Positions 1-64,000 of a stretch of DNA of 64,000 bases are shown in pieces. The notes beneath the pieces were generated by a model. It was given only the letters and a program-made list of their open reading frames with translations. It was not told the origin of the DNA and made no database searches. The stretch comes from Macrostomum lignano. Its lineage: Eukaryota. The position numbers were made by a program, and so were the translations under genes. Within the stretch, counting starts at the first letter, position 1. Each line of letters opens with the position of its first letter. Location of the stretch: positions 186,001 through 250,000 of the forward strand of contig NIVC01000176.1 in the NCBI GenBank assembly GCA_002269645.1, written 5' to 3'.

Positions 1-292
1 GCACTTTATACTGAGCTCGCCCCTGCCCCCAATTTCGCTACTAGAATAACAATCATTTTCACCATAGACATACGTATGTGAGTCTATTATTGAAATTTTA
101 TGTGTGTCACGTCAACAGCTTGCTGATTTATTGCTTGATTCACACATTCTCACGACTTTCCGGGCAGCCGAAGTACATGGCGATTACAGTCTAGCCTACT
201 CAGAAGTAGCTACTATTAAAATTTCAAAATACTGGTAGCAATCCGACCTGATTTTGACAGCGATCGACAGACCAAGAGAATCTGTTAGCCGC

Positions 293-622
293 TTAATTTT
301 TGCTGTTGCCGCATTGATTGATAGTTTTCTCTTTGATTGCATTTCTGCTGAATTTGGGCATTGACTTGTTGCTTGTGACTGTCGACACCAGGATGACCAC
401 GCTCAGGACAATGATCCCGGCCAAGAAGCCGACGGTCTGGAGAACAACAGTTACATATCGTGGCTTGTTGGATTCTGCTACATTACAACAGCAGTGACCA
501 AGGCCCTGGGCACAATAAAAGACTGCAGATAGCAGTTGACCCGCAAAAAGGATGCACTTCAAGAGTCTATAACTGGGGTGCTCATGCACTGAAGCTCGAG
601 ATTTAACATCGTTAAAAAGCAA
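293..622 (-). CDS. Possible small membrane protein or terminal exon with two hydrophobic segments; function unknown
   Basis: 109-aa non-repetitive ORF with two hydrophobic stretches (LLKCILFAGQLLSAVFYCAQGL; YVTVVLQTVGFLAGIIVLSVVILVSTV). The track start is not an ATG and no family was recognised. Confidence 0.25.
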   Translation of the reverse strand: MLFNDVKSRASVHEHPSYRLLKCILFAGQLLSAVFYCAQGLGHCCCNVAESNKPRYVTVVLQTVGFLAGIIVLSVVILVSTVTSNKSMPKFSRNAIKEKTINQCGNSKN

Positions 623-770
623 AATCTTTCACAACCTCGAAACTTCAGCAACCTCACACAGATTTCGACTGGGTAAGATTCTGAGTCTTGTAATTTAGTG
701 AAAGTGAAAACCAAGTCTTGAGTTGCTGAAGTTCACTGCCTTTGACGATGTGAATTCTTGAGTTGCTGAA

Positions 771-975
771 GACAGACAAACAGAAAAACAGACAAACAGA
801 AAGGCAGACAAAAAGAAAGACAAACACAAAAACAGACAAACAGAAAGGCAGACAAAAAGAAAGACAAGCAGAAAAACAGACAAACAGAAAGGCAGACAAA
901 AAGAAAGACAAACACAAAAACAGACAAACAGAAAGGCAGACAAAAAGAAAGACAAACAGAAAGACAGACAAACAG
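771..975. repeat. 44-bp GACA-rich minisatellite (~4.5 copies)
   Basis: aaggcagacaaaaagaaagac recurs at 801, 845, 889 and 933. A reverse-complement relative lies at ~7560-7645. Confidence 0.85.
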
Positions 976-1162
976 AGCAAAAAGCAGCTACGATAGCAAT
1001 TATTCTGTCGCCAAGCCTGACCGCTCCGAAATCTCATTTATTTCAATTGGACGGTGGTAGCGCTGCCAATGGTAGACGATTGTGATGCAAATGAGATAAA
1101 ACAGGTAAATACCAGCAAAAAGAGGCGCTCTCTGCCTTCCACAGCACCGAAATCGAGCCAAC

Positions 1163-4100
1163 ATGGAAGCTCTTTGGAGAATCCTGACAGCCATTGCAGC
1201 AGTTCTGATGCAGACCTTCGGCAGGTCCGCAGGCCGAAGCGAGAGCCTTGATGGGACCGAACAGGAGATCCTGGAAGCTGTTATGTCCGAAAATGAAGCA
1301 ATAATTTCACGATACCTGCAGACGGCTCCTAACGTTGATAGGCTCCTCAGCATCTCACCGCTTCACATTGCATGCGAAATAGGAAAAGACAAAATTGTCG
1401 AGATGTTCATTCAGGCGAAAGCTGACGTCAATATTCAAGAAGTCGATGGCTGCTCACCTCTCTACGCTGCATCACAGAATGGTCACGACCAAGTTGTGAG
1501 CTCACTCATCAAAGCACAAGCTGACGTCAATCTTCAACGAAACACTGGCGAGTCACCTCTCTACATTGCATCACACTTTGGTCACGACCAAGTTGTGAGC
1601 TCACTCATCAAAGCACAAGCTGACGTCAATCTTCAACGAAACACTGGCGAGTCACCTCTCTACGCTGCATCACACTTTGGTCACGACCAAGTTGTGAGCT
1701 CACTCATCAAAGCACAAGCTGACGTCAATCTTCAAGAAGTCGATGGCTGCTCACCTCTCTACATTGCATCACAGAATGGTCACGACCAAGTTGTGAGCTC
1801 ACTCATCAAAGCACAAGCTGACGTCAATCTTCAACGAAACACTGGCTCGTCACCTCTCTACATTGCATCACAGAATGGTCACGACCAAGTTGTGAGCTCA
1901 CTCATCAAAGCACAAGCTGACGTCAATCTTCAACGAAACACTGGCGAGTCACCTCTCTACATTGCATCACAGAATGGTCACGACCAAGTTGTGAGCTCAC
2001 TCATCAAAGCACAAGCTGACGTCAATCTTCAACGAAACACTGGCGAGTCACCTCTCTACGCTGCATCACAGAATGGTCACGACCAAGTTGTGAGCTCACT
2101 CATCAAAGCACAAGCTGACGTCAATCTTCAACGAAACACTGGCTCGTCACCTCTCTACGCTGCATCACACTTTGGTCACGACCAAGTTGTGAGCTCACTC
2201 ATCAAAGCACAAGCTGACGTCAATCTTCAACGAAACACTGGCGAGTCACCTCTCTACGCTGCATCACACTTTGGTCACGACCAAGTTGTGAGCTCACTCA
2301 TCAAAGCACAAGCTGACGTCAATCTTCAAGAAGTCGATGGCTGCTCACCTCTCTACATTGCATCACAGAATGGTCACGACCAAGTTGTGAGCTCACTCAT
2401 CAAAGCACAAGCTGACGTCAATCTTCAACGAAACACTGGCTCGTCACCTCTCTACATTGCATCACAGAATGGTCACGACCAAGTTGTGAGCTCACTCATC
2501 AAAGCACAAGCTGACGTCAATCTTCAACAAATCCAAGGCGGTTCACCTCTCTACATTGCATCACAGAATGGTCACGACCAAGTTGTGAGCTCACTCATCA
2601 AAGCACAAGCTGACGTCAATCTTCAACGAAACACTGGCTCGTCACCTCTCTACGCTGCATCACAGAATGGTCACGACCAAGTTGTGAGCTCACTCATCAA
2701 AGCACAAGCTGACGTCAATCTTCAACGAAACACTGGCGAGTCACCTCTCTACGCTGCATCACACTTTGGTCACGACCAAGTTGTGAGCTCACTCATCAAA
2801 GCACAAGCTGACGTCAATCTTCAAGAAGTCGATGGCTGCTCACCTCTCTACATTGCATCACAGAATGGTCACGACCAAGTTGTGAGCTCACTCATCAAAG
2901 CACAAGCTGACGTCAATCTTCAACGAAACACTGGCTCGTCACCTCTCTACATTGCATCACAGAATGGTCACGACCAAGTTGTGAGCTCACTCATCAAAGC
3001 ACAAGCTGACGTCAATCTTCAACAAATCCAAGGCGGTTCACCTCTCTACATTGCATCACAGAATGGTCACGACCAAGTTGTGAGCTCACTCATCAAAGCA
3101 CAAGCTGACGTCAATCTTCAACGAAACACTGGCGAGTCACCTCTCTACGCTGCATCACAGAATGGTCACGACCAAGTTGTGAGCTCACTCATCAAAGCAC
3201 AAGCTGACGTCAATCTTCAACGAAACACTGGCGAGTCACCTCTCTACGCTGCATCACACTTTGGTCACGACCAAGTTGTGAGCTCACTCATCAAAGCACA
3301 AGCTGACGTCAATCTTCAAGAAGTCGATGGCTGCTCACCTCTCTACATTGCATCACAGAATGGTCACGACCAAGTTGTGAGCTCACTCATCAAAGCACAA
3401 GCTGACGTCAATCTTCAACGAAACACTGGCTCGTCACCTCTCTACGCTGCATCACACTTTGGTCACGACCAAGTTGTGAGCTCACTCATCAAAGCACAAG
3501 CTGACGTCAATCTTCAACGAAACACTGGCGAGTCACCTCTCTACGCTGCATCACAGAATGGTCACGACCAAGTTGTGAGCTCACTCATCAAAGCACAAGC
3601 TGACGTCAATCTTCAACGAAACACTGGCGAGTCACCTCTCTACATTGCATCACAGAATGGTCACGACCAAGTTGTGAGCTCACTCATCAAAGCACAAGCT
3701 GACGTCAATCTTCAACGAAACACTGGCGAGTCACCTCTCTACGCTGCATCACAGAATGGTCACGACCAAGTTGTGAGCTCACTCATCAAAGCACAAGCTG
3801 ACGTCAATCTTCAACGAAACACTGGCGAGTCACCTCTCTACGCTGCATCACACTTTGGTCACGACCAAGTTGTGAGCTCACTCATCAAAGCACAAGCTGA
3901 CGTCAATCTTCAACGAAACACTGGCTCGTCACCTCTCTACGCTGCATCACAGAATGGTCACGACCAAGTTGTGAGCTCACTCATCAAAGCACAAGCTGAC
4001 GTCAATCTTCAACGAAACACTGGCGAGTCACCTCTCTACGCTGCATCACACTTTGGTCACGACCAAGTTGTGAGCTCACTCATCAAAGCACAAGCTGACG

Positions 4101-7100
4101 TCAATCTTCAAGAAGTCGATGGCTGCTCACCTCTCTACATTGCATCACAGAATGGTCACGACCAAGTTGTGAGCTCACTCATCAAAGCACAAGCTGACGT
4201 CAATCTTCAACGAAACACTGGCTCGTCACCTCTCTACATTGCATCACAGAATGGTCACGACCAAGTTGTGAGCTCACTCATCAAAGCACAAGCTGACGTC
4301 AATCTTCAACAAATCCAAGGCGGTTCACCTCTCTACATTGCATCACAGAATGGTCACGACCAAGTTGTGAGCTCACTCATCAAAGCACAAGCTGACGTCA
4401 ATCTTCAACGAAACACTGGCGAGTCACCTCTCTACGCTGCATCACAGAATGGTCACGACCAAGTTGTGAGCTCACTCATCAAAGCACAAGCTGACGTCAA
4501 TCTTCAACGAAACACTGGCGAGTCACCTCTCTACGCTGCATCACACTTTGGTCACGACCAAGTTGTGAGCTCACTCATCAAAGCACAAGCTGACGTCAAT
4601 CTTCAAGAAGTCGATGGCTGCTCACCTCTCTACATTGCATCACAGAATGGTCACGACCAAGTTGTGAGCTCACTCATCAAAGCACAAGCTGACGTCAATC
4701 TTCAACGAAACACTGGCGAGTCACCTCTCTACATTGCATCACAGAATGGTCACGACCAAGTTGTGAGCTCACTCATCAAAGCACAAGCTGACGTCAATCT
4801 TCAACAAATCCAAGGCGGTTCACCTCTCTACATTGCATCACAGAATGGTCACGACCAAGTTGTGAGCTCACTCATCAAAGCACAAGCTGACGTCAATCTT
4901 CAACGAAACACTGGCGAGTCACCTCTCTACGCTGCATCACAGAATGGTCACGACCAAGTTGTGAGCTCACTCATCAAAGCACAAGCTGACGTCAATCTTC
5001 AACGAAACACTGGCGAGTCACCTCTCTACGCTGCATCACACTTTGGTCACGACCAAGTTGTGAGCTCACTCATCAAAGCACAAGCTGACGTCAATCTTCA
5101 AGAAGTCGATGGCTGCTCACCTCTCTACATTGCATCACAGAATGGTCACGACCAAGTTGTGAGCTCACTCATCAAAGCACAAGCTGACGTCAATCTTCAA
5201 CGAAACACTGGCGAGTCACCTCTCTACATTGCATCACAGAATGGTCACGACCAAGTTGTGAGCTCACTCATCAAAGCACAAGCTGACGTCAATCTTCAAC
5301 AAATCCAAGGCGGTTCACCTCTCTACATTGCATCACAGAATGGTCACGACCAAGTTGTGAGCTCACTCATCAAAGCACAAGCTGACGTCAATCTTCAACG
5401 AAACACTGGCGAGTCACCTCTCTACGCTGCATCACAGAATGGTCACGACCAAGTTGTGAGCTCACTCATCAAAGCACAAGCTGACGTCAATCTTCAAGAA
5501 GTCGATGGCTGCTCACCTCTCTACATTGCATCACAGAATGGTCACGACCAAGTTGTGAGCTCACTCATCAAAGCACAAGCTGACGTCAATCTTCAACGAA
5601 ACACTGGCGAGTCACCTCTCTACATTGCATCACAGAATGGTCACGACCAAGTTGTGAGCTCACTCATCAAAGCACAAGCTGACGTCAATCTTCAACGAAA
5701 CACTGGCGAGTCACCTCTCTACGCTGCATCACACTTTGGTCACGACCAAGTTGTGAGCTCACTCATCAAAGCACAAGCTGACGTCAATCTTCAAGAAGTC
5801 GATGGCTGCTCACCTCTCTACATTGCATCACAGAATGGTCACGACCAAGTTGTGAGCTCACTCATCAAAGCACAAGCTGACGTCAATCTTCAACGAAACA
5901 CTGGCGAGTCACCTCTCTACGCTGCATCACAGAATGGTCACGACCAAGTTGTGAGCTCACTCATCAAAGCACAAGCTGACGTCAATCTTCAACGAAACAC
6001 TGGCGAGTCACCTCTCTACGCTGCATCACAGAATGGTCACGACCAAGTTGTGAGCCTACTCAACAAAGCTCAAGATGCCGCCAATATCGAACATATTAGT
6101 AGTCAAGAAAATTCTAAATCATCTGCTTTGGAAGAACCACAGGAACAGTCAGAATTCGGGTGAGTTTCAATCGTTTTTTGGCGTTCTTTTCTTTAGATTT
6201 GCGATTTCTTGCAAAAAAATTTCTATTACTCTTTTACGTGTTCGAAAAGTTTGTGTAATTTTACAGGTCTGCAGCCAAAAGAGGCAGTTTTGAAAGTAGG
6301 AACAGAATTTAAACAGTGGAAGGCGAGAGCTTGCACAATTCTGAGTCAAGATGGATTTGGCATCGCTGATTTCAGCACACTAGTAGGAAAAGGGCTGACT
6401 GCCCCACTTCGCTGATTGGCCCAATTAGCGAGGAGGAGGACCTGGAGGTGGGGTGGGGCAGACTGGGGTTGGGTCGGAGGCTGTGAAGTGTTCACCGGAT
6501 TTTTCCAAGACTCAGAAGTAAATGCAATGTTTAGTTTCAAACGCGAGCAAACCCTAGCAGCCACAAAGGTGGTGGCCTAAATAGGCACACGCATGTACAA
6601 AGCACCCACCCCCCACCAGAAAGCCAACCAAACAGCCCCTTGCACTAAAGGCGGTTAGCCCTCGCGGGCTCGCGCAAACCGGTGCAAAATGTGGAGTTCA
6701 GGACCCCACCTGCCGCCATTCTAACGATGGGCATCGTCAGCCAATCAGCTTATTTTCCGACCGAGACCGTTCGACCAATAAAGTTCCCTCCGCAACCAGA
6801 CCACAAAAAATCTACATGAACAGCCAATGGACAATGAAAACTTTTCAGTAGCAAATCATACAGAAATTAGCTCTGGACACATCCAGTAGGCACTTGCCCC
6901 TGAGTCATGGACACTCAACCCCGAGTCATATGCGCTCACACTATGGACCCACCTCCGGATGCCCCACCCCACCTCCAGGAGCTCCTCCTCGCTTATTGGC
7001 TGGTGGGTCAACCTGTTTTCCTACTCCTCACACAAGTCAGGAAGTTTCTGCACCAATAGTTTTTGCGATTCTGCACCGCATTTTGGATCAACTGCTTACA

Positions 7101-10100
7101 ACAATTCATGCACTGTTCTGGAGTGCTGCCTATGCTACACAAATAAGTCAATTATCTCTTCTAGAAGTGCACCTTTTTCAACAACAACTAACATTTTAGA
7201 TGCAGTCCCAGCGACTCAGAGCTGAGCGAGCAGCTGCACTCAGCACTGGAGCAGTCAGGCTTTACCGAATCCCGAGCCGCATTGCAGAGCGCAGCTGCCG
7301 ATGCCCTGCAGCAGATTCTGAGAAGTCGAAAGAACTACAATTACATTTTTGTGGTCGGCAGCTACTCAGAAGGCTGGGGCAACAGCCTGACGACACTGGA
7401 CGGCAGAACTGACGCCAATTCCGACATTGATGTGATGGATTTGATTCCCGGCCGAGAATACCACCAGAGAGGCCTGTGCGAGTGCGATGGAGCTCCGGAG
7501 CAGCAGGAGTTGGTGAACGGGCACATTCAGTGCTCAGGATTCGGTGAGTTCACTCTCTTCTGTCTTCTGTTTGTCTTTCCGTTTGTCTGTCTTTCTGTTT
7601 GTCTGCCTTTCTGTTTGTCTGTCTTTCTGTTTGTCTGTCTTTCTATTTGAATGGAATAATTTTTTTTAAATAAACTGCATGTAGGTTATGAAACTTTTAT
7701 GCCTTAATTCCGCAAAAAGCATGTCATTTCAAGGAATGACTGTAAATGTACGTGTATCATTGCATACATGCATATGCTGAGTCTAATTGGATGCTCTCCT
7801 ACACCGAACATGTATACAGTATGTTACCACACTACATGACCGTACAACCTTGTAAAGTCACCATTGTTAATATCACAGGGAACCATGACTTTGAAAGCAA
7901 AAGATCATCCGCCCTGAAAGCCAGCAATGCAGCCTAAGACATCAGATCCTCTATAAGCTTTGGCTCAAAACACCTGAACAACTCCCAGTGAGCCAAGCAT
8001 TTCAGCAACACCCCCATAAGCCTTGACATCTCAGCAATTTCCTTCTTGAGACTTGACATCGCAGAAACCCCCCAATGACCTTGACATTTCAGCAACTCCC
8101 CCCCCTTGAGCCTTAGCATCTTTGCAATCCTCCCCGTGAGCCTTAGCATCTTTGCAATCCTCCCCGTGAGCCTTAGCATCTTTGCAATCCTCCCCGTCAG
8201 CCTTAGCATCTTTGCAATCCTCCACATGAGCCTTAGCATCTTTGCAATCCTCCACATGAGCCTTAGCATCTTTACAATTCTCCCCCGTGAGCCTTAGCAT
8301 CTTTACAATTCTCCCCCGTGAGCCTTAGCATCTTTACAATTCTCCCCCGTGAGCCTTAGCATCTTTGCAATCCTCCACATGAGCCTTAGCATCTTTGCAA
8401 TCCTCCACATGAGCCTTAGCATCTTTGCAATCCTCCACATGAGCCTTAGCATCTTTACAATTCTCCCCCGTGAGCCTTAGCATCTTTACAATTCTCCCCC
8501 GTGAGCCTTAGCATCTTTGCAATCCCCCCTGTGAGCCTTAGCATCTTTGCAATTCCCCCGACGACTTACGGAAGAATGTGGCTCGTCTTATCGCTCGGAG
8601 GAACTGGATGAGCCGTGGGATGCTGTCGGGCTGGCAGACCTTGTCAATAGACGGATTCGGCCCGAGATAGCGTGGCCGGTCTCTGGTAAAGAAAGGGCAG
8701 TGACAGACGAAGTGCTTTCCAAGCAAGGCCTTCTCTAGTTTATCGACCAGGACGTGCAGCGCGCTTTCGGTGGAGCGACCCGCCCGAAAAGCGTGCTCGT
8801 TTTCGCTGAGAGGCTTGTTCTTCAGTTTCGCAGAGAGAAGGCGCCAGAGCACCAGTCTCTCCATCAGCTTGACCAGGGAGGAGGTCAAGCTGATTGGTCT
8901 GAAGGATTTGATAGAATGGTAGTCCGGGCCGCTCTTAAGATGCGGTCCTCCGTGTGCAATTCCCCCGTGAGCCTTAGCATTTTTGTAATTCCCCCCATGA
9001 GTCTTTTATGCTTGACGGTGCGATTATTTTATGGTTGAACTGTAACCCTAACCCAGTGAGCCACAGCAATTCGGAACTTCTGTCCGTGAAACTTTCTTGA
9101 GACATTCTTTCATAAGTGAATTCTAACCCTACAGAGTCACAGCTTCTTCATGTTTGACATGATGCTTCTTAGTAGTTTATAGAATATGGAAATAATTTTC
9201 AACTGTTCTTCTTTCCCAACCAGTCCAAATCATCACTGCATTGACTCAAAGCAGTTTATTGCTCAACCAGTCCAAATCATCACTGCATTGACTCAAAGCA
9301 GTTTATTGCCCAATCTGTAACCAAAATACTTTTACAGCCTCCAATCCTGCTATAGCGACACCCGGATTCACACTGAGGCCAGCGCTGGACGATGTCTCTG
9401 CGTGCCGTCTCTGCCGCTACCCGCCCATCACGCCGCTGCTGCTAAACCGCGTCTCGAACATCCCCCCTCGGGTCCTGGAGGCTCTCCGGAAGGTTCTCAC
9501 CTCCGCCTCATTGCCCTGCCACGTGGTGCACGCAGCCTCTCCTGGCCGAGGCGGCAAAGAGCTCCGCGTGAGCACCAGCTTCCTGGAGAACCGGATGCTG
9601 CGAAGTCTCACTACCCTGCAAGGTCAGCTGTTCGTCACACTCAAATACCTGGTCAAGAAGGTCATCTGTCACAAGAATGGCTTCAATCAGCAAGGCTTGA
9701 GGTCCTACCACGTAAAGACCATCTTCTTCCGAATGGTGGACGAGACGCCGGTCGAGCAGTGGAAGAAGGAGAACCTCGTGATTCTCACGAGACAGTCGCT
9801 GCAGATGCTGCTCGACTGTGTGGAGAAGAGCCGAGAGCAGGACAGACAAACACCTGACACACCTGACCGATCTCGGGGTCGCATCATGAATCATTTCTTT
9901 CTCAGCGATGCGGCCATCTACCTCAAGGGTGCGGGCAAGGAGAGAGTGGAGCAGCATTTGGACGGCATCACGAGCACACTGAGAACAGTAATCGATCGGC
10001 TGCCCCAACTGCTGCAGCAGTTCATCGGCAGTCTCAGACCTGTGAGCGACTCAGGCACATTCTACTTCCACCCGTTCCAAATCCTGCCGAAGCTGAGTCC

Positions 10101-10791
10101 GATGCCCCTCACGAAGTCCAGTACTCTTGAGTACTACCAGATCTACGACGTGGTGAGAGAGTGTCTGGTGGGTCTCTCTTGCAGTGACTGCAGCCCGCGA
10201 TCTCAGGAGTCGCTCACAGAGCTGATTGCCAGACTGCCAGACTGCGCCCTCTCAGCACGGGAGGCTCTCAGAGCGCTGGCTTGCCTGAAGTTCGGCTACC
10301 GAGGAACTGCAGAGAGAGTCGTGAGCTCGTGCTCAGGTCACTCGGTGAGCAGAGGCATCGCTTGGTCTCGTGAGAAGTCTGCGACTGAAGCGACTGTGGA
10401 GTTCCTGATGCGGCATCTGAGCAGCCGCGACTCGACGTGGAAGTTCTGCTTTTTTTTCGACCAGCAACCGAAACTCGAATTCTTGACAGGAGCTCTGAGG
10501 GAGTGCTTTCCCCTCCGGTTGTCAGGCAGTGCTGTCTATTTCTACATGAACTTTGACGCTCTGCTGTGGGCTCTGCGGCTGGAGCTGCGGACTGATGGAG
10601 AAGCGAGCGCTCAGGACTGGATCCGGGATGTGGCGGAGAGAGAGAACTCGGATGAGCAGGAGCTGCAGGTTGCCGCTTTTTATGCTTCGAATCCGGAGCA
10701 GATTTCGAATATGTTAAAGAAGCTGAAGATGATGGAAGCAGATCTTCTCAATTGGCTGAAGGCGAGACTCCGGGAAAAATGGCAGACTTAA
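1163..10791 (+). CDS. Ankyrin-repeat / Mab-21 (cGAS-like receptor, cGLR) nucleotidyltransferase fusion, 3 exons (1163-6159, 7200-7543, 9338-10791), ~2264 aa
   Basis: Donor GG|GTGAGT at 6159/6160 (phase 2) joins acceptor TTTTAG|A at 7199/7200. Donor G|GTGAGT at 7543/7544 (phase 1) joins TTTTACAG|CC at 9337/9338. Total 6795 nt = 2265 codons. Exon 2 has VGSYSEG...NSDIDV (NTase GS + DxD). Exon 3 has ALDDVSACRLCRYP (third acidic strand, then the WP-like position), LRVSTSFLENRML, SYHVKTIFF and NHFF, which are Mab-21 family motifs. Confidence 0.9.
1439..6055 (+). repeat. Coding tandem array of 47 x 99-bp (33-aa) ankyrin repeats with very high internal conservation
   Basis: Consensus G-x-SPLY[I/A]AS[QN/HF]GHDQVVSSLIKAQADVNLQ. 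First and last units lie 46 x 99 nt apart. A divergent N-cap repeat (ISPLHIACEIGKDKIVEMFIQAKADVN) precedes them. Confidence 0.97.
7960..8560. repeat. 30/31-bp intronic minisatellite (gagccttagcatctttgcaatcctccccgt)
   Basis: ~15 well-conserved copies at 8100-8560, degenerate copies from 7960, and one further unit after the LINE insert at 8955-9000. Confidence 0.92.
8561..8954 (-). mobile_element. Truncated, internally deleted non-LTR retrotransposon (R1/LOA/I-like LINE) with 13-bp flanking direct repeat
   Basis: Minus strand reads HLKSGPDYHSIKSFRPISLTSSLVKLMERLV...LSENEHAFRAGRSTESALHVLVDKLEKAL (LINE RT N-terminal motifs), then HFVCHCPFFTRDRPRYLG (resembles the LINE C-terminal Cys/His tail). 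TGCAATTCCCCCG lies at 8548-8560 and 8955-8967. Confidence 0.85.
9217..9309. repeat. 47-bp tandem duplication just upstream of the cGLR exon 3 acceptor
   Basis: caaccagtccaaatcatcactgcattgactcaaagcagtttattgc starts at 9217 and at 9264. Confidence 0.9.
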
Positions 10792-11529
10792 AGGGCTTCT
10801 GGACAGCGAGAAACTGCAGGAAGTTTTATGCAGTACTTGAAAACTTTAAAGCGCTGGGTGAGCTGTCAATTAATAATTTATTAACCGAATTTTTTACTTT
10901 ATTTCCAGCAGTCGAAAAACAGCGCGAGTTCACCGCGCGTTGGAAAATTTTTCCTCAGATAAACAAAAATTGCCAAGTTAAATTCTCGCAGCTGTAGCTG
11001 CTTGTTTGTCAAGTTTTTATCACCATAAACTGTTTAGTGACTACTAGGAGACAAGGATACAGCAACTAATGATTGGTAAACTACCTATGCAATTTTATTC
11101 AAGGACCACTAGCAATCTGTCAGGCATATTTGTAGGATAAAAACTCCCGATTCCTGATTCCCGATTCGCTCCACTCCCCTCTCCTCTCTTATCTCTCATC
11201 TCACCTCTCTTTTCTCTCCTCTCTGCCTTCTCTCCTCTCTCATCTTCTCTCTCTCATTTGTCTTCTCTCATATTTCCACTCTTTTCTCCTCTCTTTTCGC
11301 CGGCTGTGCGATCTCCAAGAGCACCCTGAATGCACTGGCGATGCGACAAACCTGCGTTCCTCACCGCCCTCTGGCTCGTTTCTAGGAAAATCGAGTCTTT
11401 CTACTCCAGTTGTCCATGGCTTCAGCATGCAGGTGCCAAAAGAGTAAAGACCCATTGAGCGCCTCTAAATCCCTTGCGCTTAGAAGCCTTGATCTGCATG
11501 TAGATTACGAATAAGCAAAGAGTTGGCCA

Positions 11530-12320
11530 GTGAGCGAATCCCAGTCGATGGTGAGCGAATCCCAGTCGATGGTGAGCGAATCCCAGTCGATGGTGAGCGA
11601 ATCCCAGTCAATAGTGAATGAATCCCAGTCAATAGTGAATGAATCCCAGTCAATAGTGAATGAATCCCAGTCGATAGTGAATGAATCCCAGTCAATAGTG
11701 AATGAATCCCAGTGGATGGTGAGCGAATCCCAGTCGATGGTGAGCGAATCCCAGTCGATGGTGAGCGAATCCCAGTCAATAGTGAATGAATCCCAGTCAA
11801 TAGTGAATGAATCCCAGTCAATAGTGAATGAATCCCAGTCGATAGTGAATGAATCCCAGTCAATAGTGAATGAATCCCAGTGGATGGTAAGCGAATCCCA
11901 GTCGATAGTGAATGAATACCAGTCGATAGTGAATGAATACCAGTCGATAGTGAACGAATCCCAGTCGATAGTGAACGAATCCCAGTCGATAGTGAATGAA
12001 TCCCAGTCGATGGTGAATGAATCCCAGTCGATAGTGAATGAATACCAGTCGATAGTGAACGAATCCCAGTCGATAGTGAACGAATCCCAGTCGATAGTGA
12101 ATGAATCCCAGTCGATAGTGAACGAATCCCAGTCGATAGTGAATGAATCCCAGTCGATAGTGAATGAATCCCAGTCGATAGTGAACGAATCCCAGTCGAT
12201 AGTGAATGAATCCCAGTCGATAGTGAATGAATCCCAGTCGATAGTGAATGAATCCCAGTCGATAGTGAACGAATCCCGGTCGATAGTGAATGAATCCCAG
12301 TCGATAGTGAGCGAATCCCA
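11530..12320. repeat. 21-bp minisatellite (gaatcccagtcgatagtgaat), ~37 copies
   Basis: Direct tandem periodicity; produces the spurious ESQSIVN ORF. Confidence 0.95.
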
Positions 12321-12684
12321 ACAGATGCTTACATGTGGTTACTTTTGTTGATTTTTCTCCAACTTCATCTAACAATCAGACTGGCGATTGCAAACTGTAA
12401 TTTTGAGTTTCAGCGATTTTTCATTTTGGATAAAAGGTTTTAATCGTTGAGCGGATGTCTGTGACCTCAGCCGTCTTAGCAAGCTCACTGTTATAAATTT
12501 GTTAAAAATGCAGACTTTCTCAACAATACTGACAGCTTGGCATTATTTTATCAGCCAGGTAACTGCATGCAAGTTTTTAATCGAACTCGCTTTGGTCAGC
12601 AGCTAACAGATATGGCTGTATTTATGATTTGCTGTGTGTTATGTAGCCATGTTAACTGTGTGTTTGCATACACACACATTAATG

Positions 12685-12870
12685 TTTACTGGTATTAACT
12701 GGTATTTCCTGGTATTAACTGGTGTTTCCTGGTATTAACTGGTGTTTCCTGGTATTAACTGGTGTTTCCTGGTATTAACTGGTGTTTCCTGGTATTAACT
12801 GGTGTTTCCTGGTATTAACTGGTGTTTAATGGTATTTACTGGTATTTACTTGTGTTTACTCGTGTTTACT
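12685..12870. repeat. 20-bp minisatellite (ggtgtttcctggtattaact)
   Basis: ~6 near-perfect copies decaying into 10-bp subunits. Confidence 0.85.
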
Positions 12871-13324
12871 GGTGTTTACTGGTATATACTGCTATTATTG
12901 CATGAATTTTCAATATTTTCCACTATTTCCTGCTGTGTTTCATACTTCAGGTTCCTTCTTAATTGGTATTCTGTTGTCGTAGAAAAAGAAGTCACGATTG
13001 CTGCAAAAAATCATATCGTTTGCAGGATGAAAGCACCGTATTAATTTGCTGTTTCTGGTTAACCATTTCCTGATTTGCCTCTCTGATTCATCTTTGCTAA
13101 TATTTATTATGACAGCTTCTGTCCGAATAGTTCATTGATTGAGCTTGTAACTATTGCTTGGCGTCAGCAACTGCACTTTAATATTCATTGCTTCCAAAAA
13201 AACGTTGACCTTGCAATGGCACCACAATTAATCCATTCTACCTGACAGCTACTTAGTTTAAGAAAAAATGAAAGTAAACAATTAAACCGGTGGTTACAAC
13301 ATTAGGTAGTTAATTCTTTAATTA

Positions 13325-13872
<548 letters not shown>

Positions 13873-15371
13873 GCACGAAATTGAACCACAGTAAATTTTT
13901 GCGAGAGGCAGATGCAGCTCAGCCAAGCTGCTCAGCCCGTCAGTCGCAGTCTCGAGCTTCCATCAGTTGTTTATTATTAAAGTGCAACCGAGCTGCGTCA
14001 GCCCCATCTCTATTTTAGCCAGCCGCGGCCGCAGTAATTCACTGCATTTTGCAGTCCTGCCGCCGGCAGCCAACAGCAGCAGACAGGCGTGAGCACGCAC
14101 TGAATGGCCTGAGAACCATCAAACTCTGAGAGGCGAGCAGGATAACAATAGCTTATTTATGTCGCACAAGTGAGCGCAGTCTTGAGCCGTAAAGGAGCGG
14201 CTGGTTAGAGAGGCCAGCTCAACCTCGAGCAGTCTCTGCTCGCTCGCTATTCTCAGGCCAGTACATCGTTTTGCTAGCCTCTGCGGTTGCCGGGGGCAAC
14301 CAGCAATTCTGTGCTCGGTCTGTTTTGAGTACTGAGCTCGGTGGAGCTGCATTCTAGCTAAAGCTGGTTCATTGTCTCAAAGGCACAGCGCAGACTGGAG
14401 TTGGGTGGTTCGAGAGGCCAGTATGGGGTGATTATGAACTCAAAGCAGTTTTTCTCTTTGCCAGATAATATCACGCCATGCTATCGCGCTGTCAGTGCGC
14501 AGCTGGGTGGGGCAGCTCCAGATGAAGGTTGGAGACTGCGAGAGCATTTTCAGTGCATTGCTTTAACAATTTTACCTTGAGCTCTGCTCTTCTTTAGCTG
14601 CAGTGTCTGCAGCGGATGGGCAGGGCAAGATTAGGGAGCGTAACTAAGCGTAATTAGCGATGAACTGCACCTGCATACCCTTAAATTAATCAATATTCGC
14701 AGGGCTGGGGCCACCCTGGCGTAACGCCTCAAACGACATCGTCTTACACACCAGAGTTGAGGCAACTCTGCCCATTCCGCAAGGTGTACAGCGGCCCTGA
14801 CTTTCTTTGCGCCTTGGTTGCGATGGCTGTGAATCGTGCGGCTTGAATCAAATCAAATGAATCGAACCAGGGTCGTCACCTTTCCGTGAGGAGTTCTTCC
14901 TAAAATTATTTCGTTTTAAAAGTGCAGGCAGCACTTTGAATTGCTTTTCGGTCTGCAATAGTTTAATAGTTGCAAAATTTTCGTACGAATTATAAATCAA
15001 ACCAGCACTAAGAAACTGAAATCACCTCGCTACTGTATTTGCATGGCTTTCAAGTGTTATTCCATTTCATCTTCCCCGTGCAACTATGGGAGAATATATT
15101 CGAATAGAAACAGACAAGACAGTGCATTTCATTAGCACACTTCGAGAGTAGCCATGCAGACCCACTTGCTTACGCCTAAACAGAAAATCATTAAACAGAT
15201 GAAATAAAAGCTGCGATATACTCGATACACACTACTCTTGTAGGGGAGATTTCAGTAGGCAAGTAGCGAGTTTTTATTGCTAGATTTTTTGTACTGCAAA
15301 ATCGTGACCAAATCGATAACAAATGGATTGAAGTGGTTGAACACAATTGATTGGCAATTTATTGCCGGTAA

Positions 15372-16972
15372 GTATGCATTTAATGTCTGTAAGTAGGTAT
15401 TTAATGCCTGTAAGTAAGGTATTTAATGCCTGTAAGTATGTACTTAATGCCTGTAAGTATGTATTTAATGCCTGTAAGTAGGTATTTAATGCCTGTAAGT
15501 AGGTATTTAAGCCTGTAAGTATGTATTTAATGCCTGTAAGTATGTATTTAATGCCTGTAAGTATGTATTTAATGCCTGTAAGTATGTATTTAATGCCTGT
15601 AAGTATGTATTTAATGCCTGTAAGTATGTATTTAATGCCTGTAAGTATGTATTTAATGCCTGTAAGTATGTATTTAATGCCTGTAAGTATGTATTTAATG
15701 CCTGTAAGTAGGTATTTAAGCCTGTAAGTATGTATTTAATGCCTGTAAGTATGTATTTAATGCCTGTAAGTATGTATTTAATGCCTGTAAGTATGTATTT
15801 AATGCCTGTAAGTATGTATTTAATGCCTGTAAGTAGGTATTTAAGCCTGTAAGTATGTATTTAATGCCTGTAAGTATGTATTTAATGCCTGTAAGCATGT
15901 ATTTAATGCCTGTAAGCATGTATTTAAGCCTGTAAGTATGTATTTAATGCCTGTAAGTATGTATTTAATGCCTGTAAGTATGTATTTAATGCCTGTAAGT
16001 ATGTATTTAATGCCTGTAAGTATGTATTTAATGCCTGTAAGTATGTATTTAATGCCTGTAAGTAGGTATTTAAGCCTGTAAGTATGTATTTAATGCCTGT
16101 ATGTATTTAATGCCTGTAAGTAGGTATTTAATGCCTGTAAGCATGTATTTAATGCCTGTAAGCATGTATTTAATGCCTGTAAGTATGTATTTAATGCCTC
16201 TAAGTATGTACTTAATGCCTGTAAGTATGTATTTAATGCCTGTAAGTATGTACTTAATGCCTGTAAGTATGTATTTAATGCCTGTAAGTATGTATTTAAT
16301 GCCTGTATGTATTTAATGCCTGTAAGTAGGTATTTAATGCCTGTAAGCATGTATTTAATGCCTGTAAGTATGTATTTAATGCCTCTAAGTATGTACTTAA
16401 TGCCTGTAAGTATGTATTTAATGCCTGTAAGTATGTACTTAATGCCTGTAAGTATGTATTTAATGCCTGTAAGTATGTATTTAATGCCTGTAAGTAGGTA
16501 TTTAAGCCTGTAAGTAGGTATTTAAGCCTGTAAGTAGGTATTTAAGCCTGTAAGTATGTATTTAAGCCTGTAAGTATGTATTTAATGCCTGTAAGTATGT
16601 ATTTAATGCCTGTAAGTATGTATTTAATGCCTGTAAGTAGGTATTTAAGCCTGTAAGTATGTATTTAAGCCTGTAAGTATGTATTTAATGCCTGTAAGTA
16701 GGTATTTAAGCCTGTAAGTATGTATTTAAGCCTGTAAGTATGTATTTAATGCCTGTAAGTATGTATTTAAGCCTGTAAGTATGTATTTAATGCCTGTAAG
16801 TATGTATTTAATGCCTGTAAGTATGTATTTAATGCCTGTAAGTATGTATTTAATGCCTGTAAGTATGTATTTAATGTCTGTAAGTATGTATTTAATGCCT
16901 GTAAGTATGTATTTAATGCCTGTAAGTATGTATTTAATGCCTGTAAGTATGTATTTAATGCCTGTAAGTATG
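15372..16972. repeat. 21/20-bp minisatellite (aatgcctgtaagtatgtattt), ~75 copies
   Basis: 1.6-kb array; produces the MYLMPVS and ALNTYLQ ORF artefacts. Confidence 0.97.
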
Positions 16973-19900
16973 CAGTTGACGGACAACATACATACTCGTA
17001 TTTCGTATGTTTTCCAATATTGGCTGCAGAATGTGTTTTTGGGGAAACCATCCATAGCAACTATATTTGGAGAGTCCAGGAGCAATTCTAGCAGCAGAAA
17101 CTTGCCGTGGGTAATTCAGTGTGACTTCAGACACTTAGTGCATGAGCAGAAAAGCACTTCTAGTAATACTCCGTTAGCCAACTGACGTTTGTCAGCTGAT
17201 GTTAGCCAGCCGACGTCATCCATTGATTTAATGTAAAATAAATTTAATTTGCCAGCGACGTCCATCGATGTCGGGTACGTTGGATAAGTCGGCAGACATC
17301 GGAATGTTGCTCGGGGAGCCGACGTTGCAGTCAGTCGACGTTTTGTAATAGCGATTGTTTCAGGTCAGGTCGCATGCACCCATCAATGATCCATGAAACT
17401 TCAAACGACTGAAATGCACAGCACGGAAAATTTGGTCCAGTTTCATGGCGGTGTGAGACAGCATTTACACTTCGGCACTGTTTCGGCTGGCAAACCGAAT
17501 AGGCTTAAACTACATGTATAGCATACGTTCACTTATGAAACGGAAATTAGGCTCATCTGTAAGGCATACGAGCGGCCATGGCCCAGTAGGTAACCCATCT
17601 TGTCATCTCAACTTTGCTTTCAACATCGGCAAACCTGCTGAGCCCAGGTTCACACTTTCAGCAAAGTCAGCAAAGCTTTCTGGGCCTGGTCAGGAACAAG
17701 TGCCGTGGTCCGGTGAGTTCAATGCGAATGTCTTCAAAATGTCTTTTTCTGGCGGCTGGCGTCTGGAGGCGGCCGTTAAGCGATTTGGCGGCAGCCGGCA
17801 GGTTACATGTAGGTGACAGTTCACCCAACAACGAATGATCATCCAACCCAGCTGCAGGCTGCTTAACTGGTGCTTCAACACAAATATGACGACTTACTGA
17901 ATGCAGATTTTTTCAATACTGAGACGATGTCGATTTAGATAATTCAATTTTTTTCTCGTAGCTCGCATCATAACGATTTAGAATATGATGATTTTGATGG
18001 GTTTCGGTTTCGGCCTTTTCGGCCCCTTTCGGGAAGCCTTCGGGCCTCAGGTCTCAGAAATAAATCAATTAGAGTCCTGGCCCCCCACTCCTGTCAGATG
18101 GTCAGCCCCATGGTAGCTTGATCGTGTGGTGAGCAGTCTAGGTCCTATAGCTAAGAGAGGGACAGCGAGAGACAAGCAGGGAGAATTTTGAAGGTAGAAA
18201 TTAGCTAATCCGCAGGTTAGCTAACTCGCTGCCACCAGCCCGTACGTCCTGGCTCACCACACCGGGACTTTCGAAATCGGGCTTCCGACTAGAGGGGGCT
18301 TAGCACTTACCTGCCAACTAGTGTCTTTTTGCTGTCAATCTCGAAGTCATAGCCGATGTTAAGGGACACTGCTGGGACTTGATCGCATTGGCCATGCAGG
18401 TACAGAGGGGACTTGTGCAGGGGATTCTTTGCAGTGGCGAGACTATGGGGTAGCTGCATGTACTATTACATTGCTAAATACGAGAAATATACTTTTGGCC
18501 TTCAACGCGCCAACCAGCCTCTCGTAGCGCTGATGATAGGCTAACTCGAACATCGGAGACCGCATGATTCATTACCCGAGCCGCTTGGCTAACCTAGAGT
18601 GCACAGAGTACATCTCTAGCGCCGATTTTGCACTATTGGCAATTTTGCTCACTGATTTGATAGATTGATCGACTGAGAACTGCCTTGCTATTGGTCCACT
18701 GTGACCGGCGCCTACTAGCTTAGCTACTCATCTGAGCCATCGGCGAACAAAGAAATAAAACCGATAAAAATAACTGTCAGATTTAACCTTCTCACTAAAT
18801 CACTTCACACTTCAGATTGAATTGGAGTTTCAGACTACTAGCAGTATTATTGAATGATTTCTGCCTCAATAACCGCACTACTGAACAAAATGAGCAAAAG
18901 TTTGCGCCTAATCCAGCTACTGAAATAGGGGACAGATAGGGAATCACCCAATCAAGCAAGTCTAGGTAGCCTCTCACCCAACCAATCAGAAACTCAACAG
19001 CCGGAGACCAGGTAATCCGCAGTGACGAAACGGCTTAGTGCTTCGCAGCTGTAGACCCGGGATGATGCTGATGTCAAAATCTTCGCAAATAGCTAGCAGG
19101 TGATGTTCTTAATCTTGATGTTCGCTGCTGACGACCTGGGGGATTCGTCCTTGATGATGATGGGGGAGTCGCGATCCGGGGATCAAGAGACGACGGTCGA
19201 GCTCCGGGAACCAGAAGTGGAACCGGGTGGAGCAAAAGTTAGGCCAAGGTCCCAGGAGAGGTGAGGTCCGAGCGGGCCAAAAATACTGGTTTAAATAGCC
19301 GCCAACTGGACCGCAATTCGTTATAATGGAACACCTCGATTCTGATTGGCTGAACCGATTTGTTCTAACGCACGTCGAATTTTCTGATTGGCTGAGCTTG
19401 TTGCCACCCAAACTCACGTGACCAAGAGATCCTATCAGTTTCCTCGGGGCCATAAAAATACGACAGGTGCAGTCATAAATCACTCAAAATCGCTACATAA
19501 TGATTTATGACCTTTCGCGTAGGAATGACAAAAATTAATGAAAAAATTTGCATTAAAAAGCTCTTATTAGGTAGAAAGTGAAGATAATGAAGAGAAATCG
19601 CTAATCGCTAATCCCAACGTACTTTTAGGGGTAAAACGCATAGCTGTCAAAGCTGTCGCACACGCTTGAACCCAAACAATAGGCCCTGACCTCATAAATC
19701 TTGATGGCCTGTCAAAATGATGAGAAAAATGCTACCGCCCGCATCCTCTCAGACCATCTGGCGCCAGTCTCAACACTGAGTGAGGCGCAGGTGGCTGTCA
19801 GACCAGCTCAAAAGCAATGATTTAGCAAAAAACCGCGCTTATGTTATTATAACTACAAGTATGGCAGATTAATATAGCTACAGAAGTCCTACTAGTATGA

Positions 19901-20267
19901 ATTCTATTAGAAAAATTGTAAAAGAGGGAGAAAAATGCCCATAGCCTGCTGTTAGTAGGCTAGCAAGTTTAGAGCCCATGTGCTAGCGTGGAATTTGGGA
20001 AAAAGTGCGTCCTCATCGATTTCAAAATGAACCACTTAAGTAAGGAATGTCATGCCTTACTATATGCTAACTTAGGCTCTACTATTGCCAACCCAAAATT
20101 ATTCCATGAAATTTCATCCGGATACGTGATATCCAACATGCTAAGTGTGGCCTTAGCACTAGCTACTACAATTTATAGACATGCTTGCCTGCTAAGGCCT
20201 GTGTTAGTACATGTAATATAAAGTAATAATAGTATCTTACTGTCATTTATTGTATACAAATAAATAT

Positions 20268-21324
20268 CAAGGACTTCTAGACTAACAGGACGTAAAACTC
20301 AAAGATCGTGCAATTTTTTGGAGGCCACGATTTCCTGGAAAAAATACACTGCGAAGATAGGAAAAAATCAGTTTTTCGTCACAAAATCTGTGATTGTATT
20401 TGATCTGGGGCAGTGAAGACTACCATTCTTTTAATTTAACATGCACAATATGTTACTCTATTATATTTTCATATAGCTGTGTAGTGAAGTTTTCATTTTC
20501 ATATTGTTTTCACTTTATTTCATAAGCCCAAAGTTGCAAACTCACAAGTGGCATTAGCCAAACTTTTTGTGTTGTTCTTTTTAAAATAAAGTATAAAAAC
20601 ATTGCATGTAGGTACTCTTAGTCTTAAGCTATTATTGTAGGTTTAGTAACTATACTAATTCCTAGGCCTACTAGAACTAGACCTATCACTACACTATCTA
20701 GCCTAATAAGTAATTAAATTTAGACAATGACTTAGAGATTAGGCCTAGTATATTTAGATTTTTTTATTATACATAGATTACCAATAAATAGTTTCATATG
20801 GTTGGTTACCTAGGCTTGAGAAAGCTGTATTATCAGTTTTTAAGCCAAGCCTATATTTAGGACTAAGATTTAAGAAGAATAGACTTAATCACAAAAATAG
20901 GCCCTAACCATTTTTACTAGGTATCTATAAGAAAAAACATTGATTAGTCCTTTTATAACTTTTATTTTAAAGGCTAAAAATATTATTATATTACAAATTT
21001 GAATAGCTTTTCTTTTCTTGAATTTGATATTTGGCTAATGCCACTTGTGAGTTTGCAACTTTGGGCTTATGAAATAAAGTGAAAACAATATGAAAATGAA
21101 AACTTCACTACACAGCTATATGAAAATATAATAGAGTAACATATTGTGCATGTTAAATTAAAAGAATGGTAGTCTTCACTGCCCCAGATCAAATACAATC
21201 ACAGATTTTGTGACGAAAAACTGATTTTTTCCTATCTTCGCAGTGTATTTTTTCCAGGAAATCATGGCCTCCAAAAAATTGCACGATCTTTGAGTTTTAC
21301 GTCCTGTTAGTCTAGAAGTCCTTG
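20268..21324. mobile_element. Non-autonomous foldback DNA transposon (MITE-like; P- or hAT-type) with 295-bp TIRs and 8-bp TSD
   Basis: 20268-20562 is the near-perfect reverse complement of 21030-21324 (one mismatch seen). Termini CAAGG...CCTTG. ATAAATAT lies at 20260-20267 and 21325-21332. The AT-rich interior is non-coding. Confidence 0.9.
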
Positions 21325-22108
21325 ATAAATATATTGCTACACACTTTGGATTTCCTTTATATTTCTGCTTTCTACATCTCCTGTTGCTACATATCTTCAC
21401 ATGTTGAATTTTTCTTGCTTTTGTTGAAAAAATAGTCTGTTCTACGCGCAGCGCGCTTTTTGTGTGACAGCAGAATCACGAATCAGAATGAGTCTTATAG
21501 AGAAAGTAAAATAGACAGGCCTAAAAAGGCAAAATTCAACTGTTCTTTTTGCGTCCTAACTCATGTAGTTTATTTAGGCTCGTTTTATTTATTATATCAC
21601 AAGTTCACTTGTTTGCGATGTACAAATGTTAAAATACCCCTGACGCAAATTAACTGACATATTAATGATTTTGTTTTGTATCTAAATGGCTACACATAAA
21701 ATAATAATAACTATTAACGCCGTTATATATTTTTAAGCTCTAGTTTAAAATACTGAATTTATAGATATTTGTTAAATCCCTTAGCTTTTACCTACCAATT
21801 TAATTTTTTATTTTCCAGGATAATTTTGCACAATAACTGAATAGTATAGTAAGTACTGTGACCTGTCTGTTTACTACGAATAAAGGCTTAGCTATAAAGC
21901 GTCACTGTCACTGTACTGAAAGTATTTATTACATATTAGAAAATAGGGTGTAGCCTAGTTTAAAAAACCATACCCTCAGTTTCAGTTATTTTTAGAGGTT
22001 TCCTATTTTTCAGCTTATCAGCTTACCATTTTTAGCTTACCACTTCCTAAACCAGTTTCTATGACCCTACAGAGTAAAGTACAGTAGTAGTTGAAGTAAA
22101 ATCAATCA

Positions 22109-26441
<4,333 letters not shown>

Positions 26442-27415
26442 CTGCGATGCTCTCATACTACTTTTGAGTAGCATAATTGCACAATTTGGAGAATTGCACA
26501 ATCAAGGGTGCCTGCTTGAAACAAATGATTTATGGAATATTTTTTTTGTGTGGAATATTTTTTCTCTGATGCTGTTGAAGCTGTTTTTTGAAGCATATTT
26601 TTTACTAACAAGTTTTCGCATTGAATATTTCACTACTTTTCTGCTGATTTAGTTCAACAATCTATCCATTATCAGTCTAACGAGTGTATTGTACTTTTCT
26701 TTGTTTTGATTCCCTAATCTTTGAATTTTTTGCGATTTAAATCATTTTTAACATTTATTTATGACAACTTTTTCGTCTGCAATATTGTATTTTTGCGTTT
26801 TTTCTGTACTGCACTACTTAGTTGGCTTCTAATCAGTAGTTAAGTATGCTTATATCGTGAAATTCAGGTATCGAGTTATGAAAGCTGAGCATTATAACAA
26901 TTGCGCCTGATTTGATTGATTTTTTTGCCAATTGAAAATCGCTGATGTAACTTTTGGTTAATCAAATGCATATCTGGCTTTTTCTATTGTTTAGTTTAGA
27001 TTAAAGCGCATTGGTCACTATAGTATATGCTTATACTATTAGGTATATTATTGTGTTTGTCCAATTTTTTAATTTGCTGATTGTAACATAGTCGGTGTAG
27101 TCGGTGTAACAGTAAATATATTCTGTTCAGCTATGGTTGTCGCTAGCAAGCGTTTTGTTAAATCTGCCTGGGATAAATCCTAATTTGTATTCTAAGAATT
27201 GTTTGATTTTTTTTGACAGTTTTGAGATAATATTGCAAATGCAGAAAATCATACGTACAATGTTTTTCTAAGCAAGGTGTCAATATTTATGTATACGAGT
27301 ACTTGATTGACGTCTTTAAGTCCCACAGCTTATGACGTTGTTGATAACTTTGTTGATTGAAGGGCCCGTTTTCTTGTAGATTTCAGCAGGAACAGCTGTG
27401 TACTGCAGTTGAGGA

Positions 27416-28186
27416 TCAGTTGAATGGCGACACGCACTCGCACAGCACGAATGGCGGTCTGTTGACCGACGGAGAGGCTGGGAAATCATTGAGACCCGGC
27501 ATTCCATGAAACCTGTGCACCGTGTTCTCGTCTATTGTAGAGGCATTGTCCGGCTGGCCGGTGCCCCACAGGCCGCCGGACACGCTGGCGTTGCAGCCGA
27601 CCCAGACCCAGCCGCCTGCTGGCTCCCGGCTGCCCGGAGACTGGAAGCCTCCAAGCCACATTGACTTCGACTGGCTGAAGTACGCGGCATTGAAATGGTT
27701 GTCAATGAAGGACATCTCAGCTGCATCCTCCACATCCGCCATGATCACCAGTCCGCTGTCATTCTCGCACTTCTGCTTGGCGTCCCACCAGTTGCCGGAG
27801 ATTGGGTACACCTTGTACTTCACTCCGCACCGCTCCTGGGCGTAACCAGCCGGACACAGGCGGCCGGGCTGCAGTCCTGCTCGGCTCTTCACAAACAGCC
27901 GGCCTGTCCGAGAGCAGCTGCACTTCCTCACGCCTTTGCTGCACCTGTCGAACACGAACAGCTGGCACGGACCGTCTGCAGTGCTGAATGCCTGGCAGCG
28001 CTGCCTGATGCTGCACTGCACTGAGCATTGCATCTCCGAGGTAGGACCGGCAGGGTCAATGCTGATGACCTCCGTGAACTTGCTGTTGATGCACAGGCTG
28101 GCTGTCACCGGCTCGAAGGTGTAACGACACTGCTGACCGCCGACTGCCTTGCAGAGGGCGAACAGAAGAAGCAGAGCTGACTTCAT
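27416..28186 (-). CDS. Secreted PAN/apple-like + C-type lectin domain protein (intronless, 256 aa)
   Basis: Signal peptide MKSALLLLFALCKAVGG. PAN-like CSVQCSIRQRCQAF. CTLD motifs WWDAKQKC, MWLGG, WVW, WGTGQPDN, LND and terminal LCE. Confidence 0.88.
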   Translation of the reverse strand: MKSALLLLFALCKAVGGQQCRYTFEPVTASLCINSKFTEVISIDPAGPTSEMQCSVQCSIRQRCQAFSTADGPCQLFVFDRCSKGVRKCSCSRTGRLFVKSRAGLQPGRLCPAGYAQERCGVKYKVYPISGNWWDAKQKCENDSGLVIMADVEDAAEMSFIDNHFNAAYFSQSKSMWLGGFQSPGSREPAGGWVWVGCNASVSGGLWGTGQPDNASTIDENTVHRFHGMPGLNDFPASPSVNRPPFVLCECVSPFN

Positions 28187-28769
28187 TTCTCAAGTTCTGT
28201 TTGAGGAACCCGCGGATTGCAGAGCCACTCTGTGTTTTAATTCTCTCCGGGATTCTAAATGCTGAATTCTGAGCCAGTCCAGACCTCCTCTTTAATAGAA
28301 AAAACAGAGAGCCTCACTTTACAATACCTGCTGCTGCTGCTTTGCGGTAGAACTCTCCCATCCTTCACCTGTGCAGAGCTGAGCTCTGCTGTTGGAGACT
28401 TTACATGCCTATATAAATATTTGCTTTCATCGGCTGCTTGCTTGAAATCCATGTAGGAGCTAAAAAAGTTACTGTATAGCCAAAGTTAGTCAAAGAGCAT
28501 TCGGGAACCGCACTTTCCCAATATATGGCTATGTCAAGTAAAGAAGCAGATGTTTTGCTTTCGCTTCTCGTAGCGTAACGTAAGGATTTTTATAGACAGA
28601 ATTGCCTTTTTTATTGTCTTTTGAGTGAGTTTCAAGTATTTATAGGAAATTTTCAAAAGGAGGGACGGTTGATAGTCTTGATTCCTAGCTGAATCAAGGG
28701 TTTCTAGATGAATTTTATATTGTGAAGTTATCTGGGGGAATTAAAACGTTTCATTGTTAGATTATCTTA

Positions 28770-29580
28770 GGGAACTAACAAGTCTCATTATGAGATTATC
28801 TAAGGAAATTATAAAGCTCCATTATGAGATTACCCAGGGAAATTAGGGAGTCTCAGTGTGAGATTATCTAGGAGAATTAGCAAGTCTCAGTGTGAGATTA
28901 TTTGGGGAATTAGGGAGTCTCAGTGTGAGATTATCTAGGTAAATTATCAAGTCTCAGTTTGAGATTATTTAGGGGAATTAGGGAGTCTCAATGTGAGATT
29001 ATTTGGGGAATTAGGGAGTCTCAGTATGAGATTATCTAGGGAAATTAGCAGGTCTCAGTGTGAGATTATCTAGGGGAATTAGGGAGTCTTATTAGTGTGA
29101 GATTATTTGGAGACTTAGGGAGTCTCAGTGTGAGAGTATCTATGGGAATTAGGGAGTTTCAGCGTGAGATTATTTGGGGAATTAGGGAGTCCCAGCGTGA
29201 GATTTTTTGGGGAATTATGAAGTCTTAGCATGAGATTATAGGGAAATTAGCAGATCTCAGGGTGAGATTATCTAAGGGAATTAGCAGGTCTCAGTGTGAG
29301 ATTATCTAGGGGAATTAGGGAGTCTTATTAGTGTGAGATTATTTGGAGAATTAGGGAGTCTCAGTGTGAGAGTATCTATGGGAATTAGGGAGTTTCAGCG
29401 TGAGATTATTTGGGGAATTAGGGAGTCCCAGCGTGAGATTTTTTGGGGAATTATGAAGTCTTAGCATGAGATTATAGGGAAATTAGCAGGTCTCAGTGTG
29501 AGATTATCTAGGGGAATTAGCAGGTCCCAGTGTGAGATTATCTAGGGTAATTAGCAAGCCACCATGTTAGAGATTATCTA
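28770..29580. repeat. 33-35-bp minisatellite (agtctcagtgtgagattatctaggggaattag) with a ~236-bp higher-order duplication
   Basis: Tandem periodicity; block ~29045-29280 is repeated at ~29281-29516. Confidence 0.88.
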
Positions 29581-30059
29581 ATAAAATCAGAAAGTTACCA
29601 TGCAAGAAAGCCGTCCCCTTTCTTGACAGCCTACTCATAGAGTATACGGTTGGATTGTTAAAAGAAAACTATGAAAATCCTGCCAAGTACATGTAATGGT
29701 AACATGAATTTTAATGCTGTTTTTCTTTCTGTTTAGCTGCAGTTCAGTTTGATCTGGTATAAATTCAGCTCTGGCTTCTGACAATGTCGAAATTTCTTTT
29801 TTAAGCTAAAATTTCCTGATATTTTTACTTTTGCAGTTCTGCGTTAGTTCAATCGCGTACAGATTTTTCAAATCTAGGCCTTTGGTTCCCACGCTCAACT
29901 TGTCACTAGAATACTTACTAGTACTTACTTACTTACTTGGTAATTTGAATTTGAATTTCTAAGCAGATGTAATATTTTCTGTGAAAAAAAAAGTTCAATG
30001 GAAAAGAAGGTTAGCAGATGAAGAAGTATTGCTGGTAGGTAGAGCGATAGTTGTGGGGC

Positions 30060-30500
30060 AGGTAGATCGAATTTTAAATGGTCAGATAGACAGCTGAAAC
30101 TGGCAGATCAAGAGAAGAGGGGCATATCGATCCAGATGTCAGTGGCAGATTAGATCAGCAAGAGAGTGGCAGATAGATCTAGTTTAGAGTGGCAGGCAGA
30201 TAGATCGGGAGGAGAGTGGCAGATAGATTGTGAGGAAAGTAGCAGATAGATCGGGAGGAGAGTGGCAGATAGATCGGGAGGAGAGTGGCAGATAGATTGT
30301 GAGGAAAGTAGCAGATAGATCGGGAGGAGAGTGACAGATAGATCGGAAGGAGAGTGGCAGATAGATCGGGAGGAGAGTGGCAGATAGATCGGGAGGAGAG
30401 TAGCAGATAGATCAGGAGAGTGGCAGATAGATCGGGAGGAGAGTGGCAGATAGATCGGGAGGAGAGTGGCAGATAGATCGGGAGGAGAGTGGCAGATAGA
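30060..30500. repeat. 23-bp purine-rich minisatellite (tggcagatagatcgggaggagag)
   Basis: Direct tandem periodicity. Confidence 0.88.
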
Positions 30501-31020
30501 CAGGAAAGACTCATATCAAACGCATGAAGTAGAGAGCCAGCCAGATTTCTAAAAGACATCTCGGTCAGGCAGTCCTCCACGCAGCCAGCAATTTGTTTGA
30601 TGAAATCCGACTTTGACCCAAACATTTTCGCCCCTGACCGGCCAAGGCGGCCTAGCTCTCTCATTATGTCATTATCCAATTTGTTCGACTGGGCAATCGC
30701 AGCAGGGGGTGGGTCGGCCGGACGCCGGCGCTTCCCCTTCCCGTCAGATTCAATGATGCTGACGGAGGATTTGAATCGCCCCGGGGGGTAAGAGGGGGGA
30801 GGACTGCCGCGGCTTCCCAGCTCCGTTATCTAATCACGAGAGCTGAAGCTTGGGCTATAAAACTTTGCCGATCCGCAATAGCACGGTCTGAGCGTGTAAC
30901 TCTTACTGCAGTTCGTAGGCATTAAGCCAGCTTAATGATGGAATGCAGCTTACGGCCATTTTTACTGTTTGGGATTTAAGCTTTGTAAATTAATTTATTC
31001 ATCATTCGGAGGGTGAGTGA

Positions 31021-32280
31021 GTGAGTGACTGGAGGAGTGACTGGAGGAGTGACTGGGGATTGACTGGAGGAGTGACTGGAGGAGTGACTGGAGGAGTGAC
31101 TGGAGGAGTGACTGGAGGAGTGACTGGAGGAGTGACTGGAGGAGTGACTGGAGGAGTGACTGGAGGATTGACTGGAGGAGTGACTGGAGGAGTGACTGGA
31201 GGAGTGACTGGAGGAGTGACTGGAGGAGTGACTGGAGGAGTGACTGGAGGAGTGACTGGAGGAGTGACTGGAGGAGTGACTGGAGGATTGACTGGAGGAG
31301 TGACTGGAGGAGTGACTGGAGGAGTGACTGGAGGAGTGACTGGAGGAGTGACTGGAGGAGTGACTGGAGGAGTGACTGGAGGAGTGACTGGAGGAGTGAC
31401 TGGAGGAGTGACTGGAGGATTGACTGGAGGAGTGACTGGAGGAGTGACTGGAGGAGTGACTGGAGGAGTGACTGGAGGAGTGACTGGAGGAGTGACTGGA
31501 GGAGTGACTGGAGGAGTGACTGGAGGAGTGACTGGAGGAGTGACTGGAGGAGTGACTGGAGGAGTGACTGGAGGAGTGACTGGAGGAGTGACTGGAGGAG
31601 TGACTGGAGGATTGACTGGAGGAGTGACTGGAGGAGTGACTGGAGGAGTGACTGGAGGAGTGACTGGAGGAGTGACTGGAGGAGTGACTGGAGGAGTGAC
31701 TGGAGGAGTGACTGGAGGAGTGACTGGAGGAGTGACTGGAGGATTGACTGGAGGAGTGACTGGAGGAGTGACTGGAGGAGTGACTGGAGGATTGACTGGA
31801 GGAGTGACTGGAGGAGTGACTGGAGGAGTGACTGGAGGAGTGACTGGAGGAGTGACTGGAGGAGTGACTGGAGGAGTGACTGGAGGATTGACTGGAGGAG
31901 TGACTGGAGGATTGACTGGAGGAGTGACTGGAGGAGTGACTGGAGGAGTGACTGGAGGAGTGACTGGAGGAGTGACTGGAGGAGTGACTGGAGGAGTGAC
32001 TGGAGGAGTGACTGGAGGAGTGACTGGAGGAGTGACTGGAGGAGTGACTGGAGGATTGACTGGAGGAGTGACTGGAGGAGTGACTGGAGGAGTGACTGGA
32101 GGAGTGACTGGAGGAGTGACTGGAGGAGTGACTGGAGGAGTGACTGGAGGAGTGACTGGAGGATTGACTGGAGGAGTGACTGGAGGATTGACTGGAGGAG
32201 TGACTGGAGGAGTGACTGGAGGAGTGACTGGAGGAGTGACTGGAGGAGTGACTGGAGGAGTGACTGGAGGAGTGACTGGT
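31021..32280. repeat. 12-bp minisatellite (ggagtgactgga), ~105 copies
   Basis: Near-perfect array with a recurring ggattg variant; produces the spurious GGVT ORF. Confidence 0.97.
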
Positions 32281-32734
32281 TGAGTGACTCGGTGATTCAG
32301 CTTCTTACCAAGGCAAACTCGACCTCATCATCAGCTCGCTGTGGAAGGATTTAGACGTCTTCCATCCGTCTGTCTCTCTCCTAACAACCGGGCCTCATCT
32401 CTATCGAATTCAGATTCATCTCGAACTCGCAGGGAAAGGAAACCGATTCGGTAAGGATGGCCCTGCCTGCAAATTATCCAAGCTCCTGCAAATCAAGTTT
32501 GGGCGGAGTCACCCGCTATTAAAGTTTAGTTGGGTTGGTTTATCCGCATACCATCTGTCTCTGCGAATCTGTTGGACCAATATGAGCTCTTTTCTTCAAG
32601 CCTCAGTATTTCTATTGTCGTTACTTCTTTGCTTCTGTTTGTTCCCGCGGCGGTGAAAGATTTTCCCATCCTGTCAACACGATGTAGGACTTTTACACGA
32701 TGGGTATTTTTCGGGCTTTGGAAATTCCCCAGTT

Positions 32735-33634
32735 TGTAGCTCCCAGTCTGTAGCTCCCAGTCTGTAGCTCCCAGTCTGTAGCTCCCAGTCTGTAGCTCCC
32801 AGTCTGTAGCTCCCAGTCTGTAGCTCCCAGTCTGTAGCTCCCAGTCTGTAGCTCCCAGTCTGTAGCTCCCAGTCTGTAGCTCCCAGTCTGTAGCTCCCAG
32901 TCTGTAGCTCCCAGTCTGTAGCTCCCAGTCTGTAGCTCCCAGTCTGTAGCTCCCAGTCTGTAGCTCCCAGTCTGTAGCTCCCAGTCTGTAGCTCCCAGTC
33001 TGTAGCTCCCAGTCTGTAGCTCCCAGTCTGTAGCTCCCAGTCTGTAGCTCCCAGTCTGTAGCTCCCAGTCTGTAGCTCCCAGTCTGTAGCTCCCAGTCTG
33101 TAGCTCCCAGTCTGTAGCTCCCAGTCTGTAGCTCCCAGTCTGTAGCTCCCAGTCTGTAGCTCCCAGTCTGTAGCTCCCAGTCTGTAGCTCCCAGTCTGTA
33201 GCTCCCAGTCTGTAGCTCCCAGTCTGTAGCTCCCAGTCTGTAGCTCCCAGTCTGTAGCTCCCAGTCTGTAGCTCCCAGTCTGTAGCTCCCAGTCTGTAGC
33301 TCCCAGTCTGTAGCTCCCAGTCTGTAGCTCCCAGTCTGTAGCTCCCAGTCTGTAGCTCCCAGTCTGTAGCTCCCAGTCTGTAGCTCCCAGTCTGTAGCTC
33401 CCAGTCTGTAGCTCCCAGTCTGTAGCTCCCAGTCTGTAGCTCCCAGTCTGTAGCTCCCAGTCTGTAGCTCCCAGTCTGTAGCTCCCAGTCTGTAGCTCCC
33501 AGTCTGTAGCTCCCAGTCTGTAGCTCCCAGTCTGTAGCTCCCAGTCTGTAGCTCCCAGTCTGTAGCTCCCAGTCTGTAGCTCCCAGTCTGTAGCTCCCAG
33601 TCTGTAGCTCCCAGTCTGTAGCTCCCAGTCTGTA
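32735..33634. repeat. 14-bp minisatellite (tgtagctcccagtc), ~64 apparently identical copies
   Basis: Homogeneous array, open in all three minus-strand frames. Confidence 0.97.
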
Positions 33635-34327
33635 TACCCAGACTGCAACTTTTGGGTCCCAGAAAGAGAACGCACAAATGCCAGTCACTCAGGATATAGT
33701 TGTGTTGGCCTTCAGCCAGCCTATTTTACTGCGAGCGCTGAGTCATTCATCCTACATGTAGTTTACAGCGGTCATCCCCCGGTTCCCTGAGACGAACAGC
33801 AGCTTAGCAACAGTGCAGCATCGGCATGCTTTTGGACAGACTTGGTGGACAGATGACCCAAGCCCTGTCCTAGCACGCAACAGTTGCACATCCTGGATGT
33901 GTCAGAATTGCGGTCAGCATGTTTCCTTGGGTGGATAAGGGCTATTATAGGCTATTTTCTGGCCTGGTAACTAAACGTGTCCGTCTGTCTGTCTGCCGTC
34001 CGATGGTGTTCCTGTAGACGAGAGAGACAGGGGCATGCGCCGCCCAATATCCTGATGTTTCTACAGCTGTGCGCTCTGCAGTTTCTCCGCCCAGGTGACC
34101 AGGATACGTCAAACATAGTTTAGCAATCTGTTTTTCCTGCTTTACTGGATATTACTGGATATATTTGTTTATTAACAGGCTTGACCTTGGCTTACTGTGA
34201 TGGCGATTGGGGAAACAGTAGTGGATCTAGACTGATCTGAATGAAATATATTTAACAATCAATAAAAGCTATTTAGAGCTATTTATGGTTCTGCATTTCT
34301 CGGCTAGCAAGTATTTGTAGTTTGTCG

Positions 34328-34800
34328 AGTCTCAGTGTGAGATTATCTTGCGGAATTATCAAGTCTCAGTGTGAGATTATCTTGCGGAATTATCAAGTCT
34401 CAATGTGAGATTATCTTGCGGAATTATCAAGTCTCAATGTGAGATTATCTTGCGGAATAATCAAGTGTCAGTGTGAGATTATCGTTAGAAATTATCAAGT
34501 CTCAGTGTGAGATTATCTTGCGGAATTATCAAGTCTCAATGTGAGATTATCTTGCGGAATTATCAAGTCTCAATGTGAGATTATCTTGCGGAATTATCAA
34601 GTCTCAATGTGAGATTATCTTGCGGAATAATCAAGTGTCAGTGTGAGATTATCGTTAGAAATTATCAAGTCTCTGTGTGAGATTATCTTAAGAAAAAATC
34701 AAGATTCTATAGGATTATCCTAAAGATTTAGACAGTATCGGTGCGAGATTATCTAGATTGATCAGTCGGTCTAGGTCTGAGAATATCGAGAATCGAGACT
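34328..34800. repeat. 34-bp minisatellite of the same family as 28770-29580
   Basis: agtctcagtgtgagattatcttgcggaattatca, ~10 copies, then degenerate. Confidence 0.88.
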
Positions 34801-34952
34801 ATTAGGGGGAATTATAAAGCTCTCAAAGTGAGGATAAGAATTTTCATAATACATCATCCTACTCATAGCATCAGATAATAGAACGAGAATGTTACATCAA
34901 CAAGTAACAAGTTTTACAAGTAGCAGACTTTCCCAATGCACTTTTCAAACTG

Positions 34953-36509
34953 TCAGACAAGCGTAGCAAAGTACATGATGTCCGGCGTGTCGCAGTCAGT
35001 CAAGCATTCGGTCAGGTACAGCCTGAATCCTTTCAATGGCTGTTTGCCGCGGCTGTTGGCAGACTTCGGTTTGTACATGCACCCCTGACAGGAGCGCCGC
35101 CGATGCGGGCAGCAGAGCCGGTCGGAGTCTGCCGGATCCATGCTGCTCACGCCCGTATCGCTGTCGGCGCTGCAGCCACCGTTGGTTGGACAGTCTGTCG
35201 CTGCCTCGACCAGCGTTGTCGTGGTTGACAGCAGACGAACCTCCACAACCCGGCGCCTGCGGCTGCGAGATGCGCCAACCGCAGCAGTTGTGCAGGTAGA
35301 GTTGTTGGTCTTCGTGTCGAGGTTGAGTCGGCGCATCCAGTCGCGGATCAGCTTGCCGGATTCGTCCACATCCTGAACCACATCGATGGCTTTGGTGGCT
35401 TCCTGGTTGCTGCCAGCGGTGGCGCTGTTGTCTTTAACCTCAAATGTGACCCGGCGAGTAAGTCGACGAGGTCGTACCCGAAGTCGGTAGTTTTGACGAT
35501 GACGGCGGAGCCGACGTAGAAATCGTTCGACGGTTAGATTGTTGCGGACTCGCTTCAGCTTGCCTGGGTTTTCGGGTGAAGAGGGAAGAGGCTGGAGGGA
35601 CTGAAAACTGGGGGATTACCCACTAGTAGATGGGGCTGGCTCTATCTAGGGAGTGGAGTTGCTGTGATATCTGGGGATCGGGGTGGTTGTGTTTTTTGGG
35701 GAGTGGGGTGGCTGTCTTTACTGGGGAGTGGGGTGGCTGTGTTATCTATGGGTGGCTGTGTTATCTATGGGTGGCTGTGTTATCTATGGGTGGCTGTGTT
35801 ATCTATGGGTGGCTGTGTTATCTATGGGTGGCTGTGTTATCTATGGGTGGCTGTGTTATCTATGGGTGGCTGTGTTATCTATGGGTGGCTGTGTTATCTA
35901 TGGGTGGCTGTGTTATCTATGGGTGGCTGTGTTATCTATGGGTGGCTGTGTTATCTATGGGTGGCTGTGTTATCTATGGGTGGCTGTGTTATCTATGGGT
36001 GGCTGTGTTATCCATGGAGTGGGGTGGCTGTTATCTGGGGAGTGGGGTGACTGTGTTATCTGGGGAGTGGTGTGGTTGTATTATCTGGGGAGTGAGGCGG
36101 CTGTGTTATCTAGCTTGAAAAAATCACCTGGAAATTCGACCACCATTTCGTAGCGCTCGCTTTCAGTCTGCAGACAATCAAAGCAGCAGTCAGCGGTCTC
36201 ATCCTGCTCTGTGGCGTTGGCCCGACATTGAGACCAGACCAGGGCGTAGACCAAATCTCTGCACAGTGCCGTCGGGTCCAGTGATCCCAGGCCTGATAGT
36301 CGATAAACTTTACCGTAGAAAATCACCTCAAGGTCGTTCAACTTCTCGGCTGGTGACTGATTTTGGCACCCGTGCTTTCTTCGCTTATTGTGCCATTCGT
36401 TGATGAAGCTTGGTTGTTGCTGCCTGGTTTTTCTTCCATGAATCGGGTTCATCACGGAGTCTGTAGACGACACCGATGAAGCATAGGGATAACCGTGCCT
36501 GCGATTCAT
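34953..36509 (-). CDS. Two-exon gene with an N-terminal Ras-association (RA)-like domain resembling RASSF7-10 (exons 36509-36128, 35563-34953), ~330 aa
   Basis: ATG at 36509. Donor CCAG|GTGAT (phase 1) joins acceptor CCCAG|GC after a pyrimidine tract. The joined sequence DLEVIFYGKVYRLSGL...ALCRDLVYAL...RYEMVVEFPGKLKRV resembles RASSF8 ELKVWVDGVQRIVCGV...TCQEVVIAL...RYTLIEKW. Confidence 0.55.
35660..36110. repeat. 19-bp minisatellite filling the intron of the RA-like gene
   Basis: ggctgtgttatctatgggt, ~15 perfect copies plus degenerate flanks. Confidence 0.93.
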
Positions 36510-37094
36510 AGTTTGCAGTGTTTTTCGCTTTCGAAATTTCCCAGAAAAGATTTTAAAACTTGCGCTATACCCCGATCTTTCGAAGTTGCACTTCAAATAC
36601 TTCAATTTCGCCGCGGGGCGAAATGCCCATCGCTGATTGGCTGCAACTTTCCCTCCTAGATTCGAATCTTCTCTCCAGCCTCGCTCTCTCCGCCGATGGC
36701 GGCCGTATTAATGAGACCATGAATATTCATTTTGCACTGTAGAGAAGAGAGCTCGTATGAGAGAAAGAGGTAGCTGATGATTTCCCTAACTACGCTCAAT
36801 ATAGGCTTTCTAGTAATGGTATCGTTATAGTGGCTAGCGACTATTCAACTCGAAAAAATTGTCGGTACTTACATCTCTCCTAGATAGAAGTTCTCCATGT
36901 GCGAGATGATGAAATAGTTCATCTTCATTAATTGCACTCCAGCATCACTAGAATTCATGCCATTGACATGTTCGTTTCTTAGAAACCTTTTTGAGTCTCA
37001 TTTATTTCCGAAAAAAATAGTTTGCTAAAATAGAAAGTTAACACGTTTGTTCATTGTCGTTAGTTGATATACTCGATTGCATGCTTGATTTTTG

Positions 37095-37285
37095 CGCCCC
37101 TAACAACCCCCTGACAGCGCCCCTAACAGCCTCCTAACAGCCCCCCTAACAGCCCCCCTAACAGCCCTTAACAGCCCCTAACAGCCCCCAGAAGCCCCCC
37201 TAACAGCCCCTAACAACCCCTTGACAGCTCCCCTAACAGCGTCCCTAACGGCGTCCCTAACAGCGCCACCAGCAGCTCCCAACAG
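37095..37285. repeat. 11-12-bp degenerate repeat (cccctaacagc)
   Basis: Direct observation. Confidence 0.8.
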
Positions 37286-38139
37286 CGCTCGCAATCGAAA
37301 GTCCCAACAAACGCTTGGCTAAGCCGCATGCAAAGCAGGCAGGCTTGTAAACTGCTATGTTCTCATTCGGCGATTCGGCTGGGTCACACAGATCGATAAA
37401 AGAGCTGCTTCATCAAGCATCGATCAGCTGCTGGTATCATATTCTGTCTCCAGCAGCACGCACTGAAAATGCATTAAGTCTGACGCCTGACTAGCACCCC
37501 TGGGAAAATTTGTGCTCGCTATCAGCCTGACAGAAACACGCGAGGTACACTACTAAAATTTCTATAGGAAGTAGTAATGAAATAATTTTGCAGTTGAAAT
37601 CTATTTAACTCTGCTTAACAATACAATGCAGGTTTGGATCAATAAAATTTATTCAATTAAGCCACATTCCACTCTACCAATTGTAAAACATATTTGTCAA
37701 GGATATTAAAATGTACTTTTGTGATGAAATATTCATACGACGACAGAGTGGCAAGACTGGGCAATTAGGATTCGGATTTTTTACGAGAGCTGAGTGCAAT
37801 ATCAGTAACAACAATGCTCAATACTCATGTGAGCAGTTTTTTGCAAACCCTCAGGCCTTCGCCTGATTATCCTGTAAAGAGGGGGAGGGCGGGCAGAGAG
37901 GAGGCTTCATCGCTTCCCCCTGGAAGGGAGAAAGGCAAATAAAAATCCCCTCCCCCCATCAAATCTACAAGAGTTTTCAGGGGACAGCTGGTTGGCTACG
38001 ACCAAACATATTTTCTTGTCGTTTTTTCACCCCTTGAACCAATACAAGCTGAGCTAATGTGTATCTTAAATTGGGCTAAATCAGCAGCTGTCTATCCAGA
38101 TACTATGCTTTAGAACTCCTTGTTAAGATGCCCAAACCA

Positions 38140-38925
38140 ATCTAGCACTCCATGACAATTTAGCCTCCATTGCCAGGATTGAGTTTCCCTATCCAGATTC
38201 CATGTCTAGCACTCCATGCTAGTTTAGTCTCCATTGCCAGGATTGAGTTTCCCTATCCAGATTCCATGTCTAGCACTCCATGCCAATTTAGTCTTTATTG
38301 CCAGGATTGAGTTTCCCTATCCAGATTCCATGTCTAGCACTCCATGCCAATTTCGCCTTTATTGCCAGGATTGAGTTTCCCTATCCAGATTCCATGTCTA
38401 GCACTCCATGCCAATTTAGCCTTTATTGCCAGGATTGAGTTTCCCTATCCAGATTCCATGTCTAGCACTCCATGCCAATTTCGCCTTTATTGCCAGGATT
38501 GAGTTTCCCTATCCAGATTTCATGTCTAGCACTCCATGCCAATTTAGCCTTTATAGCCAAGATTGAGTTTCCCTATCCAGATTCCATGTCTAGCACTCCA
38601 TGCCAATTTAGCCTTTATAGCCAAGATTGAGTTTCCCTATCCAGATTCCATGTCTAGCACTCCATGCCAATTTCGCCTTTATTGCCAGGATTGAGGTTCC
38701 CTATCCAGATTCCATGTCTAGCACTCCATGCCAATTTCGCCTTTATTGCCAGGATTGAGGTTCCCTATCCAGATTCCATGTCTAGCACTCCATGCAAATT
38801 TAGCCTTCATTGCTAGGATTGAGTTTCTCTATCCAGATTCCATGTCTAGCACTCCATGCCAATTTAGCCTTCATTGCTAGGATTGAGTTTCTCTATCCAG
38901 ATTCCATGTCCAGCACTCTACGCTG
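38140..38925. repeat. 64-bp minisatellite, ~12 copies
   Basis: ctagcactccatgccaatttagcctttattgccaggattgagtttccctatccagattccatgt with period 64. Confidence 0.95.
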
Positions 38926-39304
38926 ATGAATCCTGACCCCAGCAGTGTCCAATCCAGATTAAAGATGCATGTATCTAGTTGTCCATGTCGAATCAAAGAA
39001 AGAAATCAAAGGAAAAATTATTTCAGTAAAAATGTATCAAACGCAATTAAAGCTTCCACGAGAGCCGGTTTGTTAAGTGGTGCGAAAATAACTCCCCCCT
39101 GCCACAACCAGCGTGAAATGGGAAGAACGTACGTATTCGTGATGGGGCACGTCAGAGACTGACGTGGACTGGAGTCTGCAAGTAGGGCTCGGTCCGACGG
39201 ATTAGGACAGGTTTGAAGTGAAACATAATTGTTTATCTATCTGGGCCAGCGTGCCCGGTTAAAGACTTTTGCTGCTTTGCAGATTTTGTGGGACTGCGGA
39301 GCCT

Positions 39305-40025
39305 CTATCTATCCAGTCTCATCTCTTCTCTCCAGATCGCATCTCTTCTCTCTAGATCTTATCTATTCTCTGTAGATCTTATCTCTTTTCTGTAGATCTC
39401 ATCTCCTCTCTCTAGATCTCATCTCTTCTCTCTAGATCTGATCTCTTCTCTCTAGATCTGATTTATTCTCTCTAGATCTTATCTTATCTCTACATCGCAT
39501 CTCTTCTTTTTAGATCGCATCTATTCTCACGAAATCTGATGTCATCCATCGAAATCTCATCTCTTCTCTCTAGATCTCATCTCCCCTCTCTAGATCTCAT
39601 CTGCTCTCTCTAGATCTCATCTGCTCTCTCTAGATTTCATCTCCCCTCTCTAGATCTCATCTGCTCTCTCTAGATCTCATCTCCCCTCTCTAGATCTCAT
39701 CTGCTCTCTCTAGATCTCATCTGCTCTCTCTAGATTTCATCTCCCCTCTCTAGATCTCATCTGCTCTCTCTAGATCTCATCTGCTCTCTCTAGATTTCAT
39801 CTCCCCTCTCTAGATCTCATCTGCTCTCTCTAGATCTCATCTGCTCTCTCTAGATTTCATCTCCCCTCTCTAGATCTCATCTGCTCTCTCTAGATTTCAT
39901 CTCCCCTCTCTAGATCTCATCTGCTCTCTCTAGATCTCATCTGCTCTCTCTAGATCTCACCCCATTTCTTTAGATCTCACCCTTTTTTTCGATATCTTAC
40001 TTCTTCTCTCTAGATCTCATATCAT
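39305..40025. repeat. 20-bp pyrimidine-rich minisatellite (tctagatctcatctgctctc)
   Basis: Direct tandem periodicity. Confidence 0.92.
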
Positions 40026-40759
40026 CTTTCAACCTCTCCTTTCCACTCTGGTTCCTCGATCTCATTTCTTAATTTTCCTCTTGTACTCTTTTTGTCTCAG
40101 CTTTCAGGAGAGCTTGGATAATTAATACTTTGCATTCAAGCAGCATGCGAGAGCGACAAGTGGCGAGGCACTCAAGATGAAGTTATCCCAATCGATATGG
40201 CAGATAATTGAGACATCTGTAGTTTACAGTGGGACAGACCCAAGCCTAACACCTAGAAGACGGGCAGCGCAAGAAGAGGTTTGAAGATGCTTTCGATTCG
40301 AGGAGCTGAGCTGCCAATTCAGCTGCCAATCACGCCGATAAGAAGGCCCAACCAAGTACATCTACAGGTAAGTGGAATAGGACAATCAACTAAGTTATTG
40401 ATATCAACTTACCCCATGAGCCTACTTGTGACAGTTGATATTGTTAGTCACAGGCTCATTATTATTATTTCCGTATAAGTGAGAACTATTTGCCTGCATC
40501 ACCTCTACTACATCACTTCTTTGAATAAAACACTTCATGTTAGTAGCTGCGTGTTTATGAGGGTTCTAGAGGGCAGGTTAGTTTGCTTGAAGCGGGGCTC
40601 CAGGCAGTGCCGAAAATATCGAGGTGGCAGCCGGCACGGTAGAGGATGCTCTCAGGCACAGCTCTCACACAGGGTGTGCAGCGACCAAGAATATCTGTCA
40701 TCGTGAAGCATGAGCCAATTTTCGTACACGGAATCCAAACTGGGTACGCGTTAATCGCT

Positions 40760-42310
40760 GAGCTCTCATCTCCCCTCTCTAGCTCTCATCTCCTCTCTCT
40801 AGCTCTCATCTCCCCTCTCTAGCTCTCATCTCCCCTCTCTAGCTCTCATCTCCCTCTCTAGCTCTCATCTCCCCTCTCTAGCTCTCATCTCCCCTCTCTA
40901 GCTCTCATCTCCTCTCTCTAGCTCTCATCTCCTCTCTCTAGCTCTCATCTCCTCTGTCTAGCTCTCATCTCCTCTGTCTAGCTCTCATCTCCTCTCTCTA
41001 GCTCTCATCTCCCCTCTCTAGCTCTCATCTCCCCTCTCTAGCTCTCATCTCCTCTCTCTAGCTCTCATCTCCTCTCTCTAGCTCTCATCTCCTCTGTCTA
41101 GCTCTCATCTCCCCTCTCTAGCTCTCATCTCCCCTCTCTAGCTCTCATCTCCTCTGTCTAGCTCTCATCTCCTCTGTCTAGCTCTCATCTCCTCTGTCTA
41201 GCTCTCATCTCCTCTGTCTAGCTCTCATCTCCTCTGTCTAGCTCTCATCTCCTCTGTCTAGCTCTCATCTCCTCTCTCTAGCTCTCATCTCATCTCTCTA
41301 GCTCTCATCTCCTCTGTCTAGCTCTCATCTCCTCTGTCTAGCTCTCATCTCCTCTCTCTAGCTCTCATCTCCTCTGTCTAGCTCTCATCTCCTCTGTCTA
41401 GCTCTCATCTCCTCTCTCTAGCTCTCATCTCCTCTGTCTAGCTCTCATCTCCTCTGTCTAGCTCTCATCTCCTCTGTCTAGCTCTCATCTCCCCTCTCTA
41501 GCTCTCATCTCCCCTCTCTAGCTCTCATCTCCCCTCTCTAGCTCTCATCTCCCTCTCTAGCTCTCATCTCCCCTCTCTAGCTCTCATCTCCCCTCTCTAG
41601 CTCTCATCTCCTCTCTCTAGCTCTCATCTCCTCTCTCTAGCTCTCATCTCCTCTCTCTAGCTCTCATCTCCCCTCTCTAGCTCTCATCTCCTCTCTCTAG
41701 CTCTCATCTCATCTCTCTAGCTCTCATCTCCTCTCTCTAGCTCTCATCTCCTCTCTCTAGCTCTCATCTCCTCTGTCTAGCTCTCATCTCCTCTCTCTAG
41801 CTCTCATCTCCTCTCTCTAGCTCTCATCTCCTCTGTCTAGCTCTCATCTCCCCTCTCTAGCTCTCATCTCCTCTCTCTAGCTCTCATCTCCTCTGTCTAG
41901 CTCTCATCTCCCCTCTCTAGCTCTCATCTCCTCTCTCTAGCTCTCATCTCCTCTCTCTAGCTCTCATCTCCTCTCTCTAGCTCTCATCTCCTCTCTCTAG
42001 CTCTCATCTCCTCTCTCTAGCTCTCATCTCCTCTGTCTAGCTCTCATCTCCCCTCTCTAGCTCTCATCTCCTCTCTCTAGCTCTCATCTCCTCTGTCTAG
42101 CTCTCATCTCCTCTGTCTAGCTCTCATCTCCTCTGTCTAGCTCTCATCTCCTCTGTCTAGCTCTCATCTCCTCTGTCTAGCTCTCATCTCCTCTGTCTAG
42201 CTCTCATCTCCTCTCTCTAGTCCTCATCTCCTCTCTCTAGCCCTCATCTCCTCTCTCTAGTCCTCATCTCCTCTCTCTAGATCTCTTCTCCTCTCTCTAG
42301 ATCTCATCTC
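40760..42310. repeat. 20-bp minisatellite (tctagctctcatctcctctc), ~77 copies, related to the 39305-40025 array
   Basis: The unit differs from the upstream array mainly by one a>c change and reverts to the agatct form at ~42290. Confidence 0.95.
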
Positions 42311-44727
42311 AGCACCCAAAAGTACCATCTACTGCTTATTATTCCAAAATATTTCAAAGCTGCAATGAAATGTGAAATGCGATCGAGATGGAAAAAGAAT
42401 CAGAACAATGCTGAGACAGCTCCAAAGCAGACAAGTTCACACGGTCTCTAATTGAATTGCCAAAATTGGAAATTGAACGAGCTTTTATGATGCCATCGGA
42501 TACGAGAGTATTGTATAATGCATTATTAGCTAGTCAAAGGAAAGGTTTGCATCAGAAAATGGACCATTTAAACTCTGCAGTAGATGGAGATACATCAAAC
42601 TGTATTCTGCAGCTGCATTGTCGAACAGGAAGACTTGAAATAAAACTTTATGATGTTGCTGCATTCAAAGCTATTGATTAACCCATTAACGGTGCCATTC
42701 CAGCAATTAAAGTGCTTTGTCGCATTAGCTGAATGCATCGATTTTGCTCAAATAAATCTCAAATCCAATTTTATCGCTCACGCCTCATTGCCAAAGGTAT
42801 TAAATATCGTGAGGAAGTAATAACACGAGAGAGAGAGAGAGAGAGAGTACAACTCAGGATGAGGCTGAAACGCACGACCCAGCTATTGGTTGAGCCCAGC
42901 TTCTTTGTTAACTGCCACTTTTCTGAGAATGATGCATTGAGTTGCGACATGAGACTTGATTGAACTCCCCCCATACTCGTTTTGTTGGGAGGAAATCTCA
43001 GAACCTGAGGCTCAACGATTTTCTGCAGCGCTGCGGAGAAGGCAGAAAGAAGGTAGAATAAGCGCGGGATTTCAAATTGAATACCATGGACGTCTAATTG
43101 TAGATTGGTGGATTGGAGAGCAGACAAGCGCTTTACTGATTAGTTTAGGATAAGATTCCAGCTTAATTTCTCAATTACACACCGTAGATAGACAGAATAA
43201 AAGTACATCTTCTTCAATTCAAGGCAATTGCCACAAAGGCTACTAACTTTGGAGGAGGTGGAGGCTAAGCTAGGGGTAGACAGACAGACTGAGGTGGTTG
43301 GGGCAAGGGGGAGAGAAATTGAAGCTAGTCTGGGCAGAGCCAATCACGCACAGGAGGGGGGTGAAGGTCATGCGCAAGCGCGGCTGGCCAATCAGCGGGG
43401 GCGAGTGGGGGGAGAGAAAGACGGGGGTGAGAGGTGAGAATAAGAACTAGTGTACCAGATAGCAAAACAGGGGTGCAGGATAGCTTGCGTTTCCTCTTTA
43501 GTGGGCCATAAGCATTAGCAGAGATAAAGGTCTACTTTGAAAGTCCTGCATAGTAAAATTTACTATTTCAGCTGTAAGTAATACCAAACCATTTTTCCGC
43601 CCGTCAATGGCCACCTGTTGAAGGTCCGGAAGCTTCGTCTGGGTGAAGGGCCAGTGACCAACGAAGTCAGAGCTGATGCAGACACATGTGATCGACGTGC
43701 TGATGAAATTTAGAGGTTTGGCAAGGCTGCACGAAGGTGCAGTGCTGATTGGCGCACAGGGGTGCTTATAGGAAAAATCCGACCTTCTGGCAGAATCGTT
43801 GAATATCACGACGGTCCTAAGGACTGGCTACTTGATTCCTGTTTAAGAAGGTGTGCAACAAAAAGTGAGCCCGCATTCTCGAATTTCATGTGCGTGCGTT
43901 GCTTTGTTTTGGCGCAGCAAAAAACTTTTCGGGGGGTTCTAATCCATGGCATGCCATACGACCAGAAAGGTCCTTGGTGGAATCCACGGCCCCAGTTGGA
44001 GGTTGTGTTGGAGTTAGCCAATCAAGCCTCGCGAGGGGTCCGACCTGGCTTATATAAAACTGCCTATGCTTCTCTTCACACGGGTGACTTCATGTGTCAG
44101 AATTTAGTGGAAAGTAAGAAGAATTGCCTGAATAGAGAAACGTTCATCAAAGCAGCTGTCATTTGGGGCAATGCACCTTTATTAGTAATAAAGCAAGACT
44201 GATAGAGTAATATTGCCGCGAAGACTTCCTGCACCTTGAGACTACCTGGTGAGTTATTGCCAATCAACTAATGCAGCCAGCTGATATAAGAAAATATTGA
44301 ATGACTCACTGGGCTGGTCATTCAGGTAGAGAAGAACCAAAATGCTGCAAGTTTATATTTGTCCTCCCGACCAGACTAAGCATTCCGCTCTGTACAGATA
44401 GAGGGAAATGTTAATTTAGATGCAGAAAATAGAAAGTGCATAGCAAACTATTGGATAACGGAGGGTAAAGGAATCGAAAAGGCCATAAGAGCATAGGAGA
44501 AAGAATAATGTGTATAAAGTCTGGTAGCCACGAGGTTCGTCTTCTTCGTCTTCTATCCGACCTTTGGTCAGAGCTTGCGGATTGTAGTGAATTCTGCAGC
44601 AATGAAAGCTGGGCTGCAGAGATCCACAATTTATAGCGTTGGGTTAAAAACTTTGGTCTAGCGTTTGTGCGCTGCGTACGTTTTATTGTGTTCTACACTT
44701 TGGCGCCATCAGTGGCTTTGCCAGCGC

Positions 44728-44852
44728 TGGTGTGTACATACCTTTAGCTAGCGTTGCTGGTGTGTACATACCTTTAGCTAGCGTTGCTGGTGTGTACATA
44801 CCTTTAGCTAGCGTTGCTGGTGTGTACATACCTTTAGCTAGCGTTGCTGGTG
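44728..44852. repeat. 30-bp minisatellite, ~4 copies
   Basis: gcgttgctggtgtgtacatacctttagcta. Confidence 0.9.
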
Positions 44853-45119
44853 TGTATATACATTCAGAGTTGCAGGACACACCGGTTCCCTTTTGGATAT
44901 TGTTATTTGCGTAATAATTTCTCGATTTCACGGTGGGTCACCTGGGCTGGCGCAGTTGCAGTGAAAACATTTTCAATATTTGCTGTTTGTTGCATTTAAA
45001 CTGGCCTCATTCTGTGTGCGGCAGAATTGCGCAGCCATGGAACAGCAATTGCAGTCGAGTTCTTCTTTTTTACTCATAATTCGTCATATCCAGATCGAAA
45101 AAAGCCGACAACAAGTCCA

Positions 45120-47009
45120 ATGGAGATGAACCAGCAGCAGAACCAGCAGCAACAGCAGCCCCAGAAGGAAGATGAAAAGGAGCCACTCAATTCCGACCCA
45201 GAGGCCGGGACGGCCACGGCTGGTTCGACAAAGAAGGCCTGCAGACAGCCGAGAAAGAGAATCGCCCAGGTGAAGGCCGCTTTCCAGGAGAACTCGATCC
45301 CGGCCTTACGCAAGATGGCCCGGTCAGCTGACGTCTGCCACCGGCTGTTCTGGGCCGTGGTGTTCCTGGCCACATTCACGGGATTCGTCATCCACCTGGT
45401 CTCCATCACCATCCGGTACCAGTCCACCCCGGTGTCCACGGAGACCAGGGTGGAACGCGTTGACCGGATGCCGTCGATCTTGCTCTGTCCGCAGAACTAC
45501 CTCAGCGGCACGCGGATTCGCAGTATGCTGAACGTGCCGAACCCGCGCCTGCGCAACGTCACCTTCGAGATGATCTACAACGAGATCCTGCCAATGTTCT
45601 GGAATTTCATCTACAAGATTCGGGACAACAACGTCGACCGCAAGATGGTTGGCATGAAGATTAAGAACAATTTCCTCTGGTACCTTATCCACATGTGGCG
45701 CGAGCGCGGCCAGATCCAGCACGAGAAGGAGGACGTATTCGTCCACATCGGACTGCAGGACGACGACGAGCCGGCCATGAAAGACCTCGGCACCACCTTT
45801 GACAGTCAGCGGAACCGCTGCTTCTCCTGGGAGCCCCAGGAGCACGTGACCAGCCCGCTGACCGCCGTAATCAACGTACCCGACGGTTGGTACTTCTACG
45901 CTGAGCAGGACGCCTTCGAGCTGGTGTCGGACAGCGGGCTGTGGCTGTACATCTGCTTCAACGAGTCGTTCGGCTGTCACGACAGCATCCGCTACTTCCT
46001 GCGCACCGGACACTACACGAAAATCGACCTGCGCAAGATGGTCGTCTCCCAGCTGCCAGTAGTGGCCGACAATAAGACCAGCTGCATCGCCGAGAACAAG
46101 TTCTACCAGATCAAGGAGGACCTGTTCGTCAGCAGCAGCAGGACGCTCAATGTTGCCTACACCTCGGCGCTGTGCACCGATGTCACCCTGCAGCGGCAGA
46201 TCTACGAGCAATGCGGCTGTCTGAGCGCGCTGCTGCCCACCGAGATCGACCTGTATAACTCGGCCCTGAGCAGCCTGGGCGACACGCGCAACCTCTTCTG
46301 CAACCTGCCCCCGGATGATGCCTTCACGCACCAGCAGTTCCCGCGCGAGTGCCGCGAAGATCCGCGGAACGACACCCTCTGCATGGTGCGCGGACTCGAT
46401 GGCGTCTCGACGATGCCGTTCAGCCAGCTGCTGAAGCACGACGACATCGCCCAGTTCCTTAAGCGCGACGAGTGTCATGACCACGAGTTTCGAAGCCGCG
46501 TGTCCGTCGACAAGTGCCCGAAGGTGTGCCGGCGACAGCAGTTCTCCTCGGTGCACTCCATCGTGCCCTGGCCGGAGTCGCAGCTCTCCAGGAAGCACCC
46601 GAGCACTTTCGCGCGCATATTTGTGAACACAATCAAGCCGTTCTTAGACAAAGCCATTGTCCAGCTCAACAGCACCAGCGTGGGCGCCCGGGTGCTGGAG
46701 ACGATGCGGGCGGCCTTCCTGAAGGGCATGAACTACAGCAACCCGCAGCCCAAGCCGCTGTACGAGGCTGGCCTGGAGTACATGCAGGAGCGGCTGCTGC
46801 TGCTGGAAATTGGCTACGCCTCGGCCGACATGCAGGTGATGTCGGAGTCTGAGGCCTATCCGCTCAAGTCTTTTCTCAGCGACATCGGTGGCATCATGGG
46901 CCTGTGGATCGGCATGGCCATAGTCAGCATTTGCGAGTTCCTGCTCATATTCGGACGGCTCGTGTACTTTGTAGGGCACCAGTGTGCCAGGAGAGGGCCC
47001 AAGACTTGA
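45120..47009 (+). CDS. DEG/ENaC (amiloride-sensitive sodium channel family) subunit, intronless, 629 aa
   Basis: First in-frame ATG at 45120. TM1 RLFWAVVFLATFTGFVIHLVSI; MPSILLCPQN (FPAVTVCN-equivalent); Cys-rich thumb (ALC, CGC, C-PKVC); TM2 FLSDIGGIMGLWIGMAIVSICEF. Confidence 0.93.
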   Translation: MEMNQQQNQQQQQPQKEDEKEPLNSDPEAGTATAGSTKKACRQPRKRIAQVKAAFQENSIPALRKMARSADVCHRLFWAVVFLATFTGFVIHLVSITIRYQSTPVSTETRVERVDRMPSILLCPQNYLSGTRIRSMLNVPNPRLRNVTFEMIYNEILPMFWNFIYKIRDNNVDRKMVGMKIKNNFLWYLIHMWRERGQIQHEKEDVFVHIGLQDDDEPAMKDLGTTFDSQRNRCFSWEPQEHVTSPLTAVINVPDGWYFYAEQDAFELVSDSGLWLYICFNESFGCHDSIRYFLRTGHYTKIDLRKMVVSQLPVVADNKTSCIAENKFYQIKEDLFVSSSRTLNVAYTSALCTDVTLQRQIYEQCGCLSALLPTEIDLYNSALSSLGDTRNLFCNLPPDDAFTHQQFPRECREDPRNDTLCMVRGLDGVSTMPFSQLLKHDDIAQFLKRDECHDHEFRSRVSVDKCPKVCRRQQFSSVHSIVPWPESQLSRKHPSTFARIFVNTIKPFLDKAIVQLNSTSVGARVLETMRAAFLKGMNYSNPQPKPLYEAGLEYMQERLLLLEIGYASADMQVMSESEAYPLKSFLSDIGGIMGLWIGMAIVSICEFLLIFGRLVYFVGHQCARRGPKT

Positions 47010-47016
47010 CACATAC

Positions 47017-47245
<229 letters not shown>

Positions 47246-47589
47246 CGTTTGTGTCCGTCACCTCTATAGCGCCTGTCTTTAGTTTCTTTTTGAAGACTTT
47301 TATGCGAATTATTTTGAATAAATTACTGGCTTACTTAGTCTTCTCTGCGTAATTCATACGGAATTTATACGATTCTATCTGGCAATTTTCTATACCATAA
47401 ATTTACAACCGTGCTGTACATGCGCCACCTCCTCGCTTGCTTGCTGCACCATTGAATTCTTTGATTTTTGAGCATCGCTTTGTGCAGGATGCACTGAACT
47501 GCACTGGCCACAGTATTTGTACTCAATGGGAAAACTCTTGAAGGAGAGCTCACTGCTTAACTTTGAATAGTTTTTGTGATGCTTGTACA

Positions 47590-48112
47590 TTTACTAGCGC
47601 CAAACAGATTCCATCGGCGCCAAGTAGATCCTAGAGGCGCCAAGTAGATCCTAGAGGCGCCAAATAGATCCCAACGGCGCCAAATAGATCCTAGAGGCGT
47701 TAAATAGTTACCATCGGCGCCAAATAGATCCTAGAGGCGTGAGATAGATACTTGAGGTGCCAAAAAGATACTCGAGGCACCAAATAAATCCTACCGGCGC
47801 TAAATAGATCCTAGAAATGCCACATAACTCCCATCGGCGCCAAATAAATCCCATCGGCGCTAAATAGATCCTTGAGGCGCTAAATAGATCCTAGTGGCGC
47901 TAAATAGATCCTAGAGGCGCCAAAAAATATTCGAGGCACCAAATAGATCCCATGATCGGCGCCAAATAGATCCCATGATCGGCGCCAAATAGATCCCATC
48001 GGCGCCAAATAGATCCTATCGGCGCCAAATAGATCCTATCAGCGTTAAATAGATCCTAGAGGCGCCAAATAAGATCCTAGAGGCGCCAAATTGGCACCAT
48101 CGGCGCCAAATA
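47590..48112. repeat. ~20-bp degenerate minisatellite (ggcgccaaatagatcctaga)
   Basis: Direct tandem periodicity. Confidence 0.88.
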
Positions 48113-50207
48113 GGTTTATCCACTTGTCCCCAGAACGCTTGAAAAGTTTTCGCGATAATTTCGGTTTTAAAACCACATCAGTAGATACACTTTATCGATT
48201 GCCTGCAAATATGCTGCTTTATGTAGAAAAAAAGACATTTTAAAAGAGAATTTACATAAGTAATACCGCCATGAGAGATTAATCTGTTATTACTCGTAAT
48301 GGTAATCGTAATGTCAGAAAAATTTTATTGCACTTGACTAAAATGTGAATCGTATTTTTGCTTCGAATTTTACTTTTGCACACAAAATTGTTAGAAAGCA
48401 AAATTTGATATATCTGAGTGTTACATTGCAAAACATTTTCTTTGGACAGAAAATAATGTAAAATAGCTTTTAAACAGCTTAGGTGGATTTTAGCGCAGGA
48501 TATGCAGTGCAGTACATTGGATTGATTATCCCAAAGTTGCAGGATCTGGCGCGATAACTCTGTGATTTATATGCTCCTAAACTGCAATCTTAGTAAAAAT
48601 GCACAGGGACGTGGGTGGCAGGATTTGGGTGGGGGTTAGGCCTCTCGAGGATTTGTAGGGGCAGCCCAATGCATAGCAACTGAAGTGGACGATGCGGGTT
48701 GGGGCATTGGATGCTGGAAAATGAAAGTTCTCGAAAAATCGGTGCATCAAAGGTCTTGGTAACTAACCGCCGCCCACGGATGCCGATATCAGTTCCATGT
48801 AGATTGTGTTCCGGTCACTTGTGGATGATTGAGAGGATATCGGGGATGTTAGCTTGGAGGTATGGGGATTTGAAAGTTTTTTGAGGATGAAAGAGTTTTA
48901 TGAAGATAATGTGAAGTCAATATATGAAGATTACGTCATAAGGATACGAGCGTACTAGATCACTGCCGGCACGGGGTGGGGCATGCAGACTGCAGACTTA
49001 ACAGGCGACCCCCCCACCCCAGCCGCGCAGACAGCGCCCCGCCCAGCCTTCTCCAGCCAATCGGCGCCGCGCAAGGAGAGAAAGTAACGCGCATGGGGCA
49101 GTCAGGGATGGAGGGGTACAGACAGCTAGAAAAAAACGTCCAGCCAATCAGCGCTCAGCAAGAAAGTGCACCAAGAGTGACAAAAGCATTATATGAGGGC
49201 AAGGGTCTTCAGATTGGGTTTCAGGGTCTTCAGATCTTTAGGGTCTTCAGAAAAAGAGTTCAGAACCTGCGAAAATTCGAAAATGAGAGGATATCTGAGT
49301 AACTCATATCGATTGATACAAGTACAAGCGTACCTCAAATGCAATTTCTGACGAAGTTTCGCTCAAATAATCATTCACATAGAGCATTAGCGCTCATATT
49401 TCAGAGCCAACCAGTAATTGCTTATTAACTCTGCTACAATTGAGCCACAGCTCTGCATCGCTTTCTATCTGCAATGGCATATGAGTAAGCGAAATTACAA
49501 GTAAACTAATCATGAGACGTATAGAATTTCTTGGTCATCCAAATGCACCATTTAAATATGCAGACACATTTAAATGGAAGAAGATCGAGGATCCAAAATA
49601 GATCTCAAGTGGGATTGGGTCGAGATTGCGAGTGAATGGTGAAAGCGACAGAGTGAATGGGGGGAGGGAGAAAGGTGGCGAGAGCACTGAACCGAACCAT
49701 AAACTAAACGCTAACCTAAACGTTAACCTAACGATTGTAAACTACTAAATCGTTAGTAGTCACATTGCGAGAGCAATTGAAGAACAGAAAAGGTCACAGC
49801 GAATTAAGTCAACTTGATCTAAGGATATTCGTGAGTAGAAACTCTGGTTTTCTGAACCAACGCCGCAAAAACTGCAGCCACCCACCCAATGGTCAGTTTG
49901 ATTTTTACAGTAAAAGATAAATTATATTACATACAGCAGTATCGCACTCGTACACACGCTTACATAAAGTGTACAGCGGCCCCAGACTTTCTAAATCGTC
50001 AGGCACGTACACTCTCCGTAAACAGTTTGTAGAATTCAGTCAGTGAGCCTCGTGTCACCTGACTCTTGTATTCGATGAGGTTCTCATTTTTATTAAGCCG
50101 CAGAATCTGCAGGGAGGCAGCGCTGAGCAAGTCAATTTTAGCGTGTCAACCGCTGCTGGTCCATCGATTCGGTCTGGGCCTGGCCCAATATTGCCTCAGC
50201 CAGGCTC

Positions 50208-50275
50208 TAGAGGTGACGGACACAAACGGATAGACAGACAGATACACAGACAGACAGACAGACAGACAGGCAGGC

Positions 50276-50324
<49 letters not shown>

Positions 50325-50327
50325 GGC

Positions 50328-50384
<57 letters not shown>

Positions 50385-50387
50385 CTA

Positions 50388-50472
<85 letters not shown>

Positions 50473-50540
50473 CTAAGACAGACAGACAGACAGACACACA
50501 GACAGACACACAGACAGACACACAGACAGACAGACTGACA
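50208..50540. repeat. (AGAC)n microsatellite with unique anchor; inverted copy of 47017-47266
   Basis: tagaggtgacggacacaaacggatagacaga is the reverse complement of 47236-47266. Both copies carry the cactaagac/gtcttagtg variant. Confidence 0.9.
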
Positions 50541-52632
50541 GGTCATGTGCACCAATTTTGATTAAGACTCCATCAAGTCAGTTTTACCGTTTTTTTTTTC
50601 CTGGCCAAAAAAATTTCAGAGGCGCGCAGGTGTTATTCCTGCACAATAAACCTGTGACTGCATTTGCATGGCTCTAAATCAAGTCCGTCAAAGGCTTCAG
50701 GTGTTGCTTCAGGAAGCGAAGTGTTTTTTGCTGTCTGCTAAAAACTATTTATTGCAAGAAGCAAACGCTTCTGTAAATCAGAAAACAACATTTTTCCGCC
50801 GAATTCTCTCTGAAGCAGGTATTCTGATCGTCTTGAGCGGCGCTAAGACGTAAAGTGGAAAAAAGTGTAATAATAACAATGTTGAGGCGGAAGGCCTTTT
50901 TGTTTCAATAGATGGAATGGCAGCGAAGTTTTTTTGCTGCTTTGCGCGTGTATTTATATATTTACAAACAACGCCAGATTGAGGGGCCAAGACAAGGGAG
51001 GTGCGAAACAGGTGGCGTGGCGTGATTGGCTACGCCAACCCCCTCGCTTAGCGAGCCGGCTAGCGCGGTGCGCAACCACCCCCCTTAGCTAGCTAGACAG
51101 AGGTTGGGGGGTTTCCAGTGCGGCTGCACTGGTGCTGCCGGTCGCGTACAGTCTGGCCGCCACAATGTGGTATAAAGTTACATGTACTCGCATTTATTGA
51201 CTTTCTTTTGGGGTAGCTAGGGGCACAAGACAAGAAAGAGAAACGCGCAAGACAGATAAAAGACAGGAAAGAGGAGACAAGAAGATAAGATAAGATAGAG
51301 AGGACAAGAAAAATAGAGGAAAGACAGGACGAGATCTATACAAAACTAGACACCCAGGAGAGACACAGGACAAGAGAGAAGAGACAAAGCAGCACAAGAA
51401 AGAAGGATGAGAAGATGACTGTTATAATCTAGGGGTTCGGATGTTAGCAGTGACATGGAATTCAACGATCAGATCAAGCAGTTTTGTAGATGAATTTCTC
51501 CACAAGGCTCCATATGCCGGATTCCCAACCAGTAGCAGACCCTGAGGCTTAAATCAAACATTTGCTTTGCTATTCCCACTGGATTGAGGCCGGCTATAGT
51601 TACTCGAACATACTCTAAAAGTCTTGGGCGGAGGGTTGGAGCTCGGATGGGAATTAACAGAAACTTTTACTCGATCAAGAACAAGTGGTGCTGACCGGCT
51701 ATTTGCTTAGAGAGAATTTGGGAATCGGCCATGTTTAGTGTGGAGTCGGCTCAGCAGTTCAGTAGTTCATGGGCTCAGCAGTTCAGTAGTTCAGTAGTAG
51801 TTCATGGGCTTTCTATTAGAGGCAGGGGGCTGTGTGCACCCTGGCGCACTTAAGCGACATAGGTCTCATATTCTACCAACGCCCCTGAACAGGCACACTA
51901 CAAGCGCGCGGATACGTACGCAGTCATACGCACAGGCACACACTCACACAGGAGTGTACAGCGGCCCTAACTATATTTATCGTTAAACATGTACACTTCA
52001 CTGTGTTTTGGGGGTTGGCTCTAAATGGCATTAATTGCACGAGCAGAGCCAAGCCGAGATTCCAATTTAGTTCCTATAGTTCATAGGCATAGAAGTTCAA
52101 GAGCTTGTGATTTCATGAGGTCAGGACTGGATGAGTTCATGGGGTTTGTAGACATAAAACTGTGCGCCACAGATTAAACCAGATACTGGAAGCGGTCAGC
52201 ATCAACCCTAGCAGGTCAGATACTCAGTCAGCGTCATCGGATGCTGCACTGTTAAACAGACTGTTGCGTTATTGACTAGCCGAACATCTTGACCCTCGGG
52301 CAACCGTCTGTTCTACGGAACTCTTCTTTCGGAATGCCATCTGCTGGGGCTGCATTCCCCCTCAAGCTTTTACCGCATCGCTCCATCATCAGTTGCCGCC
52401 TTCTATAATAGTCAGACTTCTACTTTTGCCTCTACTACATATTAGCTGAAGAAGACTTTTTTCTCGTCTGAATAATGTAACTGCAGTGTGCATTGCGGAG
52501 AGAGGAGGGCCAGAGAATGTCTGCAGGGCCCAATGTGGCATTCAATATGGATTGAATATTATTTGTGCACTTTTCATGTGTCAGAGACTGTAGATAATGC
52601 TTCGCAAGGTTAAGCACATATCTAGTGAAATT

Positions 52633-52940
52633 GGGGGTTGTAGCCTAGTGGTTAGAGCGGCGGACTCACAACTGGAAGGTCGGGGGTTCGATTCCCGATC
52701 TCACTGGAACAATTTGTGTCCTTGAGCAAGACGCTTAACTCTGCATTGCTTCAGTTCACCCAGCTGTAAAATTGGTGCCAGCATGAGCTGGGGTAATTGA
52801 GGCTGTGTGTGGCGACCCCCCAGTCCTTGGGCTGAACAGCCGTACGCAGCCTTCAGATGCGCCGCGCAATAGCTGCGGCTGAGCTGTCGGTTGCACATCT
52901 GCCCGTTAGGGCAGGTGTAATCGATTATTATTATTATTAT
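52633..52940 (+). mobile_element. tRNA-derived SINE with CORE-like central domain, (ATT)n tail and 10-bp TSD
   Basis: A box TAGCCTAGTGG and B box GGTTCGATTCCC. GTGTCCTTGAGCAAGACGCTTAACTC...CAGCTGTAAAAT resembles the MIR/CORE domain. TAGTGAAATT lies at 52623-52632 and 52941-52950. Confidence 0.9.
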
Positions 52941-53049
52941 TAGTGAAATTAACATAGACTGAATTGACTTTGCATCAGGCTAATGTCAGACTGAACTAAG
53001 AAATAAGCATGTGAATTTAATGAGATAGCCATACATGTACACGATTCTG

Positions 53050-53400
53050 GGTACACATGAAACTGGATACCACACATTAAATTGGATACTACACATGAAA
53101 ACTACAGGAACGACACATGAAACTGGATACTACACATGAAACTGGATACGACACATGAAACTGGATACTACACATGAAACTGGATACTACACATGAAACT
53201 GGATACTATACATGAAACTGGATACTATACATGAAACTGGATACTACACATGAAACTGGATACTACACATGAAACTGAATTCTACACATGAAACTGGATA
53301 CTATACATGAAACTGGATACTATACATGAAACTGGATACTACACATGAAACTGAATTCTACACATGAAAACTACAGGAACGACACATGAAACTGGGTATT
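53050..53400. repeat. 19-bp minisatellite (acacatgaaactggatact)
   Basis: ~17 copies. Confidence 0.9.
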
Positions 53401-54113
53401 AACGCAGACTCTGCATGCCATTTACAAAACTGCATTCCCAAGGTCAGTCATGCCAGAAGCCGCGCACTCATCCAATTAGCATCTCATCTTTAAAAAGTTG
53501 CTTGGCCAGGACTTCTTGGAATTCTCTCCCCTAGAAGAAGCCAGGAAACGTCAACCACCATAGCTTTCAAGCCGCGTCGGGTGTATGTTTTCAGAGCAAA
53601 AAAAGTTTCACTTTTTTTAGGTTTTCTGCTTCTACGAGGTACTTGAAGAAACCGATCTGCAGACTATGACGAAAAAGAATAGCTAGCTAGTTTCGCAGGG
53701 GCGGTCATCATTATTCTTTTCCTATAAAGCTTTACCATTTCTGTTGGCCAATCCCAGCAAAGGCTGATAAGTGCGGACAGCCTAGAAACGCTGGAACATG
53801 ATGGGAATGCAGAAGGATTCACCGTGGCAGGCAGGGGGATGTGAGAGGATTAGCAAAACAGGAATGGAATCGCGGGCTGTGGCTTAGACACGGCAAAGAA
53901 CTATAGAGCTGCATGATCAGCAGAACAGAAAGGATTACAACGCATGTGGGGTTCCTTAAGTACAAACGCCAGGTCAAGATGCCTTCCTTGTAAGCAGCAC
54001 CGGTGGCAATTAAGCCAATTCTCTGCACGGCTTTGCCTGCTTTCCTAATCTGCTTTTCACTTCACCCGACGCGGTTATAATTCATTTTTGATTTCCTCCG
54101 GCCCCAGCCTCTC

Positions 54114-54251
<138 letters not shown>

Positions 54252-54689
54252 TGCATTTTAACGTCATTTACAGTTTACAGTTTAAGAGAACCAGCTTAAG
54301 TCAACCGCTGGCGGTTGTTCTAAACGCATAAACTATCGAATGCTCCACTTTCCAGACCATCTGGTCCTTTCCAACTAGCTAAAGTTCAATTGGCTTAAAA
54401 TTATTCATTCAAGTTTTTAAGTGGCTTGAAATCTTCAGCTAACTTAATCTCTTTTGATTATCTGAAATATTAAGCTCAAGTGAAGTGTAGGTTAGTATCA
54501 AATCGTTAAAAAACCTAAAATAAACAAAAAAAGTAATTTGCGTATTTGAATATTTAAGCTCTTTACAATTCTCGAATCTCTTATTACAGTTTTTACTGCA
54601 TGTAGCTTTGCTATTGGTTTTTCATTGTGTTATTTCTTTTTTTATTAGTTTTTTTTTGCAATAGTTTTTTGTTGTAATAGCTTCCATAG

Positions 54690-55060
54690 TTATTGGTTTT
54701 TGTTTTATTACGATAGTTTTTTAACTTTTTTGGATTTTTGATTTGTTTTATTACGGTCGTTTTTGAATTTTTGATTCGTTTATTAAGATAGTTTTTTTGG
54801 ATTTTTGATTTGTTTCATTATGGTAGTTTTTTTTTGGATTTTTGATTTGTTTTATTTTTATATTTTATTTTTTTTTTATTACGATAGTTAATTTCGTTTT
54901 TTTGAATTTTTGATTTGTTTTATTACGGTAGTTTTTAATTCTTTTGATTTGTTTTATTACGATAGTTTTTTGGATTTTTGATTTGTTTTATTACGGTAGC
55001 TTTTTATTCATTTTTTATTCGTATTTGGTTTTTTTTATTTTGGATTTTTTGTTTGAATAT
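54690..55060. repeat. Degenerate ~33-bp T-rich repeat (tttttggatttttgatttgttttattacgatag)
   Basis: ~10 imperfect copies. Confidence 0.75.
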
Positions 55061-55489
55061 GGTATAGTTTTCTATTACATTAGATTTTCGTTCTAAAAAT
55101 AAATTGTATTGATTTTTTTCTTGTAGTTTAGTAAACATGACCATCCATTCAGTTCTGTGAAGAATATTCGAGTACACCAATACAAAATCAATACAACAAA
55201 AGTGTACCAAGATGACGGATCTTCAGCACGTCCTCGATCCCTGAACCTTTCCGACACCACCAGGCGACATCCATGAAGTATAGACACCCCGTTGCTGCAA
55301 GACAATTCGAGTCCATCGAAGCCGAAAGACTTCAATTCTAATAGAGACGTGGCCTTCGGGTAGCATGCCACTAGGCCACTAGAAATCAGCCATGGTCCTT
55401 TAATGGTCCACACGCACTCGACTTCGCACGGCCGTTGATTACAAAAAATTACTAGCTATAGTTGTCAGCTTAACGACAGTTTAATTATA

Positions 55490-56232
55490 GCATTTTGCAG
55501 CCCATTTGGGCTTACGCGCATTTAATTTAATCCAAGATACGTTTGCCAATGTAACGGAGCTTTTGTCTATGGTAGCAAGGCTGGCGCAGCGGCATTTAAT
55601 TTGGTCCAAAAAGCATCCATTTGGTCCAAACACTCGTGAGCCATTGGACAAACTCTTGCCTTCTCTCAACCGTCTGCAGGTTTTTGCGCACCGCTGGAAT
55701 GTCAGCGTCTCTACCAAAAATTTTCAGTTGCTTTTCCAGAGCTCTGCTGATAGTCGAAATCTGATAACCAACTGGAGCTGTTCCCTCAACTTTCGCTGCA
55801 TTTTCTGCAACGTCAACAAAGGGTTCGTCTCCACTGCATCGAGTAGCAGTTGGACCTGAGGCTCTCGAGCAACTTTCCTTGGCGATTGCCACCCTTTCGC
55901 ACGCAATCTCTGCCGGCAGAGTTTCAACGCGCTGCTGGATGCTGTAAACCACCTTTTCTTTTACATTCAGCAACCTTGCAATGTCCTTTGGGTGTTCACC
56001 TCTGTCGAGTGCTTCGATCACAAGCCAATGACATTCGTTCAATAGCCTAGCATATGGTCCACAATTCTGGGACTGAGCTGCAAATGAACTAAATGGACCA
56101 AATTGATGCTTGTTGGACCAAATTAAATGCCGCTGTGCCAGCCTTGCTACCATAGGCAAAAGCTCCGTTACTTTGACAAACATATCTTGGATTAAATTCA
56201 ATGCGCGTAAGCCCAAATGGGCTGCAAAAATC
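55490..56232 (-). mobile_element. Internally deleted IS630/Tc1-mariner DNA transposon with ~139-bp TIRs and TA flanks
   Basis: 55490-55628 is an imperfect inverted repeat of 56094-56232, flanked by TA. Frameshifted minus-strand remnants (VIEALDRGEHPKDIARLLNVKEKVVYSI; QVQLLLDAVETNPLLTLQKMQRKL; ISTISRAL...RKNLQTVERRQEF) match ITm transposase HTH regions. The DDE domain is absent. Confidence 0.82.
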
Positions 56233-57104
56233 TATATTTGGCTAAAGTAATTTGGTTTAACAAAACTAGGAACGTAGTGCAGCGTAGATAACTTATGTTT
56301 TTTGCAGACATTATCTACCGTATACTTTATTAGCAAGCAAAACAAAATCATAAAAACTATACAGGTCTTTTTTCGGGCTAGTTAGCTGATCGCACAGAAT
56401 TCTTGAATTAACGCAAAGATCGAGCAACTGATAGAAGCTATTTATTAGTAGCTGCAATGCAGGTAAGACCCCGCCGCCACCCTACCTTCGGGGTCTTAAA
56501 TTAGGTATACAGAAACAGTGTCTGGCGGTCTGCTTCTGGCCTGCAGCGCAGGGGCCGCAGCTATTTTTGCTTATATCAATATATTCGTGCCCCAGTAGCC
56601 GTGGAGTACTGAAATCTAGAATTCCGGATAGAAGTTTTTTATCCTCACCACACGTAGATGCGATTTTATCAATTTCTCCGTTTCAGGCTCCATCTTTGAA
56701 GAACTCCATGTCAGTTCCGCCTCTGGCGAATGGAGAGGGGTAAAATACGCAGAAGAAGAAAAACTAGCAATTAAGACAACCTGACATTTTATCTCTATTT
56801 CTTTCAGCTACATGTAGAGAGTATTATTAATTATTAAAAAATTAGTCGTTGTGTTTCACGAAAGTAAATTGGTTTCAAATAACGATTTATTTGTTTTGTA
56901 CCAGAAAAAAACAGAAATTAACAATTAAAGGAACAATATTAATAAATATTCAGTTTTACAGAAACTTACGTCATGAATTCTTTTCTGACACGCGCTCCAA
57001 CATGGAATATTTAAGTGGCACTTGGTGCCAAGAATTAATCTCATTGTCAGTTGACTGGCAAATATTTTACAGACGTTATCTAACATACACTCATTTTGAT
57101 GACA

Positions 57105-57375
57105 CTCTGACAGACACTTCCTGACAGATACTTCCTGACAGACACTTCCTGATGGACACTTCCTGACAAATGCTTCCTGAAAGACACTTCCTGACAGATA
57201 CTTCCTGATAGACACTTTCTGACGGACAATCCCTGACAGACACTCCCTGACAGACACTCTCCGGCAGTCTGTCTTTGGCAGAAATTTTTGACAGGAACTC
57301 CATGACAGAAAATCTCTGGTAGACACTCTGATAGACAACCCACCCCCTGACAGACCCTATTTGACAGACAATTCC
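57105..57375. repeat. 14-bp minisatellite (ctgacagacacttc)
   Basis: Direct tandem periodicity. Confidence 0.85.
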
Positions 57376-57430
57376 CACCACACTATACATTAAATGTACG
57401 CGCATCCTCGAAAGAGTAAACGCACCCAGC

Positions 57431-58213
57431 TCACAACCCGCTTTCGCACTCCAGCCGCCGTCGCTCCCCGATCTTCTCAGCATCCACCAGCTCGTCCAAC
57501 TCGGAGTTGCCCAGAGCGACAGCCGAACGCCGGCAGACCAGGTGGCAAACATTGACGCACAGTAGGGAAATAATTAGCGCCACCAGAACCGAGCTCACTA
57601 CTGATAGTAGGCAGATCAGTATATAGACAGTCCTGCCAACGTCTAGGCTGCCATCGACAGTTGCTGGTGTTGAATCGCAGCCCCCATCGCTGCCGTCGCT
57701 GTCAACATCGCGCAGGCAGATGACGCAGTTGACGCCAACGCGAGCGAGAGCGCCATCGCTCAGCGGACTGAGCTGGATGAGGCGAAATCGCTGAGCAGCC
57801 GTGGCCAAGGCGTACCCGGTCAGGTCGGTCGCTACAAACTGCAGCATCGTGTCGTTCGCTCGGAACAAATCGTCCAGACTGTCAGCCGACACGGCCGCTC
57901 GCATTGCGTACACCTCTCGATAAGTCGGCAGCCGGGCCTCGTGAAGTTGACATCGACTGGCAGCTTTTCCGGCCGCAATGATTCGCTCGGCGTTGCTAGG
58001 CAACAACAGCTGGAAGAGGACGCCGGATTGGGGTGAAGATTTGCAATTATTGTTGTTGTTTTTGCTGCTGCTGGTTTCCCGCTGCAGACTGAACAGATGC
58101 GGCCGCCAAGCGGTCTCGAACAGGTTTTTCTGCTCAGTGTGGTCGTCAGCAGAAGTCGAAGGACTCACTGCAAGTGCAGTGAGGAGCAACAGCAACAGTA
58201 GCAGCCTTGGCAT
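57431..58213 (-). CDS. Type I single-pass membrane protein (signal peptide, ~170-aa ectodomain, TM, short tail), 260 aa; family unknown
   Basis: ATG-initiated GC-rich ORF. Signal peptide MPRLLLLLLLLTALAVSPSTSA; TM VYILICLLSVVSSVLVALIISLLCV. AASRCQLHEARLPTYREV and VNCVIC weakly recall a CTLD/Link-type fold. Confidence 0.75.
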   Translation of the reverse strand: MPRLLLLLLLLTALAVSPSTSADDHTEQKNLFETAWRPHLFSLQRETSSSKNNNNNCKSSPQSGVLFQLLLPSNAERIIAAGKAASRCQLHEARLPTYREVYAMRAAVSADSLDDLFRANDTMLQFVATDLTGYALATAAQRFRLIQLSPLSDGALARVGVNCVICLRDVDSDGSDGGCDSTPATVDGSLDVGRTVYILICLLSVVSSVLVALIISLLCVNVCHLVCRRSAVALGNSELDELVDAEKIGERRRLECESGL

Positions 58214-58599
58214 TGTGTCAATTGGCTAGCTATGATTGTGCTGACCGTCTGATGCTATCAAATTCTTGCTCACTTTCAATGGAGACGTCTTATATTCTCT
58301 GGCTGAGGTTGGCTGACTAATTGATTGACTTTTTGCTAAGTCACGTGACTGATTCGATCTGTACAATTGATGTACGTGCATAGTTTTGTTTAATAAATAT
58401 GGAAGTACAGAGTTTAGTCTACGACTCTGTCCTACACATGCATATTAATTGCTCCAATTAGTTTAAGCCATGCTTATAGATGTTCATTTTCTAGAAATTA
58501 GGTCGCTGTTTTCACTATTGTTGAGATTTAACGAGTATATTGTGGCTGTTGCTGTTGGGGATGGTAATGTGCGGTTGTTGAGTTGTTTTGGGGCTGTTG

Positions 58600-59065
58600 A
58601 GACGATGTGGGGTTTTTGAGAACGGTGTGGGTTGTTGGGATTGAGATTGTTGAGATGGTGTGGGGTTGTTGTGATGGTGTGGGGTTGTTTAAAACTGTGT
58701 GGGATGTTGAGATGGTTTGGGATTGTTGAGATGGTGTGGGGTTGTTGAGATGGTGTGGGGTTGTTGAGATAGTGTGGGGTTGTTGAGATGGTGTGGGGTT
58801 GTTGAGATGGTGTGGGGTTGTTGAGATGGTGTGGGGTTGTTGAGATAGTGTGGGGTTGTTGAGATGGTGTGGGGTTGTTGAGATGGTGTGGGGTTGTTGT
58901 GATGGTGTGGGGTTGTTGAGATGGTGTGGGTGTGTTGTGATGGTGTGGGGTTGTTGAGATGGTGTGGGTGTGTTGTGATGGTGTGGGGTTGTTGCGATGG
59001 TGTGGGGTTGTTGAGATGGTGTGGGGTTGTTGAGATAATGTGGGGTTGTTGAGATGGTGTGATGT
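58600..59065. repeat. 19-bp GT-rich minisatellite (gttgttgagatggtgtggg)
   Basis: Direct tandem periodicity. Confidence 0.9.
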
Positions 59066-59491
59066 TATGAGTGCATGGTTTTTGAGCTGTTGTTGCAATA
59101 ACAGCGTGTCAGTAAAGCACAGAAAATCCAATTTTTCAGTATCATTCGCTTGTGCATTATTAATAAAGTACACTCTCAGCTGTACTTTTCCGACCTAGTT
59201 ATTTATATTAAAAATTATCCAATATATTTGTAACACAGAGAAATCATAAAATTATTTCTAAAGCGACATGAGCAAAACTTCGCACATTGCAGGCTAAAAA
59301 AGTTTCACAAAAAAACCGATAAATCAAAATTTGAATACGTTAAAGATATAAATTATTAAGGACAATCATATAAATCACTTTTGTACGACTTGAAACTTTG
59401 CTTGAGCTTATGGGAATTGAAAAGATAAAAAAGACGGGGTTTTAATACAAGCGATAATCTTGCACAACTTTTGCTTCCATTCCGACCCCGG

Positions 59492-59750
59492 GTGTTGAAT
59501 TGTTGGGGTTGTTGAATTGTTGGGGTTGTTGAATTGTTGGGGTTGTTGAATTGTTGGGGTTGTTGAATTGTTGGGGTATTTTTGAATTGTTGGGGTTGTT
59601 GAATTGTTGGGGTTGTTGAATTGCTGGAGTTGTTGAATTGTTGGGTTTGTTGAATTGCTGGGGTTGTTGAATTGCTGGAGTTGTTGAATTGCTGGAGTTG
59701 TTGAATTCTTGGGGTTGTTGAGCTGTTGGGGTTGTTAAGTTGTTGGTGTT
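59492..59750. repeat. 17-bp minisatellite (tggggttgttgaattgt) in the 3' region of the GT31 gene
   Basis: Direct tandem periodicity. Confidence 0.88.
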
Positions 59751-59810
59751 GCTGAGCTGCCGCTGTTGTTGTGTTGTTGGATTGGGAAAAGCAAGGCAGC
59801 CTCGCAACCG

Positions 59811-62800
59811 TTACCCCCCGGGTGCACCGGCTGTCCGGACTGCTGCCGCGGTGCACAGCCCTGCCAGATGCAGCCGCTGCCACATTTTGTCCAATTCTGA
59901 TGGCGCCTTGTAGCCGTGAGAGGCCGCCAGTCTCAGCAAGGCCTGTGTGTCCGTGCAGTTGGACCACACGGGCTCGTAGGCCCGGACGGACTCCATGTGC
60001 AGCGGCGACAGCAGCAGCTTGTGCGCCACCAGGCCGATGAAGATGTCATCGAAGCGAAGGTATCGGGTGTACAGCATGGCAACGGCGATGTCTTCCAGCA
60101 CCTGCGGCCGGGGTTGAGCCAGTTATGTCACCCGTGTTTGAATCCCCGCTCCCACCCGTGTTTGAATCTCCGCTCCCACCTGTGTTTGAATCTCCGCTCC
60201 CACCTGTGTTTGAATCCGCGCTCCCACCTGTGTTTGAATCCCCGCTCCCACCTGTGTTTGAATCCCCGGTCCCACCTGAGTTTGAATCCCCGCTCCCACC
60301 TGTGTTTGAATCCCCGGTCCCACCTGAGTTTGAATCCCCGCTCCCACCTGAGTTTGAATCTCCGGTCCCTACATGTAATCTCCGCTCCCACCTGTGTTCT
60401 ACATGTAATCTCCGCTCCCACCTGTGTTCTACATGTAATCTCCGCTCCCACCTGTGTTCTACATGTAATCTCCGCTCCCACCTGTGTTTGAATCCCCGGT
60501 CCCACCTGTGTTTGAATCCCCGCTCCCACCTGTGTTTGAATCCGCGCTCCCACCTGTGTTTGAATCCCCGGTCCCACCTGTGTTTGAATCCCCGGTCCCA
60601 CCTGAGTTTGAATCCCCGCTCCCACCTGTGTTTGAATCCCCGGTCCCACCTGAGTTTGAATCCCCGCTCCCACCTGTGTTTGAATCCCCGCTCCCACCTG
60701 TGTTTGAATCCCCGGTCCCACCTGAGTTTGAATCCCCGCTCCCACCTGTGTTTGAATCCCCGGTCCCACCTGAGTTTGAATCCCCGCTCCCACCTGAGTT
60801 TGAATCTCCGGTCCCTACATGTAATCTCCGCTCCCACCTGTGTTCTACATGTAATCTCCGCTCCCACCTGTGTTCTACATGTAATCTCCGCTCCCACCTG
60901 TGTTCTACATGTAATCTCCGCTCCCACCTGTGTTCTACATGTAATCTCCGCTCCCACCAGTGTTCTACATGTAATCTCCGCTCCCACCTGTGTTCTACAT
61001 GTAATCTCCGCTCCCACCAGTGTTCTACATGTAATCTCCGCTCCCATATTCGCTCCCGTTCCCACCTGCTTGTAATGTCGTCGCTCTCAACTTCCATATT
61101 TTATAATCAGCTTGTCCGCTCCCATAGTTTTCCTATTCCTCTATTTTATTGACCAAATCCTGCATCACCGCTCCCACTGCCCAAGACGCACCGGTCTGGA
61201 CATGAACAGAGCTCCGGCAGCTACATAGGGCGGGTAGGATGACCATGGATACTCGGACACGGAGATGTCCCACTTGCTGCGATGCTTCCGACTTCGCCTT
61301 CTGGGCAGAGAGGTGCGCCAGACATAGCCGCCTAGGAATCTGCCATAGACTGCGGCGCTGACAGAATTTAACTGACGCTCCACCTGCAGATTGTGTTGAC
61401 TGATTCTTGTCACAAAGCGACTTTGGTTGTCAGGGGAAGCCACTTTTCGTGTCAGGGGAAGCCACCTTCAGTGTCAGGAGAATACACTTTGAGTGTCAGG
61501 AGAGGCCACTTTGAGTGTCAGGAGAAGCCACTTTTAGTGTCAGGGGAAGCCACTTTTAGTGTCAGGGGAAGCCACTTTCGGTGTCAGGGGAAGCCCCTTT
61601 CAGTGTCAGAAGAAGCCCCTTTCAGTGTCAGGAGAGGCCACTGAGAGGCCACTGAGAGGCCACTTTGAGTGTCAGGAGAAGCAACTTTGAGTGTCAGGAG
61701 AAGCCACTTTGAGTGTCAGGAGAAGCCACTTTGAGTGTCAGGAGAAGCCACTTTGAGTGTCAGGAGAAGCCACTTGGAGTGTCAGGAGAAGCCACTTTGA
61801 GTGTCAGGAGAAGCCACTTTGAGTGTCAGGAGAAGCCACTTTGAGTGTCAGGAGAAGCCCCTTTGAGTGTCAGGAGAAGCCACTTTCAGGGGAAATCAAT
61901 CATTTCAGGTGTTAGCCGTCACATGTCCCATCACCTATTGAGGCTCCACCTGTGTGATTTCAAACTTCAATAGTCAATGCAGCTGCAGACCCGCATCTCT
62001 CACCTGATACGGATTAACAAAGAAGTCGTCGTCGACAAACGCCGTGAATCGAGCTCCGGGACACTCGGAGTCGGACCACTGGATGCCCGACATCAGCTTG
62101 AGCGTGTTATTGAAGTAGTGATCAACGAACTCGCGCACCAGCAGGTCGCCATGGCGCGAGTCCTCGTCCAGCAGCGATTGGCGCCAGTCGCGCACCCGGC
62201 GGAGGATCCGGCGCCTCCGCTTGACGCCGTAGGCAGCCTCGGCGCCAAGCAAAAAGTAGACTCGAACCCGCTGGCGCCAGCAGTCGGGCCGGGCCCAGGT
62301 GCGCCGAATGGCCTCGCGGTTGGCCAGATTGGCCGGGTGAGACTTCACCAGCACCAGCAGCTCAGTCGGTTGGCCGCCTGCGGTTCTGTTGCACTCGCCG
62401 GAGTGTTGAACCAGCCAGGGCGAACTAAACTGGTTGATGGGGCTAACGGAGACTGGCAGGTCAGAGCGCAGTCTGGCCAGCAGTTCCGGCATGTCGACGC
62501 TGAGCGGATAGCGGAAGTCCTGGCTGCCGTAGCCGGCAAATGACCCGGTCTCCGTGAGCACCTCCGGGTCCAGCTGATGCTCCGAGCGCTGACCGTCGCT
62601 GCCAGCGTCGCCACCAGGCGATTCGTTAAAGACGTTCTCCTCGACGAACACGTCGTCGACGGATTTCCGTTCGTAGAGCACTTCGCCGTTGCCGCTGCCG
62701 CCTCCGATGCTGCTGCCAGCAGCAGCGCCTGCGCCAGCGCCGCCGCCGGTGGCATCATCAGAATCTGCCAGCCCGGCAGATTCAACAGCCGCGTTGGCGG

Positions 62801-63050
62801 CCTCAGCTGACGCGTCCTTCATGCGAAAGAGCATCGAGTGCTTGTTGGAGCCGCTGCCGTAGCCGCCGCTGCGGACGACAATCGCCAGGATGAATATGAA
62901 GCAGAGCACGTACACGAAGGTACAGGTGAAGATGCACAGCAGGCAGTCGGGACTCTTCAATCGGTTGGAGGCTCGATGACAGATGGCCGAGCAGATCCGG
63001 CCGGCCCTTCGAAGGCGCCACATGAGGCCTGGCAATGCTGCCGCATGCAA
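59811..63050 (-). CDS. GT31 family beta-1,3-glycosyltransferase (B3GALT/Brainiac-like), 3 exons (63050-62004, 61383-61192, 60101-59811)
   Basis: Type II anchor CLLCIFTCTFVYVLCFIFILAIV. Motifs LLVLVKS...REAIRRTW, VYFLLG, DLLVREFVDHYFNNTLK, FVDDDFFVN, YPPYVAAG.LFMS and RFDDIFIG. Both introns are GT-AG and phase 0. The start could be 63050 or the next ATG (MWRLRR). Confidence 0.92.
60131..61046. repeat. Composite 24-bp/30-bp minisatellite in GT31 intron 2
   Basis: Type A cccgctcccacctgtgtttgaatc (24 bp) and type B acatgtaatctccgctcccacctgtgttct (30 bp), arranged A-B-A-B. Confidence 0.93.
61428..61890. repeat. 22-bp minisatellite in GT31 intron 1
   Basis: ggagaagccactttgagtgtca, ~20 copies. Confidence 0.92.
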
Positions 63051-63586
63051 TGCAAAGGCGGTCGTGGTGGTGACTTAAGAATTATAGCCAGCTAATATTC
63101 GATTTCGGCTGCTCTCTTCGCGCTCAAGCAGAGAAACGGCCTCTTTCCCCCCTTTTTCAAAGCTAGCTGATAAGAACGCCTCGACTCAAAACTGCCCACT
63201 GAGAGTAAAGAGAGGCACGACGGGGGAGGGAGGTCAGAGGGCGGCCCTGCAGTCTGTGCCAGAGTACTTATATAATATAACACACCAGCTCTCTCAGGGA
63301 ATGTGAGCATGATCGATGAAAATAATAGTTTTTGGTGCGCGCAAATTTTCTTATCTATATGATCGAATTGAACTGCAGGGTTTGGTGGTTGACACCCCCC
63401 CCCTTCAGCCTACAGGCGCGCCCGACCGATCCTAAAGTGTCTTTCCGCGTGCACCATCTGTGCCAGTGTGTGTTAATAATAACAATATTAACTGCAGAGC
63501 AAGATATAGGAGTATGGAACTTCCTATATTGTTATCAATATTAATATTATCACTGTATACTTTTACTATTGGTAATGGTAGATGAA

Positions 63587-64000
63587 GAGAGGGGGAGATG
63601 GTGGAGAGAGGGGAGAGGGGGAGATGGTGGAGAGAGGGGAGAGGGGGAGATGGTGGAGAGAGGGGAGAGGGGGAGATGGTGGAGAGAGGGGAGAGGGGAG
63701 ATGGAGATAGAGAGAGGGGAGATGGAGAGATGGGAGAGGAGATAGAGAGAGGGGAGATGGAGAGAGGGGAGATGGAGAGAGGGGAGATGGAGAGAGGGGA
63801 GATGGAGATAGAGAGAGGGGAGATGGAGAGAGGGGAGAGGAGATAGAGAGAGGGGAGATGGAGAGAGGGGAGAGGAGATAGAGAGAGGGGAGATGGAGAG
63901 AGGGGAGAGGAGATAGAGAGAGGGGAGATGGAGAGAGGGGAGAGGAGATAGAGAGAGGGGAGATGGAGAGAGGGGAGAGGAGATAGAGAGAGGGGAGATA
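63587..64000. repeat. Purine-rich (GGA/GAGA) low-complexity tandem repeat running off the window end
   Basis: gagagggggagatgga / gagagggggagaggagata units. Confidence 0.9.

What the first reader, a model, noticed from the sequence alone, without database searches (positions are those of the whole stretch)
1163..10791. Hidden giant ankyrin-cGLR (cGAS-like) receptor assembled from three separate ORFs
Seen: two phase-matched GT-AG introns join the 47-ankyrin exon to a Mab-21 nucleotidyltransferase. It keeps GS(YSEG), SDID and a third acidic strand (LDDVSA...YP), plus SYHVKT. Established: these motifs define the cGAS/Mab-21 (cGLR) family, whose active members make cyclic dinucleotides for innate signalling. 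Accessory domains including ankyrins occur on some invertebrate cGLRs, so the fusion itself may not be new. Inference: a ~2260-aa sensor-enzyme in which a very long ankyrin solenoid replaces or augments nucleic-acid sensing, possibly detecting proteins and triggering second-messenger synthesis.
Basis: partly seen in the sequence, partly recalled or inferred. Interest (0 to 1): 0.9.

Follow-up and report, generated by a model that had tools for sequence, protein, structure and literature searches.

The report
Giant ankyrin-repeat cGAS-like enzyme gene
Three open reading frames in this flatworm (Macrostomum) window most likely splice into one 2264-residue protein that joins 48 near-identical ankyrin repeats to a cGAS-like signalling enzyme; it belongs to a gene family already catalogued as cGAS-like receptors, so it is a striking new member, not a new kind of system.

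Summary
Exons 1163-6159, 7200-7543 and 9338-10791 join in frame through two GTGAGT...AG introns to give 2264 aa with one terminal stop. There are 48 ankyrin repeats, not 47.

No RNA data exist for this locus. However, transcriptome-derived models of Macrostomum lignano paralogues use the same two intron positions and phases. The closest relative is joined at the identical FG|CSPSD junction. A separate trans-spliced Mab-21 mRNA would start with a stop codon.

The C-terminal part hits Pfam Mab-21_C above threshold. It folds like cGAS (Foldseek E = 4e-6) and carries GS, DxD and a third Asp in the spacing published for cGLR active sites. Enzyme activity is untested.

Li et al. 2023 already counted this Macrostomum family as cGLRs and cloned five members. 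They also described ANK-cGLR fusions. The fusion is therefore known.

Three points were not in the finding:
- Repeat variation is entirely non-synonymous and confined to the ankyrin binding face.
- A paralogue shows the same pattern, with its own fixed scaffold.
- A conserved 255-aa C-terminal domain has no structural match.

Verdict: a new member of a known kind. The ankyrin array probably senses a non-nucleic-acid ligand, which is inferred.

The parts
1145..1162 (+). Probable 5' UTR. It follows a strong polypyrimidine-AG acceptor (ctctctgccttccacAG, ending at 1144) that could be an SL trans-splice site.
   Evidence: this is the only AG within 80 nt upstream that has a 0.87 pyrimidine tract. 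It lies 18 nt before the ATG, so the ATG that ends the spliced leader would be in frame. In-frame stops lie further upstream. This is inference only; there are no reads.
1163..6159 (+). Exon 1 coding part: N-terminal 56 aa with a hydrophobic helix, then 48 ankyrin repeats, then an acidic linker. It ends with 2 bases of a Gly codon (phase 2).
   Evidence: The N-terminus MEALWRILTAIAAVLMQTFGRS resembles the N-terminus of the full-length paralogue P0008, MGFLQRLFSAVAACCLRVFGRR. Pfam Ank/Ank_2 E = 1e-42.
1331..6082 (+). Ankyrin array: 48 repeats of 33 aa (99 bp), built from 12 distinct DNA units.
   Evidence: Repeats 2-47 have 16 variable nucleotide sites. All are non-synonymous and lie in codons 2, 4, 5, 6, 8, 13, 16 and 17. 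There are no synonymous variants. The longest exact internal duplicate is 862 nt.
6160..7199 (+). Intron 1 (1040 nt), GTGAGT...TTTTAG. Without splicing, the frame stops at TGA 6161-6163.
   Evidence: The 98 nt before the acceptor are conserved with M. lignano locus L001.
7200..7543 (+). Exon 2: N-terminal spine helix of the NTase core, the G54-S55 motif (7357-7362) and D76-x-D78 (7423-7431). It ends in phase 1.
   Evidence: G54, S55, D76 and D78 are invariant in 11 family members. There is a weak Pol-beta palm signal (PF22600, E = 0.013, below threshold).
7544..9337 (+). Intron 2 (1794 nt), GTGAGT...TTTTACAG. It contains a 30-bp minisatellite (8102-8560) and a minus-strand ORF (8538-8888) that looks by eye like a reverse-transcriptase fragment.
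   Evidence: The homologous intron in L001 is only about 370 nt. The RT resemblance was not confirmed; Pfam found nothing.
9338..10791 (+). Exon 3: the strand carrying the third acidic residue D133 (9388-9390), the Mab-21_C domain (about 9637-9831, with SYHVKT at 9703-9720), the conserved C-terminal domain, and the stop TAA at 10789-10791.
10024..10788 (+). C-terminal domain of 255 aa. It is mostly helical with a small sheet, is conserved in the whole family, and has no known fold match.
   Evidence: AF2 model pLDDT 83.8, pTM 0.86. Best Foldseek PDB hit has E = 0.32, with only TPR-like hairpins. No Pfam hit.

Best explanation
This is one protein-coding gene of a Macrostomum flatworm with three coding exons. 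It encodes a protein of about 245 kDa made of four parts:
- a short hydrophobic N-terminal helix;
- a 48-repeat ankyrin solenoid;
- a divergent cGAS/Mab-21-type nucleotidyltransferase with an intact catalytic signature;
- a family-specific C-terminal domain of unknown fold.

It belongs to a large gene family, found here only in Macrostomum, that has already been counted among the cGAS-like receptors.

Shown here: the in-frame gene model, its conservation in paralogues, the fold, and the motif pattern.

Inferred mechanism: the concave face of the ankyrin solenoid binds a ligand, more likely a protein or another non-nucleic-acid molecule. All variation between repeats sits on that face. Ligand binding then relieves or induces the active conformation of the attached NTase. 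The NTase makes a nucleotide second messenger for a downstream receptor that has not been identified in this genus.

The array evolves by unequal crossing-over and gene conversion. The scaffold is homogenised while diversity at the binding positions is retained, as described for the recognition repeats of fungal NLR proteins.

The confidence value is for the whole statement. My separate estimates are about 0.85 for the gene model, about 0.85 for cGLR-family membership, and about 0.4 for the ligand-activated mechanism with the ankyrin array as sensor.
For: Gene model:
- The splice product is in frame and the splice sites are canonical.
- P0008 is a GenBank BOX15 model. BOX15 models come from a genome-guided transcriptome assembly (PMC5730564). 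P0008 has the same two intron positions and phases.
- P0002 and P0189, the closest relatives, join an ankyrin repeat to the module at the same EF(G/E)|CS junction.
- About 15 further M. lignano proteins of 1100-1575 aa span both the ANK region and the module.
- If the spliced leader were trans-spliced onto the 7199 acceptor, the Mab-21 frame would begin with TGA. The first in-frame Met is residue 79 of the exon-2 frame (module residue 80), which lies after the GS and DxD motifs.

Family assignment:
- PF20266 Mab-21_C scores 26.2-26.8 bits against a gathering score of 24.1, and all 11 members tested hit it.
- The AF2 model of the 88 %-identical P0001 has pLDDT 83 and pTM 0.86.
- The top 36 Foldseek PDB hits are cGAS, MAB21L1 or MB21D2, with best E = 4.2e-6 and TM 0.5-0.57.
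- A family profile finds cGAS in the PDB at E = 4e-6.
- G54, S55, D76 and D78 are invariant, and D133 is present in 10 of 11 members.
- The pattern DIDV-X52-LDD fits the published [DE]h[DE]h-X50-90-h[DE]h motif.
- Li et al. 2023 cloned five M. lignano members as cGLRs.

Sensor role of the ANK array:
- The 16 variable nucleotide sites are all non-synonymous and lie in 8 codons (P = 6.5e-13 for that clustering).
- The 7 recurrently variable codons include all five high-entropy binding positions 2, 3, 5, 10 and 13 (P = 9e-5).
- A paralogue shows the same variable face on a different, internally fixed scaffold.
- The same evolutionary signature is published for fungal NLR ANK repeats (PMC4986451).
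Against: - No transcript evidence exists for this exact locus. The support is comparative.
- Pfam's NTase-core model PF03281 gives no hit.
- HMMER and hhalign align only the C-lobe to cGAS. The equivalence of the GS, DxD and D residues with those of cGAS therefore rests on pattern, order of secondary-structure elements, and whole-domain fold match.
- The spacing from GS to DxD is 20 residues, longer than in cGAS.
- Model coordinates are not exposed, so convergence of the three acidic residues could not be measured.
- Macrostomum does not appear in the main text of Li et al., so none of the five cloned relatives is described among the 15 characterised active enzymes.
- No STING is known in flatworms. 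Planarians lack both cGAS and STING.
- The repeats are so alike (exact duplicates up to 862 nt) that the copy number depends on the assembly. Because the unit length is a multiple of 3 and the unit has no stop codon, an open frame over 4.7 kb is not by itself evidence of selection.
Confidence: 0.6

Rival explanations
1. These are two separate genes. One is an ankyrin-only protein that ends at the TGA at 6161-6163. The other is an independent Mab-21 gene whose mRNA starts at the 7199 acceptor by SL trans-splicing from a polycistronic precursor.
For: M. lignano trans-splices about 30 % of its genes, and about 7 % of assembled transcripts are polycistronic precursors. The closest GenBank model, P0001 in L001, is annotated without any ankyrin part, and no ANK array lies within 10 kb upstream there. 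An AATAAA occurs in intron 1 at 6777.
Against: With the SL (which ends ...GCATG) joined to 7200, the Mab-21 frame reads TGA at the junction. The SL's own ATG opens only a 71-codon out-of-frame ORF. The first in-frame Met lies after the GS and DxD motifs. P0001 is flagged partial, and the older model of the same locus (P0189) includes an ankyrin repeat joined at the identical junction. Transcript-derived paralogue models join ANK to the module at the same position and phase.
Confidence: 0.07
2. The gene model is right, but the Mab-21 module is not a signalling enzyme. It would be a non-catalytic scaffold or nucleotide-binding adaptor, like MAB21L1 or MiD49/51, and the protein would be a large ankyrin scaffold.
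For: There is no PF03281 hit. MAB21L1 and MiD51/49 are among the structural matches. Five relatives were cloned for a 140-enzyme screen, and none is discussed among the active enzymes. No STING has been reported in flatworms. The GS-to-DxD loop is unusually long.
Against: G54, S55, D76 and D78 are invariant, and D133 is kept in 10 of 11 paralogues that are only 40-60 % identical overall. Such conservation is not expected if catalysis were lost. Li et al. state that their census excludes or labels Mab21L-type proteins that lack a predicted active site, and they chose these Macrostomum proteins for an activity screen. They also note that many cGLRs appear inactive in vitro because their ligand is unknown.
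Confidence: 0.2
3. The 48-copy array is not a stable biological feature. It would be an assembly artefact, or a very recent and possibly polymorphic minisatellite-like expansion of a gene that normally has about 10-25 repeats. The 'giant' size would then carry no functional meaning.
For: There is no synonymous divergence among 46 repeats, and exact internal duplicates reach 862 nt. The window is full of other tandem minisatellites. The paralogue in L002 has only 10-11 repeats in the genome. A 99-bp stop-free unit keeps the frame open whatever the copy number.
Against: The units are not one monotonous copy. There are 12 types arranged in higher-order blocks such as ABFEC and ABDEC, which is what unequal crossing-over gives and not what a simple collapse or expansion artefact gives. 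Differences between types are confined to the binding face. Other family members reach 1575-1613 aa even in models that under-count repeats.
Confidence: 0.25

Closest known systems
Macrostomum lignano ANK-Mab-21 paralogues (for example BOX15_Mlig022307g1 = P0008, BOX15_Mlig031899g1 = P0006, BOX15_Mlig007069g1 = P0046) and the five M. lignano cGLRs cloned by Li et al. 2023 (PAA86972.1, PAA45980.1, PAA57558.1, PAA93208.1, PAA68676.1)
   Same: They share the architecture (N-terminal helix, ANK array, NTase module, C-terminal domain), the intron positions and phases, and the catalytic motif. Module identity is 45-90 %.
   Different: This locus has 48 repeats and 2264 aa, whereas annotated relatives have about 600-1600 aa. 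The annotated models skip repeats through non-canonical 'introns', so they under-count. The window's protein itself is not in the protein collection; the best hit is 88 % identical.
ANK-cGLR fusions of other animals, such as those of the coral Stylophora pistillata (Li et al. 2023)
   Same: An ankyrin-repeat module is fused to a cGLR NTase domain. The authors interpret it as a possible protein- or ligand-interaction domain.
   Different: No detectable sequence relatives were found outside Macrostomum at the sensitivity used, so the fusion may have arisen independently. No published case known to me has such a long, internally homogenised array.
Vertebrate cGAS (PDB 8g2p, 6ct9, 4o6a and others)
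   Same: The fold is bilobed, with an NTase core and a helical C-lobe (Foldseek E = 4e-6, TM about 0.5-0.57). The C-lobe motif SYH(V/A)KT and the W-containing helix align at sequence level. The GS/DxD/D pattern is present.
   Different: Identity is only about 15 %. The NTase core is not alignable by sequence. The GS-DxD loop is longer. The pI is 8.4, against 9.1 for the cGAS catalytic domain. The protein has an extra ANK array and an extra C-terminal domain. Nucleic-acid activation has not been shown.
Orphan or non-immune Mab-21 proteins (human MB21D2, MAB21L1) and MiD49/MiD51
   Same: They share the fold, and their ligand is unknown or there is no known product.
   Different: [quoted passage not shown] This family keeps the triad.
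Recognition repeats of fungal NLR (STAND) proteins with high internal repeat conservation (Dyrka et al. 2014, PMC4986451)
   Same: The ANK/TPR/WD repeats within a gene are near-identical. They undergo concerted evolution by repeat shuffling. Hypervariable or positively selected positions map to the concave binding surface.
   Different: The signalling module is a NACHT/NB-ARC ATPase in fungi, not an NTase in an animal. Positive selection was not formally tested here.
Designed ankyrin-repeat libraries (DARPins, ANK-N5C; PMC4308713)
   Same: Both have an invariant consensus scaffold with diversity only at beta-turn and helix-1 positions 2, 3, 5, 10 and 13 (plus 14 in DARPins, from memory). These are the positions that vary in this natural array.
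   Different: The libraries are engineered proteins of 2-5 repeats. Here the array is a natural 48-repeat one with only 2-4 alternative residues per position.

Membership tests
cGAS-like receptors (cGLR; Mab-21 superfamily of Pol-beta-type NTases) | Mab-21 C-terminal helical (HhH/H2TH-like) domain | tested here: met
   PF20266 scores 26.2-26.8 bits (gathering 24.1) at module residues 216-280. All 11 family members tested hit it. A family profile finds cGAS in the PDB at E = 4e-6 over the same stretch.
cGAS-like receptors (cGLR; Mab-21 superfamily of Pol-beta-type NTases) | Bilobed cGAS/Mab-21 fold, including the NTase core | tested here: met
   The AF2 model of the 88 %-identical orthologue P0001 has pLDDT 83.3 and pTM 0.86. 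The top 36 Foldseek PDB hits are cGAS, MAB21L1 or MB21D2, covering 366-434 alignment columns of 346-403-residue targets, with TM 0.41-0.57. Caveat: the model is of P0001, not of the window's own protein.
cGAS-like receptors (cGLR; Mab-21 superfamily of Pol-beta-type NTases) | Sequence-level recognition of the NTase core (Pfam PF03281 Mab-21) | tested here: inconclusive
   No hit at E <= 1 for the window protein or for 10 relatives. hhalign to human cGAS aligns only residues 157-275. There is a weak sub-threshold Pol-beta palm signal (PF22600, E = 0.013) on exon 2. UniProt names some family fragments 'NTP_transf_2 domain-containing'. A missed HMM shows divergence, not absence of the core.
cGAS-like receptors (cGLR; Mab-21 superfamily of Pol-beta-type NTases) | Active-site signature G-S ... 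[DE]h[DE]h - X50-90 - h[DE]h (as defined by Li et al. 2023) | tested here: met
   The window protein has G54-S55, D76-I-D78-V, then 52 residues, then L132-D133-D134. G54, S55, D76 and D78 are invariant, and D133 is present in 10 of 11 members. In the model, these residues lie after strand 1, at the start of strand 2, and in a later core strand. The residue after D133 is not hydrophobic here and varies across the family.
cGAS-like receptors (cGLR; Mab-21 superfamily of Pol-beta-type NTases) | The three acidic residues converge on a metal-binding site in three dimensions | not testable with these tools
   The prediction tool returns confidence and secondary structure but no coordinates.
cGAS-like receptors (cGLR; Mab-21 superfamily of Pol-beta-type NTases) | Ligand-dependent synthesis of a nucleotide second messenger | not testable with these tools
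   This needs biochemistry. Five relatives were cloned by Li et al., but the text held here gives no activity result for them.
cGAS-like receptors (cGLR; Mab-21 superfamily of Pol-beta-type NTases) | A cognate receptor (STING or other) in the same genome | not tested
   The window holds none. Planarians lack STING. Macrostomum is not listed in the stored part of Table S5 of Li et al..
Ankyrin-repeat proteins | Tandem 33-residue ANK repeats | tested here: met
   Pfam Ank_2 E = 1.8e-42 and Ank E = 7.9e-42 on the first 246 aa. There are 48 units in exact 33-aa register.

The most novel reading that the evidence does not exclude
Macrostomum, unlike other flatworms, may have built a lineage-specific immune repertoire of dozens of cGLRs. 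In this reading, ligand recognition has moved from the NTase surface to an ankyrin solenoid that diversifies the way fungal NLR repeats do: the scaffold is homogenised by unequal crossing-over and variation is kept only on the binding face. This locus would be the extreme case, with 48 repeats. These receptors would sense proteins or other non-nucleic-acid ligands. They would signal through the conserved C-terminal domain of unknown fold, or through a receptor other than STING.
Probability: 0.2. Interest if true: 0.8.

Novelty: new member of a known kind. Interest (0 to 1): 0.45.

Why it matters
Most animal cGLRs are orphans. Li et al. 2023 state that many look inactive in vitro, probably because their ligands are unknown. 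A cGLR whose only variable surface is the binding face of an attached ankyrin solenoid gives a concrete and testable idea of where a non-nucleic-acid ligand would bind.

Macrostomum lignano is suitable for testing this because it has established transgenesis. The family also marks Macrostomum as an exception among flatworms, which otherwise lost cGAS and STING.

There is also a practical point. Annotated models of this family skip repeats, so their sizes are underestimated.

Tried and rejected
I stayed within the rule and used P0001 as the first row, adding the window's exons as separate rows.

2. My alignment A2 still contained ankyrin columns. Only the list of long ANK+module proteins was usable.

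3. hhalign of the trimmed family profile against human cGAS aligned only the C-lobe, at 73 % probability. No residue-level alignment of the catalytic core was obtained.

4. A second profile search with the trimmed alignment found only M. lignano proteins. There were no bridging relatives.

5. I looked for an ankyrin array upstream of the closest GenBank locus, L001. None lies within 10 kb and there are no N runs.

6. I looked for activity data on the five cloned Macrostomum cGLRs in Table S3 of Li et al. The stored text gives none.

7. A fold search of the C-terminal 255 aa found nothing significant.

8. Locus L003 (P0006) was fetched but did not appear in the script folder, so its exon map was not made.

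9. I considered and rejected a bacterial or viral origin. The introns, the Macrostomum-only hits and the neighbouring ASC-channel and galactosyltransferase genes show an animal genome.


Full report
**What is in the sequence**

The window is eukaryotic. The ORF at 1163..6163 (+) encodes 1666 aa that are almost entirely ankyrin repeats (Pfam Ank_2 E = 1.8e-42). The reading frame runs into a GTGAGT donor at 6160. Without splicing, it stops at TGA 6161-6163.

An acceptor, ttttAG, ends at 7199. A second GTGAGT donor starts at 7544. A second acceptor, ttttacAG, ends at 9337. Joining 1163-6159, 7200-7543 and 9338-10791 gives 6795 nt and 2264 codons with one terminal stop. Intron 1 is phase 2 and intron 2 is phase 1. 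The repeat count is 48, not 47.

**Is it one gene?**

I have no RNA data for this locus, so the case is comparative. It is still strong.

- The best protein matches are all Macrostomum lignano proteins, at up to 88 % identity.
- Many single gene models there carry both ankyrin repeats and the same C-terminal module.
- The GenBank BOX15 models are not ab initio predictions. They come from a genome-guided transcriptome assembly using StringTie, TACO, de novo transcripts and TransDecoder (PMC5730564).
- I mapped one of them, P0008, onto its contig. It has introns at the same two positions and in the same phases as proposed here: phase 2 five residues before the SD.(E/D)LS motif, and phase 1 at G(F/Y)|AS.
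- The two closest relatives, P0002 and P0189, join an ankyrin repeat to the module at the same ...EF(G/E)|CS(P/L)SDSEL junction.
- Exons 2 and 3 are 90-92 % identical at DNA level to M. lignano locus L001. Intron 2 is about 370 nt there and 1794 nt here.

The serious rival is SL trans-splicing, which is common in this genus. I tested it by computation. The spliced leader ends in ...GCATG. When it is joined to base 7200, the Mab-21 frame reads TGA at the junction. The leader's own ATG opens only a 71-codon out-of-frame ORF. The first in-frame Met lies downstream of the GS and DxD motifs. A stand-alone Mab-21 mRNA from this acceptor would therefore not encode an intact enzyme.

At the 5' end, in-frame stops precede ATG 1163. 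A good acceptor ends at 1144, 18 nt upstream. The N-terminal 22 residues resemble those of the full-length paralogue P0008. The start codon is therefore probably right.

**What the C-terminal part is**

- Pfam Mab-21_C (PF20266) passes its gathering score, both in the window protein and in all 11 family members tested. The NTase-core model PF03281 does not hit.
I therefore modelled P0001, which is 88 % identical and spans both junctions, using a family alignment. The model has pLDDT 83.3 and pTM 0.86.
- The top 36 Foldseek PDB matches are cGAS, MAB21L1 and MB21D2. The best has E = 4.2e-6. TM-scores normalised to the target are 0.5-0.57, and the alignments cover the whole catalytic domain. Bacterial CD-NTases and MiD51/49 follow.
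- In a trimmed family alignment, G54, S55, D76 and D78 are invariant, and D133 is present in 10 of 11 members.
- The pattern D76-I-D78-V, then 52 residues, then L-D133-D fits the active-site definition of Li et al. 2023, [DE]h[DE]h-X50-90-h[DE]h.

There are limits. Sequence methods align only the C-lobe to cGAS. I also could not measure whether the three acidic residues converge, because no coordinates are returned.

**What was already known**

Li et al. [quoted passage not shown] They also report that a minority of cGLRs are fused to ankyrin or TPR repeats.

Their Table S3 lists five M. lignano proteins (rows 89-93) cloned for the 140-enzyme screen. Those sequences are plainly members of this family. 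Macrostomum is not mentioned in their main text. They stress that many cGLRs look inactive in vitro for want of the right ligand.

So the fusion and the family are known. This locus is a new and extreme member. A profile search with the NTase module found only M. lignano proteins, so the family looks restricted to this lineage at that sensitivity. Planarians lack both cGAS and STING (PMC13563047).

**The ankyrin array**

The array spans 1331-6082 and holds 48 units in exact register, built from only 12 distinct 99-bp units. In repeats 2-47 there are 16 variable nucleotide sites. All are non-synonymous. All lie in codons 2, 4, 5, 6, 8, 13, 16 and 17. There is not one synonymous difference.

The probability of that clustering by chance is 6.5e-13. 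The probability that 16 of 16 changes are non-synonymous under neutrality is 0.014.

If the conserved Gly is numbered 4, the seven recurrently variable codons are positions 1, 2, 3, 5, 10, 13 and 14. Positions 2, 3, 5, 10 and 13 are the high-entropy positions of natural ankyrin repeats. They form the continuous binding surface and were randomised in a designed library (PMC4308713). The chance of including all five is 9e-5.

The paralogue in L002 shows the same pattern. Its scaffold positions 18-33 are invariant within the gene, yet they differ from this gene at six fixed positions. The face types RNT-G-E and RNT-G-S occur in both genes. Their codon 8 differs by three nucleotides (GAG versus TCG), so independent origin is unlikely.

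This is the signature of concerted evolution of the scaffold with diversity retained at the binding face. It has been described for the ANK, TPR and WD repeats of fungal NLRs (PMC4986451). I did not run a formal selection test.

Two cautions apply. First, exact internal duplicates reach 862 nt, so the copy number depends on how well long reads resolved the array. Second, a stop-free 99-bp unit keeps the frame open at any copy number.

**A third domain**

Beyond the point where cGAS ends, the family has about 255 further conserved residues (window 10024-10788). They fold confidently on their own (pLDDT 83.8). They have no significant match in the PDB; the best hit has E = 0.32 and shows only TPR-like hairpins. 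They have no Pfam hit. Their role is unknown. The constructs of Li et al. included this region.

**How it most likely works**

Shown: the protein is a single polypeptide that joins a long ankyrin solenoid to a cGAS-fold NTase with a conserved catalytic signature.

Inferred: the concave face of the solenoid is the ligand-binding surface. It is the only part that varies. The array is acidic (pI 5.3), and the NTase module is only mildly basic (pI 8.4). Both properties point away from nucleic acid as the ligand of the array. Binding would switch on the NTase, which would then make a nucleotide signal. The receptor for that signal is unknown.

My estimates are about 0.85 that the gene model is right, about 0.85 that it belongs to the cGLR family, and about 0.4 that it is a ligand-activated signalling enzyme whose sensor is the ankyrin array.

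**Verdict**

It is not a new kind of system. It is a new and unusually large member of a catalogued family. The repeat-array evolution pattern and the unassigned C-terminal domain deserve follow-up. No step had to be referred.

Noticed in passing
window 1331-6082: The 48 ankyrin repeats show no synonymous variation. All differences lie in 8 codons on the beta-turn and helix-1 binding face. Unit types are arranged in higher-order blocks (type string IJKABFDCGABFEHABFECABGCDCAHABFECABDECABDECBDABCL).
   Followed up: yes
L002 6001-7509 (M. lignano NIVC01001474.1): The annotated protein P0008 (871 aa) skips ankyrin repeats through two non-canonical 'introns' (CTTCAA|gtagtc...cttcaa|CTCAAC). The genome has a continuous 503-aa exon 1 with 10-11 repeats. 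Published models of this family therefore under-count repeats, probably because short-read transcripts collapse them.
   Followed up: partly
window 10024-10788: A conserved C-terminal domain of about 255 aa, beyond the cGAS-like fold. It is confidently modelled but has no PDB fold match and no Pfam family. The weak top hits are TPR-like (TRIF N-terminal domain, Fis1).
   Followed up: yes
window 1128-1162: A strong polypyrimidine-AG acceptor ends at 1144, 18 nt before the start codon. If the M. lignano spliced leader (which ends in ATG) were added there, its ATG would be in frame and would add MHRNRAN to the N-terminus.
   Followed up: partly
window 1163-1330: The N-terminal 22 residues (MEALWRILTAIAAVLMQTFGRS) form a hydrophobic segment shared with paralogue P0008 (MGFLQRLFSAVAACCLRVFGRR). 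This may be a membrane-association or targeting helix. It was not analysed further.
   Followed up: no
window 7544-9337: Intron 2 carries a 30-bp minisatellite (8102-8560, about 15 copies) and a minus-strand ORF (8538-8888) that looks by eye like a reverse-transcriptase fragment (..HAFRAGRSTESAL..). Pfam gave no hit. The homologous intron in M. lignano L001 is only about 370 nt.
   Followed up: partly
window 11529-12320; 31021-33688; 60046-61152; also 769-976, 12683-12883: The window is rich in tandem minisatellites, for example a 21-bp unit repeated 38 times just downstream of the gene. These produce long spurious ORFs on both strands.
   Followed up: no
window 45027-47006 (+); 61977-63050 (-); 27419-28186 (-): The neighbouring genes look unrelated to the finding. 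They are an amiloride-sensitive sodium channel family protein (PF00858, E = 1e-37), a galactosyltransferase domain (PF01762, E = 1.5e-16), and a secreted-looking protein with a sub-threshold C-type lectin match (E = 0.002). No second family member lies in the window.
   Followed up: partly
P0015 and P0114 (M. lignano UniRef models): P0015 (1036 aa) contains one complete, divergent Mab-21 module followed by an ankyrin fragment and the start of a second module close to the window's. P0114 (1409 aa, named 'Delta-like protein') starts with the module. These could be tandem genes merged by prediction, or real multi-domain fusions.
   Followed up: no
L001 1-10000 (M. lignano NIVC01001460.1): The closest GenBank locus has exons 2 and 3 but no ankyrin array within 10 kb upstream. 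Yet the older-assembly model of the same gene (P0189) includes an ankyrin repeat. Either its intron 1 is very long or the contig is mis-assembled there.
   Followed up: partly
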